From Deltaproteobacteria bacterium (GTDB taxonomy: Bacteria > Desulfobacterota > Desulfobaccia > Desulfobaccales > 0-14-0-80-60-11): DNA of 62,568 nt. The number at the start of each line of letters is the position of its first letter. Position 1 is the stretch's first letter. The position numbers and the translations under genes were made by a program. Location of the stretch: the NCBI GenBank assembly GCA_016874975.1, contig VGSQ01000003.1, positions 1 through 62,568 on the forward strand, written 5' to 3'. The notes beneath the pieces were generated by a model that had not been told where the DNA came from, did not search any database, and saw nothing but the letters and a program-made list of their open reading frames with translations. Below are positions 1-62,568 of this stretch, piece after piece.

Positions 1-35
1 GCCCGCCTCAGGGCGGATTCCGGATAGAGCTTCAT
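1..35 (-). CDS. N-terminal 11 codons of an unidentified gene running off the left edge
   Basis: Minus-strand ATG at 35-33 preceded by GGGGGAGG (40-47). Reads MKLYPESALRR. Too short to name. Confidence 0.3.
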   Translation of the reverse strand, partial: MKLYPESALRR

Positions 36-281
36 CGCGCCTCCCCCTGGCGCTAGTCTCCGAAATCCGCAAAAGCGGACAATTCATTTGCTATGATTGG
101 CGGTCATATCATTTGCTATCGACAGCATTTTTCCGGCCTGCAACCCCAGGAAAGGCAAATGACGGAAAAACTTTTTCCCCGGGGCGGGGCCGGGAGCCCT
201 CAACTCTCCCACTTCCCCCCGGGTCCCCGGCCCTCCAAAAACCTCTTGTTTCACGCCGCTATTCGTGCCATCTTGCAGGCT

Positions 282-1478
282 ATGCGGGGACGTGCATGGT
301 CAAAACGATATCTCAGAGGCCCGGCGGTTGCGGGGCTGGCGGGGGCCGTCTGCTCCCTGCTTCTGGCCGCCTGCGGCGGGGCGTCTTTGCAGGAGCTGGA
401 CCGGGTCCTGCGCCGCTCCTGGCAGAGCTATACCCGCCACTATCTCTCACCCGAAGGGCGGGTGGTGGTGCCGGAACGGGGCGGCGACACCATTTCCGAG
501 GCCCAGGCTTACGCCCTGCTGCGGGCCGTGTGGGCCGGGGATGCCGACACCTTCGGCCGGGTGTACGCCTGGACTTACGCCCACCTGTCCCGCCGCCAAA
601 GCCACGGCGACCACCTGCTGGCATGGCGCTGGGGCAAAGGCGAGGACGGGGCCGAAAAGATTCTGGACGCCAACACCGCCAGCGACGGCAACCTGGATTA
701 CGCCCTGGCACTCCTGCTGGCGGCCCGGCGGGGCTGGCGGCCGCCCCCGGGCCTGCCCGGCTATGCCGCGGAGGGGGCCCGGATGCAGCGGGACATGCTG
801 GCCAAAGAGGTGGTGACCCTGCCCTCCGGGGAGACGCTGCTGGCCCCGGGCAACTGGCTCGAGGCGGCGCCGCCCCATCTGCTCAATCCCTCCTACTTCT
901 TCCCCTCTGCGTACCGCCTCTTCCAACGGAGCAGCGGCGAGGCCGGCTGGGGGAAGCTGCTGGCTTCCGTTTATCCGGCCCTGACCCGCCTCTCCCAGGG
1001 GGTGGGGGGGGCGCCCGGCGTGGGCCTGTTTCCCGACTGGGTGCTGGTGGACGCCCAAGGGCGCTTTGACCCGGCCCCGGAGTGGGAGGGGGACTATGGC
1101 TGGGAGGCGGTGCGGCTGCCCTGGCGGGTGGCTCTGGACCGAATCTGGTTCGGGGAGAAGCGGGCCGCCACGCTGCTGCAGGAGCGGTTTTACCCTTTCA
1201 TGAAGCAGGAATGGCAGACCAGAGGCAAAATTCTGGCGTTGTACCGCCTGGACGGCCAACCCCTGGCCGACTACGAATCGCCGGTGCTCTACGCCGGGGT
1301 GCTGGCCGCGGCCCTGGCCCTGGAGGATAAGGACTTCGCCCGGCAGATGGCCGAAAAAATCCTGTCCTTCTACCACGAATCAGGCGAAAGGGCCTACTTC
1401 GCCGCGCCGGACAACTACTACGCCGACAACTGGGCCTGGCTGGGACTGGCTCTGTATCACGGCTGGGTGAGGCCGTGA
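282..1478 (+). CDS. Glycoside hydrolase family 8 (endoglucanase, BcsZ-like) lipoprotein
   Basis: ORF 93..1478. GH8 catalytic-region motifs GGDTISEAQAYALL and NTASDGNLDYALAL. Start moved to ATG 282, which yields a lipoprotein signal MRGRAW...LLLAAC/GG. Confidence 0.8.
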   Translation: MRGRAWSKRYLRGPAVAGLAGAVCSLLLAACGGASLQELDRVLRRSWQSYTRHYLSPEGRVVVPERGGDTISEAQAYALLRAVWAGDADTFGRVYAWTYAHLSRRQSHGDHLLAWRWGKGEDGAEKILDANTASDGNLDYALALLLAARRGWRPPPGLPGYAAEGARMQRDMLAKEVVTLPSGETLLAPGNWLEAAPPHLLNPSYFFPSAYRLFQRSSGEAGWGKLLASVYPALTRLSQGVGGAPGVGLFPDWVLVDAQGRFDPAPEWEGDYGWEAVRLPWRVALDRIWFGEKRAATLLQERFYPFMKQEWQTRGKILALYRLDGQPLADYESPVLYAGVLAAALALEDKDFARQMAEKILSFYHESGERAYFAAPDNYYADNWAWLGLALYHGWVRP

Positions 1479-1562
1479 GGGAAACGGATTGAGGGAGGGG
1501 GCCAGGGGCCGACGTACCCCTCCCCCTCCCTCAACCTCCCTCCCCCAACCCCTTAGCTTGGT

Positions 1563-1586
1563 GGGGGCGGTTCGCGAACCGCCCCC
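1563..1586. repeat. 24-nt perfect palindrome GGGGGCGGTTCGCGAACCGCCCCC inside a G/C-tract spacer
   Basis: Read directly. Lies between the convergent GH8 and eno genes. A homologous ~45-nt copy with the same TTCGCGAA core lies at 33765..33783. Confidence 0.85.
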
Positions 1587-1651
1587 AGGCGGGCTGGGAA
1601 GAGAGGAGAGCGGGGGAGCCACTGCTCCTTCGCCCCTCCCCCCACAACCTC

Positions 1652-2974
<1,323 letters not shown>

Positions 2975-3176
2975 TCACGGCTGGGGTGGCATCCTCCCCG
3001 AGCTCGGTAGAAAGTGGACCGCCGCCCCGGCCGTTCTGTCAAGGAGCCGCTGAGGGCGCCTGCTCCATCCTCACCCGGAGGGGGTCACAGAAAAAGTTTG
3101 CCGCTGGGGACCGCCTCCCTTCAGGCCTGCACGCCTCTCCGGCCACCCCATTCTTTCAAATTTTTTCCGGGAGAGC

Positions 3177-3208
3177 AAAAAAAAACCCCGCCTTTTCACA
3201 AGGCGGGG
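3177..3208 (-). terminator. Rho-independent terminator downstream of the poly-Q protein gene
   Basis: Minus strand reads CCCCGCC-(9 nt loop)-GGCGGGG followed by 9 U. Lies 70 nt past the stop at 3279. Confidence 0.75.
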
Positions 3209-3278
3209 CCAAGAGGGTGGCCGGGCGGCAACAGACCGACCGGGCGAAGCCCCAGACCAGTCTGACGCAGCGGAACCG

Positions 3279-5105
3279 CTACTGCTGCTGCTGCTGGTGC
3301 TTCTGTTTTTGCTGCTGCCTTTGTTGCTGTATCTGTTGCTGCTGTTTTCTTAATTGCTGTTGCTGCTGTTGTTGCTGCTGCAACTGCTGTTGCTTGAGCT
3401 GCTGCTGCTGAAGCATTTGCTGTTTTTGCTGCTGCTCCTTGAGCCGCTGCTGTTGCAGCTGCTGTTGTTGCAACCGCTGCTGTTGCAGCTGCTGCTGTTG
3501 CTGTTGCCTGAGCTGCTGCTGCTGAAGCATTTGCTGTTTTTGCTGCTGCTCCTTGAGCCGCTGCTGTTGCAGCTGCTGTTGTTGCAACCGCTGCTGTTGC
3601 TGCTGCTGCAACTGTTGTTGTCTGAGCTGCTGCTGCTGAAGCATTTGCTGTTTTTGCTGCTGCTCCTTGAGCCGCTGCTGTTGCAGCTGCTGTTGTTGCA
3701 ACCGCTGTTGCTGCTGCTGCAACTGCTGCTGCCTGAGCTGCTGCTGCTGTAGCATTTGCTGTTTTTGCTGCTGCTCCTTGAGCCGCTGCTGTTGCTGCTG
3801 CTGCTGTTGCAACCGCTGCTGTTGCTGCTGCTGCAGTTGCTGCTGTTTGAGCTGCTGCTGTTGCAACTGTTGCTGCTTAAGCTGTTGCTGCTGCAACCGC
3901 TGCTGGTCCATCACCGGGGCTGCGCCCGCCGGCTGCCTGGTGACGGGCAAGATGGGTTTGATCTGCCGTCCGGGGGGCAGCTTCTGGATCTGGGTCTGCA
4001 TTCTCGGGTCCAGTTTCATGGTAGCCCGAGGCGGCAGCCCGGCGCCGGGGATGCCCGCGCCCTTCTGCACCCGGGTGATGGTGGCCCGGGGTATCTGGGC
4101 GGTCCAGCGCGGGGCTTCCGCAACGGCCGGCGCCAGGCGCGGGCGCACGATATGTTGCTTTACCAGTTGCAGGTTGGTCACCGGCTGCGCCGCGGGCAAA
4201 GGCTGGCGCGCCACGATGGCGGGCGGCAGCACCTGGCGCAGCCACGGCCGGTTAACCAGGACCTGCTGCGGCGGCACAACGTTGTGAACGTTATAGATGT
4301 TCACCTGCCGCACATAGTTGTTGATCTGCACCACATTCATGCGGTGCCAGCGCGCCACCCAGGGGATGGGCGGACCCCAGTTGTAGATGGGTCGGCCGGC
4401 AACGATGACGCCCGTGGGGTAATAGGTGGGGGCGACAAAATTGTTGATGATGATGGTGCGGGGATAGACCACCGGTAAGTAAGCCGGGGGCGCCAGACAG
4501 CCGCAGCTGATGTAGGTGTAAGTCGGCGCAAAAGGCTGGGCAAAGCCCAACAGGAAACTGGCCGCCCGCACGAAGATGTAGAAAGGAGCGGCGAGGGTGT
4601 CCATGGGAGCCATGCCGGGAGTGTAGCCGCCGGCCGGATAGTAGCTCGCGGGCGGCTGATAGTTGGGCGGCGGAATGGGAGCCCAACCCACGTAGGCAGA
4701 TTCCTCGGGGGTGTTCTCCGGGCTGGTGCGCCAGTTCACCGTGGACGGATACCAGGTGCGGCCCGGCGCCCAGACCCAGCCGTATTCATCGGTGGGCATC
4801 CAGTTGCCGTAATGGTAGGTGGCCCAGGCCCAGGGCTCCTCGGACTCGAAGACGTAACCCTGCTCCGTGGGAACCCAACGTCCGTTCAGGTAGGGCCGCC
4901 AGCCCTCCTCCACGCTGTTGGGATACCACACCGGACCATAATCCCCGTAGTCCACCCAGGTGCCGTACTGGGACAAATCATCGTAAAAAATGGCCGCATC
5001 CTCCGTGGAGGCCTGAGCCGGCCGGGGCGAGAAGGGGGTCCCGCCCAGGAGGAAGAGCAGGCTCAAGGCGGCCAACATCACCGCAAAATGACGCCTCAAT
5101 CTCAT
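3279..5105 (-). CDS. Secreted protein: N-terminal Trp/Tyr/Gly-rich repeat domain, Pro-rich middle, C-terminal poly-glutamine coiled-coil-like repeat region
   Basis: ORF 3279..5228. Start moved to ATG 5105 (RBS AAGGAGAG), giving signal peptide MRLRRHFAVMLAALSLLFLLGG...AQAS. W-rich motifs are YGTWVDYGDYGPVWYP and YGWVWAPGRTWYP. The last ~209 aa are dominated by Q with interspersed L/R/K/E/M. Confidence 0.85.
   Translation of the reverse strand: MRLRRHFAVMLAALSLLFLLGGTPFSPRPAQASTEDAAIFYDDLSQYGTWVDYGDYGPVWYPNSVEEGWRPYLNGRWVPTEQGYVFESEEPWAWATYHYGNWMPTDEYGWVWAPGRTWYPSTVNWRTSPENTPEESAYVGWAPIPPPNYQPPASYYPAGGYTPGMAPMDTLAAPFYIFVRAASFLLGFAQPFAPTYTYISCGCLAPPAYLPVVYPRTIIINNFVAPTYYPTGVIVAGRPIYNWGPPIPWVARWHRMNVVQINNYVRQVNIYNVHNVVPPQQVLVNRPWLRQVLPPAIVARQPLPAAQPVTNLQLVKQHIVRPRLAPAVAEAPRWTAQIPRATITRVQKGAGIPGAGLPPRATMKLDPRMQTQIQKLPPGRQIKPILPVTRQPAGAAPVMDQQRLQQQQLKQQQLQQQQLKQQQLQQQQQQRLQQQQQQQQRLKEQQQKQQMLQQQQLRQQQLQQQQQRLQQQQLQQQRLKEQQQKQQMLQQQQLRQQQLQQQQQQRLQQQQLQQQRLKEQQQKQQMLQQQQLRQQQQQQLQQQRLQQQQLQQQRLKEQQQKQQMLQQQQLKQQQLQQQQQQQQQLRKQQQQIQQQRQQQKQKHQQQQQ
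3282..3909 (-). repeat. In-frame CAG/CAA (plus-strand CTG/TTG) repeat tract with four near-identical 111-114-bp units
   Basis: The landmark AAGCATTTGC recurs at 3411, 3525 and 3639, and as TAGCATTTGC at 3750 (periods 114, 114, 111 nt). Protein unit is approximately QQQRLKEQQQKQQMLQQQQLRQQQLQQQQQQRLQQQQLQ. Confidence 0.9.
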
Positions 5106-5218
5106 AGAACTCTCCTTAGATGACAACAAACTGATGCGATCCTCCTGTGTGGTCCGGCCGTCCCCAGGGCGGGGGCAGAACCGGGCTTGCACTAGCTTAG
5201 ATGGCGCTTGCTGGAAAG

Positions 5219-5246
5219 TTATTAACACGAATTTTTATTCTTTCAA
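5219..5246 (-). promoter_or_regulatory. Sigma-70-like promoter candidate for the poly-Q protein gene
   Basis: Minus strand reads TTGAAA-16 nt-TAATAA in an AT-rich patch about 110 nt upstream of ATG 5105. Confidence 0.4.
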
Positions 5247-5296
5247 GCTCGGAAAAGGGGCCGATCTCTTCACCCCTGGCGGTTCCGCCCCCGGAG

Positions 5297-6391
5297 TCAC
5301 TGGAGTTCCCGCCCCGCCGGGCTGACCCGCATTTTGCCCACTTTGAGGCAGCGCACCTGAGAAGTCAGTCCAGGGTCAAGGGGCGTCCAGATCGTGACGG
5401 CGCCCTCCCGCCAGGGGGAAGGAAACAGGAGGCCCAGGGACAGGGTGCGGTGGAGTTGGTCCTGGAGGCCCAGCAGACGCCATTTGAGGGACGGCCAGGA
5501 GAGGCAGTGGACCGGCGCCGCCGGCGGCGGCAGCGGCGGGGCGAGGACGGGGCTCTTCACCAGGAGCACGGTGCGGGACGGGCTGGTTTCCCCATAAAAG
5601 ACTGGGGTGCCTAATCGCTGCGTCCAGCTCTCCAGGGCAGGACCGTCCAGGGGCGCCCCCCGGCCCCAGGGAAGACCCTGCCAGCGCACCTGGGCCAGCG
5701 GCAGGGTGAGAGGCCGGGCCGGCTCGAAGAAGCGCTGAAAGCGAGCCTCCCGGTTCCAGCGGCGCTCTTCCATGGTTTTCCGCACTGCCCGGGAGGATAC
5801 GGGCAGAAGCATGCACGCCGCCGGGTCGCCGCCGGTGAGGTGGTCCATCAGGGGGGCGAGCTCTCCGCCCCGGGCCAGGGCCAGCAGCAGGCGGGGGCGC
5901 AGCAGCTCCAGTTGAGCCCGTTTCAGCCGCAGGGCCGCACCCCCATAGACAAAGCCGCTGGTGTTCACCACCACCCGGCTCACCCCTTGCTCCTGGGCCC
6001 GGTCCACCAGGACCCGGCAGCCCACCACCACCTCCAGGACGGCCCCGGCGGGGGAGGTCTGACCCACAAAGACCAGGGCATGCGGAAAGATGGGGGCGTC
6101 CCCGGGGAACAGGGGGGGAAAGAGGGCCAATCCCAGGGCGGCGGGCGGGCCCAGGTGCGACTGACCCAGGTCCAGGTCCACCAGGGCCGTCGCCTCTCCA
6201 GCTCGAAAGGCGCGGTCCACCAAGTAGCGGCAGAGGGTGCTCTTGCCCGTATCCCCCGCCCCCAGCACCATTGTAATGCCGCCCCGCTTCAGAAAGAGGC
6301 GGGCGGCTTCCTCCCAGGCCGGCGGAATCTCCAGACCCTGGAGCAAAGGGTCTTGGGCAGGGTGATGGTGGTCCACGCCGCTTCTGCTCAC
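5297..6391 (-). CDS. Clp1/Grc3-family P-loop polynucleotide 5'-kinase-like protein
   Basis: 364 aa. Walker A MVLGAGDTGKSTLCRYL, then ALVDLDLGQS, FVGQTSP and VVVNTSGFV, which match the order of Clp1 P-loop domain motifs. Confidence 0.7.
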   Translation of the reverse strand: MSRSGVDHHHPAQDPLLQGLEIPPAWEEAARLFLKRGGITMVLGAGDTGKSTLCRYLVDRAFRAGEATALVDLDLGQSHLGPPAALGLALFPPLFPGDAPIFPHALVFVGQTSPAGAVLEVVVGCRVLVDRAQEQGVSRVVVNTSGFVYGGAALRLKRAQLELLRPRLLLALARGGELAPLMDHLTGGDPAACMLLPVSSRAVRKTMEERRWNREARFQRFFEPARPLTLPLAQVRWQGLPWGRGAPLDGPALESWTQRLGTPVFYGETSPSRTVLLVKSPVLAPPLPPPAAPVHCLSWPSLKWRLLGLQDQLHRTLSLGLLFPSPWREGAVTIWTPLDPGLTSQVRCLKVGKMRVSPAGRELQ

Positions 6392-6460
6392 GAATTGCGC
6401 ATCAGTGCAGGGGGCCCGTCTCCCTGCCCCCTTCCGCCAAAAAGCATCTTTTCCGCCGTC

Positions 6461-7396
6461 TCAGGCTGTGCCGGACCTGCCATCGACGATGAGACGGGTA
6501 CCTACACAACTCACCATGAAGTTGTCAGGCATGGCCAGGGCCAACCGGGTGAGGGCCCGGAAGCCGGTGCAGTGGCCCGCCAGCACCATTTCCGGGTTCA
6601 GGTCTACCAGCCCGGCGATGGTCTTTTGAATCAGCTCATCGCCGCCGGCCGTGAGGTGGAAGCCGCCCGCCACCGCGGCCACCCGGTCCACGCCGGTGAG
6701 CTTGCGGGCAAATTGCACCATGTTGATGATGCCGGGATGGGAGCAGCCGCCCACCACCACCAGGCCCCGCCCCTTGACGTGCATCACCAGGGGCTGCTCG
6801 TCGGTGAAGGGATCGTTCTCCTCCGCGCCCTCCACCACCCGCTTGGCCCCGGGCAGGCCCTTCTCATAATCGGTGACGCCCTCCACCGTGCCGGTGAGCA
6901 GAGCCTGGCCCAGAACCACGGCCGGCCCCCGGTTTTCATGCAGCTGGGCTCCGTTTTGGACCAGCTCCTCCCGCACCACCTGCCAGGGGCCGACCCGCCC
7001 CCGGGGGGTGATGAGCAGTTTCGGGTGGAAACAGTCCTGGTGCAGGTAAACCGGCAACTGAGGGCGGTGGCGCAGAATTTCCACCAGACCTCCGAAGTGG
7101 TCCGGATGCCCGTGGCTCAAAACCAGGGCGTCCACCTGGCCCAGGTCGTGCTCCAGGGCCTCCAGGTTGTTGAGCAGGGGCAGGGGTGAGTTGGCGGCGT
7201 CCAGCAGGATGCGGGTTTCCCGCCCGTTTTGGGTCATGCCGATCCAAAAGGCCAGGCCGTGGGCGGCCACCAGGGGCTTCTTCAGGCGCCCGGGCACCAC
7301 CCGCTCCACCAAACCAGGGCGGGAGGGTTCAAATACGTCGTAAAAGTTGTCCACCAAGACTTCAACGGTTACCGCGTCGAGAGCAGGAATTTCCAT
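6461..7396 (-). CDS. MBL-fold metallo-hydrolase (COG1237-like)
   Basis: 311 aa. LVLSHGHPDHFGG metallo-beta-lactamase motif, late GGCSHPG and HCTG motifs. Confidence 0.85.
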   Translation of the reverse strand: MEIPALDAVTVEVLVDNFYDVFEPSRPGLVERVVPGRLKKPLVAAHGLAFWIGMTQNGRETRILLDAANSPLPLLNNLEALEHDLGQVDALVLSHGHPDHFGGLVEILRHRPQLPVYLHQDCFHPKLLITPRGRVGPWQVVREELVQNGAQLHENRGPAVVLGQALLTGTVEGVTDYEKGLPGAKRVVEGAEENDPFTDEQPLVMHVKGRGLVVVGGCSHPGIINMVQFARKLTGVDRVAAVAGGFHLTAGGDELIQKTIAGLVDLNPEMVLAGHCTGFRALTRLALAMPDNFMVSCVGTRLIVDGRSGTA

Positions 7397-7696
7397 GGCG
7401 GCCTCCTGGAACGGGAGGATGATGCCCGGCGAGCTTAGCCCTTGTCCGGAGATGTTTCTCCCAGACTATGACCCCTGCATTTTTCTGTCAAGCAGATTGG
7501 CGGGGACCAGGGTGAAAAGAACCTTTTCCGGGGGGAAGTGCCGGAGGGCCGGCGGCCCGTCCAGGCAGGCGCTGAAGACCAAGGGGGGCTTTACGTACAT
7601 CGACGGCAAAACGACCCCCGGCCCTGACCCGGCGCCACGGTGCAGAGCTTTGGTGGGAATGGGCCTGCTTGAACCTTCCTGCCGGCGAAAGTATCC

Positions 7697-8944
7697 CTAC
7701 CGATTCATGGAAGCCAGAAATTCAGCGTTGTTGCGGGTGCCTTTGAGCTTTTCCAGGAGAAATTCCATGCTGTCCACGGGGCTCAGGGGGGACAGCAGCT
7801 TCCGCAGGATCCAGATGCGGTTCAGGTCGTCGGGCGGCAGCAGCAGCTCTTCTTTCCGGGTGCCCGAGGCGTTGATGTTGATGGAGGGGAAGATGCGCTT
7901 CTCGGTGAGCTTCCGGTCCAGGTGAATCTCCATGTTGCCGGTGCCCTTGAATTCCTCAAAGATGACTTCGTCCATGCGGCTGCCCGTGTCCACCAGGGCG
8001 GTGGCGATGATGGTGAGGCTGCCCCCCTCTTCGATGTTGCGGGCCGCGCCGAAAAAGCGCTTGGGCCGCTGCAGGGCGTTGGCGTCCAGGCCGCCCGAAA
8101 GGATCTTGCCGCTGGCCGGCACCACCGTGTTGTAGGCCCGGGCCAGGCGGGTGATGGAGTCCAGCAGGATGACCACGTCCCGCTTGTGCTCCACCAGGCG
8201 CTTGGCCTTCTCCAGCACCATCTCCGCCACCTGGATGTGCCGTTGGGGCGGCTCGTCAAAGGTGGAGCTGATGACCTCGGCCCTGACGCTGCGCTCCATG
8301 TCCGTCACTTCTTCCGGGCGCTCGTCGATGAGCAGCACGATGAGCACCACCTCTTCGTGGTTGCGGGCGATGCTGTTGGCGATGTTTTGCAGCAGCATGG
8401 TCTTGCCGGTGCGGGGGGCGGCGACGATAAGGCCCCGCTGGCCCGTGCCGATGGGGGTCATCAGGTCCATCACCCGGGCCGAAAAATTGTCCGCATCGGT
8501 TTCCAGCTTGAGACGCCGGTCGGGATAGAGGGGCGTTAGGTTGTCGAAAAGGATCTTGTCCCGGGCCAGGGCCGGGTCTTCATAATTGACCGTCTCCACC
8601 TTGAGCAGGGCGAAGTAGCGCTCCCCCTCCTTGGGCGGCCGGATCTGCCCGGCGATGGTGTCGCCGGTGCGCAGGTTGAAGCGGCGGATCTGCGACGGCG
8701 AAACGTAGATGTCGTCGGGCCCGGGCAAATAATTGTAATCCGGGGCGCGCAGAAACCCGAAGCCGTCCGGCAAAATCTCCAACACCCCGCCCCCGGAAAT
8801 GACGCCGTTCTTTTCCACCTGGGCCTGCAGGATGGCGAAGATGAGTTCCTGCTTGCGAAGACCGCTGGCCCCTTCCACGTTCAGGTCCCGGGCCAGGGCC
8901 GCCAGTTCGTTGATTCTCTTGTGTTTCAATTCCGACAGATTCAT
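7697..8944 (-). CDS. rho: Transcription termination factor Rho
   Basis: 415 aa. Rho N-terminal domain [21 protein letters not shown], Walker A AAPRTGKT, full length. Confidence 0.97.
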
Positions 8945-9153
8945 AATTGCCTCGTAATGCGCGACGGGGGATTGGCGGATAAGGTGCCCAATGCGCCGGG
9001 CCGCGCCCGTACTATGGTTTCGGCTGGATCACGTAATCAAGGGCAGGGCCTGATCGTTATCGGGGGTCGCCATTTAAAGCCGCGTCAAAGCTAACCGTTT
9101 GGAAAAGGTTGCTACGTATGATTTCCAGGGGAAGGTAAGGGATTCTGCATGTA

Positions 9154-9825
9154 CTATTGTTTCGGCCCGAGACCGACGTTACTTGAGGAGAGATTCCCAG
9201 GAACGCTATCCTTTTTCTTTTCCCTTGTCAACAATTTTCGGAGGTCCCTCCAGATGTTTTCCACCTGGCGGCGGGTGTCCGCCTCCGCACCCCGGTTGTC
9301 CACCACGTAGTCGGCCCGGTCGCGCTTTTCGGTCAGGGGCCACTGGGCCGCCAGGATGCCGGCGATCTCCTCCGGGGGCCGCCGGTCCCGGGCGGCCAGG
9401 CGCGCTTCCTGGTCCTCGGGCCCGGCATAGACCACGATGACCCGGTCATAGGCGCCCTCCAGACCCACCTCAAAGAGCAGCGGCACTTCCACGATGACCA
9501 AGCCGACGCCCTGGGCCGCCAGTTCGGCGAGCCGCCGGGCCAAATAATGGGTCACCGCGGGATGGAGGATGGCGTTCAGGCGCCGCCGGGCTTCGTGGTC
9601 GGCAAAGGCCAGGCGGGCCAGGCGCGGCCGGTCCAGCTCCCCGTCTTTTGTAAAATACTCCGTCCCGAACTCCCGGCGCAACCCCTCCCAGGCGGGCTCC
9701 CCCACCCGCACCACCTCCCGGGCGGCCCGGTCCGCGTCCAGGACCACGGCCCCCAACTGGGCCAACATGCGGGCCACGGTGGATTTGCCGGAACCCGCGC
9801 CCCCGGTGAGAGCGATTTTTAACAC
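9154..9825 (-). CDS. coaE: Dephospho-CoA kinase
   Basis: (GTG)LKIALTGGAGSGKSTVARML P-loop, ~200-aa CoaE core plus a short basic tail. Confidence 0.9.
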   Translation of the reverse strand: MLKIALTGGAGSGKSTVARMLAQLGAVVLDADRAAREVVRVGEPAWEGLRREFGTEYFTKDGELDRPRLARLAFADHEARRRLNAILHPAVTHYLARRLAELAAQGVGLVIVEVPLLFEVGLEGAYDRVIVVYAGPEDQEARLAARDRRPPEEIAGILAAQWPLTEKRDRADYVVDNRGAEADTRRQVENIWRDLRKLLTREKKKDSVPGNLSSSNVGLGPKQ

Positions 9826-9902
9826 GACTTCATTTCACGTTTTCCAAGGCGGCGATGGTAAGGCTGGACCAATGGATGAGGATGTCGTTTATTTCCCTTC
9901 AT

Positions 9903-10310
9903 TCATGGGATAACCAACTGAATATTAACCTCGAATTTCTTTTCAAACAATTGTGGAACTCTCTCCCTAAATTCTTCATCCGTTAACGCACCACCATATT
10001 CTAAAACATGCCAATTTCCTCTCGATTTTTTTAAAATGTAAATGGCGCCTTCCGCCATATTCTGATACTCTTTTTTCATCTGTGAGTAAACCCTGGCATA
10101 ATCATTATATTTATGAGTCCAAATAAGTGTACAATGTTTTTTAAGCCAAGCAATTTCGTCAGAAGGAGACTTCCTGTTTTTATGAAACAATTCTATAGCG
10201 TTCCAAATTTCCTTGGCCTCCATATTGTTATTACTTTGGGCCTGAATGAGAGAATTAAGAAAAAGTAAGCAGAATAAAGCTATCACCATCGTCATCCTGA
10301 ACACATACAT
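9903..10310 (-). CDS. Hypothetical secreted protein in an AT-rich islet
   Basis: 135-aa ORF with hydrophobic signal MTMVIALFCLLFLNSLIQA. Codon usage and base composition differ sharply from the neighbours. No recognisable family. Confidence 0.55.
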   Translation of the reverse strand: MYVFRMTMVIALFCLLFLNSLIQAQSNNNMEAKEIWNAIELFHKNRKSPSDEIAWLKKHCTLIWTHKYNDYARVYSQMKKEYQNMAEGAIYILKKSRGNWHVLEYGGALTDEEFRERVPQLFEKKFEVNIQLVIP

Positions 10311-10351
10311 ATCCTTGCTCCTTTGAGATTACTCGAATTTTTCTCATCCTC

Positions 10352-10374
10352 GTTCCCAAGTTGTACTTGGGAAC
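10352..10374. repeat. GTTCCCAAG-loop-CTTGGGAAC hairpin element (family copy)
   Basis: GTTCCCAAGTTGTACTTGGGAAC read directly. Borders the AT-rich islet. Confidence 0.8.
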
Positions 10375-10461
10375 GCAATTTTCGGCCCAGGCTCTGCTTG
10401 GGCACATCTGGAGAGCAGGCAATATCTTCGGACATATCGGGATTTTCTCTCTGTTCCCAAC

Positions 10462-10791
10462 TCAATGAAACCGAAATACCCCCGAAAACATGTGGGCCGT
10501 GGCATCAACCAGAAACTGATCCAGGAAGAGCAGCAGGCCGACAACGCCTGCAATTTTTAGCTTCTGGACGGTCAGGCACAACAGCCCTGACACCATGCCG
10601 TAAAAAACGATGGTCCCCGCGATGGCCAGGTGATTCATGTTCTGGTGCACCAGCCAGATTGAGAAGATGACCGCCAGGCCGCAGGCAGCAGCCAAGGCAG
10701 ACGCCAAGCTGCGCCAGTTGACCGGAGCGCGGCGCACACCCAGGAGCACCCCGGCGCCCGCAAGCCACAAGGTCACGGTTGCCAGGCGCAC
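10462..10791 (-). CDS. Small integral membrane protein, unknown function
   Basis: 109-aa ORF (GTG start) with 3-4 hydrophobic helices. The start is uncertain; see rejected note on an upstream 52-codon ORF. Confidence 0.45.
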   Translation of the reverse strand: MRLATVTLWLAGAGVLLGVRRAPVNWRSLASALAAACGLAVIFSIWLVHQNMNHLAIAGTIVFYGMVSGLLCLTVQKLKIAGVVGLLLFLDQFLVDATAHMFSGVFRFH

Positions 10792-11068
10792 CAGGCGCCA
10801 CCACCCATACCCCTGGGATCTGCGACCAAGGTGTAACCCTGCCAGTCTGTCAGGAAGACGAAACCAAGGTAGGCGCCGCAGGTCAGCAGGATCAAGAGCA
10901 ACGCCTTCCGGTGGCTGGGTGAGGTGGTCATGGGCTTATGGGGTGACTTTTTTCCTGAACCCGCAAAGGCTTCAAGAAAGATTCTCTCTTATCGCTCCCG
11001 CATGGTTCTTGCGAACATGCCGTTAAGCCAAGCTGGGCCTGGGCATGTACGGAAATCAGGCCGCCAGT

Positions 11069-11284
11069 TCACCAGCCCAGTTCCCTTTTCAGTTCCTCCC
11101 AGGAGACTTTCTCACCCCGTTCGATTTGCGCCATCCCTTCCTGAATGGCAGCCAGGTCCTCCGGCGAGAAATACTCCTCCTGCCGTTCATACAGAAGATC
11201 AATGAAATCTCGCAGGAGGTCGCCATGAGGTCCCGCGGCAATGGTCCTGACCTTGTGGAACAGTTCATCTGTGGCTTGCCCCAT
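11069..11284 (-). CDS. Small acidic protein, antitoxin-like C-terminus (function unproven)
   Basis: 71 aa, ending SPEDLAAIQEGMAQIERGEKVSWEELKRELGW. No toxin partner is visible. Confidence 0.4.
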   Translation of the reverse strand: MGQATDELFHKVRTIAAGPHGDLLRDFIDLLYERQEEYFSPEDLAAIQEGMAQIERGEKVSWEELKRELGW

Positions 11285-11360
11285 TGATTTCTTCCTCAGT
11301 TATGGAAAGAGGGCTTCGCCGGCCAGGTTCTCCGGCGGGCGGAGACCGCCCTATAGCAAC

Positions 11361-11969
11361 TTAATGCGCCCCCAGGGGCGCCATTTCGGAGATGGCCGTG
11401 TCCTGGTATTTGTCGCCCGGGTAGACCGCCAGGATGGTGACGGTGACGATGTCGCCGGGGCGGAGCCAGACCGTCTTCAGATGGATGAACTGCACGTTCA
11501 TGGAGTCATGCAGGATGGCTTCACATAACGGCTGGTTATTGTAAGAGATCAGGACCCTTTTCACCCGGGAGTTTTCCCGCCAGGTTTTGGGGTTCTTGCA
11601 GTAGCCGTTGATCACATAAAAGCCGCTGAAATTGATTTTCTCACGCTCGCCGAAAAGCGCCGGGGTAAAGGTGTAGGTCACCGTTTCGCCGATGCCGTGG
11701 CCCGGCCGCCCCTCCACCCAGGCGGTGTTGACCAGGCCGTCGTCAATCCTTTTGGCGTCGTAGCGGTTGCGGCCCTGGGGCGGGAGGTGGGACGAAGCCG
11801 TGGTTTCCCAGCCGATGGCGCAGCCCAGGGAACAGGGGGCGTAATCATTGCTGTCCGGGGGCTTGCCCAACTTCGCGGTGACCACCGGCGCCCGGGCGGC
11901 CGCGCCCACGGGACCGGCAACCACCAGAAGAGCCAGGATCGCCGCAGCGAAGGCAAGAGTCTTCATCAT
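11361..11969 (-). CDS. Secreted discoidin/F5-8 type C-like (NADase-type glycan-binding) domain protein
   Basis: Start moved to ATG 11969 (RBS GAAAGGAAGG), giving signal MMKTLAFAAAILALLVVAGPVGA. RIDDGLVNTAWVEGRPGHGIGETVTYTF is typical of this fold. Confidence 0.75.
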   Translation of the reverse strand: MMKTLAFAAAILALLVVAGPVGAAARAPVVTAKLGKPPDSNDYAPCSLGCAIGWETTASSHLPPQGRNRYDAKRIDDGLVNTAWVEGRPGHGIGETVTYTFTPALFGEREKINFSGFYVINGYCKNPKTWRENSRVKRVLISYNNQPLCEAILHDSMNVQFIHLKTVWLRPGDIVTVTILAVYPGDKYQDTAISEMAPLGAH

Positions 11970-12693
11970 CCCTTCCTTTCGGTCCGGCCGGCGCCTCTCG
12001 CTTAGGGTGACCGGAAAAAACGACCTGGCAGGAGCCGCGGGCTTTTTCCAGATCTTCCCCGGCCCCCGCCCCCGGGGTGCCGGGACTTTGGGCCTCGGTG
12101 GTTTGCGGTCCGGCATTTTCAGGGACCAAGGGGGAGGCGCCGGGTGATGCGGCCCGGTTCTGCGCCCTGGCACCGTTGCTCCATCAGGCAGGCGCCGCCT
12201 CCGCTCCGGTTCAGTTCCCCGGGGCCGCCTGCGTCGATATGGGTGAGAGCACTGGCTTCCTCGACGACCGGGTTAATGGTCAAGGGTTATTCAAAGGCTG
12301 TGGATGTAAACAACCGAAGAAATTGGGAGGTGCGCCCGCGTCCGGAAATTTTCCGGTCCTGGTGCTCAACGGCCCGATGTGCGGCGGGACGGCAATTCTC
12401 GAAGCCCCCTTCCCCCAACCGCCCGGCGCCTTAGGGCGGGCCTGAAAAGCAGGGCCTGCAAGACCTTGATCGTTCAACAACGCTCCGACAATTTTAGGAT
12501 AATCCAAAAATATGCCGGCGTAAACATTTATCTTGAGGGTGAGGCATCCCTTACGGTGCGGCCGGGTCTTTGGCGGTAGGGGGCCGACTGCAAGGGCCTG
12601 CCCGAAAGCCCCGATTTCTTGGACCTGAGCGACAGATTCCAACCTTTGCAGGAGCGGCGCTTGAGCCGGAGGCGCGTGCGCCACCGGTCGGCA

Positions 12694-13170
12694 TCATTCC
12701 TCCGGGGGCAGGAGTCGATGTTTGTGCGAATATTGGGGCTGGTCGACCACCAGTTGCCTCCCCTGCCGCTGTTTGAGGTTGATGACCAACGGTCCCATCA
12801 GGTTGGCCGTGATATCCCGGGGCCGCCCCGGAGGAATGGTGAGGATGACCAGGAAGTTGAGCTCCTGCGGGTCTTCCGCCCCCAATTCCCTTTGAACCTC
12901 GGGCGACAGGGTCACATGGTAGCCGGACACCACGGCCGCGGGATCCACCACCACAAAGGCCAGGTCCGGATTATCCAGACATTGCAGCCAGAGGAAGGGG
13001 GATTCCTGATGGTGTTCGATGAGGACGAAGCGGTGCAAATCCGGAAAGCCCAAAAGACCGGGGCTAAACGTGAGGACCTGCTCCGGCCGGACGGTGATGG
13101 TCCCGAAATTGCGGGTGGTTACCGAGAGCCCCGGAGATTCGGACGTTTGCTGTTTGGGATCGGGAGTCAT
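12694..13170 (-). CDS. fliW: Flagellar assembly factor FliW
   Basis: GTITVRPEQVLTFSPGLLGFPDLHRFVLI...PFLWLQCLDNPDLAFVVVDP. ATG 13170 lies 5 nt after the csrA stop. Confidence 0.92.
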   Translation of the reverse strand: MTPDPKQQTSESPGLSVTTRNFGTITVRPEQVLTFSPGLLGFPDLHRFVLIEHHQESPFLWLQCLDNPDLAFVVVDPAAVVSGYHVTLSPEVQRELGAEDPQELNFLVILTIPPGRPRDITANLMGPLVINLKQRQGRQLVVDQPQYSHKHRLLPPEE

Positions 13171-13174
13171 GACG

Positions 13175-13405
13175 TTACTTCTTCCTCCACAGCCGGGCAA
13201 TCTCCTGCACGTCTGATTCCTGGACGCCGGCAGCCTGGAGGTTCTGCTCGCGGATGCGCAGAAAAACTTCTTCCCGCAGAATTACCACCTCTGACGGCGC
13301 CTCGATGCCCAGGCGGATTTGTTTTCCCCGGATTTCCACCACGGTGATGCGAATGTCATCCCCGATGAACAGGCCTTCGCCGGACTTTCTTGTGAGGATC
13401 AGCAA
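13175..13405 (-). CDS. csrA: Carbon storage regulator CsrA (FliW-partner type with C-terminal extension)
   Basis: MLILTRKSGEGLFIGDDIRITVVEIRGKQIRLGIEAP, 76 aa. Confidence 0.95.
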   Translation of the reverse strand: MLILTRKSGEGLFIGDDIRITVVEIRGKQIRLGIEAPSEVVILREEVFLRIREQNLQAAGVQESDVQEIARLWRKK

Positions 13406-13431
13406 TGCTACCTTCCCGGGGCCTGCCTGGC

Positions 13432-14607
13432 TCAGTCAAGATAATCCAGCAGGCTCGTGCCCATGACCTTGGTGGAGGCCAGCAAGGCCCCCTGATAAGC
13501 CACCTCCAGGCTTTTCAGGAGGTTGACCGCCTCCACCAGGTCGGTGTCTCCCTTCTTGCTCAAGGCCGTCACCAGTTGAAATTTCAGGTTGTCGAAGACC
13601 ATCTGGTTCGTTTCCACCTGGTCCAGAGAGGTCCCCAATCCGGCCAGCGTGGAGGTCAAGCGCCCCTGATAGGTTCTCAAGCTTTCCAGGGCGCTCCCCA
13701 CCTCTGCCGCATCGTCGGCCTCCAGGCTGGTTTTCAGGTCGGCCAGCATCCGGAAAAGATCACCGCTTCCTCCCTGACCTCCCAGAACCTGTCCCCCCAC
13801 CTCGCTGACGGCCAGGCGGTTGTTAAACCCCAGGCCGATTTCCAGGATGTGCTCATCCCCCTGGTAGCGTATCGGCTGGTAGACGGAGACGCTGTAGCGG
13901 TCTCCGGCCACCCAGGCGCCGCTGAAGGTGACTTCCACCCCGTCGCTGCCGATGGCCACCGGCCCTGGGGGGATGAGGGCCGGGTCGGTCCAGGTCGTGC
14001 CGCCGTCCTGGGTCACCCGGTAGGTTCCCACGCCCGCCCCGCCGCCGCTGACGATTTCCACCACATAGGTGCGGCCGGCGGTTCCCGTGAAGACGCCCCC
14101 CGAGGCAGCCGCCCCGGTTGAGCCCGGCTGCAGCTTCAGGTTCGGCGGCTGGATCTCCCAGCCGGCCGGGGCAAAGGGCGCCGTGTCGATGCGGTACCCG
14201 CTGAGGATATAATTACCCCGGAAACGGGTATTGCCCAGGCGCACCGCGGCATCGATGAACCCCTGCACCTGTTGGGCCGCAGCCTGGCGCTGCTGGGCGT
14301 TGTAGGTGCCGGTGGCCATCTGGTTGGCCAGGGTCATGGCGGCCCGGACGATTTCCTCCACCTGGCGGAGGGTGGATTCGGTGACGCCCAGCCATTGGCC
14401 CGCAGTTTCCAGATTGCGCTGCCACTGCGTCACCTGCCGCGTTTCACTCTCCAGGCCCAGGATGGCCCCCACTTCCACCGGCTGGTCGGCGATGCTCTGA
14501 TACTTTCTCCCGGAAGAAATGCTTTGATTAACTCTTTGCAATTCTCCTGCCAAACGCTGCAAGTTCCACTCAATATTTTGAAACATGGTGGGAGTGGAGA
14601 CCCTCAT
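13432..14607 (-). CDS. flgL: Flagellar hook-associated protein 3 (hook-filament junction)
   Basis: N-terminal flagellin-like MRVSTPTMFQN..., C-terminal flagellin-like helix. Follows flgK. Confidence 0.9.
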   Translation of the reverse strand: MRVSTPTMFQNIEWNLQRLAGELQRVNQSISSGRKYQSIADQPVEVGAILGLESETRQVTQWQRNLETAGQWLGVTESTLRQVEEIVRAAMTLANQMATGTYNAQQRQAAAQQVQGFIDAAVRLGNTRFRGNYILSGYRIDTAPFAPAGWEIQPPNLKLQPGSTGAAASGGVFTGTAGRTYVVEIVSGGGAGVGTYRVTQDGGTTWTDPALIPPGPVAIGSDGVEVTFSGAWVAGDRYSVSVYQPIRYQGDEHILEIGLGFNNRLAVSEVGGQVLGGQGGSGDLFRMLADLKTSLEADDAAEVGSALESLRTYQGRLTSTLAGLGTSLDQVETNQMVFDNLKFQLVTALSKKGDTDLVEAVNLLKSLEVAYQGALLASTKVMGTSLLDYLD

Positions 14608-14619
14608 GGCCTGTCCTCC

Positions 14620-16338
14620 TCATTGTTTGAGGGTAAGCAAAGTCCGGTACATTTCCTCGGCCACGGTGACCAACCGAGCGGCGGCCTGATAGGCCCGCTG
14701 GAATTTGATCAGGTTGGTCATTTCTTCATCCAGGGAAACGGCGGAGACGCTGTCCCGCAATCGGGTCAGCTGTTCCACCAAATCCTGAAAGAATTGCCGA
14801 TTCCGGCCGGTTTGTTCCGTCTGCAGTCCCAGGTCGGTCACCATCTGCAGGAGGGCCTGGCCGATGGTCCGTCCGTCGGCGGTGACGGCGGCGTCCTCCA
14901 GGTCGGCCAGCAGCAAGGCATTGCGGTTGTCGCCCACGGCATGGGCCCCGGTAAGGGGGTCGATCAGGCCGGCGGCGATGAGGTCGGGGGACTCGGACAC
15001 CCAAGGATTTACCGCCAAAGTATAGGCTTTATCGCCGGTGAAGAAGGTGTTGACACCCAAGCTTGCCAGGAGGTTGCTGGTATCCTGGGCGAAAGCGAAG
15101 GAGTCTGAGGCCAGATTCGCATCTATTTTCAGACGGTTGCCGTCAATGCTGGCGGTTACATAGGGGCCGATGGCAGCATGGGTGTTGATGGCGTTCACCA
15201 GGTCGTTAAGTGTCATAGTTGGCGTCACGTTGATGGTTCCCGAGGCCAGGTGAGCGCCGTCCCGGTCCACGTGAATCTGGAAGCTGCCGGTGGTGATGCG
15301 GTCGCCGAAGGGCAGCCCGGCGGCATTGAGGGGGTCGGCGGCCCCATTGACGGCATAGGCGCCGGTGGCGTCGGAGAAGAAGCGGAGCCCCACCCCCTGG
15401 CTGTGCCGGGCATTGACGGCGAAGATCATGTCTCTGGCCAGGTTGTCCAGCATCTCCTGGTATCGGGGGATGATCTGATCCCGCCCCTGGACCAGCCCGG
15501 CCAGTTTGCCCCCCGATAGCTCCCCGGTAATGTTCTCCTCCACCCCGCCCGGTCCTTTCCAGAGGACGGCCACGGTATCCGCCGGGGTGATGTGGAAATC
15601 CAGTTCAAAGGCCATGATTCCCTGGACCAGGGGCAGGCCGTTGTTCAGGGTGACGTTGACGACTCCGTCCCCGACGGTGTAGCAGCGGACGCCCACCAGC
15701 TGTGAGAGCTGGTGAATGGCTAATTGGCGCTGGTCCCGCAGGTCGTTGGCGGTCTTGCCGTTGGCTTCCGTTTCGGTGATTTCTTGGGTGAGACCGGCGA
15801 TGCGGGCGCTCAGGTCGTTGATCTGGGTCAGGACGGGCCGGATTTGCTGGGTGAGGGCCAGGCGTTCCCGGCTGAGCTGGTCGGCCCGCAGGTTGAAGGC
15901 CTGACAGAGATTCACGGCCTGCTGCAGCAGGGCCTGGCGCTCTCCCGAGCCGGCCGGGTTGTCCGCCAGATCGCCCCAGGCGCCCCAGAAAGACGAGAGG
16001 ATGTCGTTCATCCCCTGATTCTGGGTTTCGTTGAAGAGGCTGGCCAGCCGCTCCAAAACCTCGAGACGGGCTTTTAATTCCGACAGCGTGCAGGTTTTTT
16101 CATCCAGGCGGGCGGTGATGAAGGGGTCGAAGGCGCGTTCAATCCCCCCCACCTGCACGCCCCGGCCCAAGGGACCGAAGTCCGAAACGACGGGATAGGT
16201 GGTTTCCAGTAAGACCCGCTGGCGGCAATAACCCGGGGTGTTGACGTTGCTGACGTTGTTGCTGGAGACCTCCACACCCAACTGCGCGGCCAACAGCGAC
16301 CGGGCGGCGATATCCAGAATGGCGGTAATGCCGGACAT
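14620..16338 (-). CDS. flgK: Flagellar hook-associated protein 1
   Basis: MSGITAILDIAARSLLAAQLGVEVSSNNVSNVNTPGY, C-terminal FQRAYQAAARL. Confidence 0.93.
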   Translation of the reverse strand: MSGITAILDIAARSLLAAQLGVEVSSNNVSNVNTPGYCRQRVLLETTYPVVSDFGPLGRGVQVGGIERAFDPFITARLDEKTCTLSELKARLEVLERLASLFNETQNQGMNDILSSFWGAWGDLADNPAGSGERQALLQQAVNLCQAFNLRADQLSRERLALTQQIRPVLTQINDLSARIAGLTQEITETEANGKTANDLRDQRQLAIHQLSQLVGVRCYTVGDGVVNVTLNNGLPLVQGIMAFELDFHITPADTVAVLWKGPGGVEENITGELSGGKLAGLVQGRDQIIPRYQEMLDNLARDMIFAVNARHSQGVGLRFFSDATGAYAVNGAADPLNAAGLPFGDRITTGSFQIHVDRDGAHLASGTINVTPTMTLNDLVNAINTHAAIGPYVTASIDGNRLKIDANLASDSFAFAQDTSNLLASLGVNTFFTGDKAYTLAVNPWVSESPDLIAAGLIDPLTGAHAVGDNRNALLLADLEDAAVTADGRTIGQALLQMVTDLGLQTEQTGRNRQFFQDLVEQLTRLRDSVSAVSLDEEMTNLIKFQRAYQAAARLVTVAEEMYRTLLTLKQ

Positions 16339-16578
16339 AAGGGCCCCCTGTTAGAAAAGAAGTTGGCGGGGGAGGGGGCCAAGGGTCACAGCCCCTTGCC
16401 CCCTCCCCCACACCCCCTCCCCCCATCCCATATAGCTTGGTTATGGGCCGGGGAAGTCGGAGCCGCAGGCCCTGCCTTCCCCGGCCCCCCATAAAGGGGG
16501 TTGGCAGGGGGGTGTGGGGTTAGCAATTCACAGGCAAGATGCCTGGGACACGGGAGTCCCCGTTCCCCCGGCCTTCCC

Positions 16579-16989
16579 TCAGGCCTGCCGTTCAAAAAGC
16601 ACCGCCCCCGTAGTCCCCGCCACCTGGCCGGAAGGTTGGTAGGTGCCGGCCCCGGGGGGCTGGAATTGTCCCAGGAATTGCTGTATCAACGCCAAGGAGG
16701 CGGCGATGAGGAGGTGGTTGCGGCTATGGGCCTGGGCCACCCGGCGCCGGAGGCCTTGCAGGCGGGCGCGGTCGCCTTCCGGGGAGGCCTCCGTCTCCCC
16801 CGCTTCAGCCAGCCGGTGCAGTTGCGCCAGGATGCCGCTCTTCTCGGCCGCCAGGGAGAGGATGGCCTCCTCCTGTCCCGCCACCAGGGCCTGCCGTTCT
16901 TTCTCCAGGCACTCCAGCAGTTCCTGGTGCAGGCGGATCTGCTTCTGCAGAGCGGTTTCGGCTCCGTGCACCTGTTCCCTTGCCTCCAT
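16579..16989 (-). CDS. flgN: FlgN-family flagellar export chaperone
   Basis: Helical 136 aa (IRLHQELLECLEKERQALV...). ATG 16989 is preceded by GGAGGAGGTG. Lies directly upstream of flgK. Confidence 0.65.
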   Translation of the reverse strand: MEAREQVHGAETALQKQIRLHQELLECLEKERQALVAGQEEAILSLAAEKSGILAQLHRLAEAGETEASPEGDRARLQGLRRRVAQAHSRNHLLIAASLALIQQFLGQFQPPGAGTYQPSGQVAGTTGAVLFERQA

Positions 16990-17317
16990 TCTGCACCTCC
17001 TCCCCCTGGGCCGCGAGACGCGGCGCCAGATCGTCAGCAATCTTGCGCCCCAACCCCAGGCCTCCCGCCGCAGCCAGGGCCCGGGCGAAATGCTGGTCAG
17101 CCAGACTCTGGTATGCCCGGGCGCCCTGTCGTCGGTTGACGCTGTGCACCATGGCCTTCCGCATCTGCTCCAGAAGCTGGCCCAGGAAGAGGGATTCGGC
17201 TTCCACCGCCAGCCTGGGGACCTGGGAGGGCGTCATCTTCCCCAGGTCGTTCAGGTAAGGACTCAGGCCCCCCGCTCCCAGGGGGCCAGAAGCCGGGGCG
17301 CCGGTGTGTGCGGGCAT
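16805..17317 (-). CDS. flgJ: Rod-binding protein (FlgJ N-terminal type, no muramidase domain)
   Basis: AVEAESLFLGQLLEQMRKAM...YQSLADQHFARALAAAGGLGLG is the Rod_binding motif. The ORF has no stop until 16805, so its low-complexity tail overlaps flgN. Confidence 0.7.
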   Translation of the reverse strand: MPAHTGAPASGPLGAGGLSPYLNDLGKMTPSQVPRLAVEAESLFLGQLLEQMRKAMVHSVNRRQGARAYQSLADQHFARALAAAGGLGLGRKIADDLAPRLAAQGEEVQNGGKGTGARSRNRSAEADPPAPGTAGVPGERTAGPGGGTGGGHPLPGGREERHPGATAPAG

Positions 17318-17328
17318 GGTCGGTCTCC

Positions 17329-18462
17329 TCAGATGACTTCCAGTTCGGCTTGCAGCGCCCCCGCGGCTTTGATGGCCTGGAGGATGGAGATGAGGTCCCG
17401 GGGGGTGACGCCGATGGCGTTCAAGGCCTGCACCACCTGGCCGATGCTCACCCCTTCAGGAAGCACCATGAGCCGCTTTTCCCCTTCCTGGACGGTGATG
17501 CTGGTATCGGGCACCACCGTGGTCTGGCCCTGGGAAAAAGGCAGGGGCTGGGAGACCCGGGGCCGTTCCTTCACCGTCACCATGAGGTTGCCGTGGGCGA
17601 TGGCCACGGTGGCGAGGCGGACGTTGGCCCCCATGACCACGGTGCCGTTCTTCTCGTCGATGACCACCTTGGCCACCGCATCAGGGATGACCTCCAGGTT
17701 TTCCAGGGTGGCCAACAGCGGCACGATGCGGTCCTTGTACCCCGGAGGCAGTTTGACGATGATGGTGCCGCCGTCCCGGCTGATGGCATAATTGCCCTTC
17801 AGGAGCCGGTTGATGGCGGCCACCGCCCGCTGGGAGGTGGTGAAGTCGGCGTCGTGGAGGGTGAGGGTGAATTCATCCTTGCCCAGGAGGTCCAGGGGCA
17901 CCTCCTTTTCCACCGTGGCGCCGTTGGCGATGCGGCCGGCGGTGGGATGGTTCTTGGTCACCCCGCCCCCGGCCTGCCCGCTGGCGGCAAAGCCGCCCAC
18001 CGTCAGAGGCCCCTGGGCCAAAGCATAGACCTGGCCGTCCACCCCCTTCAAGGGAGTGAGCAACAAGGTGCCGCCCTGGAGGCTTTTGGCGTCCCCCAGG
18101 GAGGAGACCAGGACGTCGATGCGGGAGCCCACTCGGGCGAAGGCCGGCAACACTGCGGTGACCGCCACCGCGGCGATGTTCTTCACCTTGAGTTTGTCCC
18201 GGAGGGCGCTGACGCCCAGTTGCTGAAGGTAATTGGCCAGTTCCTGGGTGTTGAAGTCCACGTTGGTGCCGTCGCCGGTGCCGTTCAGGCCCACCACCAG
18301 GCCGTTGCCGATGAGCTGGTTGGGCCGCACGCCTTTGAAGGAGGCGATGTCCTTGAGGCGGATGGCCTGGACCGGACCGGCCCCGAGACCGGACAGGATC
18401 ACCAGACCGGTCAGGGCCGTCAGGATGGCTGCGGGTCGGCGGCGTTTGATCCCGGGGGTCAT
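17329..18462 (-). CDS. flgI: Flagellar P-ring protein
   Basis: RLKDIASFKGVRPNQLIGNGLVVGLNGTGD, signal peptide, 377 aa. Confidence 0.96.
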   Translation of the reverse strand: MTPGIKRRRPAAILTALTGLVILSGLGAGPVQAIRLKDIASFKGVRPNQLIGNGLVVGLNGTGDGTNVDFNTQELANYLQQLGVSALRDKLKVKNIAAVAVTAVLPAFARVGSRIDVLVSSLGDAKSLQGGTLLLTPLKGVDGQVYALAQGPLTVGGFAASGQAGGGVTKNHPTAGRIANGATVEKEVPLDLLGKDEFTLTLHDADFTTSQRAVAAINRLLKGNYAISRDGGTIIVKLPPGYKDRIVPLLATLENLEVIPDAVAKVVIDEKNGTVVMGANVRLATVAIAHGNLMVTVKERPRVSQPLPFSQGQTTVVPDTSITVQEGEKRLMVLPEGVSIGQVVQALNAIGVTPRDLISILQAIKAAGALQAELEVI

Positions 18463-18475
18463 GGTTCATCCCCTC

Positions 18476-19171
18476 TTAAAAGGGCCAGAGATGGTCGAAG
18501 AGCCGCACCGCCCAACCCTGGCGCTGCTTGTCCGACACCACGCCCACACCGGAGTAGTCCAGTTTGGCTTCGGCCAGCTTGGTGGAAGGCACCACGTTGT
18601 TGCGGTCGATGTCCTGGGGCCGCACGATGCCGGTCAGGGTGACCACCTCGGTTTCGTTGTTGATGCGCAGGTGCCTCCTGCCCTGGACCACCAGGTGCTG
18701 GTTGGGCAGCACCTGGATCACTCGGGCGCTGAGATAGGTGGTGAAGGTGCTCTGGCGCTCGGTCTTGCCTTCGCCCTTGGAGGTGTTGCCCACCGCCGTT
18801 TCCAGAGCGGTTTCCGTCTGGGCTTCCTGGTCGGTAAAGGACTTCATGGGGAAGCTCAGGCCGAACAGCGAGCCGATGCTCACCTTGACGCCCGAGGTTT
18901 TGCTGGTCTGGGTGGTGGCGATGCCGCTTCCCTTGGCGGACTCGGTGATGCTGATGGTGACCAGGTCGCCCACGTTGGCGGCCCGGTGGTCGGCCACCAG
19001 GCCGTGGGGTTGGCGGGGGCTCCACAGGGAGCCCTCCTCGGGCGGCGCCGTGGGGGGCAGGGGCGCCGCCGCGATGGGCGCCGCCGCCTGGGGACAGGCG
19101 GTCCCCCGGGCGCAGCCGGCGAGGGCCAGAGCCAGGGCCAGCCACAGGAGGGAGACAGTCAGGTTTCTCAT
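18476..19171 (-). CDS. flgH: Flagellar L-ring lipoprotein
   Basis: Lipobox LALALAGC. GDLVTISITE and IVRPQDI motifs. Confidence 0.95.
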   Translation of the reverse strand: MRNLTVSLLWLALALALAGCARGTACPQAAAPIAAAPLPPTAPPEEGSLWSPRQPHGLVADHRAANVGDLVTISITESAKGSGIATTQTSKTSGVKVSIGSLFGLSFPMKSFTDQEAQTETALETAVGNTSKGEGKTERQSTFTTYLSARVIQVLPNQHLVVQGRRHLRINNETEVVTLTGIVRPQDIDRNNVVPSTKLAEAKLDYSGVGVVSDKQRQGWAVRLFDHLWPF

Positions 19172-20166
19172 AGTTTCACCTGCACCGTCTTGGCGTCCAC
19201 CACCTGGGCGGTGAACTCCTTTTTGCTCCTGGGGTTGAGCATGCGGATGGGCCGGCCCAGGTAGCCTTCCTCCCGGGCCAGGCCCTTGGTGGAGATGACC
19301 AGGCCGTCCTGGTCCAGGATCACCGTCACCTCGTCGCCCCGCTTGATTACCGGGGTCCGGCTCAGGTGCCGGCTGGTGATGATCTCCTGGGGGCCCACGG
19401 GCCTGCCCGCGGTTTGGCCCACCACCTGGTCCAGGCTGACGAAGAAGTCATTGGCGCCGGGGTCGCTGATTTCCCGCTTCAGGAGCTGCACGTCCTCCGC
19501 GGCGATGACGTCCCGGGGTTTGAGGGGCCGCGTGGCGCAGACCACCTGCCGCTCCAGGGTCACCTTGCCGCAGACCTTGAGGCGCTTGAGAGGCTGCCCC
19601 CGGCGCAGGATGACCAGCTCCAGAGGCACTTCGCCCAGGAAGCGGCCGCCTTTGGGGGGGAGAAACTCCAGGGTGACCTGGTGGTCGGGCAGGATGACGG
19701 GCTCCTCCAGGGGAAAGACCTGGATGTGCAGGTTGGCCGCCGGCCACTGGCTGCGCTCCTTGACGAAGCGCCGGTAAGCCCCGGCTACCTCCTCCCCGGA
19801 AAGGAGCACCCCGGTCTGCTGCACCTGGATGGCCGCGGGCAGGGCTCCCAGCTCCAGGAGGTCGGCCAGGCCCAACTGGCCCAGGCGGTACTCCAGAAAT
19901 TCCCTGGTCAGGGTGTAGACCTGGCCCGGCGGCGGGGCGCTCCAGACCAGGGCCTGGCCGCACTTCTGCTGCAGGTCGGGGGGCAGCGCGGCCAAGTGGG
20001 CCAGGGTGATGTAGTCGCCGGCCACCTGGGCCTGGGCCCGGAACAGCACCGCCGCAGGGACCGGGTCGGCCGCGGCCGCCCGCACCGGCGCCGGCGCCCC
20101 CGAAATCAGGAGGAGCAGCACCAACCAGAACACGAGCCGCGTATGACGCCTGGCACCTGACAACAT
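19168..20166 (-). CDS. flgA: Flagellar basal-body P-ring formation chaperone FlgA
   Basis: C-terminal SAF/FlgA motif VIKRGDEVTVILDQDGLVISTKGLAREEGYLGRPIRMLNP. ATG 20166 is preceded by GGAGGTG. Overlaps the flgH start by 4 nt. Confidence 0.88.
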   Translation of the reverse strand: MLSGARRHTRLVFWLVLLLLISGAPAPVRAAAADPVPAAVLFRAQAQVAGDYITLAHLAALPPDLQQKCGQALVWSAPPPGQVYTLTREFLEYRLGQLGLADLLELGALPAAIQVQQTGVLLSGEEVAGAYRRFVKERSQWPAANLHIQVFPLEEPVILPDHQVTLEFLPPKGGRFLGEVPLELVILRRGQPLKRLKVCGKVTLERQVVCATRPLKPRDVIAAEDVQLLKREISDPGANDFFVSLDQVVGQTAGRPVGPQEIITSRHLSRTPVIKRGDEVTVILDQDGLVISTKGLAREEGYLGRPIRMLNPRSKKEFTAQVVDAKTVQVKL

Positions 20167-20183
20167 GCTCGTTTCACCTCCTC

Positions 20184-20214
20184 TGACACCTGACACCTGG
20201 CACCTGAAACCTGC
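20184..20214. repeat. Heptanucleotide tandem array (TGACACC TGACACC TGGCACC TGAAACC)
   Basis: Read directly. Fills the flgG-flgA spacer and abuts the flgA RBS. Confidence 0.85.
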
Positions 20215-20997
20215 CTAAGTCTTCAGGTGATAAGCCCGCTCCATCATGGCGTCCGCGGTCTGGATGGCCTTGGAATTGAGTTCGTAGGCCCGCTGGGCGA
20301 TGATCATGTTCACCATTTCCTCCACCACGTTGACGTTGGAGACCTCCAGGTAGCCCTGGGCGATGGTGCCCACGCCGTCGATGCCGGGCTGGCCTTCGAT
20401 GGGGCTGCCCGAGGCCTCGGTCTCCTGGAAGAGGTTGCGGCCCACGTTGCTCAGGCCCGCCTGGTTGGGGAAGGTGTACAGGGTGACCTTGGTGGTGGCG
20501 AGCGATTTATTGTCGGGCCCGAAACAGGTGATGTTGCCGCTGGTGTCCACCGAAAGGTACACCGTCTGCTGGGGCACGCTGAATTCGGGCTGGAGCCGGT
20601 CGCCGTTGGGGGTGGTGACGAAGCCGTCCTTGTCGATCTTGAAGGACCCGGCCCGGGTGTAATAATCGATGCTGTTGCTTATCACCTTGAAGAACCCCTT
20701 GCCTTCGATGGCTAGGTCCAGCTCGTTTTCCGTGTGCACGTAGTCGCCCTGGGAAAAGATCTTGGAGATGCCCACCGGCCTGACCCCCAGACCCACCTGG
20801 AGGCTGGTGGGGACCTGACCCCCCGAAGGGAGCTCGCCCCCGGCCTGGCGGATGGTCTGGTAGACCAGGTCCTCGAAGTCGCCCCGGCTCTTTTTAAAGC
20901 CGGTGGTGTTGACGTTGGCCAGGTTGTTGGCGATGATGTCCAGCCGCAGTTGCTGGGCCCCCATGCCGGTGGCCGCCGAAAACATGCCGCGAAACAT
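20215..20997 (-). CDS. flgG: Flagellar distal rod protein FlgG
   Basis: MFRGMFSAATGMGAQQLRLDIIANNLANVNTTGFK, C-terminal AQRAYELNSK. Confidence 0.96.
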   Translation of the reverse strand: MFRGMFSAATGMGAQQLRLDIIANNLANVNTTGFKKSRGDFEDLVYQTIRQAGGELPSGGQVPTSLQVGLGVRPVGISKIFSQGDYVHTENELDLAIEGKGFFKVISNSIDYYTRAGSFKIDKDGFVTTPNGDRLQPEFSVPQQTVYLSVDTSGNITCFGPDNKSLATTKVTLYTFPNQAGLSNVGRNLFQETEASGSPIEGQPGIDGVGTIAQGYLEVSNVNVVEEMVNMIIAQRAYELNSKAIQTADAMMERAYHLKT

Positions 20998-21014
20998 GCT
21001 CTTGCCCCTCCTTC

Positions 21015-21746
21015 TCAGGCGGTGCGTCCGACCTCATCCACCATTTTGCGGTCGGCCTCGGTGAAGGTGTCCAACACCTTGAGATAGGCTTCGAAGCTGC
21101 GCTGGATGTCGATGAGGGCCACCGCCTCGGCCACCTGGTCCACGTTGCTTTCCTCCACCGCGCCCTGGAGCACCCGGGCTCCCTGGGCCGGGGTCTCCTC
21201 TCCCGAGTCCGCGTTGGCGGCGAAATAGTTCCGCCCTTCGGCCCTGAGCCCCTGGAGATGGGGGAAATCCACCACGCTGAGCTGTCCGCTGATGGAGCCG
21301 TCCAGATGCACGCCGCCCTCCTGGTCAATGGAAAATTTCTGGTCGATGCTGTCCAGGGCGATGGGGCCGTTGCTCCCCAGCACGGGGTAGCCCTCCCGGG
21401 TGACGAGCTGTTTTTCGGCGTTGAGCTGGAAACAGCCGTGGCGGGTGTAGCGCACCCCCCGGGGCGTCTCCACCTTGAAGAAGCCCGATCCCTGGATGGC
21501 CAGGTCCGTCTCATTCTCGGTGTTGTGCAGGGCCCCCTGACTGAAGTCCCGGCGCAGCACGTCCACATAGGCGGCCGGGCGCTGGCCCCCCGGAGGCCCG
21601 GGTTCCGGGACCTGAAGCCGCCACTGGTGCAGGAGTTGCCGTTTGAAACCGGCGGTGCTGGCGTTGGCCAGGTTGTGGCTCACCGCGTCCAGTTCCTTGG
21701 TGGCCCGCACCCCCATATAGGCCGCCATGTTCCAACCGATGTTCAT
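21015..21746 (-). CDS. flgF: Flagellar proximal rod protein FlgF
   Basis: ATG 21746 (RBS GGAGAGG). AVSHNLANASTAGFK, C-terminal IQRSFEAYLKV. Confidence 0.9.
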   Translation of the reverse strand: MNIGWNMAAYMGVRATKELDAVSHNLANASTAGFKRQLLHQWRLQVPEPGPPGGQRPAAYVDVLRRDFSQGALHNTENETDLAIQGSGFFKVETPRGVRYTRHGCFQLNAEKQLVTREGYPVLGSNGPIALDSIDQKFSIDQEGGVHLDGSISGQLSVVDFPHLQGLRAEGRNYFAANADSGEETPAQGARVLQGAVEESNVDQVAEAVALIDIQRSFEAYLKVLDTFTEADRKMVDEVGRTA

Positions 21747-21804
21747 ATCGTCCTCTCCCCGGGCCGTTTGTCCGGCCGGGACCTCGGGCGTTGTCTGACA
21801 AATT

Positions 21805-21820
21805 TGCAAAGGCGGTGCCA
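21805..21820 (-). promoter_or_regulatory. Sigma-54 promoter upstream of flgF
   Basis: Minus strand reads TGGCACCGCCTTTGCA, an exact TGGCAC-N5-TTGCA, about 60 nt upstream of ATG 21746. Confidence 0.75.
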
Positions 21821-22077
21821 TAAATTTTTGTCAAGCAATATCAGCATCTTTGTCAAAACAACCCTCCCTCCCCGGCGGCCCTGGGGGGAAAATCTTGCCG
21901 AGCGCCGCGGCGCCGCCCCTGCCGGCCCCCATCTTGCAAAATACTGAGGTAAACGATAATTTTAAACAAATGCCTTTTTTCACCTGGTTCCCAAGCTAAA
22001 CCTGGGAACTTGATAGGTAGCGCGGGCTCTGCCCGCCGCATTCATGTTACGGGGCTCCGGTCGGGCTACAGGTGTTG

Positions 22078-22130
22078 TCCGAAGCAGGAGCTTCGGGGGC
22101 AAGTGCGTTCCCAAGCAGGAGCTTGGGAAC
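22078..22130. repeat. 53-nt double-hairpin REP element (GAAGCAGGAGCTTC + GTTCCCAAGCAGGAGCTTGGGAAC)
   Basis: Matches 36658..36710 with one mismatch over 53 nt. Lies in the flgF/mfd divergent spacer. Confidence 0.9.
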
Positions 22131-22312
22131 GAGGCTTAGGTTGCTCTTTATCCCTTCCCCAACACTTATGGGGTAATGCTCATCCCATCAGGGGAGAGAA
22201 GAAAAGGCTTGGCATGTTCTGAAACTCCCTCTCCCCCGGCGGGGGCAGAGGGCCGGGGTGAGGGGGGAGAGACGCGCGTCAGGCCCGGAGGTTATAAACC
22301 GATTTTTTCCCT

Positions 22313-25300
22313 ATGGACAAACTGACTTACTTGGGAGCCCGGTGGCAGGAGGTGGCCGCGGCCCTGGCGGCGGGAGTGCGGGAGCTGTCCCTGGAGGGCC
22401 TCACCCCCGCGGCGGGGGCCTACGTCTTGGCCCGCCTGTTCGGGAAGCTGGGGCGCACCCTGCTCCTGGTCACCCCTGATGCCGCCGCCCAGGAGAGCTT
22501 TCTCAAGGATTTGCGGTTCTTTCTGGGCGGTCTGCCCCCTTCCGCGGCGGGGGGCTGGTCCCGATTGCGGGGTTTTCCGGCCCACGAACTCCTGCCCTTC
22601 CGCACCCTGGACCTGGACCACGAGGTCAGCGCCGCCCGGGTGGGCGCCGCCTACCTGGCCCTCACTGCGCCGGAGCCCCTCTTCCTGGTGGCCCCGGCAG
22701 CCGCGCTGCGGGAAAAGCTGCCGCCCCGGCAACGCCTCCGGGACGCCTTCCTCTACGTGGTGGAGGGGGAAGAGTTGGACCGGCAGTTTTTTCTCCGGCA
22801 GTTGCAGGCCGGCGGCTACGAGCGCCGTCCCCTGGTGGAGGAGCGGGGTGAATTCAGCGTCCGGGGAGGCATCGTCGACCTGTTTCCGCCGCTCTATGAG
22901 CAGCCGGTGCGCCTGGAATTCGTGGGCGACGAAGCGGACTCCCTGCGCCACTTCGACCCCGCCACGCAGCGCTCCCAGGGGCGTTTGCAGGACCTGGTGG
23001 TGCTGCCGGCCCACGAGATCATCCTGGACGAGGCGGCCCGGGAGTTCGCCCTGAGCGGCCGCCGCCGCCGCCAGGACCCCCAGTTCTGGCACTTCGTCCA
23101 GGAGGGCGTCCACTTTCCCGGCATGGAGCGCCACCTGCATGAGTTTTACCCCGACCCCGCCACCTTCTGGGACTACCTGCCCCCCGGCGCGGTGGTGGTG
23201 GAGTGGGACCCCGTCAACCTGGCGCGGGAACTGGCCCGACTCCCGGAGCAGGCCGACGGCAACGGCGCCGGCTGGCTGGATGAGGAAGCCTGGGAGAGCC
23301 GCCGCCGGGACTTCCCCGTGCTCCAATGCCGGGTCCTCCCCCTGGGCGGGGATGGAGACGGCCGTTTTGCCTTCCGCACGGAAAAAAACGACACTCTGGC
23401 CCGGGAACTGGCGGCCGCGGGGGAGGCGGACGGCCGCCTGGTCCCGGCCCTGGCCCAGCGCCTGGAGCGCTGGCGCCGGGAGGGCTGGCAGACGGTGCTG
23501 GTGGCCCTGAACCGTCACCGGGGCGAGCGCCTGGCCCGCCTGCTGCGGGAAGAGGGCCTGGAGGCCGACCTGGACGAGGACCCCGCCTGGGAGGCCGGGC
23601 CGGGAGTGGCCATCACGCCGGGAGAGCTGTCCGGGGGCTTCCGCCTGCCCGCCGTCCGGGTCATCGTCCTCACCGAAGACGAGGCCCTGGGCTTCCGCCC
23701 CGAAGGACGCCGGCGCAAGGAAGTCCGCCCCCTGCAGCAGCTCACCTCCCTGGACGACCTGGCCGAAGGGGACCTCATCGTCCACCTGGACCACGGCATC
23801 GGCTTCTACCGGGGGCTGGTCAAGCTCACCGTGGGGCCCCAGGTCAACGACTTCCTGGAGCTGGAATACCAGGGCGGGGACCGGCTCTTCCTGCCGGTGG
23901 ACCGCCTCCACCTGGTGCAAAAGTATCTGGGCGTGGAGGGCGCGGCCCCCAAGGTGGACCGCCTGGGGGGCAAGTCCTGGGAACGGGCCAAGCGCCGGGT
24001 CAAAAAGGCGGTGGAAAAGATCGCCCGGGAGCTGGTGGAGCTCTACGCCGCCCGGCGGGTGCTGCCCGGCCACGGTTTTTCACCGCCTGACCCCCTGTTC
24101 CGGGAATTCGAGGCCACGTTCCCTTATGAAGAGACGCCGGACCAGCTCCAGGCCGTGGCCGAGGTGCTGGCCGACATGATGAGCGACCAGCCCATGGACC
24201 GCCTCATCTGCGGCGACGTGGGCTACGGCAAGACCGAGGTGGCCCTGCGGGCCTCCTTCAAGGCCGCCATGGACGGCAAGCAGGTGGCGGTGCTGGTGCC
24301 CACCACGGTGCTGGCGGAGCAGCACTACGACACCTTCATCGGCCGCCTGGCCCACTTCCCCCTGGAGGTGCGGGTGCTGTCCCGCTTCAAGTCGCCCATG
24401 GAGCAGAAGCGCATCCTGGCGGAACTGGCCCAGGGCAAGGCGGACGTGGTCATCGGCACGCACCGGCTCCTTTCCAAGGATGTGGCGTTCAAGGACCTGG
24501 GCCTCATCATCGTGGACGAGGAGCAGCGCTTCGGCGTCAGCCAGAAGGAGAAGCTGAAGCAATGGCGCAGGACGGTGGACGTCCTCACCCTCACCGCCAC
24601 CCCCATTCCCCGCACGCTGCAGCTGTCCCTCACGGGTCTCAGGGAATTGAGCCTCATCAACACCCCCCCGGAGAACCGGCGCGCCATCCGCACCTACCTG
24701 TGCCTGCCGGAGCCGCCGGTGGTGCAGGCGGCCATCCGCCGGGAACTGGCCCGACGGGGCCAGGTCTTTTTCGTGCACAACCGGGTGCAAAACCTGTCCA
24801 CCTGGGCCCGCTGGGTCCAGGGGCTGGCCCCCGAAGCCCGGGTGGCCATGGCCCACGGGCAGATGCCCGAGCGGGAGCTGGAGCGCGTCATGGTGCGCTT
24901 CTGGCGGGGCGAGGTGGACGTGCTGGTCTGCACCGCCATCATCGAAGCGGGCCTGGACATCCCCGCGGCCAACACCATCATCATCAACCGGGCCCACGGT
25001 CTGGGTCTGGCCCAGCTCTACCAGTTGCGGGGCCGGGTGGGGCGCAGCCAGGCGCAGGCCTATGCCTATCTCCTGGTGCCCGACGAGGCCGCCCTGTCCA
25101 CCGAGGCCCAGAAACGCCTCAAGGCCCTGATGGAATTCACCGAACTGGGCTCCGGCTACAAAATCGCCCTGCACGACCTGCAGATCCGGGGCGCCGGCAA
25201 CCTCCTGGGCCAGGCCCAGTCCGGCCACCTGGCCGAAGTGGGCTACGAGCTCTACCTGCAGCTCCTGGAGCAGGCCATCCGGGAGATGAAGGGCGAGCCC

Positions 25301-25771
25301 GGGGAGGAGGAGGCCCCCGAGCCGGAGATCCGGGTGCCCGTGGCCGCCTATCTCCCCGAAGACTTCGTCCCCGACGTGCAGCAGCGCCTCAGCCTCTACC
25401 GCCGGCTCTCCGGCCGCCTCACGGACCAGGGGTTGGCCGATCTGGAGGGAGAACTCCTGGACCGCTTCGGCCCCCTGCCCGACGAGGCCCGCTCCCTGCT
25501 GCAGGTGGTGCGTTTGCGCCAACGCCTGCGGGAGCTGGGCCTCAGACGCCTGGAGGTGGCCGACGGCCATGCCGTCCTCACCTTCGCCGCCCCGGAGCGC
25601 CTGGACCTGAAGTGCCTCCTGCACCTGGTGCAGCAGCGGCCCCGGCGCTACCGCCTCCATCCGGACCAGACCCTCAGGGTGCGTCTGGATGAAGGCGCTT
25701 TCACCCTGAGCGCCGTGCAAAACTGCTTGAAAGACGTGGAGACATTTGTTATGGGGGAGCTAGAGAGGTAG
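22313..25771 (+). CDS. mfd: Transcription-repair coupling factor
   Basis: 1152 aa. UvrB-like N-terminus, CarD-like DHGIGFYRG, SF2 helicase GDVGYGKTEVA / DEEQRFG, TRCF C-domain. Confidence 0.97.
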   Translation: MDKLTYLGARWQEVAAALAAGVRELSLEGLTPAAGAYVLARLFGKLGRTLLLVTPDAAAQESFLKDLRFFLGGLPPSAAGGWSRLRGFPAHELLPFRTLDLDHEVSAARVGAAYLALTAPEPLFLVAPAAALREKLPPRQRLRDAFLYVVEGEELDRQFFLRQLQAGGYERRPLVEERGEFSVRGGIVDLFPPLYEQPVRLEFVGDEADSLRHFDPATQRSQGRLQDLVVLPAHEIILDEAAREFALSGRRRRQDPQFWHFVQEGVHFPGMERHLHEFYPDPATFWDYLPPGAVVVEWDPVNLARELARLPEQADGNGAGWLDEEAWESRRRDFPVLQCRVLPLGGDGDGRFAFRTEKNDTLARELAAAGEADGRLVPALAQRLERWRREGWQTVLVALNRHRGERLARLLREEGLEADLDEDPAWEAGPGVAITPGELSGGFRLPAVRVIVLTEDEALGFRPEGRRRKEVRPLQQLTSLDDLAEGDLIVHLDHGIGFYRGLVKLTVGPQVNDFLELEYQGGDRLFLPVDRLHLVQKYLGVEGAAPKVDRLGGKSWERAKRRVKKAVEKIARELVELYAARRVLPGHGFSPPDPLFREFEATFPYEETPDQLQAVAEVLADMMSDQPMDRLICGDVGYGKTEVALRASFKAAMDGKQVAVLVPTTVLAEQHYDTFIGRLAHFPLEVRVLSRFKSPMEQKRILAELAQGKADVVIGTHRLLSKDVAFKDLGLIIVDEEQRFGVSQKEKLKQWRRTVDVLTLTATPIPRTLQLSLTGLRELSLINTPPENRRAIRTYLCLPEPPVVQAAIRRELARRGQVFFVHNRVQNLSTWARWVQGLAPEARVAMAHGQMPERELERVMVRFWRGEVDVLVCTAIIEAGLDIPAANTIIINRAHGLGLAQLYQLRGRVGRSQAQAYAYLLVPDEAALSTEAQKRLKALMEFTELGSGYKIALHDLQIRGAGNLLGQAQSGHLAEVGYELYLQLLEQAIREMKGEPGEEEAPEPEIRVPVAAYLPEDFVPDVQQRLSLYRRLSGRLTDQGLADLEGELLDRFGPLPDEARSLLQVVRLRQRLRELGLRRLEVADGHAVLTFAAPERLDLKCLLHLVQQRPRRYRLHPDQTLRVRLDEGAFTLSAVQNCLKDVETFVMGELER

Positions 25772-25774
25772 ATC

Positions 25775-26722
25775 ATGACCGCGAAATCTGGCGTATGCCT
25801 GATAATTCTGCTGTCGGCCGGACTCTTCGGCTGGGCCCGCCCCTCTCCCGGGGAAATCATCGACCGGGTGGTGGCCGTGGTCAACGACGAAGTCATCAGC
25901 CTTTCCGAAGTGGAGCAACTGGCCAGAACCTTGCAAGCGCAGGCCGGCATGGCTCCCAGACCCAAAGAAACCAAAACCATCCAGCGACAGGTGCTGGAGG
26001 CCCTCATCGACCAGAAGCTGGCCCGGGCCGAGGCCAAACGCCGGGGCATCACCGTCTCCGACAAAGACCTGGAACAGGCCCTGGCCGATTTCAAAAAGCG
26101 CAATCAGATCACCAGTGACGAGGCCCTGAACCAGGCTCTGGGCAAGGCGGGCATCACCCTCAAGGAGCTGAGGCAGCAGATCAGCGACCAGATCCTTCAG
26201 GACCGCCTCATGGCCGTGGTGCTGAAAAGCAGGCTCTCCGTCAGCGAGGCCGAGGTCCGCCGTTATTACGAGACGGAGTTTCCCAAAGAGAGGGGCCAGC
26301 GGGTGCACCTGAAGGTCATGGAAATGCCCTTCCCGCCAGGGGCTTCTCCGGCCCAGAAGGAGGAAATGCAAAAGAAGGCGGAGCAGATTCTCCTGGGAAT
26401 TCGCCAGGGTTCCTCCCTGGAAAGCATGGGCGCCAAATTCTCCGTTCCGGTCCGGGATCTGGGCTTCATTTCCGCCGGCGACCTGAATCCCAAACTGGCG
26501 GAATTTCTGGGCCGCCTCAAGCCCGGCGAGGTGGCCCCCATCCAACTCCCGGAGGGCTTCCAGATCATCCAGTTCATGGGGAAAAAATCCGGCCAGCCCC
26601 TTTCCTACGAGGAGGTGGCCCCCCAGATCCGCAATTTCCTGATGCGCCAGACCGTGGAAAAACAGTTTTCCCAATGGGTGAAAACCCTCCGGGAAAAGGC
26701 CGTGATCAAGATCATGCTGTGA
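25775..26722 (+). CDS. SurA-type periplasmic chaperone / parvulin peptidyl-prolyl isomerase
   Basis: Signal peptide, SurA_N-like [19 protein letters not shown]-terminal rotamase domain. Confidence 0.85.
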
Positions 26723-26760
26723 TTGTCCGCCGCCGGGCGCTCTTACGGTGCACCGCCGTC

Positions 26761-28077
26761 ATGTCCGACCAGGAACCTTCTCCGGCCGTTAGCATTTCCC
26801 ACCTGCCCCGCCACGTGGGCCGGTCCGTCACCCTGCGGGGCTGGGTCACTCACCTACGCTCCAGCGGCAAGGTGCGTTTCCTGGTCCTGCGGGACGGGAG
26901 CGGTCTGGCCCAGGCCGTGCTGGTCAAGGGCCAGGTCCCCGAGGCCGATTTCGCCGCCTTCGACCGCCTCACCCTGGAATCCTCCCTGGTCCTCGAGGGC
27001 CTGGTGCGGGCCGAGCCCCGGGCGCCGGGGGGCTTTGAGGTGCAGGTGACCGCCCTCACCCCGGTTCACCTGGCCCAGGACTACCCCATCGCCCCCAAGG
27101 AGCACGGCGTGGGCTTCCTCATGGACCACCGCCACCTGTGGCTGCGCTCGCCCCGGCAGCAGGCCATCCTGAAAGTGCGGGACGAAATCTCCCGGGCCTG
27201 CCGGGACTTCTTCCATGCGCGGGACTTCATCCTCATCGACACCCCCATCCTCACCCCCGCGGCCTGCGAAGGCACCACCACCCTCTTTGAGACCGATTAT
27301 CTGGGCCGGGGCAAGGCCTATCTCTCCCAGAGCGGGCAGCTCTATCTGGAGGCCGCGGCCATGGCCCTGGGCCGGGTCTATTGCTTCGGGCCCACCTTCC
27401 GGGCGGAAAAGTCCAAGACCCGCCGCCACCTGATGGAATTCTGGATGGTGGAGGCCGAAGCCGCCTTCTTCACCCTGGACGACGTCATGGCCCTGGCCGA
27501 AGACCTGGTGCGCACCCTGGTCTCCCGGGTCCTGGAACGCCAGCAACCCGCCCTGGCCGCCCTGGAGCGGGACACCGGGCCCCTGGAGGCGGTGCTGGCC
27601 GGGCCCTTCCCACGGCTGAGCTATGGCGAAGTTTTGGAGCGCCTGAAGGATGCGGGCGCGGAACTGGCCTGGGGAGAAGATTTGGGCGGCGACGAAGAGA
27701 CCCTGGTATCAAAAATGTTCGACCGGCCCCTGCTGGTGCACCGCTACCCTTTGAGCTGCAAGGCTTTTTACATGGAGGCCGACCCGGCCGACCCCAGGCT
27801 CGCCCTGTGCGTGGACCTGCTGGCCCCGGAGGGCTACGGCGAGATCGTGGGCGGCTCCCAGCGCGTCGCCGACCTGGACGTCCTGCTGGGCCGCATCAAG
27901 GATCATAATCTGCCCCAGGAGCCCTTTGAGTGGTACCTGGACCTCAGGCGCTACGGCAGCGCGCCCCATGGCGGCTTCGGCCTGGGCCTGGAGCGGGTGG
28001 TGGCCTGGCTCTGCGGCCTGCACCACGTCCGGGAGGCCATCCCCTTCCCGCGGCTGCTGGACCGGCTGTATCCTTAG
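26761..28077 (+). CDS. asnS: Asparagine--tRNA ligase (class IIb)
   Basis: ATG 26761. OB-fold [62 protein letters not shown]. Confidence 0.92.
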
Positions 28078-28110
28078 AAAATGAAGAAAGGCGATAAGGC
28101 CACATAATGC

Positions 28111-28276
28111 GTAGGGCGGGAAAGCGAAGCGCATCCCGCCGTCAAGACGGTTATGTCCGGAGACTTTGCATAATACACTTTTTATTATATTTCCAGTTAG
28201 TTATGCTTTATTTCAGAGAAACCTTGAATCCGCTCAGCATAGAAAAGGCGGGATGCGCTTCGCTTTCCCGCCCTAC
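28111..28276. mobile_element. MITE-like element: perfect 30-bp terminal inverted repeats around a 106-bp AT-rich core
   Basis: GTAGGGCGGGAAAGCGAAGCGCATCCCGCC at 28111-28140 is the exact reverse complement of 28247-28276. Single arms recur at 36553-36582 and 50365-50394. Confidence 0.6.
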
Positions 28277-28376
28277 GCTACGCTCTACGCTCAAAAAGAG
28301 GCTCAAAATCTATGAGCCGCTTTCGGAGTAAAGGAAATAATCCATTTCCTACTTCCCCACAGTTACAATCTACTTC

Positions 28377-29549
28377 ATGCCCCAAGACAACTTCCTGCGC
28401 CTGCAAATCCTGGTATTTACTTTAGTGGCCGCGGCGTTCACCACCGTTTATCTCACCCAGCCGGTGCTGCCGGTGATTCAGGGGGAATTCCACGTGAGCG
28501 CTTCGGTGGCCTCCCTCACCGTGTCCGCGGTGATCCTGGGCATGGCCCTGGCCAATCTGCCCTTCGGCGCCCTGGCGGACCGGGTGCCGGCGCCGCGCCT
28601 CATCGGCCTGGGGGGCACCCTGGTGGCCGGGGCGGGGCTGCTGTGCGCCCTCACCGCCAGCTTTCCCCTGCTGGTGGCCGGGCGCTTCCTCCAGGGGGTC
28701 TTCATCCCCTGCCTCAGCACCTGCGTGGCCGCCTATCTGGCCGGGGCCCTGCCGCCGGCGCGCCTCAATGTGGTCATGGGGGCCTACGTCTCCGCCACCG
28801 TGGCCGGGGGGCTCTCCGGCCGCCTTCTGGGGGGGTGGCTGCACCCGCCCCTGCACTGGCGCTACGCCTTCGTCACCGCCTCCCTGCTGCTGCTGGCCGC
28901 GGCCTGGGCCGCCGCCCTGGGCCTGCCCCGCCCGGCGCGCCTCCCCGCCTCTCCCGAGGAACCGGCCGGCTTCTCGGCCCTCCTGGCGCAGCCGGAGATC
29001 CGGCGCCTCTACCTGGTTCCCTTCGGGGCCTTTTTCGTTTTTTCCTCGGTTTTCAATTATCTGCCCTTTTATCTCGCCGGGCCGCCCTTTTTCGCCTCCA
29101 TCAACCTCATCACCGCCATGTATCTCACTTACATCGTGGGCATCTTCATCGGGCCGGCGGCGGGCGTCCTGAGCAACCGGCTGGGCAACGGCGCCACCAT
29201 GGCCCTGGGCGCCGTGGTCTTCGCCGGATCGCTGCTGGCCTCCCTGATACCCGCGGTCGCCATGGTGGTGGCCTCCCTGCTGGGCGTCTGCGCCGGCTTT
29301 TTCGCCATCCACGCCGCCGCCGCGGGCTCCCTCAACCGCCGCCTCAGCTCCGGCCGGGGCCGGGCCAACTCCCTGTACGTGCTCTCTTATTATTTGGGCG
29401 GCGCCCTGGGCATTTCCCTGAGCGGCGTCGCCTACGGCCGTGGCGGTTGGCCCGGCCTGGTGGCACTGGGGCTGGCCACCCTGCTGTTGCCCCTGGCTGT
29501 GGGCCTGCGTGACCGCCGGGCCGAGGGGGCCGTCGCCCCCACCGTTTAG
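28377..29549 (+). CDS. MFS transporter
   Basis: 390 aa, about 12 hydrophobic helices, GALADRVPAPRLIGLG loop motif. Confidence 0.9.
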   Translation: MPQDNFLRLQILVFTLVAAAFTTVYLTQPVLPVIQGEFHVSASVASLTVSAVILGMALANLPFGALADRVPAPRLIGLGGTLVAGAGLLCALTASFPLLVAGRFLQGVFIPCLSTCVAAYLAGALPPARLNVVMGAYVSATVAGGLSGRLLGGWLHPPLHWRYAFVTASLLLLAAAWAAALGLPRPARLPASPEEPAGFSALLAQPEIRRLYLVPFGAFFVFSSVFNYLPFYLAGPPFFASINLITAMYLTYIVGIFIGPAAGVLSNRLGNGATMALGAVVFAGSLLASLIPAVAMVVASLLGVCAGFFAIHAAAAGSLNRRLSSGRGRANSLYVLSYYLGGALGISLSGVAYGRGGWPGLVALGLATLLLPLAVGLRDRRAEGAVAPTV

Positions 29550-29956
29550 GGGCCCTTCGGCCATCTGTTTGACCGGTGCAGACCTCCGGGAAAATCATGC
29601 CGCGCAGCCCTTGACGGCGACCGGGGGCCGCCCTATGACTATGACCATGACATATCCCCCGTTTCATTTTTGTACGGTTCCGGAGCGGTTGCCGGGAAAG
29701 ACCCCGTTCCGGGGCGGGTTTTACGCCCTGGGGTGTCCCTGTCATGGCCGAGAGGATTTCCCAGGGAAGAGACGCTCAGGGGACACAGGCCCCTGCCCGG
29801 GCGCCCGGCCCCGTGGGGGAGCCCCCTCGCGACGGCTTTTCTTTGGCGGCCGATTGTGACAAAATAGAACCGAGGCAAGGGAATTTTGCACGGTGCGGCT
29901 TTTAACATCTTGCCGTTCTGCGGGTCTAAATTGATGAAGCCCGGTGAGGAATCCCC

Positions 29957-30547
29957 ATGACCGACCCTCACCTCGTTGACCGGGCGCAACAGGGAGATCT
30001 CCCGGCCTTCGAGGAACTGGTGAAGAAGTACCAGAAGGAAATCTACGGCTTGGCGTGCCGTCTGGTGCTGGACCTTGAAGAAGCCAAGGACCTGACGCAA
30101 CAGGCTTTTCTTCAGGCCTTCATCCACATCCGGGACTTCCGGCGACAGTCCCAGTTTCGCACCTGGCTTTTTCGGATTGCCATTAATCAGTGCTATAACT
30201 ATTTGAAAAACAAGAAGAAATATGGTGAGCCCACGGACTTCCAGGAAATGCCGCTGCCCAGTGAGGAGACTCCGGACGACACCCTGGTGGCCGAGGAGGA
30301 GCGCCGTCGGCTTTACGCCGCCTTGGGCCGCCTGCCGGCCAAACAGCGGGCGGTGATCACCCTGAAATTGGAGCAGGGACTGTCATATGACGAAATCAGC
30401 CGGGTCCTGGGCGGGTCCGCGGGCGCAGCCCGGGTCAATTACTGCCAGGCCCTGAAAACCTTAAAAAAGCATCTGCACAGTGAGGACAACCATGAAGTGG
30501 CGATGCGCTCTATTCCAGCGGTGGCTGCCCGCATATCTCGACGGTGA
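29957..30547 (+). CDS. ECF-type RNA polymerase sigma-70 factor
   Basis: Region 2 FEELVKKYQKEIYGLACRL...FRTWLFRIAINQCYN and a region 4 HTH. Confidence 0.92.
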   Translation: MTDPHLVDRAQQGDLPAFEELVKKYQKEIYGLACRLVLDLEEAKDLTQQAFLQAFIHIRDFRRQSQFRTWLFRIAINQCYNYLKNKKKYGEPTDFQEMPLPSEETPDDTLVAEEERRRLYAALGRLPAKQRAVITLKLEQGLSYDEISRVLGGSAGAARVNYCQALKTLKKHLHSEDNHEVAMRSIPAVAARISRR

Positions 30548-31013
30548 GTCGGCCCCCTTCTGGCAGAGACGGTTTGAGGCGCATCTCACCGCCTGCGCGG
30601 ACTGCCGCCTGGAGACCGAAGAATTGCAGCAGGTGGTGGAACGGATAAAGGCGCACCCTCTGCCCGAACCGGAGCCCGCCTTCTGGGAGGCCTTTTCCCG
30701 GGAACTCCACCTCGAGCTGGCTCACGCCGTCCCTGAACCGGCGCCCCGCCGACCCTGGTTGCGCGTTCCCTACTACCTGCTGGGGGCCCCGGTGTTGGCG
30801 GTGCTGCTGCTGTGGTTCGCCTCCCACCTGACCCTGAAACCCACCCCCGTGCAAAACGCGGCCGTGGCTGCGGCCACGGACCAACTGGTATATGCCGGCA
30901 TGGATGACGGCCTCTGGCAGGGGGAGGAATTCCCCAGTTGGGACGTCAACGCCGTGGTGGCGGACCTCTCCGAGCATGAACGGGAGGTTCTGCTGAAAAG
31001 ATTGCGTTTTTAG
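30492..31013 (+). CDS. Anti-sigma factor (zf-HC2, single TM)
   Basis: ATG 30492 (RBS GAGGA). HLTACADC zinc-finger motif, TM YYLLGAPVLAVLLLWFASHL. Overlaps the sigma gene end by 56 nt. Confidence 0.8.
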   Translation: MKWRCALFQRWLPAYLDGESAPFWQRRFEAHLTACADCRLETEELQQVVERIKAHPLPEPEPAFWEAFSRELHLELAHAVPEPAPRRPWLRVPYYLLGAPVLAVLLLWFASHLTLKPTPVQNAAVAAATDQLVYAGMDDGLWQGEEFPSWDVNAVVADLSEHEREVLLKRLRF

Positions 31014-31025
31014 GAGACTGTTGCC

Positions 31026-31565
31026 ATGCGGCGCTGGCCCACCCTGGTGTTGGCAGGTCTGATGGTGCTCACCTGTGCCCCCCAAGCCTTTGCCTGGGCT
31101 TGGGCCCAGACTTCTTCCGCCTCTCTGGATCAGTTTCAGGAGGAGGCCAAGCGCACCCGGCTGGGGCCGGCCATCGGCGTGGACCAGCGCACCGTGGACC
31201 TCCTTATTCAGATCGATCGTCGCTACAAGCCCCTCAAGGCCAAATTGACCAGGGAGATGAGCAGCGACCTGCACCGGCTGCGGCAACTGCTGCAAAATCC
31301 CAACCCCGGCGAAGACGAGGTGCGCACCATCCTCCACGGCATGTTCCAGAAGCGCCAGGAAACATTGGCCCTGCAGCAGAAGCAACTGGAAGAGGAAATG
31401 GCCGTCCTCACCCCGGTGCAACAGGCCCGCTACCTCATCTTCCTCATGGGGCTGCGCCAGCAGATGGCCAAGGAGGCCTTGAACCTTCGGGGAGCTCCGG
31501 GAGGCTCCCGGCCGCCCCAGGGGGGGGCGGTGGGCGAGATTCCCGCGGTCCAGCCCTCCCGCTGA
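31026..31565 (+). CDS. Periplasmic CpxP/Spy-like (LTXXQ motif) protein, third gene of the ECF unit
   Basis: Signal peptide ...APQAFA, helical, LTPVQQARY motif. Confidence 0.55.
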   Translation: MRRWPTLVLAGLMVLTCAPQAFAWAWAQTSSASLDQFQEEAKRTRLGPAIGVDQRTVDLLIQIDRRYKPLKAKLTREMSSDLHRLRQLLQNPNPGEDEVRTILHGMFQKRQETLALQQKQLEEEMAVLTPVQQARYLIFLMGLRQQMAKEALNLRGAPGGSRPPQGGAVGEIPAVQPSR

Positions 31566-31854
31566 CCTGCCCGGTTTCCTTTACCATCCCAGGACCGGGG
31601 GATAACCGCCGCCCCAACGGTCACCGGCCGCCCCATGCCGCCGGTCGGCGCCCGGCCCACCTTTTCTTTTTTTGCCTGAAAGCTGACAGCCGACGACCGA
31701 AAGCCGTTTTCATATGAAAGCCTGCGGCTGCCTTTGTTGTCTGCTCCGAAAAGTTTTTTGTAGGGTGCGCACTGCGCACCGTAAGGATGCTTAACTTTTC
31801 ATAATTTATGGGTGAGCCCCAGGCTCATGAGCAACTGTCTTGAAAAGTCCTTCC

Positions 31855-31960
31855 GTAGGGTGCGCACCGCGCACCATTGCCAGGCGCTGGCGGCGGGCAG
31901 GGACGCCCGCCCCACCGGCCTTTTCATGGGTTACGGGTGGGCCAAGGGCCCAGGCGCGAC
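31855..31960. repeat. ~105-nt composite three-hairpin repeat (copy A)
   Basis: GGTGCGCACCGCGCACC ... GGCGGGCAGGGACGCCCGCC ... TGGGCCAAGGGCCCA. Alignable end to end with 38121..38221. A partial copy lies at 31760-31782. Confidence 0.8.
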
Positions 31961-32102
31961 TGTTTTCACATTGACCTGCAACACACCTCGCAATCGGATG
32001 ATAGTAACCTGGGGAAGGTTCACGAACCGCCCCTGCCAAAAAGTTTGTTGCAAGTAAAGCGTAAAATGGTATTAATCCGCAAAACTCTCTCTTTGACGTT
32101 GA

Positions 32103-32573
32103 ATGGGGATGAGACGCCACTATCCTGACCAGCCCGTGGTGGGTGTAGCGGCGGTGGTCTTCCGGGGGGAGGAGGTGCTGCTGGTGCGGCGGGGGCAGGA
32201 GCCCGCCCGGGGGGTGTGGAGCCTGCCCGGCGGGGCGGTGGAGGTGGGGGAGACGCTGGCCCAGGCCGTGGTGCGGGAAGTCCGGGAGGAAACGGGCCTG
32301 GTGGTGGAGGTTCTGGGGATCACCGCCGTCCTGGAGCGCCTTTACCGGGATGATGCGGGGGGCTTCCCCTATCACTACGTGCTCATCGACTTTGCCTGCC
32401 GGGTCCGGGAAGGCGAGCTGCAACCGGCGTCGGACATCGACGCCGCCTGTTTCGCGCCGGTGGCCGCCTTGGACGACTTTCACCTGCCGCCTTTCACCGC
32501 CCAGGTCATCCGCCGGGCCGTGCGCCAGCTTCAACAACAGGCCTTTCTGCCCCTGCTGCCCGATGATGCATGA
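32103..32573 (+). CDS. NUDIX hydrolase
   Basis: Nudix box GGAVEVGETLAQAVVREVREETGL. Confidence 0.9.
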   Translation: MGMRRHYPDQPVVGVAAVVFRGEEVLLVRRGQEPARGVWSLPGGAVEVGETLAQAVVREVREETGLVVEVLGITAVLERLYRDDAGGFPYHYVLIDFACRVREGELQPASDIDAACFAPVAALDDFHLPPFTAQVIRRAVRQLQQQAFLPLLPDDA

Positions 32574-32663
32574 CCAGGGCGGCGCGGCGGTTTGCCGCCG
32601 CGCCTGTTTTGGTAAGAAACGCCATGGCCCCAGGTTCTCCTTGGTTTTGCCGCGAACCTGGTA

Positions 32664-33062
32664 TCAGGGCGTAAAGAAGAGCACCAGGCGATTTTTGCGG
32701 TCCGCGGTGCGGTAGTAGATGAGGCTGTCGGCCAGTTGTTGCAGGTCTACCAGGGGCGGGGAGGAGACGTTGGCGCCGGCCGGGGGTTTGGTATTCAGGC
32801 TGGTGGGGTTGTAGGGCGGGGCGTCGTCTTCGAACATGAGGCGCACCCGTGCCCCTTTCTCATCTAGAGACACGGTGATGGAGCCGGGCTGGTCCGGTTC
32901 GTAGGCCTGGTTCACCAGGTGGCGGAAAATCTTCCCCGCCACCATCTTCAAGGCATTGATCCGATTCTGGGAGAAACCCCGCTCCCGGGCCCACCGCGCG
33001 ATGTAATCCTGGAGCAGCTTCAGGTTTTCCAGACGGTTGCTCACCGTCAGGCGCTCGGTCAT
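32664..33062 (-). CDS. RsbW/SpoIIAB-like anti-sigma regulatory factor (HATPase_c-type Ser kinase)
   Basis: 132 aa. Family-typical N-terminus LENLKLLQDYIARWARERGFS... and SITVSLDEKGARVRLMFEDDAPPYNP. Confidence 0.6.
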   Translation of the reverse strand: MTERLTVSNRLENLKLLQDYIARWARERGFSQNRINALKMVAGKIFRHLVNQAYEPDQPGSITVSLDEKGARVRLMFEDDAPPYNPTSLNTKPPAGANVSSPPLVDLQQLADSLIYYRTADRKNRLVLFFTP

Positions 33063-33069
33063 GGGCCGC

Positions 33070-33654
33070 TCATCCTTCCCCGCCGGGACGGGTCCGGGTT
33101 TCCCCCGGTGCAGACTGCGCCTGGGCCGCCGGGGCGTACCGGTCCCGCTCGCTGTAGATGCAGCCGCAGTAGGGCTGCCGGTAGAGCTTCAGCTCCCGGC
33201 CGGCGGCCACCCCCTCCTGCCAGCCCTCCCGGAAATCCTGGTAGTGGAACGGCACCCCCCAGTCCTGCGCCAGCGCCTCCCCCAGCTCCCGGATGAGCCC
33301 GTGGTTCTGGTACTTGCTGTAGAGCAGCGTGCTGCTGAAGGCGTCGAAGCCGCCCTCCCGGGCCGCTTGCGCCGCCGCGGCCAGGCGCAGGCGATAGCAG
33401 AAGCGGCAACGCTCCGCCTCCCGGAAGACCATGAGGCGCAGGAATTCCTCCAGGGCATACTCCCGCCGCCAGAGCACCGGGAGCCCCGAGCTTCGGGCAT
33501 ATTCCTCCAACGCCGCCACCCGCCGGGCAAACTCCTGGTAGGGGTGGATATTGGGGTTATGGAAAAATCCCACCACCTCGTGCCCGGCGCTTCTGAGCAC
33601 CCGGTGCGGATAGATGGCGCACGGCCCGCAGCAGATGTGGAGCAGGATTTTCAT
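33070..33654 (-). CDS. queH: Epoxyqueuosine reductase QueH (DUF208)
   Basis: MKILLHICCGPC..., CRFCYRLRL, YCGCIYSE cysteine motifs. Confidence 0.88.
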   Translation of the reverse strand: MKILLHICCGPCAIYPHRVLRSAGHEVVGFFHNPNIHPYQEFARRVAALEEYARSSGLPVLWRREYALEEFLRLMVFREAERCRFCYRLRLAAAAQAAREGGFDAFSSTLLYSKYQNHGLIRELGEALAQDWGVPFHYQDFREGWQEGVAAGRELKLYRQPYCGCIYSERDRYAPAAQAQSAPGETRTRPGGEG

Positions 33655-33883
33655 ATCATTTATTTTGAGGAAGGGGGCCGGGGAGTCGGTGGCGCAGGCT
33701 TTCCAGCCTGCGCCCCTTGTGTCCCCCCGCCGGCTCCCTCCCCCACCCCCTTAAGGCTTGCTGTAGGGGCGGTTCGCGAACCGCTCCTAGGCGAGGCGGA
33801 GAGAGGAATCTCAATGAAAAGACTCACCGGCGGGACGCCGGCGCCACCAGCGCCTTCCCAGGTCCCGGCGTTTCCCCCCAACC

Positions 33884-33911
33884 CAAACCCTGACACCTGA
33901 CAACTGGCACC
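33884..33911. repeat. Heptanucleotide tandem array (CAAACCC TGACACC TGACAAC TGGCACC)
   Basis: Read directly. Lies 27 nt 3' of the sucD stop. Confidence 0.75.
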
Positions 33912-33937
33912 TTTCTCCGCGCCCTCCCCCCACCGAC

Positions 33938-34810
33938 TCAATACTTCATCACCGCCTTCACCGTCTCCCCCAGGGTGGCGATAGTGGGGGTGACGGTGAC
34001 GCCGGCCGCAGTCAGGGCCGCGATCTTGTCACTGGCCTTGCCGCTCCCGCCGGCGATGATGGCCCCCGCGTGGCCCATGCGTTTGCCCGGCGGCGCGGTC
34101 TGCCCGGCGATGAAGGCCACCACCGGTTTACTCACCTTGGCCTGGATGAAGGCCGCGGCCTCTTCCTCTGCGGTGCCGCCGATCTCCCCGATGAGCACGA
34201 TGCCCTTGGTTTCGGGGTCGGCCTGGAAAAGCTCCAGCATGTCGATGAAGTTGGTGCCGATGATGGGGTCCCCGCCGATGCCCACGCAGGTGGACTGGCC
34301 CATGTCCAGCAGGGTCAGTTGGTAGACCGCTTCATAGGTGAGGGTGCCGCTTCTCGACACCAGGCCGATGGGGCCGGGCTTATGGATGTGCCCCGGCATG
34401 ATGCCCACCTTGGCCTGGCCCGGCGAGATGATGCCCGGGCAGTTGGGGCCGATGAGGCGGGCGCCCGCGCCCTTAAGCGCGTCCATCACCTGCACCATCT
34501 CGAGCGTCGGGATGCCTTCGGTGATGCAGACGATGACCTTGATGCCCGCGGCCGCAGCCTCCAGAATCGCGTCCGCGGCAAAGGCCGGCGGCACGAAGAT
34601 CAGGGCCGTGTTGGCCCCCGCGCCGCTCACCGCCTGGGCCACGGTGTTGAACACCGGGATGTCGTCCACCTGCTGGCCGCCCTTCCCCGGCGTCACCCCG
34701 GCCACCACCCGGGTGCCGTAGTCCCGACAGGCCCGGGCATGAAACGAACCTTCCTTGCCGGTGATGCCCTGCACCACCACCCGCGTGTTGTGGTCAACCA
34801 GAACGCTCAT
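33938..34810 (-). CDS. sucD: Succinyl-CoA synthetase alpha subunit
   Basis: [24 protein letters not shown]..., catalytic MGHAGAII. The ATG overlaps the methyltransferase stop (ATGA). Confidence 0.97.
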
Positions 34811-35757
34811 ACCATTCCTTCCATGGAAAGGGATTTTTCATCGAAAAGCTTGGGTGATTGATATTCTCTGAGGAATTTCGTGATCCTCTTGTTTGCCAGT
34901 CTGACATATTCGGGGTCTACTTCATAACCCACATAGTTCCGTCCGGCCTTGAGCGCGGCGACGGCCGTGCTCCCGCTCCCCATGAAGGGGTCCAGGACCA
35001 CTTCGCCGGCATAGGTGTAGAGCTGGATGAGGCGGTAGGGCAGCTCCACCGGGAAGGGCGCGGGGTGGCCCACCTTGCGGGCCGACTCCGCCCCGAAGGT
35101 CCAGACACTCTTGGTGTATTCTAAAAACTCTTCCTTGGAGATGGTACTTGCCCTCTTTTCCGGGTTGGGCCGGGAGAAGGCCCCCTTGGAGAAGACCAGG
35201 ATGTATTCGTGCACGTCCCTGAGCGTGGGGTTGCCCGGGGATTTCCAGCTCCCCCAGGCCGTGGAGGCGGCGGCGGAGGCGCCCTTGTCCCAGATGATCT
35301 CCCCCCGCATGAGGAAGCCCAGATCCAGCATGTCCCGGATGATGTAGGCGTGCAGCGGGATGTAGGGCTTGCGCCCCAGGTTGGCCACATTCACGCAGGC
35401 CCGGCCGCCTGGGACCAGAACCCGGTGCACCTCCCGCCACACCCGTTTCAGGAACTCCAGGTACTGGTCCAACGTGAAATCTTCGTCATACTCCTTGCCC
35501 ACGTTGTAAGGGGGCGAGGTGACCATGAGGTGGACGCATGAATCTTGTAATTCCATCATGTCTTCAGATGATTTGCAAAAATTCTTGTTTATAATTTCTA
35601 TTTGGATCTTGTTTTCAATGTATTCGCATTTTCTCTCTTGTGGCAATCCTTCATACAATTTTCCTGAATAAAAACGAGATGAATCATGACCAATTCTTCC
35701 TGAAGAACCAAACGAGCTCGTTTGAGTCCCCATTTTTTTGTTCTTAATTTTAGCCAT
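34807..35757 (-). CDS. Beta-class N4-cytosine/N6-adenine DNA methyltransferase (N4/N6 MTase family)
   Basis: Motif IV TSPPY precedes the AdoMet motif DPFMGSGST (beta order). ATG 35757 overlaps the upstream stop (TAATG). Confidence 0.9.
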
Positions 35758-36401
35758 TAGTTTTCTCTCCAGTAATCCACCCATCTTTGGTAAGGGTTAA
35801 GTTTGACTTGTGGCTTTTCCCAATTAATATCTATTTTAAGAGTCCCCTTTGTTTTAAGTAGAATTGTCATGGCTTCCTTTGTAAATTCTACACCTCTTGG
35901 ATTTGTCCCTGCTTTTGGAAGCTTAATATATGAATTACGCCCCATTTTCATAAAAACTTCCTTCTAAGTATCTAAGGGGACATAGTAAACACCACCGCTT
36001 TCATTCCAAGTGATATGGATAAATAATATATCACAGGTAGGAACATAATTATCTCGGAATTCATTAGCCTTTATGGGATCTACAGTCCATATAAGTTTAA
36101 CTCCGGCAAATGTTTTATTGGATATTGTTTTAATAGATATTGGTATCCCAAATAAATGCACATCTACTTCTGGCTCAGTGATTCGAATTTCAGTCATCAC
36201 ATTTTCTTCGCCAAATCTATAGATTAATAGTGCTATGATAATATTTTCTCGTAGCGAGCCAACCTGCATCCCAATTTTGCCAGCCCTAGAACTCTTCATC
36301 TCGGCCAGATGAAAAAGAATGGGCAATTTTCTCTTAATTTTAGCGACTAATTCAATATCTTCAAACATTTCTTTAAGTCTTCCAGCCACATGAGTCTCCA
36401 A
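35757..36401 (-). pseudogene. Putative type II restriction endonuclease gene split by one in-frame TAG
   Basis: ORFs 35964..36401 (145 aa) and 35757..35951 (64 aa) share a frame. Only TAG (35966-35964) separates ...VYYVPLDT from KEVFMKMGRN.... AT-rich, immediately upstream of the MTase, with a possible PD-(D/E)xK-like EVDV...ISIK. Confidence 0.5.
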
Positions 36402-36657
36402 TATAATTACCGCAATTGTTAAAGATGGTTGCGCTAATAGGCGCTGGTGCGGGTGCCGGGTTTGCCGGATTTGGTCTTCATGGCCGCGCTACCAAGATTT
36501 TTTTCTCATGTGGGACACCCTGCCCCTCGGGCGTCCGCAGAGCCGTGAGGCCGTAGGGCGGGAAAGCGAAGCGCCTCCCGCCGTTTGCCTGGTCAGACTC
36601 AGACTTCAAAGGGTGTTTTGCATAAAACTGCTGCCATCCGGCCGCCGCCCCCCGTGC

Positions 36658-36710
36658 TCCGAAGCAGGAGCTTCGGGGGCAAGTGGGTTCCCAAGCAGGA
36701 GCTTGGGAAC
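36658..36710. repeat. 53-nt double-hairpin REP element (second copy)
   Basis: One mismatch compared with 22078..22130. Confidence 0.9.
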
Positions 36711-36720
36711 CAGGGTTAAT

Positions 36721-36793
36721 CCAGAACCCAGAATCCAGAACCCAGAACCCAGAACCCAGAACCCACCCCCCCTGGCACCTGGCACCTGACACC
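36721..36793. repeat. Two abutting heptanucleotide arrays: (CCAGAAC)x6 then (TGRCACC)x3
   Basis: Read directly. Ends 7 nt from the stop codon of the 36800..37228 gene. Confidence 0.9.
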
Positions 36794-36799
36794 TGTCTC

Positions 36800-37228
36800 T
36801 CAGCGCGGTTTGCGGCGCATGAGGGGTCTGCCGGCGTCGTCCCGCAGTTGCATCACCTGGGCGCCCTTGCGCACCTCGGCGGCGATGATCAGAGGCCTCC
36901 CCCGGAAGGTCACCCGGGAGCCCTTCACCGACACCGGATCGCCCACCGCGGGCTGATAAGGCATTTTGTCGATGAAGCGGGACGGTCCCAGGAAGACGAG
37001 GATGTTCTCTTTTTCCGTCTGGAGCATAAAGCCTTTGAATTCCTGGGCGCCCTTCCGCTTGGGAGTCACCTTTTCCACCTTCACCACCTGGCCGTTGAGG
37101 ACCTCCACGGTCTGGGGGTTATAGAGTCTGGCAGGGCCGGACCCGTCGGCGAGGGGTTGGGCCGGGGTCGGGCCGGCGCCCGATAACATGAGTCCCACTA
37201 TTGCCAGGACGCTGATCAGATGTCGCAC
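36800..37228 (-). CDS. Secreted small beta-rich protein, paralog 1 (unknown function)
   Basis: Signal peptide MRHLISVLAIVGLMLSGAG. Shares LGP...VGD.V.VKGSRV...G.PLIIA..V.KG...L.LRDD.G.P with 37653..38090. Confidence 0.75.
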   Translation of the reverse strand: MRHLISVLAIVGLMLSGAGPTPAQPLADGSGPARLYNPQTVEVLNGQVVKVEKVTPKRKGAQEFKGFMLQTEKENILVFLGPSRFIDKMPYQPAVGDPVSVKGSRVTFRGRPLIIAAEVRKGAQVMQLRDDAGRPLMRRKPR

Positions 37229-37552
37229 TTGGCGCTCCTTTCTGCGATTGCCATGACTCCCGAGGGGCTTTGCGGTGAATCAGGAAAAGTTGCCGACAAT
37301 CGTTGATGAGCCTGCGGCTCTCTCCAAAAGGAAAAAAAGTCGTGGTGGGGCAGGCTTCCAGCCCGCGCCGGGACACCCGGGGGCGGGTGTCCTGCACAAA
37401 ACAACCCGAAATTCTTCCGATCCGGGTGGGCCCGGCCCTGCGGCCCCACCAAGGGCCAGGAAAAGATTCCCTTGGGGATTTGAGTGTCTTGCGGGGATAA
37501 ATGTTGCACGCAAGAACACAGATTCGCCAAAGATTTTTTCAGGTCGTGAGCC

Positions 37553-37600
37553 TGAAACCCGGAACCCGGAACCTAAAACCTGGAACCGAGAACTTGCACC
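37553..37600. repeat. Heptanucleotide tandem array (TGAAACC CGGAACC CGGAACC TAAAACC TGGAACC GAGAACT)
   Basis: Read directly. Lies 53 nt 3' of the paralog-2 stop. Confidence 0.85.
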
Positions 37601-37652
37601 AAGGCCGGTTGTCCTCCAGGGTCTTACGGGAAATTTTCAGGTCAACGAACTC

Positions 37653-38090
37653 CTATTGGGGCCCGCCGCGCCAGCGGGGCACCCCCTGGTCGTCCCGCAG
37701 CTCCAGGGTCTGTTCGCCCTTCTTGACGTGCATGGCGATGATGAGTGGTTTCCCTTCCATCATCACTCGGGAGCCCTTGACCTCCACTTGGTCGCCGACG
37801 GTCAGCTTGACGCCGCTCCGGTCCACATGCCAGGCGGGGCCCAGGTAGACCAGGAGGGATTCCTTGTCGGTCTTCAGGGTCAGGGTCATGCGGCCGGGCA
37901 GGTCGGTGCGGCCCGACTCTACGGTGCTGACCGCGGTCAATTCGCCTTTAAGGGTCTCCACCGTCTTGGGGTCGAACATCCTGACCAAGGGGCCGGCGCC
38001 GCCACCCACCCCCTGCGCCTGGGCCGATAAAGGCTCCAGGCCGGGGAGGAGCAGGAGCACGGCTGCGACTGCCAGAAACCGATGTGGCAT
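37653..38090 (-). CDS. Secreted small beta-rich protein, paralog 2 (unknown function)
   Basis: ATG 38090 gives signal MPHRFLAVAAVLLLLPGLEPLSAQA. Collinear similarity to paralog 1. Confidence 0.75.
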   Translation of the reverse strand: MPHRFLAVAAVLLLLPGLEPLSAQAQGVGGGAGPLVRMFDPKTVETLKGELTAVSTVESGRTDLPGRMTLTLKTDKESLLVYLGPAWHVDRSGVKLTVGDQVEVKGSRVMMEGKPLIIAMHVKKGEQTLELRDDQGVPRWRGGPQ

Positions 38091-38120
38091 GAGCGTTTCC
38101 TCTGTTCCGCGAGGTTGTTC

Positions 38121-38221
38121 CCCAGGGTGCGCACCGCACACCGATGCCGGGGGTCGGCGGCGGGCAGAGCCCGCCACAGCACTTTTCAGGTTTTACGGGT
38201 GGGCCCGCGGCCCAGGCGCGA
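38121..38221. repeat. ~105-nt composite three-hairpin repeat (copy B)
   Basis: Same orientation and hairpin order as 31855..31960. Confidence 0.8.
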
Positions 38222-38273
38222 CAGCTTCCGGAATATCCGGTTATGGTATCTGACCCGGTTCCGGCCGGCGACG

Positions 38274-38696
38274 TTAGGTTCCGGTTACCCGGACCGCCGG
38301 GTTGGCGGCGCGCAGCCGGGTGATGAATTCATGCATGCCGGTGGTCTGGGCGAACAGATAGATGACGCCCCCCCGGTGTTTGAGGCGGAGAAATCCTGCC
38401 CAGATGAACATCCCGCTGATGCTGACGATATCCTGGGGATTCACCCGGGTGGTCCCCAGGAACCGGTGGAACTCGATGGCCCCCCCCTCTTCCCACCTGA
38501 TGGCATAGGGGAGGCGGCCGAAGGCGTACCAGTTGTAGGCCAGGATCACCAGCCAGGCGAGAGCGAACCACAAGGGCGGCCCCGGGCCGTCGTGCAGGAA
38601 CGTCAGCAGCAGGATGGCCGCGCCGCCCAGGGTGAGGAGGAGCAAAAGGGCGAAGCTGACTCCATACAGCGAACGGGCCACCTGCCAGTGCGTCAT
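38274..38696 (-). CDS. Small membrane protein (two N-terminal TM helices plus a soluble C-domain), unknown function
   Basis: 140 aa. Starts 27 nt after the sucC stop. Confidence 0.6.
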   Translation of the reverse strand: MTHWQVARSLYGVSFALLLLLTLGGAAILLLTFLHDGPGPPLWFALAWLVILAYNWYAFGRLPYAIRWEEGGAIEFHRFLGTTRVNPQDIVSISGMFIWAGFLRLKHRGGVIYLFAQTTGMHEFITRLRAANPAVRVTGT

Positions 38697-38723
38697 CTCC
38701 CCACCTCCTGGGGGGTGCGGGTT

Positions 38724-39884
38724 TTAGGCCACCAGGGCCGCCACTTTGCGGGCCGCGTCCTGCATGTCCGCGGCCACGGTGAAGGTGAGGCCCGAGTCGT
38801 TGAGCAGGCGCCGTCCTTCCTCCACGTTGGTGCCCTCCAGGCGGACGATGACGGGCACCTGGACCTGCACCTCCCGGACGGCCTGGATGACGCCCTCGGC
38901 CAGGCGGTCGCAGCGCAGGATGCCGCCGAAGATGTTGATGAGTACTCCCTTGACCCGGGGGTCCGAGAGGATGATGCGGAAGCCGTTGGCCACCATCTCG
39001 GCGCTGGCGCCGCCGCCCACGTCCAGGAAGTTGGCCGGCTCCGCGCCCGCGGCCTTGATGAGGTCCATGGTGGCCATGGCCAGGCCGGCGCCGTTCACCA
39101 TGGCGCCCACGTTGCCCGACAGGCGGATGTAGTTCAGGTGGTGCTTCTTGGCTTCGTGCTCCAGGGGGTCCATCTCGTCGGGGTCGTCCAGGGCGGCCAG
39201 ATCGTGGTGCCGGAACAGGGCGTTGTCGTCCAGGTTGAGCTTGGCGTCCAGGGCCAGCAGGCGGCCGTCCTTGGTGAGCACCAGGGGGTTGATCTCGGCC
39301 AGGGAGCAGTCCAGGGCCACAAAGAGGCGGTAGAGGCTCTGGATGAAGCCCACCGCGGGCCGCAGGAGCGCAGGGTCCAGCTCCACCCCGAAGGCCAGGT
39401 TGCGGGCCTGGAAGGGCATGAGCCCCAGGGCCGGGTCCACCACTTCCTTAATGATGAGCTCAGGGGTTGTGGCCGCCACTTCCTCGATGTCCATGCCCCC
39501 GGCCTTGCTCATCATGATGACGGGGCGGGCCAGGCTGCGGTCCACCACGATGCCGAGGTACAGCTCCTGGGCGATGTCCTGGGCCTGCTCCACCAGGACC
39601 TTCTGCACCAGGCGGCCTTCGGGGCCGGTCTGGGGCGTGACCAGGGTCATGCCGATGATCTGGCCGGCGACCGCCTCCACCTCGTCCGGCGTGGCCGCGG
39701 TTTTGATGCCGCCGCCCTTGCCCCGGCCGCCGGCGTGGATCTGGGCCTTGACCACAAAGGGCCCCTGCTCCAGGGTTTCGGCCACTTGCCGGGCCTCCCG
39801 GGGGGTTTCGGCCACCCCGCCCGCGGGCGTGGGCGCCTTGAATTTCTGGAGCAGCTCCTTGGCCTGGTATTCGTGTATCTTCAT
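38724..39884 (-). CDS. sucC: Succinyl-CoA synthetase beta subunit (ADP-forming)
   Basis: MKIHEYQAKELLQKF..., ATP-grasp, GGRGKGGGIK, 386 aa. Confidence 0.97.
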   Translation of the reverse strand: MKIHEYQAKELLQKFKAPTPAGGVAETPREARQVAETLEQGPFVVKAQIHAGGRGKGGGIKTAATPDEVEAVAGQIIGMTLVTPQTGPEGRLVQKVLVEQAQDIAQELYLGIVVDRSLARPVIMMSKAGGMDIEEVAATTPELIIKEVVDPALGLMPFQARNLAFGVELDPALLRPAVGFIQSLYRLFVALDCSLAEINPLVLTKDGRLLALDAKLNLDDNALFRHHDLAALDDPDEMDPLEHEAKKHHLNYIRLSGNVGAMVNGAGLAMATMDLIKAAGAEPANFLDVGGGASAEMVANGFRIILSDPRVKGVLINIFGGILRCDRLAEGVIQAVREVQVQVPVIVRLEGTNVEEGRRLLNDSGLTFTVAADMQDAARKVAALVA

Positions 39885-40195
39885 GGATGCAACCTTTCAT
39901 GATGATTTGTTGAGAGGGAGGGGGCCAGGGGCCCTGTGGCCCTGTGGCGCCAACTCATCAATAAGCCGTTTGATATTATAACAATTTGCTATCACTAAGA
40001 AATCCCCCTCAATCCCCCTTTTTCAAAGGGGGACTTTCAGTTGTCAACCACGTGTTCCCCCCTTTGGAAAAGGGGGTTAAGGGGGGATTTATCTTATTCC
40101 ATCGGCAGGTTACCTTGAACGTAGCCACTGCTTTCTGGAGTCGGCAACATGGGGCATTAGACCCTCGCTCTCTGCGCCGATCATTCTCTTACCTA

Positions 40196-41686
40196 TCACA
40201 CATAGCCCAACTCTTCCAGCCGTCGGCGGATTTCCTCCTGCTCCCCGTGGGTGGCCTCTCCCTGGTCCGGGTCGGTTCCCGCTCCCGGCGGCCCTACCAG
40301 CCCGTGCAGGGTGGCCGTCAGGTCCCGGAGCCGCTGCTCATGCTCCGGCGCGGCCGCCAGGTCCCGGGTTTCCCCGGCGTCGAGGCTCAGTTCATAGAGC
40401 TCCCGGCGGCCGTCCCCCCATTCGATGAGCTTCCAGAGGTCCCGGTCCACCAGGGCGCGGCAGGGTTGCATCTCCGGCCTGGGTGCAAAGTCGGGCGCCC
40501 GGGCCCGCAAGGCCATGAGCCCCACCGCGGGATTGGGGTAATCCGCCAGGGCCCAGGCCCGGGCAGGCCCCAGCAGGGAGCGGGAGCCGGCGGGCAGGGG
40601 TCCTCCAGCCCCGGCCACCTCCAGGATGGTGGCATAAAGATCGTGCAGTTGCACCGGCGCGGCCACCTCACCCTGCAGGTTGAGCCGCCGGGGATAGCGG
40701 ACCACCAGGGGAATGTGCAGCACCTCATTGTAAAGCCCGAAATAATGGCCCCAATGGCCGTGCTCCCCCAGGGATTCGCCGTGGTCCGCGGTGACGATGA
40801 AGAGGGTGTCGTCGGCCACCCCCAGGTCCTCCAGTTGCCGGTAAAGACCCAGGATGAGCTCGTCCAGGTAGGCCAGCTCCTCCTCATAGAGGAGGGCCAG
40901 CTTTTCCAGCTGTTCGGCGGAGACGCCCGTCAGGTAATAGTCGAAGGGATTGAGGGCCAGCAGGGCCTCCCGCTCCTGGGGGCTGAGGCGGATGAAGCGC
41001 TCCCGGCCCTGGGGGGGGTTGTAGCGCCAGTGGGTCTCCATCAGGTTCATGAAAATAAACAGCGGCCGGCGATTCCGGTGGCGGGCCAGGAGGCGGGCGG
41101 CGATCTTCAGACTTTTTCTCGTCACCGGCGCGGAATTGTGAAAAATATTGACCCGGTGCTTGCGGTACCAGCGGTCCAGGACGTTCTGCAGGGGAAAGGC
41201 GAAGGAGCGGCGGCGCCAGACATAGCCCAGGGTGAGGCGGAGCCTGGCCCACTCCGAATCCGCGGCCCGGATCAGGTCCCGCACCGCGGCCCGGTCCTGC
41301 TGGTAGCGCTCCGAGGTGAACAGGGTGTCCATCTCGTAGAAGACGTTGAAGCCGGTCTGGAAGCTCACCAGCCCGTTGCTGGAGATGGCCGCGGTGTGGT
41401 AGCCCAGACGGCGCAGGGCCTCGGGAAGCGGCACGGCCCCCTCGGGGAGACGGGCGGATTTCTCATCGCACCTGTGCTCGCCGGGGTAGAGGCCGGAAAA
41501 GAGACTGGCGTGGGCCGGGATGGTCCAGGGCGCGGGGGTGTAACAGTGGCGGTAGAGCACCCCGCCGTCCGCCAGGCGGGTCAGGCCGGGGGTGGTGTCC
41601 CGTCGGTGCCCGTAAGTGGAGCAGCGCCCGGCGGCTACCGAGTCCATGACGATGAGGACGATGTGGGGCTGCTTCCGGTCCGGCAT
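40196..41686 (-). CDS. Sulfatase-family (alkaline-phosphatase superfamily) hydrolase/transferase
   Basis: HIVLIVMDS metal site. The nucleophile segment reads PWTIPAHASLFSG where sulfatases have C/S-x-P-x-R. Start set to ATG 41686 (RBS AAGGA). The ORF extends to 41701. Confidence 0.8.
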   Translation of the reverse strand: MPDRKQPHIVLIVMDSVAAGRCSTYGHRRDTTPGLTRLADGGVLYRHCYTPAPWTIPAHASLFSGLYPGEHRCDEKSARLPEGAVPLPEALRRLGYHTAAISSNGLVSFQTGFNVFYEMDTLFTSERYQQDRAAVRDLIRAADSEWARLRLTLGYVWRRRSFAFPLQNVLDRWYRKHRVNIFHNSAPVTRKSLKIAARLLARHRNRRPLFIFMNLMETHWRYNPPQGRERFIRLSPQEREALLALNPFDYYLTGVSAEQLEKLALLYEEELAYLDELILGLYRQLEDLGVADDTLFIVTADHGESLGEHGHWGHYFGLYNEVLHIPLVVRYPRRLNLQGEVAAPVQLHDLYATILEVAGAGGPLPAGSRSLLGPARAWALADYPNPAVGLMALRARAPDFAPRPEMQPCRALVDRDLWKLIEWGDGRRELYELSLDAGETRDLAAAPEHEQRLRDLTATLHGLVGPPGAGTDPDQGEATHGEQEEIRRRLEELGYV

Positions 41687-41708
41687 GGGCATCCTTGACA
41701 AAAAAAAA

Positions 41709-42488
41709 TCACTTCAACCGCGCCACGATGCGGCTGATCTCCCGGCAGCGCCCTGCAAGGTCCAAATTGATGACCACCGCCTGGAGTTGGACGTCCTGGC
41801 TGGCCACTTTAAAGGGCTGGGGCAGTTGGGTGAGGAAGCGCTGCAGGATCACCTCCGTCTTCATGCCGATGACCGAGTCGACGGGGCCGGTCATGCCCAC
41901 GTCGGTGATGTACCCCGTGCCCCGGGGCAGCACCCGGGCATCCGCGGTCTGCACATGGGTGTGAGTGCCGATGACGGCGCTGACCCGGCCGTCCAGGTAC
42001 CAGCCCATGGCCAGCTTTTCGCTGGTGGCTTCGGCGTGCATGTCCACCACCACGGCCCGGACCTCCGCGGGCAGGGAGGCCAGCACCTGGTCCACGGTGC
42101 GGAAGGGACACTCCAGCGGGTTCATGAAGACCCGGCCTTCCAGGTTGACCACCGCCGCCTTTTGCCCCACCGCGGTCTCCACCACGGTCCAGCCCCGGCC
42201 CGGAGTGCCGGGAGGGTAGTTGGCGGGCCGCAACAACCGGTCGGTGTCTTCCAGATAGGGGATGATCTCTTTGTGCTTCCAGATGTGGTTGCCGCTGGTG
42301 AGGACGTCCACCCCCATCGCCAGGAGCTGCTCCGCCACCGGGGGGGTGATGCCCACGCCCCCGGCGGCGTTCTCACCGTTGGCCACCACCAGGTCGATGG
42401 CGTGCTGGTCCACCAGCCGGGGCAGGAGTTCCTCCACCGCGCGCCGCCCCGGAGACCCGACGATGTCGCCGATGAAGAGGATATTCAT
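41709..42488 (-). CDS. ymdB: YmdB-family metallophosphoesterase (2',3'-cyclic-nucleotide phosphodiesterase)
   Basis: MNILFIGDIVGSPGR...VVANGENAAGG. Directly downstream of rny, as in Bacillus. Confidence 0.9.
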   Translation of the reverse strand: MNILFIGDIVGSPGRRAVEELLPRLVDQHAIDLVVANGENAAGGVGITPPVAEQLLAMGVDVLTSGNHIWKHKEIIPYLEDTDRLLRPANYPPGTPGRGWTVVETAVGQKAAVVNLEGRVFMNPLECPFRTVDQVLASLPAEVRAVVVDMHAEATSEKLAMGWYLDGRVSAVIGTHTHVQTADARVLPRGTGYITDVGMTGPVDSVIGMKTEVILQRFLTQLPQPFKVASQDVQLQAVVINLDLAGRCREISRIVARLK

Positions 42489-42496
42489 GGCTGCGC

Positions 42497-44059
42497 CTAG
42501 CGGGCGAATTCCACCGCCCGGGTCTCCCGGATGACGGTCACCTTGATCTGGCCCGGATAGGTGAGCTCGGCCTCGATCTTCTTGGCCACGTCCCGGCTGA
42601 TCAGGGTCGCCTCCTCATCGGTCACCTTGTCGCTTTCGACGATGAGGCGGATTTCCCGCCCCGCCTGGATGGCGTAGGACTTGCTGATGCCGTTGAAGGA
42701 GCGGGCGATCTTCTCCAGGTTTTCCAGGCGCTTGATGTAGGTTTCCAGCATCTCCCGGCGGGCGCCGGGCCGGGCCCCGGAGAGGGTGTCGGCCGCCTGC
42801 ACCAGGACCGCCAGGATGGTGTCCACGGGGATGTCGTCGTGATGGGCGGCGATGGCCTGCACCACCTTGGGCGATTCGCCGAAGCGCTTGGCCAGGTCCG
42901 CGCCGATGAGGGCGTGCACCCCTTCGGCCTCGTGGTCCACCGCCTTGCCGATGTCGTGCAGGAGGCCGGCCCGGCGGGCCTGCTTTTCGTTGAGGCCCAG
43001 CTCCGCGGCCATGATGCCGCAGAGATAGCAGACCTCCAGGGAGTGCTGGAGGACGTTCTGACCGTAGCTGGTGCGGTATTTCAGTTTGCCCAGGAGCTTA
43101 ATGAGGTCATGATGCAGGCCGTGCACCCCGGCGTCGAAGGCGGCCTCTTCGCCGGCTTCCCGGATGCCGGCCTCCATCTCCTGGGTGACCTTGTCGACGA
43201 TCTCCTCAATGCGCCCCGGGTGGATGCGGCCGTCGGTGATGAGCCGGTCCAGGCTGCGCCGGGCGATCTCCCGGCGGATGGGGTTGAAGGCGGACAGGAT
43301 CACCGCCTCGGGGGTGTCATCGATGATGATGTCCACCCCGGTGGCGGCCTCCAGGGCCCGGATGTTCCGCCCTTCCCGGCCGATGATGCGCCCTTTCATC
43401 TCCTCGTTGGGCAGGGGCACCACCGACACCGACTGCTCGGCCACGTAGTCGCTGGCGTAGCGCTTAATGGCCAGGGAGATGATCTCCTTGGCCTTGCGGT
43501 CGGCCATTTCCCGGGCCTCGGTGTCGACGCGCTTCACCAGCCGGGCGGCTTCGGCCCGGACTTCCCGCTCCATGTTCTTGAGGAGCAGGTCCTTGGCCTC
43601 CGCGGCGCTCATGCCCGCCAACTCTTCCAACCGGGCGCTCTGTTCGGCCACCAGTTTCTGGTAGTGGTCCTGTTTGTCGGCCAGGTCCTTTTCCTGCCGC
43701 TCCAGACCTTTCAGCCGTTTGGTGAGCTCCAGCTCCCGCTCGTCCAGGAGGGTGCTCTTTTTTTCCAGGTTTTCTTCTTTCTGCAACAGGCGCCGTTCCA
43801 CCAGGTTGATTTCCTGGCGGCGCTCCTGGGTCTCCTTTTCAAAGTCCAGCTTCATCTGATAAAGCTGGTCCTTGGCCTGGAGACGGGTCTCTTTCTTGAG
43901 GTTGTCTGCTTCCCTGCGGGCGTCCTCCAGAATCTTCTTCCCCAGGGCCTCCAGGGAGGCGACGTGGGAATCCATGAGGTACTTGCGGTAGAAAAAGCCC
44001 GCCAGGAAGCCGACGCCCAGGATGAGAGCGCTGATAAAGATATAAAGCAATATATACAT
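42497..44059 (-). CDS. rny: Ribonuclease Y
   Basis: N-terminal TM, long coiled coil, KH ([13 protein letters not shown]) and HD (LLHDIGKA) domains, 520 aa. Confidence 0.96.
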
Positions 44060-44484
44060 GGGGGATGCCCCTCGTCTCCTGGTATATCCGGGAGCCGGCG
44101 TCCTGACTCAGGACGCGCCCCGGCTGCGGCAACCTGGGAGAATTGCGAGGCAGGTGCAGGATGGCGTCGGCTGGGAAAAGTCGGGGAAGGTCAGGGGCGC
44201 TTCAGGATGCGGCGTCCGGGGATGGACGCACGCCTGAAGCCACCCGGTCTTACCAGCAAGGCATCTGTCTTTTTCATCCCCCCTTTCCTGGCATAATCGG
44301 TCAAGTGCGGAGCCCGGGGTGCGGCTGCCGACTCAATCCCTTTATTGCTGACCGCGGCGGCCCGGGGGACCGCCCGGATTATTTCCTGGAGTTTCCCAAA
44401 CTCTCCCCGCGCTGCTGGCCCCTGCTGCCTCATCCTCCCGGATTTAGTAATCAGACATCCATGTGGGCCGCCGCCCTCCGGACG

Positions 44485-44793
44485 TTAAGGACCGGGGGGG
44501 CTGACGGAGCTGTGCACCTCCAGTCGTTGGAGGAGCTGCCGAGAACGGGCTTCGATCTCGGCCCGGTATCTGTGGTGGTCCTCCTTGGTCTCCATGGATT
44601 CCAGGGCCAGGTTGAGAGCGGCCAGAATGGCCAGTTCGGCCAGGGGACTGGCGGGAAAGGCCTGCTGCAGTTCCTTGAGCTGTGCGTCCACCACCTGGGC
44701 CACGGCCGCCAAACGGTCCCGTCCCATATTGGTGACAAGATTGAGGGGCCGTCCCAGGATTTCCACCACCACGGGCTTGGTTTCCGGTTCCAA
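44485..44793 (-). CDS. zapA: Cell division protein ZapA
   Basis: VVVEILGRPLNLVTN..., LAILAALNLA, coiled-coil tail. Confidence 0.88.
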   Translation of the reverse strand: MEPETKPVVVEILGRPLNLVTNMGRDRLAAVAQVVDAQLKELQQAFPASPLAELAILAALNLALESMETKEDHHRYRAEIEARSRQLLQRLEVHSSVSPPGP

Positions 44794-44795
44794 TC

Positions 44796-45050
44796 CTAAA
44801 CCGTCTCTCCCAGATCAAGAATTTTCAGGCGATCGAGGATCTTGTCGATCCTTTGGCGAATGGCTTCGCGCTCCCGGGTGACCTTTTCCACCGTGGCCTC
44901 GGCCTCCTGCAATCGGGGCGCCATCTCGGCCAGCACCTGCTCCCGTTGGGCCAGGGCCTGTTTGAGTTCGGCGTTGGCCCTCTGCAGACCCTCCATCTGG
45001 TGGAGCACCATCTCCAGCTTCTGTTCCAGCACGGTGAACAGGTCCATCAA
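44796..45050 (-). CDS. zapB: ZapB-like coiled-coil cell division protein
   Basis: 84-aa all-helical protein, MMDLFTVLEQKLEMVL.... Lies 2 nt upstream of zapA. Confidence 0.65.
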   Translation of the reverse strand: MMDLFTVLEQKLEMVLHQMEGLQRANAELKQALAQREQVLAEMAPRLQEAEATVEKVTREREAIRQRIDKILDRLKILDLGETV

Positions 45051-45103
45051 CAGCAGGTCCCCCCAGGGTTTCTTTTAGATTGTGCTCTTGGGAGAGCCGA
45101 TTG

Positions 45104-47332
45104 TCAAGCACTTTTCCGGGGTCGTCCGGGGGGCAGGGCCGCTTGCAGCCGGGTAGCCAGATGGGTGTACCGCCGCACCGGCCGGTCGTTGGCCAGAGCC
45201 AGGCCCACGGCCTTCTTGCTGCCCATGAGCACCACCAGGCGGCGGCCCCGGGTGATGGCGGTGTACAAGAGGTTCCTTTGCAGCAGCAGATAATGCTGGG
45301 TGGTGAGCACCAGCACCACCGCGGGGAATTCGCTCCCCTGGGCCTTGTGCACGCTCACCGCATAGGCCAGGGTGAGTTCGTCCTGCTCGCCCGTCTCATA
45401 GGAGACCACCCGGCCGTCAAAATCCACCTGGAGCACCCGGCTGTCCGGGAAGAAGCCCCGCACCCGGCCGATGTCGCCGTTGAACACCTCTTTGGCGTAG
45501 TTGTTGCGGAGCTGCATCACCTTGTCGCCCCGGCGGAAGTGCCGCCCGCCCCAGGCGTAGGCGGGGCCGTGCGGGTTGAGGCAACGCTGCAGCTCGGCGT
45601 TGAGGGTCTGGGTGCCCAGCCGGCCCCGGTGCATGGGGGTGATCACCTGGATGTCCCGCACCGGGTCCAGGCCGTAGCGCTGGGGCAGGTACTGCGCCAC
45701 CAGGCTGAGCAGCCGCTGGTGCAGGGGCTCCGGGTCGTCGAAGGGCAGAAAGACGAAGTCCCGGCCCTCGAAGCGGGGGGAGAGCACCGGAAAGGCCCCC
45801 TGGTTGACGCGGTGGGCGTTGACGATGATGAGGCTCTCCCGGGCCTGGCGGAAGATCTGGGTGAGGCGCACCGTGGGCACGGCCTGGGAGTCGATGAGGT
45901 CCTTGAGCACGTTGCCCGGCCCCACCGCCGGCAACTGGTGCGCGTCCCCCACCATGACCAGGCGGGCCGGGGCGGGAATGGCCCGCAGCAGGTGGTACAT
46001 GAGGTAGACGTCCACCATGGACATTTCGTCCACCACCACCACGTCGGCCTTCAAGGGGTCGGCCAGATTGCGCCGGAAGCCGCCCTCCTGGGGGGAGAAC
46101 TCCAGGGCCCGGTGAATGGTGGCCGCCTCCGCGCCGGTGGCTTCGCTCAGGCGCTTGGCGGCCCGGCCGGTGGGGGCCATGAGCATCACCCGGGCGCCCA
46201 ACTGCCGGTACAGGGCCAGGATGCAACTGACGATGGTGGTCTTGCCGGTGCCCGGCCCGCCGGTGATGATGAGGAGTTTGTCCCGGAAAGATTGGGCCAC
46301 CGCGTCGGTCTGCTCCGCGGTCAGGACGAGGCCCAGGCGCTGCTGGACCCGGTCCAGCAGGTCCTCCAGGTGGAGCGGGGCCGGCGGGGCGGGCGTGGTC
46401 AGGAGCCGGGCCAGGGCCTGAGCCACCCCCGTTTCCGCCACCCAGGCGGGCTTGCGGTAGACCACCCGGCCGCCGGGCAGGTCCTGGAGCACCACCCGGC
46501 CTTCCCGTTCCAGGGCGCCCAGGGCCGCAACCAGGGGCTCCCGGGGCGTCTGCAGCAGCTCCCGGGCCTTGCCGAACAGTTCCTCCTCGGGAACATAGAC
46601 GTGGCCGTCGGCGCTCACGCCCTCCAGCACGTGCAGCAGTCCGGCCAGCAGGCGGGCCGGGGCCAGGGGGTTGAGGTTGAGGCGGGCGGCCAGACGGTCG
46701 GCGCTGACAAAGCCCAGTCCCTGAATGTCCAGGGCCAACTGGTAGGGGTTGGTGGTCACCACCTCCAGAGCCCGGCTGCCGTACTGGCGGTAGATTTTGA
46801 AGGCGTGGGCCAGGCCCACCCCCAGGCCCTGGAGGCCCACCAGCACCTCCCGGGCCTCCTGGTGGTCCCGCCAGTCGGCCAGGAGCTGCTGCACCTTCTT
46901 GTCGCCGATGCCCGGCACCTCTTTCAGGCGTTCCGGGGTTTCGTCGATGATCTTGAGGGTCTCGGTCCCGAACCGCTTGACCAGGCGGCGGGCCAGCTCC
47001 GGGCCGATGCCCTTGACCAGCCCCGAGGCCAGGTAGCGCTCAATGCCGGCCACGGTGGTGGGCAGCACCGCATACCACCAGATCACCTTGAACTGCTGGC
47101 CGAAGCGGGGGTGGACCTCGTAGCGGCCCTTGAGGTGCACCTCCTCCCCCTCCCGGGCCGTGGCCAGGGGACCCACCGCGGTGACCTCCTGCCGCCGGCC
47201 GTGCACCCTTAGACGCACCACGGCGTAGTGGTCCTCCGGGGCGGCGAAGGTGATGCGCTCCACCACCCCCTCCAGGACCTCCAGGCCCGCGTCGGTGGTT
47301 TCCAGATCAGGTGTGGGGGGTGCTTTGGCCAT
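45104..47332 (-). CDS. recD2: RecD2-type SF1B ATP-dependent DNA helicase
   Basis: 742 aa. N-terminal OB/HhH region, Walker A ITGGPGTGKTT, VVVDEMSMV, C-terminal SH3/2B, VHKAQGSEF. Confidence 0.93.
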   Translation of the reverse strand: MAKAPPTPDLETTDAGLEVLEGVVERITFAAPEDHYAVVRLRVHGRRQEVTAVGPLATAREGEEVHLKGRYEVHPRFGQQFKVIWWYAVLPTTVAGIERYLASGLVKGIGPELARRLVKRFGTETLKIIDETPERLKEVPGIGDKKVQQLLADWRDHQEAREVLVGLQGLGVGLAHAFKIYRQYGSRALEVVTTNPYQLALDIQGLGFVSADRLAARLNLNPLAPARLLAGLLHVLEGVSADGHVYVPEEELFGKARELLQTPREPLVAALGALEREGRVVLQDLPGGRVVYRKPAWVAETGVAQALARLLTTPAPPAPLHLEDLLDRVQQRLGLVLTAEQTDAVAQSFRDKLLIITGGPGTGKTTIVSCILALYRQLGARVMLMAPTGRAAKRLSEATGAEAATIHRALEFSPQEGGFRRNLADPLKADVVVVDEMSMVDVYLMYHLLRAIPAPARLVMVGDAHQLPAVGPGNVLKDLIDSQAVPTVRLTQIFRQARESLIIVNAHRVNQGAFPVLSPRFEGRDFVFLPFDDPEPLHQRLLSLVAQYLPQRYGLDPVRDIQVITPMHRGRLGTQTLNAELQRCLNPHGPAYAWGGRHFRRGDKVMQLRNNYAKEVFNGDIGRVRGFFPDSRVLQVDFDGRVVSYETGEQDELTLAYAVSVHKAQGSEFPAVVLVLTTQHYLLLQRNLLYTAITRGRRLVVLMGSKKAVGLALANDRPVRRYTHLATRLQAALPPGRPRKSA

Positions 47333-47502
47333 GTTCAGGGGGAGGCGCGGTGGGGGAGGGGGCCGGGGGCCCCAGGCCCCTCCCCCTCAAGAACCTTGTC
47401 ATGTTTTCGGGTTAGCCGCAGGTTCATGCGTAACCGCCCAGTATGCCGTTTCAAAAAATGGGAAAGGTATTCATGAGAGAGGACCGGACAAGAAAGATAA
47501 TT

Positions 47503-47610
47503 CCCCCTCACCCTGACCCTCTCCCCCATTGGGGGAGAGGGGAGATACTCTGCCTGGCGATATTTCTCCCTCTCCCCCCTGACGGGGGGAGAGGGCTGGG
47601 GTGAGGGGGG
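47503..47610. repeat. Composite palindromic element built from two CCCTCTCCCCC/GGGGGAGAGGG hairpins and inverted outer arms
   Basis: An 11-bp stem at 47517-47541 and a 12-bp stem at 47568-47595. Outer arms are CCCCCTCACCC and GGGTGAGGGGG. Single units at 22227-22267 and 53020-53056. Confidence 0.85.
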
Positions 47611-47644
47611 AGAAAGTGCTTGATGGTATTGCTAAAAATGAAAA

Positions 47645-47893
47645 CTAGGCAACTGGGGAGGTCAGGATTTTCCGGCTGACGCCCCGGCCCAGGGCCACCC
47701 GGCCGCCGTTGACGCCCAGGATGATGAGGCCCCGGTTGTTTTGCAGCACCTCCACTTCCTGTCCCACGTTGAGTCCCAGGGCCACCAGGCGGCCCCGGAG
47801 CATGCGCCCCCCTTCAAAGCCGGCGATGCGCACCCGCCGGCCCGGAGGGACTTCGGCCAGCAGGCGTTCTTGGGTAAATGGATTATCGGTCAT
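47645..47893 (-). CDS. feoA: FeoA-family iron-transport accessory protein
   Basis: 82 aa. RVRIAGFEGG...RLVALGLNVGQEVEVL SH3-like FeoA pattern. Confidence 0.85.
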   Translation of the reverse strand: MTDNPFTQERLLAEVPPGRRVRIAGFEGGRMLRGRLVALGLNVGQEVEVLQNNRGLIILGVNGGRVALGRGVSRKILTSPVA

Positions 47894-47986
47894 GACGCCG
47901 GACCGCTCCTTTCCTAGACAATTCTCTCCACCGGGTTCGACACCGGGACGCCGGGCCTCGGGCTTTCCTTCCCCGGCTCACCAGAT

Positions 47987-48430
47987 TCAATCATCCTGCT
48001 GTTCCGCCTGGCAGGGGGAGCAGTATCCCTTGACTTCCAGTTGCAGGTCGGCGATGCGGTAGCCGTATTGCCGGGCCAGTCTCTCTTGCAACAGAGGGAG
48101 CCCGGGTTCCTCAAATTCCACGATCTGGCCGCAGGAGAGGCAGCGCAGGTGGCAGTGCGGGCCGTGGCCGTAAATGTACTCGTAGTGCCAGTGCCCGTCG
48201 CTGAAGTCCACCTCCCGGATCAGGCCGCAGTCCAGAAAGAGCCGCAGGGCCCGATAGATGGAGGCTTTGGAAACCTTGGCCCCCTTCTGTTTGAGGCGCA
48301 AGTAGAGCCCGTCTACGTCGAAGTGTTCATGGGTTTCGAAGATCTGCTGCAGAATCTCTTCCCGCTCCGGCGTTCTCCTGAGGCCCCGCTGCCGGATATA
48401 CTCGCGGAAAATTTCCAGCTCCGACTTCAT
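47987..48430 (-). CDS. fur: Fur-family transcriptional repressor
   Basis: RRTPEREEILQ..., HHDH-equivalent HGPHCHLRCLSCG and CSPC zinc sites. Confidence 0.93.
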   Translation of the reverse strand: MKSELEIFREYIRQRGLRRTPEREEILQQIFETHEHFDVDGLYLRLKQKGAKVSKASIYRALRLFLDCGLIREVDFSDGHWHYEYIYGHGPHCHLRCLSCGQIVEFEEPGLPLLQERLARQYGYRIADLQLEVKGYCSPCQAEQQDD

Positions 48431-48444
48431 GGGAAGATTCTATC

Positions 48445-48459
48445 TTTATTGAGAATAAA
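48445..48459. promoter_or_regulatory. AT-rich palindrome TTTATT-GAG-AATAAA in the fur promoter (Fur-box-like)
   Basis: Read directly, 15-29 nt upstream of the fur ATG. Its resemblance to Fur boxes is only in AT-rich dyad character. Confidence 0.35.
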
Positions 48460-48793
48460 TTGCTATAATATTTTGCCATCGCTTGGCGGCACGGGCGGGA
48501 GAGCCTGCCCCGGGACACCCGGGGGCGGGTGTCCCACACAAGCTGTTTCCGACAGGCGCGCCTGGGTTTTGTTGTCTAGTTCCCAAGCTCCCGCTTGGGA
48601 CCCCCGGCTGGCCCGCCAAGCTCCGGCTGGCCGGAGGACTGCAGCCTAAGATGGGGCAGGGCAAAGGGGCCATAAGGCGCTCCGGCAGAGCTTGGGCGGA
48701 AAAGAGGGTTCCCAAGCGGGAGCTTGGCAAAGAGAAGAGAGCGCGACTGCCCCGCCCTCCCTCACCAACGGCTTTTCCACCCCGAAAGGAGGA

Positions 48794-49543
48794 ATGGACC
48801 AGGTGAAAAGGGAGGCTCCGGCCCCAAGCCTGGAGCGTCGGGAGGCATTGGAGGCCCTGGCCGTCCGTCTGGGGCGCCGGTTCCGGGACCTGGAGCTGCT
48901 GGACCGCGCCCTGCGCCACAGTTCCTACACCAATGAGAACCCGGACACCGGTCCCAGCAACGAACAGCTGGAATTCCTGGGAGACGCGGTGCTGGCCCTG
49001 GCGGCGAGCGATCTGCTCCTCAAGTCCTTCCCCGAAGAGCCGGAAGGGGCGCTCACCCGTCGCCGGGCCGCCCTGGTGAACGCCCGCACGCTGGCCGCGG
49101 TGGCCCGGGACCTGGGTCTGGGGCGGCACCTGCTGGTGGGCCGGGGGGAAGAGCGGCAGGGGGGGCGCCGCAAGCCGTCCCTGCTGGCCGACTCCTTGGA
49201 GGCGGTGCTGGCGGCGGTGTTCCTGGACGGGGGCCTGCGGGCGGCCCAAGCCTGCCTGCGCCGCTGGTTCGCCCCCATGCTCACCGCCGCGGCCCACTCC
49301 CACTGGCAGGACAGCAAGACGGCCCTCCAGGAACTGGCCCAATCCCTCCTGAAAATCCCCCCCACCTACCACCTGTTGGAGGAATCCGGCCCCAGCCACG
49401 CCCGGCACTTCGTCATGGAGATCCGCCTGGGGGGACGGCCCCTGGCCCAGGGCGAGGGGAGCACCAAGAAAGAGGCGGCCCAGGCCGCGGCCCGTCGGGC
49501 CCTGGAGGTCCTGGAGAATGAGGGCCAGGGGTTGGGGGGATGA
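48794..49543 (+). CDS. rnc: Ribonuclease III
   Basis: ATG 48794 (RBS AAAGGAGG). NEQLEFLGDAVL signature, C-terminal dsRBD. Confidence 0.95.
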   Translation: MDQVKREAPAPSLERREALEALAVRLGRRFRDLELLDRALRHSSYTNENPDTGPSNEQLEFLGDAVLALAASDLLLKSFPEEPEGALTRRRAALVNARTLAAVARDLGLGRHLLVGRGEERQGGRRKPSLLADSLEAVLAAVFLDGGLRAAQACLRRWFAPMLTAAAHSHWQDSKTALQELAQSLLKIPPTYHLLEESGPSHARHFVMEIRLGGRPLAQGEGSTKKEAAQAAARRALEVLENEGQGLGG

Positions 49544-49598
49544 TATCGTTTGAAGGCCCGGCGGCCGCTCCCGGAGGGCGGAGGCCGGCCTGGTTCGG

Positions 49599-50330
49599 CT
49601 ATTTACCCCACAGGCCCGCCAGGGCCATCTTGCGGCGCACGAAGGCCAGTTGGCCCTGGAGGGGAATCTCCATGGGGCACAGGTCGTCGCAGGCCATGAG
49701 GCCGATGCAGCCGAACACGCCCTCGTCGGTGCCCACCACCTCGAAGACCTGGGCCGCGGGGCGCTCGTCCCGGGGGTCGATAAGGAACCGGGCGATGCGG
49801 TTCAGGAAGGCCGCGCCCATGAAGTCGGCCCGCATGTTGGCGGTGGCGCAGGCCGCGATGCAGCAGCCGCATTCGATGCAGCGCTCCGCTTCGTAAATGC
49901 TGAGCGCCGTGGGGTTGTCCATGCGTTCTTCCAGACCCTGGGCCTCGAAGGTCTTGTCCGTGTGGATCCAGGATTCGGTGCGGAGACTCAGGTCCCGGAA
50001 CCAGACGCCGGTGTCCACCGAGAGGTCGCCCACCAGCCGGAAGACCGGCAGCGGCATCAGGGTGATCTTGTCCGGCAAATCCTGGGTCAGGGTCTTGCAG
50101 GCCAGGTTGGGCCGGCCGTTGATGAGCATGGCGCAGGAGCCGCACACCGCCGCCCGGCAGACGAAGTCGAACATGAGGGAGGGGTCCTGCTCCTCCCGGA
50201 GCTGATTCAGGGCGATGAACAGGGACATGCCCGGCGTTTCCCGGAGCTGATAGGCCTGCATGCGGGGCGGGATGTTGGGAGTCAGGGGATTGTAGCGGAA
50301 GATTTCCAACGTCAGGAGCCGGTCGGCCAT
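49599..50330 (-). CDS. frdB: Succinate dehydrogenase/fumarate reductase iron-sulfur subunit
   Basis: 2Fe-2S CRAAVCGSCAM, 4Fe-4S CIECGCCIAAC, 3Fe-4S CIGLMACDDLCP. Confidence 0.93.
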   Translation of the reverse strand: MADRLLTLEIFRYNPLTPNIPPRMQAYQLRETPGMSLFIALNQLREEQDPSLMFDFVCRAAVCGSCAMLINGRPNLACKTLTQDLPDKITLMPLPVFRLVGDLSVDTGVWFRDLSLRTESWIHTDKTFEAQGLEERMDNPTALSIYEAERCIECGCCIAACATANMRADFMGAAFLNRIARFLIDPRDERPAAQVFEVVGTDEGVFGCIGLMACDDLCPMEIPLQGQLAFVRRKMALAGLWGK

Positions 50331-50418
50331 CTCTGTCACCTTGCCTGTTGCTGTGCTGAACAATCTGCCGTATGGCGGGATGCGCTCCGCTTGTCCGCCC
50401 TACGGTCTACGGTCCTTC

Positions 50419-52233
50419 TCAATCACCGCTGATGGGCATGCCGCCGTAGCCCCGGTCCCCGGGAGGCAGTTCGGTGATCTTCACGTCCTCGTATTCCAGC
50501 CGGGGGGCCTCGGCGCCTTCGGGCCAGTAAGCCAGGGTGCGCTTCAGCCAGTTCTCGTCGTCCCGGTGGGGGAAGTCTTCCCGATAGTGGCTGCCCCGGC
50601 TCTCGGTGCGGGCCAGGGCGCCGTGCACGATGCACAGGGCCAGGCGCAGCATGCCGGGCAGCCGCAGGGCGGCGAAGAGTTCGGGGTTGGGTCCCAGGCC
50701 GCTGCTGCGCAGGCGCAGATTCTGGCTGCGGCGGTAGAGCTCGGTGAGGGTAAGCAGCGCCTCCCCCAGGGCTTCGCCGGTGCGGAAGATGCCCACCTTC
50801 TCCAGAAGGGTTTCTTCCATGGCTTTTCTGAGTTGGTAGACGTCCTCGCTCCCCCGGGAGCGGCTGCGCAGGTCGTCCAGACGGGCCTGTTGCACCCGGA
50901 CGGCCTCGGCCACCAGCGAGAAGGAGAAGTGCAGGGGATGTTCCCGGACGAAGGCTGTGACCCGTTCGCCCACCACCATGCCGGCGACGATGGTTTCCGC
51001 CAGGGAGTTGCCGCCCAGGCGGTTCAGGCCGTGCAGGTCCCAGCAGGCGGCTTCGCCGGCGGCGAACAACCCGGCCAGGTGATAGGCGTGGCCGTGCTTG
51101 TTGGTGCGGACGCCGCCCATGGAATAGTGCTGGGTGGGCCGGACGGGAATGAGGGCGCTGACGCAGTCGATCCCCAAAAAATTTTCACAGATGGTGTGCA
51201 CTTCCCGCAGGTTGGTGCAGATGTGTTCCTCCCCCAGGTGGCGGATGTCCAGCCAGAGGTGGGGCCCGTAGGGGCTGTCCACGCCGAAGCCCCGGCGCAT
51301 GTGGTGCACCATCCAGCGGCTGACCACGTCCCGGCTGGCCACCTCTTTCTTCACCGGCTCATAGTCGGGCATGAAGCGGTGCAGGTTTTTGTCCAGCAGA
51401 TAGCCGCCGTCGCCCCGGCAGCCTTCGGTGACCAGAATGTTGGCCGGGACGATGCCCGTGGGGTGGAACTGCACGGCCTCCATGTTGCCCAGGGGCACCG
51501 CGCCGGTGTCCAGGGCGATGGCCATGCCCGTGCCCTCGTTGATCACCGCGTTGGTGGAGGCCCCGTAGATGCGGCCGTAGCCCCCCGTGGCGATGACCGT
51601 GGCCTTGGCCAGATAGGGCCGCAGAGTGCCGTCCCGGAGCGAAACGGCCACCGCGCCGCAGCAGCGCTCCCCGTCGTGGATGAGACTGATGGCTTCGGTG
51701 CGGTCGTGCACCGCGACCCCCAGCTTGACCACCACCGAGTCCATGGCGTATTGCAGGACGTGCCCGGTGCCGTCCGCGGCGAAGCAGGTGCGCCACTTGG
51801 CGGTGCCGCCGAACTGGCGCTGGGCGATGAGGCCCGCCTTCTCCTGCAACTCCTCCACCTCCACCCCGTCGGGCAGGGTGCGCTTGCCCGGCGCCACCCG
51901 GGACCAGGGGACCCCCCAGTAGGACATCTGCCGCACGGCCACCGGCGCCAGTTCCACGAACATGCGGGCCACTTCCTGGTCGCAGCCCCAGTCCGAGCCT
52001 TTGACGGTGTCCTCGAAGTGGATGTCGGGGTTGTCGCCGTAGCCCATGGCCACGTTGCCCAACGAAGCCTGCATGCCTCCCTGGGCGGCGGTGCTGTGGG
52101 AGCGGCGGGGCGGCACCAGGCTGAGGATGGTCACCTGATGCCCCTCCTGGGCCGCCTCAATGGCCACCCGCTCGCCGGCCAGACCGGCGCCGATGACCAG
52201 AACATCAGTGATGTGCGCGTCGGACCACTTCAT
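50419..52233 (-). CDS. frdA: Succinate dehydrogenase/fumarate reductase flavoprotein subunit
   Basis: VLVIGAGLAG, covalent-FAD site RSHSTAAQGG, 604 aa. Confidence 0.96.
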   Translation of the reverse strand: MKWSDAHITDVLVIGAGLAGERVAIEAAQEGHQVTILSLVPPRRSHSTAAQGGMQASLGNVAMGYGDNPDIHFEDTVKGSDWGCDQEVARMFVELAPVAVRQMSYWGVPWSRVAPGKRTLPDGVEVEELQEKAGLIAQRQFGGTAKWRTCFAADGTGHVLQYAMDSVVVKLGVAVHDRTEAISLIHDGERCCGAVAVSLRDGTLRPYLAKATVIATGGYGRIYGASTNAVINEGTGMAIALDTGAVPLGNMEAVQFHPTGIVPANILVTEGCRGDGGYLLDKNLHRFMPDYEPVKKEVASRDVVSRWMVHHMRRGFGVDSPYGPHLWLDIRHLGEEHICTNLREVHTICENFLGIDCVSALIPVRPTQHYSMGGVRTNKHGHAYHLAGLFAAGEAACWDLHGLNRLGGNSLAETIVAGMVVGERVTAFVREHPLHFSFSLVAEAVRVQQARLDDLRSRSRGSEDVYQLRKAMEETLLEKVGIFRTGEALGEALLTLTELYRRSQNLRLRSSGLGPNPELFAALRLPGMLRLALCIVHGALARTESRGSHYREDFPHRDDENWLKRTLAYWPEGAEAPRLEYEDVKITELPPGDRGYGGMPISGD

Positions 52234-52249
52234 GCGAAACCTTTATCAT

Positions 52250-52936
52250 TCAAACTTTGACGTTGATGAACAGGAAGACGATGAGGGCGAGAAGACCCAG
52301 GACCACGAAAAACAGGGTGGCATAGATCAGGTGCAGGACAAATTTGTGGCGGTCGTAGGCGCTCCACTTCACCAGAATGCGGTACAGGCCCACCATGGCG
52401 TGAATCTCCGCCACCAGCAACAGCGCCAACAGGAACGAAAAATATCCCCCCTGCACCCGGGCGGCGCTGGTGGCCGCGGCGATGGGCCAGGTGAGCAGGG
52501 CGCTCCAGATATGAATCACCCCCAGCACCAGGACGGCCATGCCGGTGCCGATCTGGACGAGCCAGGCCCAGGTGTCCAGATGCCCCAGGCGGCGGCTGTG
52601 CTGCAGGAAGACGCGGGCCTCCTGAAATTTCCAGGGGGCCTTGCGCATGGCCGCCAGGCCGTGCACGAAGATGGCCAGAATCACCAGGGGGATGCCGATA
52701 TAGGAAATGTAGTGCTCGTCCAGAAACTGGGCATCCTTGTTGAAAGCGGCGGCCCCCAGGATGATGGTGGACACGGCCATGACGTGGAACTGCAGGAAGC
52801 CCAGGAGGAAAACACCGGTAACCAGCTGCACCAGCTCCATGCCGGACTCCCACCGGGGATTCTTGGCCAGGGTCTTTTGGAGGTTCACGGACGCACCTTC
52901 GGGGATGTGGTGAAGTGAAATCCAATTAGTCCTCAT
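52250..52936 (-). CDS. frdC: Type-B (five-helix, dihaem cytochrome b) membrane anchor of succinate:quinone oxidoreductase
   Basis: ATG 52936. Five hydrophobic helices with conserved His. Single-anchor gene order C-A-B as in Wolinella FrdCAB. Confidence 0.82.
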   Translation of the reverse strand: MRTNWISLHHIPEGASVNLQKTLAKNPRWESGMELVQLVTGVFLLGFLQFHVMAVSTIILGAAAFNKDAQFLDEHYISYIGIPLVILAIFVHGLAAMRKAPWKFQEARVFLQHSRRLGHLDTWAWLVQIGTGMAVLVLGVIHIWSALLTWPIAAATSAARVQGGYFSFLLALLLVAEIHAMVGLYRILVKWSAYDRHKFVLHLIYATLFFVVLGLLALIVFLFINVKV

Positions 52937-53208
52937 CCGGAAACTCCCCCTCTGTTGGTGGGAGGGGGTTGGGGGGAGGGGGATCAATAGGGCAACTGGT
53001 CTGTATTGCTAATTTATTTCACCCCCACCCTAACCCTCCCCCATCAAGGGGGAGGGAACAAAACGACTTTCCGGATGAACACCAATTAGAAACTTTATTT
53101 GAGGCCCCGGCCAAAGTCAAGAGGGCTCCGGGAAAAAGTGAAACCCCGGCGCCTTCAGGAAAGACTTGACGCCCGCAGCTTTTTCAGGATATAAACGGAA
53201 ATGGAAAC

Positions 53209-53283
53209 AGGCACGTAGCTCAGGGGGAGAGCACTACCTTGACGCGGTAGGGGTCAGGGGTTCAAATCCCCTCGTGCCTACCA
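53209..53283 (+). tRNA. tRNA-Val (anticodon GAC), CCA encoded
   Basis: Manual cloverleaf: acceptor AGGCACG/CGTGCCT, D arm GCTC/GAGC, anticodon arm CTACC-TTGACGC-GGTAG, T arm AGGGG-TTCAAAT-CCCCT, 75 nt. Confidence 0.93.
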
Positions 53284-53293
53284 GGAATGCGCA

Positions 53294-53326
53294 GGGGTTG
53301 CGGGGGGAGACCGCAACCCCTTTTTT
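53294..53326 (+). terminator. Rho-independent terminator after tRNA-Val
   Basis: GGGGTTGCGG-(7 nt)-CCGCAACCCC followed by TTTTTT. Confidence 0.8.
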
Positions 53327-53922
53327 GTTGAGATGTATCCCGGGGTGCGGTGCGCCTCTTAGAGACCCTGTTTCTCCATGCGTCAGGGATTCCTCCCGGC
53401 CGACGCCTTCGAGGTCCGGCGCCAGCCCTTTTTGCCGTGGTCGGCTGCCGGCCGCAGGCTCGGGCGGAAAATTCACCTTTTTTGACGAACATTGGGGGGT
53501 GGCAGAAAACATTTATTGATTTGGTACGAAAATTGCTTATTATGTAATGGGGAGAGTCATAATTTTTTGCTCTCATAGATTTATCCAGCCCCTGCGCCTC
53601 TCCTCCTGGTTTCCCTGTCCGGGCTCAGGGGAGCATGCTTAACGCCGCTGTTACTCACTGGCCTTCGCCTCTGAGAACCTCAGTGGGACGGAACGGAGAA
53701 TATGCTGGCACTCACACCGCCGCCGGAAAAGCCTCTGACTTCGGGAAGGCACCCGGTTTCCGAAGCACCCGGGCCTCGCCTCCAGCCATCCGCCACAGGT
53801 CCTCCCCGTATCCGTAAGTCTCTGAAAAAGCGCGGGTTGCCGTTACCCCGCCCCCCAGGAGGGAAACCCGGTCTGCGCTGAACCGCGCCGTGGGGTCGTT
53901 CCCCCGGCCGGGAGGAAGAATC

Positions 53923-55338
53923 ATGGCACCTCTGACCAGCATTCAAAATGCCCCCCGCCACGACAAGAGAAATTCCCTGTCCGAGCCCCCCCTGAATTTC
54001 CTGGGACTTACCCATCAGTGGTTGATGGACCAGTTGCCGGAAGGGCTCTTTATCGTCAACACCCGCTGGCAAATCAACTTTTTTAACCACATGGCCCAAG
54101 CCATCACCGGTTTTTCCCGGGAGGAGGCCATGGGCAAGTTCTGTTGGGACATCTTCCGCACCGACCTGTGCCACAAGAGCTGCCCCATGCGGCACTCCAT
54201 GAGCAGCGGAGACACCCTGGTGGACCGGGAAGTGGAGATCACCACCAAGTTGGGGCAGAAGAAACTGGTGCTGGTGAATACAGCCCAGCTCAAGCGGGCT
54301 GACGGCCTGGTAATGGGGGGCGTGGAGACCTTTCATGAGCTGGTGTGCCCCGCAGCCGACATGGTCAACCAGGAAACCTGCTCCATCGGCGATATCGTGG
54401 GCGTCAGCCCCAGGATGCAGGAAATTATCCACAGTCTGCCGGTCATTGCGGCCGCGGATTCCAATGTCCTGATCCAGGGAGAATCGGGCACCGGTAAAGA
54501 GGTGGTGGCCCGGGCCATTCACCTGCACAGCCCGCGGTGCAAAGGCCCGTTTGTGGCGGTGAATTGTTCGGCCATCCCGGACACCCTGCTGGAATCGGAG
54601 TTGTTCGGGCACGAACGGGGGGCCTTCACCGGGGCCGTGGCCAGCAAGCCGGGGCGCTTCGAAATGGCCAAGGGCGGCACCCTGTTTCTGGACGAGATCG
54701 GCGACCTCAAGCCGGAGTTGCAGGTGAAACTCCTGCGGGTCCTGGAGGAACGGGCCTTCATGCGGGTGGGCGGCACACGCAAAATCTTGCTGGAGGCCCG
54801 AATCATCGCCGCCACCAATGTGAATCTCAAGGAGGCCATGCGCCAGGGCAGGTTCCGGGACGACCTCTACTACCGCCTCTTCACCGTGCCCGTCTATCTG
54901 CCGCCCCTGCGGGAAAAGCGGGAGGACATCCCTATCCTGGTGAAACACATCCTGGAGAAGCTCAACCGGAAATTCAACAAGCGCATCAAAGGGGTGGATC
55001 CCAAGGTGATGAAGCTCTTCTGCCGGCACCCCTGGGCGGGCAATGTCCGGGAATTGCAGCACGTCCTGGAATATTGCTTTGTCTTTGCCAAAGGGGCTCT
55101 GATCACCCAACGGCACCTGCCCCGCCTGGAGTCCGCCTGGGTGGGCCGGGAGCTGGACCTGCCCCTGGGCGAGGGCTCCACCGGCCCCCTGGAGGCCCTG
55201 GAGAAGAAAACCATTCTCACGGCCCTGGAAATGACCCAGGGGAACAAGCAGGAAACGGCCCGGATACTGCAAATCAGCCGCAGCAAGCTGTGGCGGAAGA
55301 TGCGCCTCTATCAGATCAGCGAGGTGGATTTCAAATAG
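53923..55338 (+). CDS. Sigma-54-dependent transcriptional activator (PAS - AAA+ - Fis-type HTH, no receiver domain)
   Basis: ATG 53923 (RBS GGAGGA). GESGTGKE Walker A, GAFTGA loop, C-terminal HTH ARILQISRSKLWRKM. The PAS region holds FCWDIFRTDLCHKSCPMRH. Confidence 0.93.
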   Translation: MAPLTSIQNAPRHDKRNSLSEPPLNFLGLTHQWLMDQLPEGLFIVNTRWQINFFNHMAQAITGFSREEAMGKFCWDIFRTDLCHKSCPMRHSMSSGDTLVDREVEITTKLGQKKLVLVNTAQLKRADGLVMGGVETFHELVCPAADMVNQETCSIGDIVGVSPRMQEIIHSLPVIAAADSNVLIQGESGTGKEVVARAIHLHSPRCKGPFVAVNCSAIPDTLLESELFGHERGAFTGAVASKPGRFEMAKGGTLFLDEIGDLKPELQVKLLRVLEERAFMRVGGTRKILLEARIIAATNVNLKEAMRQGRFRDDLYYRLFTVPVYLPPLREKREDIPILVKHILEKLNRKFNKRIKGVDPKVMKLFCRHPWAGNVRELQHVLEYCFVFAKGALITQRHLPRLESAWVGRELDLPLGEGSTGPLEALEKKTILTALEMTQGNKQETARILQISRSKLWRKMRLYQISEVDFK

Positions 55339-55348
55339 GGAAGGTTTT

Positions 55349-55363
55349 TCAATTTCGCGACAT
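55349..55363 (+). promoter_or_regulatory. Candidate activator-binding site 1 (TCAATTTCGCGACAT)
   Basis: Exact 15-nt match to 55478..55492. Near-palindromic core AATTTCGCGACATT. Confidence 0.5.
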
Positions 55364-55392
55364 GGGGCCTGAGAGGATATGGCCCCTTTTTT
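55364..55392 (+). terminator. Rho-independent terminator after the activator gene
   Basis: GGGGCC-(11 nt)-GGCCCC followed by TTTTTT. Confidence 0.7.
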
Positions 55393-55477
55393 ATTGAACT
55401 TTTTCATCCCAAAATGCCCTCTGTTGCAAATACGCTCATTTTGAGGCTCCGCCTTTTTTTCGGAATTAATACGCCGG

Positions 55478-55492
55478 TCAATTTCGCGACAT
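55478..55492 (+). promoter_or_regulatory. Candidate activator-binding site 2 (TCAATTTCGCGACAT)
   Basis: Second exact copy, 129 nt after the first and ~150 nt upstream of the sigma-54 promoter. Confidence 0.5.
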
Positions 55493-55643
55493 TTTCCAGC
55501 AATTTTGTAACTTAATGATATTTCATCTAATTTTATCCATAAATCCTGGAAGTGTTTTAATCCCGCCCATCCTCTGCCCTTTTTTGGCCGGCGCTCCAGC
55601 CCGACTGTCATAATCTGTTACTATTTTCAAGTAGTTATGCAAA

Positions 55644-55659
55644 TGGTCCCGTCCTTGCT
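55644..55659 (+). promoter_or_regulatory. Sigma-54 promoter of the NuoE/NuoF/HdrA-like operon
   Basis: TGGTCCCGTCCTTGCT: GG and GC with the canonical spacing, TTGCT -12 element, 50 nt upstream of ATG 55709. Confidence 0.7.
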
Positions 55660-55708
55660 TTTTACCCCGGCAAAGCTTGAAGTCGATTCAGGGGAGGAGG
55701 ATAAGGAC

Positions 55709-56176
55709 ATGAGCATTTCCTTTAAGAGTCTGGAAACCATCTTGGAACGTCATCCCCCCAGTCCCGAGCATCTCATCAGCGCCCTGCAGGACGTTCAAGC
55801 CCGTTTTCATTACCTTCCCAAGGAAGCCATGACTGCGGTCTGCGACCATCTGGGGGTGCCGGTGTCCCGGGGCTGGGCCGTAGCCACCTTCTACAAATCC
55901 TTCAGCCTGGAACCCCAGGGGGAGCACGGCATCAGCGTCTGTATGGGCACGGCCTGCCACGTGCGGGGGGCCCGCAACCTCTACGACAAGTTCCGTCGCG
56001 ACCTGGGGCTGCCCGGCGAAGAAGGCACCACCCGGGACCGGAAGTTCACCCTGCGCCAGGTGCGCTGCCTGGGATGTTGCTCCATGGGGCCGGTGGCTCA
56101 GGTGGATGAGGAGATCCACGGCAACCTGAACCAGAGAAAAGCGGGTCAGTTGATCAAGTTGTACCGGAAGAGGTGA
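55709..56176 (+). CDS. NuoE/HoxE-type thioredoxin-like [2Fe-2S] subunit
   Basis: ATG 55709 (RBS GGAGGAGG). CMGTACHVRG ... CLGCCSMGP cluster motifs. Confidence 0.9.
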   Translation: MSISFKSLETILERHPPSPEHLISALQDVQARFHYLPKEAMTAVCDHLGVPVSRGWAVATFYKSFSLEPQGEHGISVCMGTACHVRGARNLYDKFRRDLGLPGEEGTTRDRKFTLRQVRCLGCCSMGPVAQVDEEIHGNLNQRKAGQLIKLYRKR

Positions 56177-58092
56177 TGGCGATGCAGATCACGACATTGA
56201 CAGACTTGGAAGCGGTGAAGGCGCGGGGTCTGGCCCAACTCTACCCGGAAAAGCCCAAGATCCTGGTGGGGATGGCCACCTGCGGGATGGCGGCGGGGGC
56301 GCAGCGGGTCCTGGAGACCCTCCAGAAACGGGCCCAGCAGCTCCACTGGGACGGCGCCGTGGAGAAGACCGGCTGCATCGGTTTCTGCTACGAGGAGCCC
56401 CTGGTGGACCTCATCATCCCCGGGCAGCCCCGTCTGACCTACGCCAGGGTGGACCAGGAGTTCGCCGCGGAGATGATGACGGCGGTGGCGGCGGGGACGG
56501 TTCCCGAGGAGAATTTTCTGGCCCGGCTGGACGTGGACGACATGATCCTGGACGGCGGGCCCCGGCGGTTTTACGAGGGGGCTCTCAGCGGCTTCGTGGC
56601 CCAGGCGCCCCGCTATGAAGACCTGGATTTCTTTAAGCTGCAGCGCCACCTGGCCATGCGCAACTGCGGCTTCATCGACCCGGACAATCTGGAGCACTAC
56701 ATCGCCCGGGGCGGTTATTTCGCTCTGCACCGGGCCCTCACCAGCATGACCCCGGAGGAGGTCATTGAGGCCGTCACCGTGGGCGGACTCCGGGGCCGGG
56801 GCGGCGGCGGGTTCCCCACCGGGGTGAAGTGGGCCTCCTGCCGCAAGGCCAAGGGCTGGCCCAAGTATGTGTTGTGCAACGCCGACGAAGGCGACCCCGG
56901 TGCTTACATGGACCGGAGTCTGATCGAGGGCGACCCCCACGCCATTTTGGAGGGCATGCTCATCGGCGCCTATGCCATCGGCTCCACCGAGGGCTATATC
57001 TACGTCCGGGCCGAATACCCCCTGGCCGTCAAGACCCTGCAGCGGGCCATTCTCACGGCCCGGGAGGCGGGTCTGCTGGGGCAGAACATCTTCGGCGCCG
57101 GCTTCAGCTTCGACATCAAGCTCAACCTGGGCGGCGGCGCCTTCGTCTGCGGCGAGTCCACCGCGCTCATGGCCTCCATCGAGGGGAGACCGGGCGAACC
57201 CCGGGCCAAGTATGTCCGCTCCGTGGAGAAAGGCCTCTGGAACCTCCCCTCCAATCTGAACAACGTGGAAACCTGGGCCAACGTGCCCCTGATCATCGCC
57301 AAGGGGGCCGACTGGTACCGGGAGATCGGCACCGAAGGCAGCAAGGGGACCAAGATCTTCTCCCTGGTGGGCCAGGTGAAGAACGTGGGTCTGGTGGAGG
57401 TCCCCATGGGGGTCACCATCAAGGACATGGTCAACCTCATCGGCGGCGGCGTGCCCGAGGCCAGGGAGTTCAAGGCCATCCAGATCGGCGGCCCCTCGGG
57501 AGGGTGCATCCCCCGGGAGCTGTGGGACCTGCCCATCGACTTCGACTCCCTGTGGGACGCGGGCGCCATGATGGGCTCCGGCGGCATGATCGTCATGGAC
57601 AATTCCACCTGCATGGTGGACGTGGCCAAATTCTTCCTGGACTTCCTCATCGACGAATCCTGTGGCAAGTGCATCCCCTGCCGACTGGGTTTGAAACGGA
57701 TGCGGGACATCCTGGAGGAGTTTTCCTCCGGCAAAGGCTCCCTCGCTGACCTGGAAGAGTTGCAGTCCCTCTCCGAAGCGGTGCAGGACGGGGCCCTGTG
57801 CGGTTTGGGCAGCTCGGGGCCCAACCCCGTGCTCACCACGCTGCGCTATTTCCGGGACGAATATGAGGCCCACATCCTGGGGCGCCGTTGTCCGGCGGGC
57901 GTCTGCAAAGACCTGATCACTTACGCCATCAACCAGGAGCTCTGCAACGGCTGCATGGCCTGTGTCCGGGAATGCCCCCAGGGGGCCATCACCGGCGAGA
58001 AAAAGCAGCCCCACCAGTTGGACGCCACCCTGTGCATCAAGTGCGGCGCCTGTTTCGAAGTCTGCAAATTTGGCGCGGTGGAAGTTTCGTAA
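56176..58092 (+). CDS. NuoF/HoxF-type NAD(H)/FMN subunit with N-terminal thioredoxin-like and C-terminal 2x[4Fe-4S] domains
   Basis: GRGGGGFPTGVKW (FMN), ESCGKCIPCRLG (N3 cluster), CNGCMACVRECP and CIKCGACFEVC. The ATG overlaps the upstream stop (TGATG). Confidence 0.93.
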   Translation: MAMQITTLTDLEAVKARGLAQLYPEKPKILVGMATCGMAAGAQRVLETLQKRAQQLHWDGAVEKTGCIGFCYEEPLVDLIIPGQPRLTYARVDQEFAAEMMTAVAAGTVPEENFLARLDVDDMILDGGPRRFYEGALSGFVAQAPRYEDLDFFKLQRHLAMRNCGFIDPDNLEHYIARGGYFALHRALTSMTPEEVIEAVTVGGLRGRGGGGFPTGVKWASCRKAKGWPKYVLCNADEGDPGAYMDRSLIEGDPHAILEGMLIGAYAIGSTEGYIYVRAEYPLAVKTLQRAILTAREAGLLGQNIFGAGFSFDIKLNLGGGAFVCGESTALMASIEGRPGEPRAKYVRSVEKGLWNLPSNLNNVETWANVPLIIAKGADWYREIGTEGSKGTKIFSLVGQVKNVGLVEVPMGVTIKDMVNLIGGGVPEAREFKAIQIGGPSGGCIPRELWDLPIDFDSLWDAGAMMGSGGMIVMDNSTCMVDVAKFFLDFLIDESCGKCIPCRLGLKRMRDILEEFSSGKGSLADLEELQSLSEAVQDGALCGLGSSGPNPVLTTLRYFRDEYEAHILGRRCPAGVCKDLITYAINQELCNGCMACVRECPQGAITGEKKQPHQLDATLCIKCGACFEVCKFGAVEVS

Positions 58093-58107
58093 AAGGAGAA
58101 ACGGGTC

Positions 58108-58680
58108 ATGGTCACCTTCACCATCAACGGTAAGGAAGTGCAGGGCCAGAAGGACTGGACCATCCTGGACGTCGCCCGCTGGGAGGGCATCCCCATCCCC
58201 ACCCTGTGTCACCACCCGGCCGTAGAGCCCTACGGGGCCTGCCGCCTGTGCGTGGTGGAAGTGGACGAAGGGCGCCGCACCAGGATCGTGATTTCCTGCA
58301 TGTACCCCGTCAAAGAGGGCATCAAGGTGCGCACCGACACGCCCCGGGTGCAGAACGTGCGCCGCTGGATCATGCAACTGCTGCTGGATGAAAGCCCGGC
58401 CTCGTCCTACCTCAAGGAACTGGCCAAGTCTTTCGACGTCAAGCCCTCCCGCTTCCAGAAAGCGGGGGTGTCCTTCGCCTGCCATCTGTGCGGCCTGTGC
58501 GTGCGGGCCTGCCAGGAAGTGGTGGGCATCCAGGCCCTCACCTTCAGCAACCGGGGCCTGAAAAAGGAAATCGCCAGCCCCCTGCAGATGGGCTCCAAGG
58601 ATTGCATCAGTTGCGGCAACTGTCTCTATGTCTGCCCGTCCCTGGGGATGGAACAGCTTTACGCCCGGATGAGGGCTTGA
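58108..58680 (+). CDS. NuoG-N-terminus-like [2Fe-2S]/[4Fe-4S] ferredoxin subunit
   Basis: MVTFTINGKEV...PTLCHH...GACRLCVVEV, CHLCGLCVRAC, CISCGNCLYVCP. Confidence 0.85.
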   Translation: MVTFTINGKEVQGQKDWTILDVARWEGIPIPTLCHHPAVEPYGACRLCVVEVDEGRRTRIVISCMYPVKEGIKVRTDTPRVQNVRRWIMQLLLDESPASSYLKELAKSFDVKPSRFQKAGVSFACHLCGLCVRACQEVVGIQALTFSNRGLKKEIASPLQMGSKDCISCGNCLYVCPSLGMEQLYARMRA

Positions 58681-58722
58681 TACGCCCCGGTGGCAGCCTT
58701 GCCGGGGCGAAAGGAGAACCCC

Positions 58723-61146
58723 ATGAAAACCGAGGTCAGAACCGGCGTTTTCCTCTGTGAGTGCGGGGGGAAAATCAGCAGCCGCGTTGACCTGCCCCAG
58801 GTCTGCGAACTGCTGAGAGACGCCCCCCAGACTCACCTGGCCGTTTACCCGCACCCCTGCCTGACTCCCGGCCTGGAGGCCATGAAGCGGGATATTCAGG
58901 AGCAAGGGCTGGACCGCCTGCTCATCGGCGGCTGCTCTACCCGGGTCATGAAGAAGCGCTTCGCGCTCGGCCTGGCGCCGGCGGGGATGGAAAAATACCG
59001 CATCGAGATGGTCAATCTGAAGGACCACGTGGCCGCGGTGCACGACGACCCGCCCGCCGAATTGGCCCGCAAAGCCGCCGCCCTGATCGCCGGCGGCCTG
59101 GCCAGTCTGGCCCTGTTGGAGCCCTACGAGCCGACCTCGCTGCCCTTTGAGGGGCCGGCGCTCATCGTGGGAGGCGGCGTCTCCGGCTTCGTCTCCGCCC
59201 GGGAACTGGCCCGCCAGGGCATGGAAAGCATCATCCTGGCCAAGGCCTCCACCCCGGAACGGATTTTGGACAATCTCCACCGCACCTTCCCCGGCTGCCG
59301 CCTGTTCTGCGGAGATTTACGGGAGCTCCTGCGGGAGGTGTTCGCCAGCCCGCTGGTGACCGTGAAGTCCGAGGCTCCCGTGGAGTACCTGGTGGGAGGC
59401 GTGGGTGACTACCGCCTGGGGCTGCGTCAGCCCGACGGCAGTGTGGAGGAGCTGACCGGGGCGGCCATCATCGTGGCCCTGGACCAGGAATTCGCCCCGG
59501 CGGACGTGGCGCATATCGGCGGCGGCCGGCGGGTCTGCACCATGCAGGACCTGGAGGATTGCCTGGTGGAGGGCAATGTTCAACCCGGCCGGATGGTTTT
59601 CTATGTGAACAGCCCGCAGCATGGCCAGGAGGTTCAGGATTTTTCCGCCATGGCCGCCTGGCGGGACAGCCTCCTGTTGGCCCGGGAGACGCCCCAGGTG
59701 AAGCCCACGGTGGTCTATCCGGCCAACGTCAGGCTGCCCCTCTCCGGCGCCGACCTGATGGAGGCCCGGGCCCACGGCATCGGCCTCCAGGCTTACGCGC
59801 CGGAGGTGCACCCGGTAGTGCAGTCCGGCTACCTGAGCTTCGTGAGCCCCGGCGACAATCTGGAGCACGAAGTGGAGTGGGACACCCTGGTGATTCCGGG
59901 GCTGCCCACCGACCCCAGCTCCAGGTCTCAAGACCTGCTCCGGTGGCTTCCCATTTATCCTGAGAACGGCGGCCGGCTGGCCAAGAGCCATATCAAATTC
60001 TGGCCGGAGCAGATACCCGACGAGTCGCTCTTCTTCACCGGCTCCGCGGGGGGCATCTGCGACCTGAACGAGGTCCTGCAGCAGGGGAAAAAGGCGGCCC
60101 GGGGTCTCCTGAACCTCCGGGAAAAAGCCAAACAGGGCAGGCTGGTCAGTCCCGTGGTGGTGCACGTGGACCAGGATCTGTGCGAAGGCTGCGGCCTGTG
60201 CACCGAGATCTGCCCCTGCGGCGGCATCGAACACGTCAAGCCGGGGAGCGGCCCCGTCGCCCGGGAGACCGACAACCACCTGTGCAGCGGCGGCGGCACC
60301 TGCGCCGCCACCTGTCCCTACGAAGCCATCAAGGTCCTCAACAACAGCGCGCAGCAACTGGAGGCCCGGGTTAAGGCCATGATCTCCCGGATGACGGAAC
60401 ATGACGTCCTGGGCTTTGTCTGCGGCTGGGGGGGGCTGGCTTCCTCGGAACAGGCCGCGGTCAAGGGGCTGACTTACCCCCGGGGCATCCACCTCATCGC
60501 CGTCAACTGCCTGGGTTCTATCGACCCCAGCATCCTCTCCCTGGCCTTCTTAAACGGCGTCAAGGGCATCATGCTGGCCGGCTGCACGCCCACCCACTCC
60601 TGCCATTACCACTACGGCGTGGACCACTGCTGGTACCGGGTCAACGCCATGAAAAAGCTGCTCTCCCTGGCCGGGCTGGAACGGCGGCGCATCGGCATCG
60701 GCTACGTGGAAGTCAACGAGCCCGAATCCTTCGCGCGCATGGTGGAATCGCACCTGGAAGCCCTGGAGCAACTGCCTCCTCTGCCCCAGGACGACCTCAC
60801 CACGACGAAGTTGTGGGCCATCCACGCCACCATGCACCGACCCCGGGTGCGGTGGGTGTTGGGGACGAGCCTGCGGCGGCCCACGGAGAAGGAGTTCCCC
60901 GGCTCGCAGTTCAACGCGGTGGATGCAGACGAGACCATGTTGGAAGTGCTCAAGGAGGAGTACACCGTGTCTCGGATTTTCAAGGCCCTGACCGACCAGC
61001 CGCTGAATCCGCCCGACCTGGGCCGGATGCTGGCCGAGCCGGTGAAACATCTCACCCCCATCCTGATGGATCTGGCCAAAGAGGGCCGCATCGCCATCAG
61101 GGGTTGGGAAAAGGGTTATCCCCTGTACGCCATGGGCAAGGCCTGA
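58723..61146 (+). CDS. HdrA-like flavoprotein fused to an MvhD/FlpD domain plus a ~150-aa C-terminal extension
   Basis: ATG 58723 (RBS AAAGGAGAA). HdrA N-domain VFLCECGGKI...IGGCSTR, FAD fold IVGGGVSGF, CEGCGLCTEICP ferredoxin, MvhD VNCLGSIDPSILSLAFLNGVKGIMLAGC...CHYHYG. Confidence 0.88.
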   Translation: MKTEVRTGVFLCECGGKISSRVDLPQVCELLRDAPQTHLAVYPHPCLTPGLEAMKRDIQEQGLDRLLIGGCSTRVMKKRFALGLAPAGMEKYRIEMVNLKDHVAAVHDDPPAELARKAAALIAGGLASLALLEPYEPTSLPFEGPALIVGGGVSGFVSARELARQGMESIILAKASTPERILDNLHRTFPGCRLFCGDLRELLREVFASPLVTVKSEAPVEYLVGGVGDYRLGLRQPDGSVEELTGAAIIVALDQEFAPADVAHIGGGRRVCTMQDLEDCLVEGNVQPGRMVFYVNSPQHGQEVQDFSAMAAWRDSLLLARETPQVKPTVVYPANVRLPLSGADLMEARAHGIGLQAYAPEVHPVVQSGYLSFVSPGDNLEHEVEWDTLVIPGLPTDPSSRSQDLLRWLPIYPENGGRLAKSHIKFWPEQIPDESLFFTGSAGGICDLNEVLQQGKKAARGLLNLREKAKQGRLVSPVVVHVDQDLCEGCGLCTEICPCGGIEHVKPGSGPVARETDNHLCSGGGTCAATCPYEAIKVLNNSAQQLEARVKAMISRMTEHDVLGFVCGWGGLASSEQAAVKGLTYPRGIHLIAVNCLGSIDPSILSLAFLNGVKGIMLAGCTPTHSCHYHYGVDHCWYRVNAMKKLLSLAGLERRRIGIGYVEVNEPESFARMVESHLEALEQLPPLPQDDLTTTKLWAIHATMHRPRVRWVLGTSLRRPTEKEFPGSQFNAVDADETMLEVLKEEYTVSRIFKALTDQPLNPPDLGRMLAEPVKHLTPILMDLAKEGRIAIRGWEKGYPLYAMGKA

Positions 61147-61249
61147 GCTGTGGGCCTCCCCTGGCAGCAAACAACCCGGATCCGGGTTCCGGCCGAGAGG
61201 GGCTCAGCCCCAACCGGCGGGAACCCCGTCCGGGAAGCGGGAGGACGCC

Positions 61250-62356
61250 ATGAAATCGTTCACCCACCTCATTGAGGAAGTCCAGGAGCGGGGCCTCTGC
61301 CATCACTGCGGCGGCTGCGTGGCCTTCTGCACCGCCATCAACTACGGGGCCCTGGAGCTGGGGGAGGACGGCAAACCGCGGTATCGCGACCGGGACCGCT
61401 GCATCGACTGCGGCATCTGTTACGCCATCTGTCCTGAGATCGAAGAACTGGACAGAGAGACCAAACACCTGGTGAACTGGACTCCCCCCATGGGCCCCGT
61501 CCTGGGCACCGCCATGGCCCGGGCCTCTAACCCGGAGGTGTGGACCCGTGGCACCGATGGCGGCGTGGTGACTGCTCTCCTCCTGTATCTGCTGGAGCGC
61601 GGGCGCATTGACGCGGCCATCGTCAGCCGGAGAGCCGGGCCCTTTCAGCGGCAGCCCTGGCTGGCCATCTCCCGAAAGGACCTGCTGGATGCCGCGGGCT
61701 TCCACTTCGACACGGTGCCCAGCATCGCCCATTTCTCCGAAACCTACTCCACCTTTTCCCCCTCCATCATGGAATTGCAGGGGGTGGCCAAAAAGACCTA
61801 CAAACGGGTGGCCTTTGTGGGAACGCCCTGCCAGATCAAAGCCCTGCGCCGCATGGAAGTGCTGGGTGTGGTGCCTTCCGACGCCATCAAGGTGCATCTC
61901 GGTCTGTTTTGCGCCGGCAACTTCCAGTTCGGCCCGGAGGAGCGGCGGCGTCTGGAGACCATCGGCAACTTCGAGTGGGCCGACGTCCTGAAGGTGAACG
62001 TCAAGGAAGACCTGATGATCCACCTGCGTCAGGGAGGGGTCCGGCACATCCTGCTGGAACACCTGGACTTCATGAAGCGGTATGCCTGCCGGTTCTGTGA
62101 GGACTATACCGCGGAATACGCCGACCTCTCCTTCGGCGGCCTCGGCGCCCTGGAGGGCTGGACCACGGTCATCATCCGCACCCCCCTGGGGAGGGAACTG
62201 TTCAACCGGGCCCGGGGTCTGGCGCTGGAGGTGTCGTTGCACCAGGAACACTCCCTCCTGTACCAGGCCTCCATCGCCAAAGTGGCGGAGTGGTCTGAGC
62301 GCAAAAAGCGCACGGCGGCGGAGAACTGTCTGGAGCTGGGCCAGGTGGCGGTCTGA
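61250..62356 (+). CDS. FrhB/FdhB-family (F420 hydrogenase/dehydrogenase beta-type) iron-sulfur flavoprotein
   Basis: CHHCGGCVAFC and CIDCGICYAICP, then GTDGGVVTALL and FVGTPCQIKALR, characteristic of the FrhB family. Confidence 0.85.
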   Translation: MKSFTHLIEEVQERGLCHHCGGCVAFCTAINYGALELGEDGKPRYRDRDRCIDCGICYAICPEIEELDRETKHLVNWTPPMGPVLGTAMARASNPEVWTRGTDGGVVTALLLYLLERGRIDAAIVSRRAGPFQRQPWLAISRKDLLDAAGFHFDTVPSIAHFSETYSTFSPSIMELQGVAKKTYKRVAFVGTPCQIKALRRMEVLGVVPSDAIKVHLGLFCAGNFQFGPEERRRLETIGNFEWADVLKVNVKEDLMIHLRQGGVRHILLEHLDFMKRYACRFCEDYTAEYADLSFGGLGALEGWTTVIIRTPLGRELFNRARGLALEVSLHQEHSLLYQASIAKVAEWSERKKRTAAENCLELGQVAV

Positions 62357-62421
62357 CAGTCTGGAGAGGCGGAATCGTAAGAGGAGGGGCCGGCAACGGC
62401 CCACCCGTAAAGCATGAAAAG

Positions 62422-62462
62422 GGCGGTGGGGCGGGGCATCTCTGCCCGCCGCCTTTGTCTTT
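62422..62462 (+). terminator. Possible terminator after the redox operon
   Basis: GGCGGG-(9 nt)-CCCGCC followed by a T-rich stretch CTTTGTCTTT. The stem is short. Confidence 0.35.
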
Positions 62463-62568
62463 GGTGGCACATCCCGGCCTGGAGGCCGGAACCAAACCGA
62501 AAAATGATACAATTACTTTGCCAAATCAATAAGATACAGATAAATTCTTGTTGAAAAAACCAGAAACT

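What the first reader, a model, noticed from the sequence alone, without database searches (positions are those of the whole stretch)
53923..62356. Sigma-54/PAS-controlled NuoE-NuoF-ferredoxin-HdrA::MvhD-FrhB cluster with no HdrBC or other catalytic partner
Seen in sequence: five co-directional genes (55709-62356), joined by a TGATG overlap and gaps of 15, 42 and 103 nt. They encode (a) a NuoE/HoxE-type [2Fe-2S] protein; (b) a 638-aa NuoF/HoxF-type FMN/NAD(H) subunit with extra thioredoxin-like and 2x[4Fe-4S] domains; (c) a 190-aa NuoG-N-terminus-like 2Fe-2S/4Fe-4S protein; (d) an 807-aa protein joining a complete HdrA-type module to an MvhD/FlpD domain and a further ~150-aa tail whose end (ILMDLAKEGRIAIRGWEKGYPLY) looks like a winged helix; and (e) an FrhB/FdhB-family iron-sulfur flavoprotein. 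Established knowledge: HdrA is the flavin-based electron-bifurcating subunit of heterodisulfide reductase-type complexes, NuoEF-type modules couple to NAD(H), and FrhB-family modules couple to F420 or ferredoxin. Inference: the cluster has an NAD(H) port, a bifurcating flavin and a ferredoxin/F420-type port, but no HdrB/HdrC, hydrogenase, formate dehydrogenase or MetFV-type subunit, so the third substrate is not evident. I cannot map this composition onto Flx-Hdr, Mvh-Hdr, Qmo or Nfn as I know them. A dedicated activator implies conditional expression, and sucCD and frdCAB in the same window would fit an organism that needs reverse or confurcating electron flow.
Basis: partly seen in the sequence, partly recalled or inferred. 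Interest (0 to 1): 0.7.

Follow-up and report, generated by a model that had tools for sequence, protein, structure and literature searches.

The report
Bfu-type electron-bifurcating complex with degenerate HdrA
This is a sigma-54-controlled operon for a soluble iron-sulfur flavoprotein complex of the known Bfu (HydABC-like) electron-bifurcating family, joined to a stripped-down HdrA/MvhD fusion and an F420-reductase-like end module; the combination is widespread in sulfate-reducer relatives, has never been characterised, and its third substrate is still unknown.

Summary
In detail: an activator gene and five co-directional genes sit at the stated coordinates with the stated domains. The interpretation needs correcting in three ways.

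1. Genes A, B and C are not generic NuoEFG pieces. They are a BfuC-BfuB-BfuA core of the HydABC/Bfu family. B matches solved bifurcating BfuB subunits at E 1e-186 to 1e-220. So the cluster does map onto a known class, whose closest composite is Bam-Bfu.

2. Gene D is not a complete HdrA module. The whole D family lacks the inserted ferredoxin domain, the four cysteines of the thioredoxin-reductase-domain [4Fe-4S] cluster that feeds HdrBC, and the Glu and Gly-Gly FAD contacts. It looks like an electron-transfer adaptor rather than a second bifurcation site.

3. The conserved unit is activator-A-B-C-D, found in about 25 Desulfobacterota loci, each with a conserved -24/-12 sigma-54 promoter. FrhB (gene E) is an accessory limited to one sub-clade. 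Some relatives carry further HdrA/MvhD genes after E. Here the operon appears to end at E, but the contig stops 212 nt later.

Best reading: a NAD(H)/ferredoxin bifurcating core wired through D to an F420-reductase-like terminal module. This is a new variant of a known kind, and no biochemistry exists for it.

The parts
53923..55338 (+). Sigma-54 enhancer-binding activator: PAS sensor, AAA+ Sigma54_activat with GAFTGA, Fis-type HTH. The PAS domain carries an invariant C-x8-C-x3-C-P motif.
   Evidence: Pfam. NCBIfam gives only sub-threshold hits to named equivalogs. The gene sits immediately upstream of A in every related locus with enough sequence. The Cys motif is invariant in 18 orthologues.
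55349..55363 (+). First copy of the direct repeat TCAATTTCGCGACAT, a candidate activator-binding (UAS) site.
   Evidence: Sequence; found twice. It lies at the same relative position (-358) as a TGAAACA-type motif in L005. Its function is inferred.
55478..55492 (+). Second copy of TCAATTTCGCGACAT, about 150 nt upstream of the -24/-12 element.
   Evidence: Its function is inferred.
55644..55659 (+). Sigma-54 type -24/-12 promoter element TGGTCCCGTCCTTGCT, 65 nt upstream of the ATG of gene A.
   Evidence: It matches 9 of 11 consensus positions with correct GG-N10-GC spacing. An equivalent element (9-11 of 11) lies 53-130 nt upstream of gene A in 18 of 21 related loci (246 nt in a 19th, L020).
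55709..56176 (+). Gene A: BfuC/HydC-type thioredoxin-like [2Fe-2S] subunit (NuoE homologue), 155 aa.
   Evidence: Pfam 2Fe-2S_thioredx, 148.6 bits. Best solved relatives are NfnC, WorC, HydC and NiFe-Bfu C (E 4e-36 to 2e-30), ahead of complex I NuoE.
56176..58092 (+). Gene B: BfuB/HydB-type subunit. It has an N-terminal thioredoxin-like [2Fe-2S] domain, an FMN/NAD(H) site, the N3-type [4Fe-4S], the H...CPxxxC linker motif and a C-terminal 2x[4Fe-4S]. The start is ATG 56176 (overlapping the stop of A) or ATG 56182 (as called).
   Evidence: Pfam. End-to-end alignment to solved bifurcating BfuB/HydB/NfnB/WorB at E 1e-186 to 1e-220, against 1e-109 or weaker for non-bifurcating NuoF/FdsB.
58108..58680 (+). 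Gene C: minimal BfuA, 190 aa, with one [2Fe-2S] (C34, C45, C48, C64) and two [4Fe-4S] (C124...C134, C165...C175). It lacks the His-ligated A3/N5-type cluster and has no catalytic domain.
   Evidence: Pfam Fer2_4 + Fer4. The best solved relative is WorA (9mqx_A), the small BfuA of the tungsten aldehyde oxidoreductase Bfu enzyme: E 5e-37 over residues 4-178. WorA is described as lacking A3 in PMC12318220.
58723..61146 (+). Gene D: 807-aa HdrA-like::MvhD::winged-helix fusion. Domains: N-terminal 4-Cys domain (residues 1-135); degenerate TrxR-like flavin domain (143-465); 2x[4Fe-4S] ferredoxin domain (478-540); MvhD/FlpD [2Fe-2S] domain (562-684); helical linker plus winged helix (685-807).
   Evidence: Predicted structure has pLDDT 85.5. 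The best fold match is HdrA 5odc_A, E 3.5e-32. Tail.
61250..62356 (+). Gene E: FrhB-family flavo-iron-sulfur module with an N-terminal 2x[4Fe-4S] ferredoxin domain, 368 aa.
   Evidence: Pfam FrhB_FdhB_N/C. The best solved relatives are the plug-in F420-reductase subunits of the Ca. Ethanoperedens Fwd and CODH complexes (8rja_E 2e-45, 8riu_B 6e-42), ahead of FrhB itself (PMC11493965). It scores below the NCBIfam frhB equivalog cut-off (135 vs 331.5).
62419..62464 (+). GC-rich hairpin followed by UUUGUCUUU: the likely intrinsic terminator of the operon.
   Evidence: RNA fold -30.6 kcal/mol with a 17-bp stem, z = -1.95. The simple scanner missed it because of a bulge. No + strand ORF begins in the 340 nt after E in L002, where a convergent gene is called at the contig end.

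Best explanation
The locus encodes a soluble, multi-subunit redox enzyme of the Bfu (HydABC-type) electron-bifurcating family. It is expressed from a sigma-54 promoter under a dedicated PAS-domain activator.

Proposed roles:
- Genes B and A (BfuB, BfuC) form the bifurcating core. NAD(H) binds at the FMN of B, and ferredoxin binds at its C-terminal 2x[4Fe-4S] domain.
- Gene C (a minimal BfuA) relays mid-potential electrons through one [2Fe-2S] and two [4Fe-4S] clusters.
- Gene D is a derived HdrA::MvhD::winged-helix fusion. It has lost the two branches that make canonical HdrA a bifurcating hub: the cluster leading to HdrBC and the inserted ferredoxin domain leading to ferredoxin. It therefore most likely works as an electron-transfer adaptor, with MvhD [2Fe-2S], three [4Fe-4S] clusters and possibly a flavin.
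- In this sub-clade, gene E is the terminal module. It is an FrhB-type FAD/[4Fe-4S] protein with its own ferredoxin-like docking domain.

The most likely overall reaction is reversible: NADH + 2 reduced ferredoxin + 2 X(ox) <-> NAD+ + 2 oxidised ferredoxin + 2 XH2. X is a mid-potential two-electron carrier bound by the FrhB-type flavin, with F420 as the obvious candidate. That would make this a bacterial, multi-subunit counterpart of the predicted 'F420-Bfu'.

Shown: gene content, family assignments, cofactor-ligand patterns, conserved synteny and the conserved sigma-54 promoter.

Inferred: that the five proteins form one complex, the order of electron flow, the adaptor role of D, and the identity of X.

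The confidence of 0.45 applies to the whole chain, including the adaptor role of D and E as the terminal module. Assignment to the Bfu family alone would rate about 0.85, and F420 as X about 0.3.
For: 1. Bfu core.
- B aligns end to end with structurally characterised bifurcating BfuB subunits (9bov, 8oh5, 9n5u, 7t2r, 7q4v, 9mqx, 8a6t, 7p5h) at E 1e-186 to 1e-220. The alignment covers the N-terminal Trx-like domain, the ESCGKCxPCR...LCGLG motif, the H-x5-CPxxxC linker and the C-terminal 2x[4Fe-4S].
- Non-bifurcating NuoF/FdsB score 1e-109 or weaker.
- A and C have the same set of best relatives.
- PMC9304861 defines the family by this BfuBC core.

2. D is HdrA-derived but stripped.
- Profile and fold matches to HdrA.
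- The alignment shows LVEK...LGG replaced by non-conserved residues, and IQCVGSRD...YCSRVCC replaced by VFWVNS...AAW, in every family member.
- There is no invariant Cys between residues 72 and 486.
- The N-terminal 4 Cys, the C-terminal ferredoxin Cys and the MvhD Cys are invariant.
- In canonical HdrA the missing elements are the exits to HdrBC and to ferredoxin (PMC9012536).

3. One unit.
- The order activator-A-B-C-D is identical in about 25 loci spanning 34-100% D identity across Desulfobaccales, Syntrophobacterales, Desulfarculales and Desulfobacterales.
- Overlapping or short junctions with ribosome-binding sites.
- A conserved -24/-12 element and a terminator-like hairpin after E.

4. 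E as a plug-in end module.
- It has the same three-part architecture as the F420-reductase subunits that dock by an N-terminal ferredoxin domain onto the FeS chains of CODH and Fwd in Ca. Ethanoperedens.
- E directly follows D in all 11 related loci examined from the sub-clade with about 65% or more D identity (L005, L009-L012, L090-L094); L001-L003 are other assemblies of the window's own sequence.

5. Thermodynamic fit. F420 (about -340 to -360 mV) lies between NAD and ferredoxin, as Bfu third substrates do (table in PMC9304861).
Against: - No biochemical data exist for any member.
- F420 biosynthesis was not demonstrated for this organism or lineage. E is below the FrhB equivalog cut-off, and some FrhB-family proteins (HCAR/DVR type) do not use F420.
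- E is absent from most of the D family: L006, L008 and L013-L037. The conserved A-B-C-D unit must therefore work with something else there, and E may be peripheral.
- GxGxxG, G225/G228, G440 and Q454-G455 are conserved between D and canonical HdrA. D may still bind a flavin and could itself be a catalytic or second bifurcating site.
- Several close relatives continue after E with a tandem HdrA, an MvhD::WH protein and a selenocysteine-type HdrA. The physiological complex may be larger in those genomes.
- The window's contig ends 212 nt after E.
Confidence: 0.45

Rival explanations
1. Tandem bifurcation as proposed for Bam-Bfu. The Bfu core supplies mid-potential electrons to a flavin in D, which bifurcates a second time. 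One branch goes to E (ferredoxin or F420). The other goes to a high-potential acceptor encoded elsewhere, such as a DsrC-type or HdrBC/HdrD-type disulfide reductase.
For: - The composition equals BamGHI + BamE + BamF, minus the catalytic BamBCD (PMC9304861).
- The core glycines of the FAD fold are retained in D.
- CCG-domain (HdrB/HdrD/DsrK-like) genes lie within a few kb in several loci: L006 has DsrC-like + NarI-like + CCG upstream, L008 has a CCG gene upstream, and L020 has HdrC-like + CCG downstream.
- Hmc-like cytochrome/FeS/NrfD genes follow D in L015, and an Hmc-like cytochrome follows D in L028.
Against: - D lacks the four Cys of the cluster that connects the HdrA FAD to HdrC. It also lacks the inserted ferredoxin domain, so both canonical exits are missing.
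- It lacks the FAD ribose-binding Glu and the GG motif.
- The CCG neighbours are not conserved, are often on the other strand or separated by gaps of 400 nt or more, and such genes are common in these genomes.
- None was seen in the parts of this window covered by gene calls.
Confidence: 0.15
2. The conserved A-B-C-D complex is itself the enzyme. The TrxR-like domain of D reduces a small sulfur compound or a protein disulfide/persulfide (polysulfide, CoA persulfide or a DsrC-like protein). The winged helix serves as the docking site for a protein substrate. E is a lineage-specific extra port.
For: - A-B-C-D is conserved without E in most loci, so D must carry the terminal function there.
- D derives from a thioredoxin-reductase fold.
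- In L006 a CoA-disulfide-reductase/rhodanese-type gene follows D and a DsrC-like gene lies upstream.
- The window protein and its closest relatives have C192 and C196 at the position of the HdrA CxxC-like motif.
- The activator's PAS domain has an invariant three-Cys motif that could sense thiol or redox state.
Against: - C192 and C196 are not conserved across the family, so there is no conserved redox-active dithiol.
- The same helical-linker + winged-helix tail occurs on small stand-alone MvhD proteins in Hdr-type clusters, which points to a structural role.
- The neighbour evidence comes from single loci.
Confidence: 0.15
3. The genes are neighbours but do not form one enzyme. A-B-C would be a stand-alone NADH:ferredoxin module or part of an enzyme encoded elsewhere, and D and E would belong to a separate Hdr-like system.
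For: The 103-nt D-E gap and the 42-nt C-D gap could hold internal signals. E is dispensable in many genomes.
Against: - The order A-B-C-D is invariant over about 25 loci down to 34% identity.
- The activator and -24/-12 element always sit in front of A, and none was found in front of D or E.
- A minimal BfuA without a catalytic domain needs a partner (PMC12318220).
Confidence: 0.05

Closest known systems
Bfu (BfuABC/HydABC) family of electron-bifurcating enzymes, Type 2 (small BfuA plus extra subunits), e.g. WorABCSL of Acetomicrobium mobile (PDB 9MQX)
   Same: - BfuC [2Fe-2S].
- BfuB with an N-terminal Trx-like domain, FMN/NAD(H) site and C-terminal 2x[4Fe-4S].
- A minimal BfuA lacking the A3 cluster and any catalytic domain. 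WorA is the best solved relative of gene C.
   Different: The extra subunits here are an HdrA-like::MvhD::WH fusion and an FrhB-type protein, instead of a tungsten aldehyde oxidoreductase with a polyferredoxin. Gene C also lacks the zinc-finger C-terminal domain and adaptor helix of WorA (190 vs 247 aa).
Bam-Bfu, the class II benzoyl-CoA reductase BamBCDEFGHI of Geobacter/Desulfosarcina
   Same: It is the only described Bfu enzyme that combines BfuCBA homologues (BamGHI) with an HdrA-like (BamE) and an MvhD-like (BamF) module. It also comes from Desulfobacterota.
   Different: There is no tungsten BamB, no BamC and no CCG-type BamD. HdrA and MvhD are fused, and the HdrA part has lost the TrxR-domain cluster and the inserted ferredoxin domain. 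The gene order differs (Bfu genes first). An FrhB-type subunit is present.
Canonical bifurcating HdrA of MvhADG-HdrABC (PDB 5ODC), and HdrA2 (HdrA::MvhD fusion) of Methanosarcina HdrA2B2C2
   Same: An N-terminal 4-Cys domain, a TrxR-like fold with GxGxxG, and a C-terminal 2x[4Fe-4S] domain. An MvhD [2Fe-2S] domain is fused at the C-terminus, as in HdrA2 and QmoB.
   Different: Identity to canonical HdrA is 25-27%. There is no inserted ferredoxin domain, none of the C386/C399/C403/C404-type cysteines, no Glu/GG FAD contacts, no HdrBC partner in the operon, and an additional 120-aa helical + winged-helix tail.
Plug-in F420-reductase subunits of Ca. Ethanoperedens thermophilum CODH (zeta, 8RIU_B) and Fwd (FwdI, 8RJA_E); predicted F420-Bfu of Methanosaetaceae
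   Same: Gene E has the same architecture: an N-terminal 2x[4Fe-4S] docking domain, an FrhB-type FAD/[4Fe-4S] domain and a short C-terminal extension. The idea of a Bfu core coupled to F420 has been proposed (PMC9304861).
   Different: This is a bacterial protein in a lineage not known to use F420. It is a separate subunit rather than a domain of BfuA. F420 binding is untested.

Membership tests
Bfu (BfuABC) electron-bifurcating family | BfuB with an FMN/NAD(H) domain and the N3-type [4Fe-4S] (B1) | tested here: met
   Complex1_51K 145.8 bits and NADH_4Fe-4S 101.7 bits. The ESCGKCxPCR...LCGLG motif aligns with all solved BfuB subunits.
Bfu (BfuABC) electron-bifurcating family | BfuB extra clusters absent from non-bifurcating NuoF homologues: N-terminal Trx-like [2Fe-2S] (B5) and C-terminal 2x[4Fe-4S] (B3, B4) | tested here: met
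   Residues 29-118 align with the N-terminal domains of 9bov_B, 8oh5_B and 9n5u_B, including the Cys positions. Residues 579-638 hold two CxxCxxCxxxC motifs.
Bfu (BfuABC) electron-bifurcating family | B2 / zinc-site ligands (Cys before B1, the C476 position of A. mobile, His and the CPxxxC linker) | tested here: inconclusive
   The stCmvd Cys, the AHI His and CPAGVC are conserved. The position equivalent to A. mobile C476 is Ser (Thr in about two thirds of BfuB according to PMC9304861). Read by eye from the alignments; the ligand assignment was not verified on a structure.
Bfu (BfuABC) electron-bifurcating family | BfuC [2Fe-2S], and BfuA with at least the A1 and A2 clusters | tested here: met
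   A: 2Fe-2S_thioredx, with NfnC/WorC/HydC as best relatives. C: four Cys for a [2Fe-2S] and eight Cys for two [4Fe-4S]; aligns over 4-178 with WorA.
Bfu (BfuABC) electron-bifurcating family | Coupled reduction/oxidation of NAD(H), ferredoxin and a third substrate | not testable with these tools
   Needs enzyme assays.
Canonical bifurcating HdrA | N-terminal domain with four Cys, and a C-terminal 2x[4Fe-4S] ferredoxin domain | tested here: met
   C12, C14, C46 and C71 are invariant. C487/490/493/497 and C521/527/531 are invariant. The second Cys of motif 2 is Gly in most members, and C499 is an extra invariant Cys within the D family, not conserved in canonical HdrA.
Canonical bifurcating HdrA | Intact FAD site: GxGxxG, an acidic residue at the end of beta-2, and the GG motif | tested here: inconclusive
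   GGGVSG, G225/G228, G440 and Q454-G455 are conserved. The LVEK Glu and the LGG motif present in all seven canonical HdrAs of the alignment are replaced by variable residues in all D-family members. Pfam FAD families match only the first ~30 residues, below cut-off.
Canonical bifurcating HdrA | [4Fe-4S] cluster of the thioredoxin-reductase domain (C386, C399, C403, C404 in 5ODC), the exit to HdrC | tested here: not met
   IQCVGSRD...YCSRVCC in canonical HdrA aligns with VFWVNSPQ...AAW in D. There is no invariant Cys between residues 72 and 486.
Canonical bifurcating HdrA | Inserted ferredoxin domain (two [4Fe-4S]), the exit to ferredoxin | tested here: not met
   HdrA residues 237-315 have no counterpart. 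The profile alignment jumps from D 236 to D 301, matching HdrA 236 to 396. There are no Cys motifs in that region.
Canonical bifurcating HdrA | Encoded or assembled with HdrB/HdrC (CCG domain) | tested here: not met
   No CCG-domain gene occurs in the operon in the window or in any of the loci inspected. None was seen in the parts of the window covered by gene calls.
MvhD/FlpD | FlpD domain with the [2Fe-2S] cysteines | tested here: met
   PF02662 101 bits against a 22.3 cut-off. Matches solved MvhD chains at E 5e-23. C567, C596, C621 and C627 are invariant.
FrhB/FdhB family (F420-reactive flavo-FeS proteins) | FrhB_FdhB_N and FrhB_FdhB_C domains | tested here: met
   60.5 and 115.8 bits, both above cut-off.
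FrhB/FdhB family (F420-reactive flavo-FeS proteins) | Orthology with FrhB of F420-reducing hydrogenase | tested here: not met
   NCBIfam TIGR03289 frhB scores 135 bits against a 331.5 cut-off, and there are no frhA/frhG genes. E is a family member, not the hydrogenase subunit.
FrhB/FdhB family (F420-reactive flavo-FeS proteins) | F420 binding, and F420 present in the organism | not tested
   Only the 62.6-kb window and +/-10 kb of related loci were available. No F420 biosynthesis gene was seen in the parts of the window covered by gene calls.
Bam-Bfu (class II benzoyl-CoA reductase) | Tungsten BamB with BamC, and a CCG-type BamD | tested here: not met
   None of these genes is in the operon or in the parts of the window covered by gene calls, or in related loci.
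Bacterial enhancer-binding protein (sigma-54 activator) with cognate promoter | AAA+ Sigma54_activat domain with GAFTGA, a C-terminal HTH, and a -24/-12 promoter in front of the target operon | tested here: met
   Pfam. GAFTGA is in the translation. TGG-N8-TTGC lies at 55644-55659 and is conserved in 19 of 21 loci. Activation itself was not tested.

The most novel reading that the evidence does not exclude
The D family is a previously undescribed 'pseudo-HdrA' adaptor: HdrA::MvhD::winged helix, with both bifurcation exits lost and the flavin site degraded. It would let a Bfu NAD(H)/ferredoxin bifurcating core plug into interchangeable end modules in Desulfobacterota.

In this window the end module is an FrhB-type flavoprotein. 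That would give the first bacterial NADH/ferredoxin/F420 (or related deazaflavin or unknown hydride carrier) bifurcating transhydrogenase, under a thiol- or redox-sensing sigma-54 activator.
Probability: 0.3. Interest if true: 0.7.

Novelty: new variant of a known kind. Interest (0 to 1): 0.55.

Why it matters
Bfu enzymes are the least understood class of electron-bifurcating enzyme, and many of their clades have no assigned third substrate.

This locus defines a well-conserved clade across several orders of Desulfobacterota, including the cultured Dethiosulfatarculus sandiegensis. It is tightly regulated, and its Bfu core is joined to an HdrA derivative that has lost exactly the elements that make HdrA bifurcate.

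Working out its reaction would do three things:
1. Assign a function to a recurrent 'nuoEFG-mvhD/hdrA' gene set that genome papers have noted for more than a decade without explanation.
2. Show whether HdrA-like modules can serve as plain wires.
3. Possibly reveal an F420-linked (or new-carrier-linked) redox balancing step in sulfate reducers and syntrophs.

If the third substrate turns out to be ordinary, the value is mainly better annotation. These proteins are currently named 'heterodisulfide reductase subunit A', 'hydrogenase iron-sulfur subunit' or 'coenzyme F420 hydrogenase subunit beta', and none of these names is correct.

Tried and rejected
- **Partners elsewhere in the window.** I looked for hdrBC, dsrC, hydrogenase, FDH, metFV and F420 genes. 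Two context look-ups, covering roughly window 12-48 kb, show flagellar, mfd, surA, aspS, sucCD, RNase Y and recD2-type genes only.
- **Truncation by the window end.** All assemblies of this sequence stop within 340 nt of E. The nearest relative with a long contig (L093, 79% D identity) ends the operon at E, followed by an alpha-2-macroglobulin gene. Other relatives (L090-L092, L094) continue with HdrA/MvhD genes. So truncation is unlikely here but cannot be excluded.
- **Conserved downstream partner in the E-less clade.** I Pfam-scanned 20 downstream ORFs from 9 loci. The neighbours are heterogeneous: Hmc-like cytochrome, HdrCB-like, Usp, NifU, Mrp/NUBPL-type ATPases, a porin, two-component systems, thiolase and Lon. 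No conserved partner emerged.
- **Identifying the D tail by fold.** It gives only generic winged-helix matches (Z-alpha, ArsR/SmtB, HlyU) with E >= 0.008. Pfam hits are weak and scattered over many wHTH families. No specific function follows.
- **Literature.** I found no paper characterising this composition. The review on HdrA module diversity (Appel et al. 2021) is not held. Schut et al. 2022 mention HdrA only in Bam-Bfu, and their one held supplementary text file has no Hdr, heterodisulfide, Desulf- or Syntroph- entries. The Desulfotignum phosphitoxidans genome paper lists nuoEFG-mvhD and nuoGEF-mvhD-hdrA units without analysis.
- **Considered and rejected.** Flx-Hdr, because FlxA is not a NuoF homologue and HdrABC are absent. 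Qmo, because there is no QmoC or apr context. Nfn/StnABC, because BfuA carries no GltD-type NADPH domain.
- **F420 in Desulfobacterota.** The literature search was uninformative.

Full report
**What is there**

The + strand from 53923 to 62356 carries six ORFs. Independent gene callers found the same ORFs on other assemblies of the same sequence from Lake Tanganyika metagenomes.

Pfam places them as follows:
- Activator (53923-55338): PAS / Sigma54_activat / HTH_8, with GAFTGA visible in the translation.
- A: thioredoxin-like [2Fe-2S] protein.
- B: NuoF-type protein with Complex1_51K, NADH_4Fe-4S and two Fer4 motifs.
- C: Fer2_4 + Fer4 protein.
- D: 807-aa protein in which only Fer4 and FlpD pass the cut-offs.
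- E: FrhB_FdhB_N/C protein with an N-terminal Fer4 pair.

The stop of A overlaps an ATG of B, and the gaps are 15, 42 and 103 nt. Each start has a Shine-Dalgarno-like sequence, and GC3 is 0.79-0.88 throughout.

A GC-rich hairpin followed by UUUGUCUUU lies at 62419-62464. The window ends at 62568.

**A-B-C is a Bfu core, not a loose set of complex I pieces**

B aligns from its N-terminal thioredoxin-like domain to its C-terminal 2x[4Fe-4S] domain with every structurally characterised bifurcating BfuB/HydB. These are NfnB of Caldicellulosiruptor and Thermococcus, StnC of Sporomusa, NiFe-HydB and WorB of Acetomicrobium, and HydB of Thermotoga, Thermoanaerobacter and Acetobacterium. E-values run from 1e-186 to 1e-220. 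The best non-bifurcating homologue scores 1e-109.

The motif around the N3-type cluster and the H-x5-CPxxxC linker are conserved. The position equivalent to C476 of the A. mobile enzyme is Ser, where most BfuB have Thr.

A has NfnC, WorC and HydC as its best solved relatives.

The best relative of C is WorA (9MQX_A). WorA is the minimal BfuA of the tungsten aldehyde oxidoreductase Bfu enzyme, and it lacks the A3 cluster and any catalytic domain.

Schut et al. 2022 define the Bfu family by exactly this BfuBC core. They classify enzymes with a small BfuA plus extra subunits as Type 2, and they list Bam-Bfu as a member that also holds an HdrA-type module. So the composition does map onto a known class.

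**D is an HdrA derivative that has lost what makes HdrA a bifurcating hub**

A profile of ten D-family members hits HdrA of the solved Mvh-Hdr and Fdh-Hdr complexes, and the MvhD subunits. The AlphaFold model (pLDDT 85.5) has HdrA chains as its best fold matches (5odc_A, E 3.5e-32).

The alignment is discontinuous, however. D residues 4-236 match HdrA 3-236, and D 301-548 match HdrA 396-643. The inserted ferredoxin domain (HdrA 237-315) has no counterpart.

In a joint alignment, all seven canonical HdrAs carry LVEK...LGG and IQCVGSRD...YCSRVCC. All D-family members have variable residues and VFWVNS...AAW at those positions.

Across the D family there is no invariant cysteine between residues 72 and 486.

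Retained and invariant are:
- the four N-terminal cysteines;
- the cysteines of the C-terminal ferredoxin domain;
- the four MvhD cysteines;
- the GxGxxG and several glycines of the flavin fold.

According to the description of the HdrABC-MvhADG structure in Chadwick et al. [quoted passage not shown] They leave through the thioredoxin-reductase-domain cluster to HdrBC, and through the N-terminal cluster and the inserted ferredoxin domain to ferredoxin. D keeps the entry and has lost both exits.

This fits the absence of HdrBC. It argues that D is a wire or adaptor, perhaps with a flavin, rather than a second bifurcation site.

**The tail of D**

Residues 685-807 are predicted as three helices followed by a winged helix. 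Fold matches are generic (Z-alpha, ArsR/SmtB-type; E >= 0.008, TM up to 0.8 on the target). Pfam matches are weak and spread over many wHTH families.

The same MvhD + linker + winged-helix arrangement occurs as a separate 252-aa protein in related clusters. It shows 24% identity over 236 residues to the C-terminal 246 aa of D, E 1e-18.

A profile of the tail finds only 175 representatives among 1.84 billion protein clusters. They sit either at the end of ~810-aa D-type proteins or at the end of 160-260-aa proteins.

It is therefore a rare, MvhD-associated module. A structural or docking role is the simplest reading, and DNA binding is not excluded.

**Conservation and the real unit**

The D family has about 90 clusters at 90% identity in the protein search, with a sharp drop from 592 to 161 bits to canonical HdrA. 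It occurs in MAGs labelled Desulfobaccales, Syntrophobacterales/Syntrophales, Desulfarculaceae, Desulfobacterales, Desulfatitalea and Desulfotignum, and in the cultured Dethiosulfatarculus sandiegensis.

In every locus with enough upstream sequence, the order activator-A-B-C-D is identical. This holds for about 25 loci with D identity of 34-100%.

E follows D only in the sub-clade with roughly 65% or more identity to the window protein. In the others D is followed by unrelated and variable genes, often on the other strand.

Within the E-bearing sub-clade there are two forms:
- **Short form**, ending at E: L093 (79% identity, the closest relative with a long contig), L005 and L009.
- **Long form**, in which E is followed within ~70-300 nt by a tandem HdrA of 880-1020 aa (after a second, receiver-fused FrhB paralogue in L092), then an MvhD::WH protein and, in L090, L092 and L094, a further HdrA whose gene call is split as expected for selenocysteine: L090, L091, L092 and L094.

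None of these clusters contains a CCG-domain protein or any recognisable substrate-converting enzyme.

The window looks like the short form. It has a terminator-like hairpin, no + strand ORF in the 340 nt after E in L002, and a convergent gene call at that contig's end. But the contig ends there in all assemblies, so this is not certain.

**Regulation**

A -24/-12 element (TGGTCCCGTCCTTGCT, 55644-55659) lies 65 nt upstream of A. Equivalent elements matching 9-11 of 11 consensus positions lie 53-130 nt upstream of A in 18 of 21 related loci, and 246 nt upstream in a 19th.

In the more distant clade, the region 80-250 nt further upstream carries TGAAACA-N5-TGTTTCA palindromes and arrays of TGTTTCA at ~10-nt spacing. 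These are typical of enhancer-binding-protein sites.

The window instead has two copies of TCAATTTCGCGACAT, at 55349 and 55478.

The PAS domain of the activator has an invariant C-x8-C-x3-C-P motif in all 18 orthologues aligned. This suggests a metal, Fe-S or thiol-based signal, but the signal itself is unknown.

**Most likely mechanism**

The BfuBC core binds NAD(H) and ferredoxin and is the bifurcating or confurcating site. C passes mid-potential electrons on. D extends the chain. E is the terminal module.

The closest solved relatives of E are the F420-reductase subunits that dock by an N-terminal ferredoxin domain onto CODH and formylmethanofuran dehydrogenase in Ca. Ethanoperedens. There they make those enzymes reduce F420.

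F420 has the right potential for a Bfu third substrate, and an 'F420-Bfu' has been predicted for Methanosaetaceae.

The proposed reaction is therefore the reversible coupling of NADH and reduced ferredoxin oxidation to reduction of F420 or a similar carrier.

Weak points:
- Nothing shows that this lineage makes F420.
- E scores far below the FrhB equivalog cut-off.
- E is absent from most of the family.
- D may still hold a flavin.

Rival readings are listed with their tests: a Bam-like second bifurcation at D with an unlinked disulfide-type acceptor; a sulfur or disulfide reductase activity of D itself; and unrelated neighbours.

**Comparison and novelty**

The locus is a member of the Bfu family by every sequence feature that could be tested.

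It is not a canonical HdrA system, because three defining features were tested and not met. It is not Bam, because BamBCD are absent. It is not Flx-Hdr, Qmo or Nfn.

Genome papers have noticed nuoEFG-mvhD/hdrA gene sets in sulfate reducers, for example in Desulfotignum phosphitoxidans, but gave no analysis. I found no biochemical or structural work on this composition.

I rate it a new variant of a known kind, of moderate to good interest. The surprise is not a new principle. It is a widespread, tightly regulated Bfu clade whose partner is a degenerate HdrA and whose substrate is still open.

**Limits**

- All functional statements rest on sequence, predicted structure and gene context.
- Ligand assignments were read from alignments, not from structures.
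- Only +/-10 kb of related loci could be inspected.
- Neighbour ORFs in loci from the genome collection were called with a simple longest-ORF rule.

Noticed in passing
window 62464-62505, and L002 9502-9543 / 9615-9656: A 42-nt hairpin-containing element (GTGGCACATCCCGGCCTGGAGGCCGGAACCAAACCGAAAAAT) lies just after the terminator. It recurs 113 nt further on at 81% identity, beyond the window end. Four independent assemblies all break within 340 nt after gene E, which suggests a dispersed repeat or a strain-variable region there.
   Followed up: partly
window 53209-53283 (+): tRNA-Val(GAC) lies between the frd/sdh cytochrome b gene and the activator gene. The long ORFs listed over this stretch are spurious.
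   Followed up: yes
window about 34800-38100 (- strand), between sucC (38724-39884) and sucD (33938-34810): sucC and sucD are separated by about 4 kb. The insert holds two MamS/MamX-like (PF26390) genes, a small ORF and an N6/N4 DNA methyltransferase. It coincides with a GC dip to 0.56-0.58, so it looks like an insertion into the suc operon.
   Followed up: no
window 53923-54400 (activator PAS domain); orthologues in L005-L035: An invariant C-x8-C-x3-C-P motif (FCWDIFRTDLCHKSCP) is present in the PAS domain of all 18 orthologous activators. It may be a metal, Fe-S or thiol sensing site. I did not identify a characterised counterpart.
   Followed up: partly
Activator-to-A intergenic regions of L008, L013, L017, L020-L035: Conserved TGAAACA-N5-TGTTTCA palindromes lie about 150-190 nt upstream of gene A, with arrays of TGTTTCA repeated every ~10 nt further upstream. 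These are probable enhancer sites. The window clade has largely replaced them (TCAATTTCGCGACAT x2 in the window).
   Followed up: partly
L092 9001-10500; proteins P0129, P0158, P0159, P0162, P0195: Some relatives carry a second FrhB paralogue fused to a response-regulator receiver domain (about 500 aa), directly after the first FrhB gene. A phosphorylation-controlled redox module would be unusual.
   Followed up: no
L090 10214-17461, L091 10380-14209, L092 10669-15786, L094 13720-20758: Long-form clusters continue after FrhB with a tandem HdrA (880-1020 aa), a polyferredoxin, an MvhD::winged-helix protein and a second HdrA. Several of these genes are called in two pieces (about 62 aa + about 920 aa; 67 aa + 167 aa), as expected for in-frame UGA selenocysteine codons.
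   Followed up: partly
L012 2979-4926: In a Lake Tanganyika MAG, the D-E genes are followed directly by a second, divergent activator-A pair (54% and 49% identity). Two paralogous clusters therefore sit in tandem.
   Followed up: no
L091 14326-17325: Three tandem copies of an IS1595-family transposase gene are inserted in the long-form cluster.
   Followed up: no
window 55443-55465 (+): A terminator-like hairpin with a T-run lies between the activator gene and the sigma-54 promoter. This is consistent with separate transcription of the activator.
   Followed up: no
window 10001-12000: A second GC dip (0.55 against about 0.65) was not examined.
   Followed up: no
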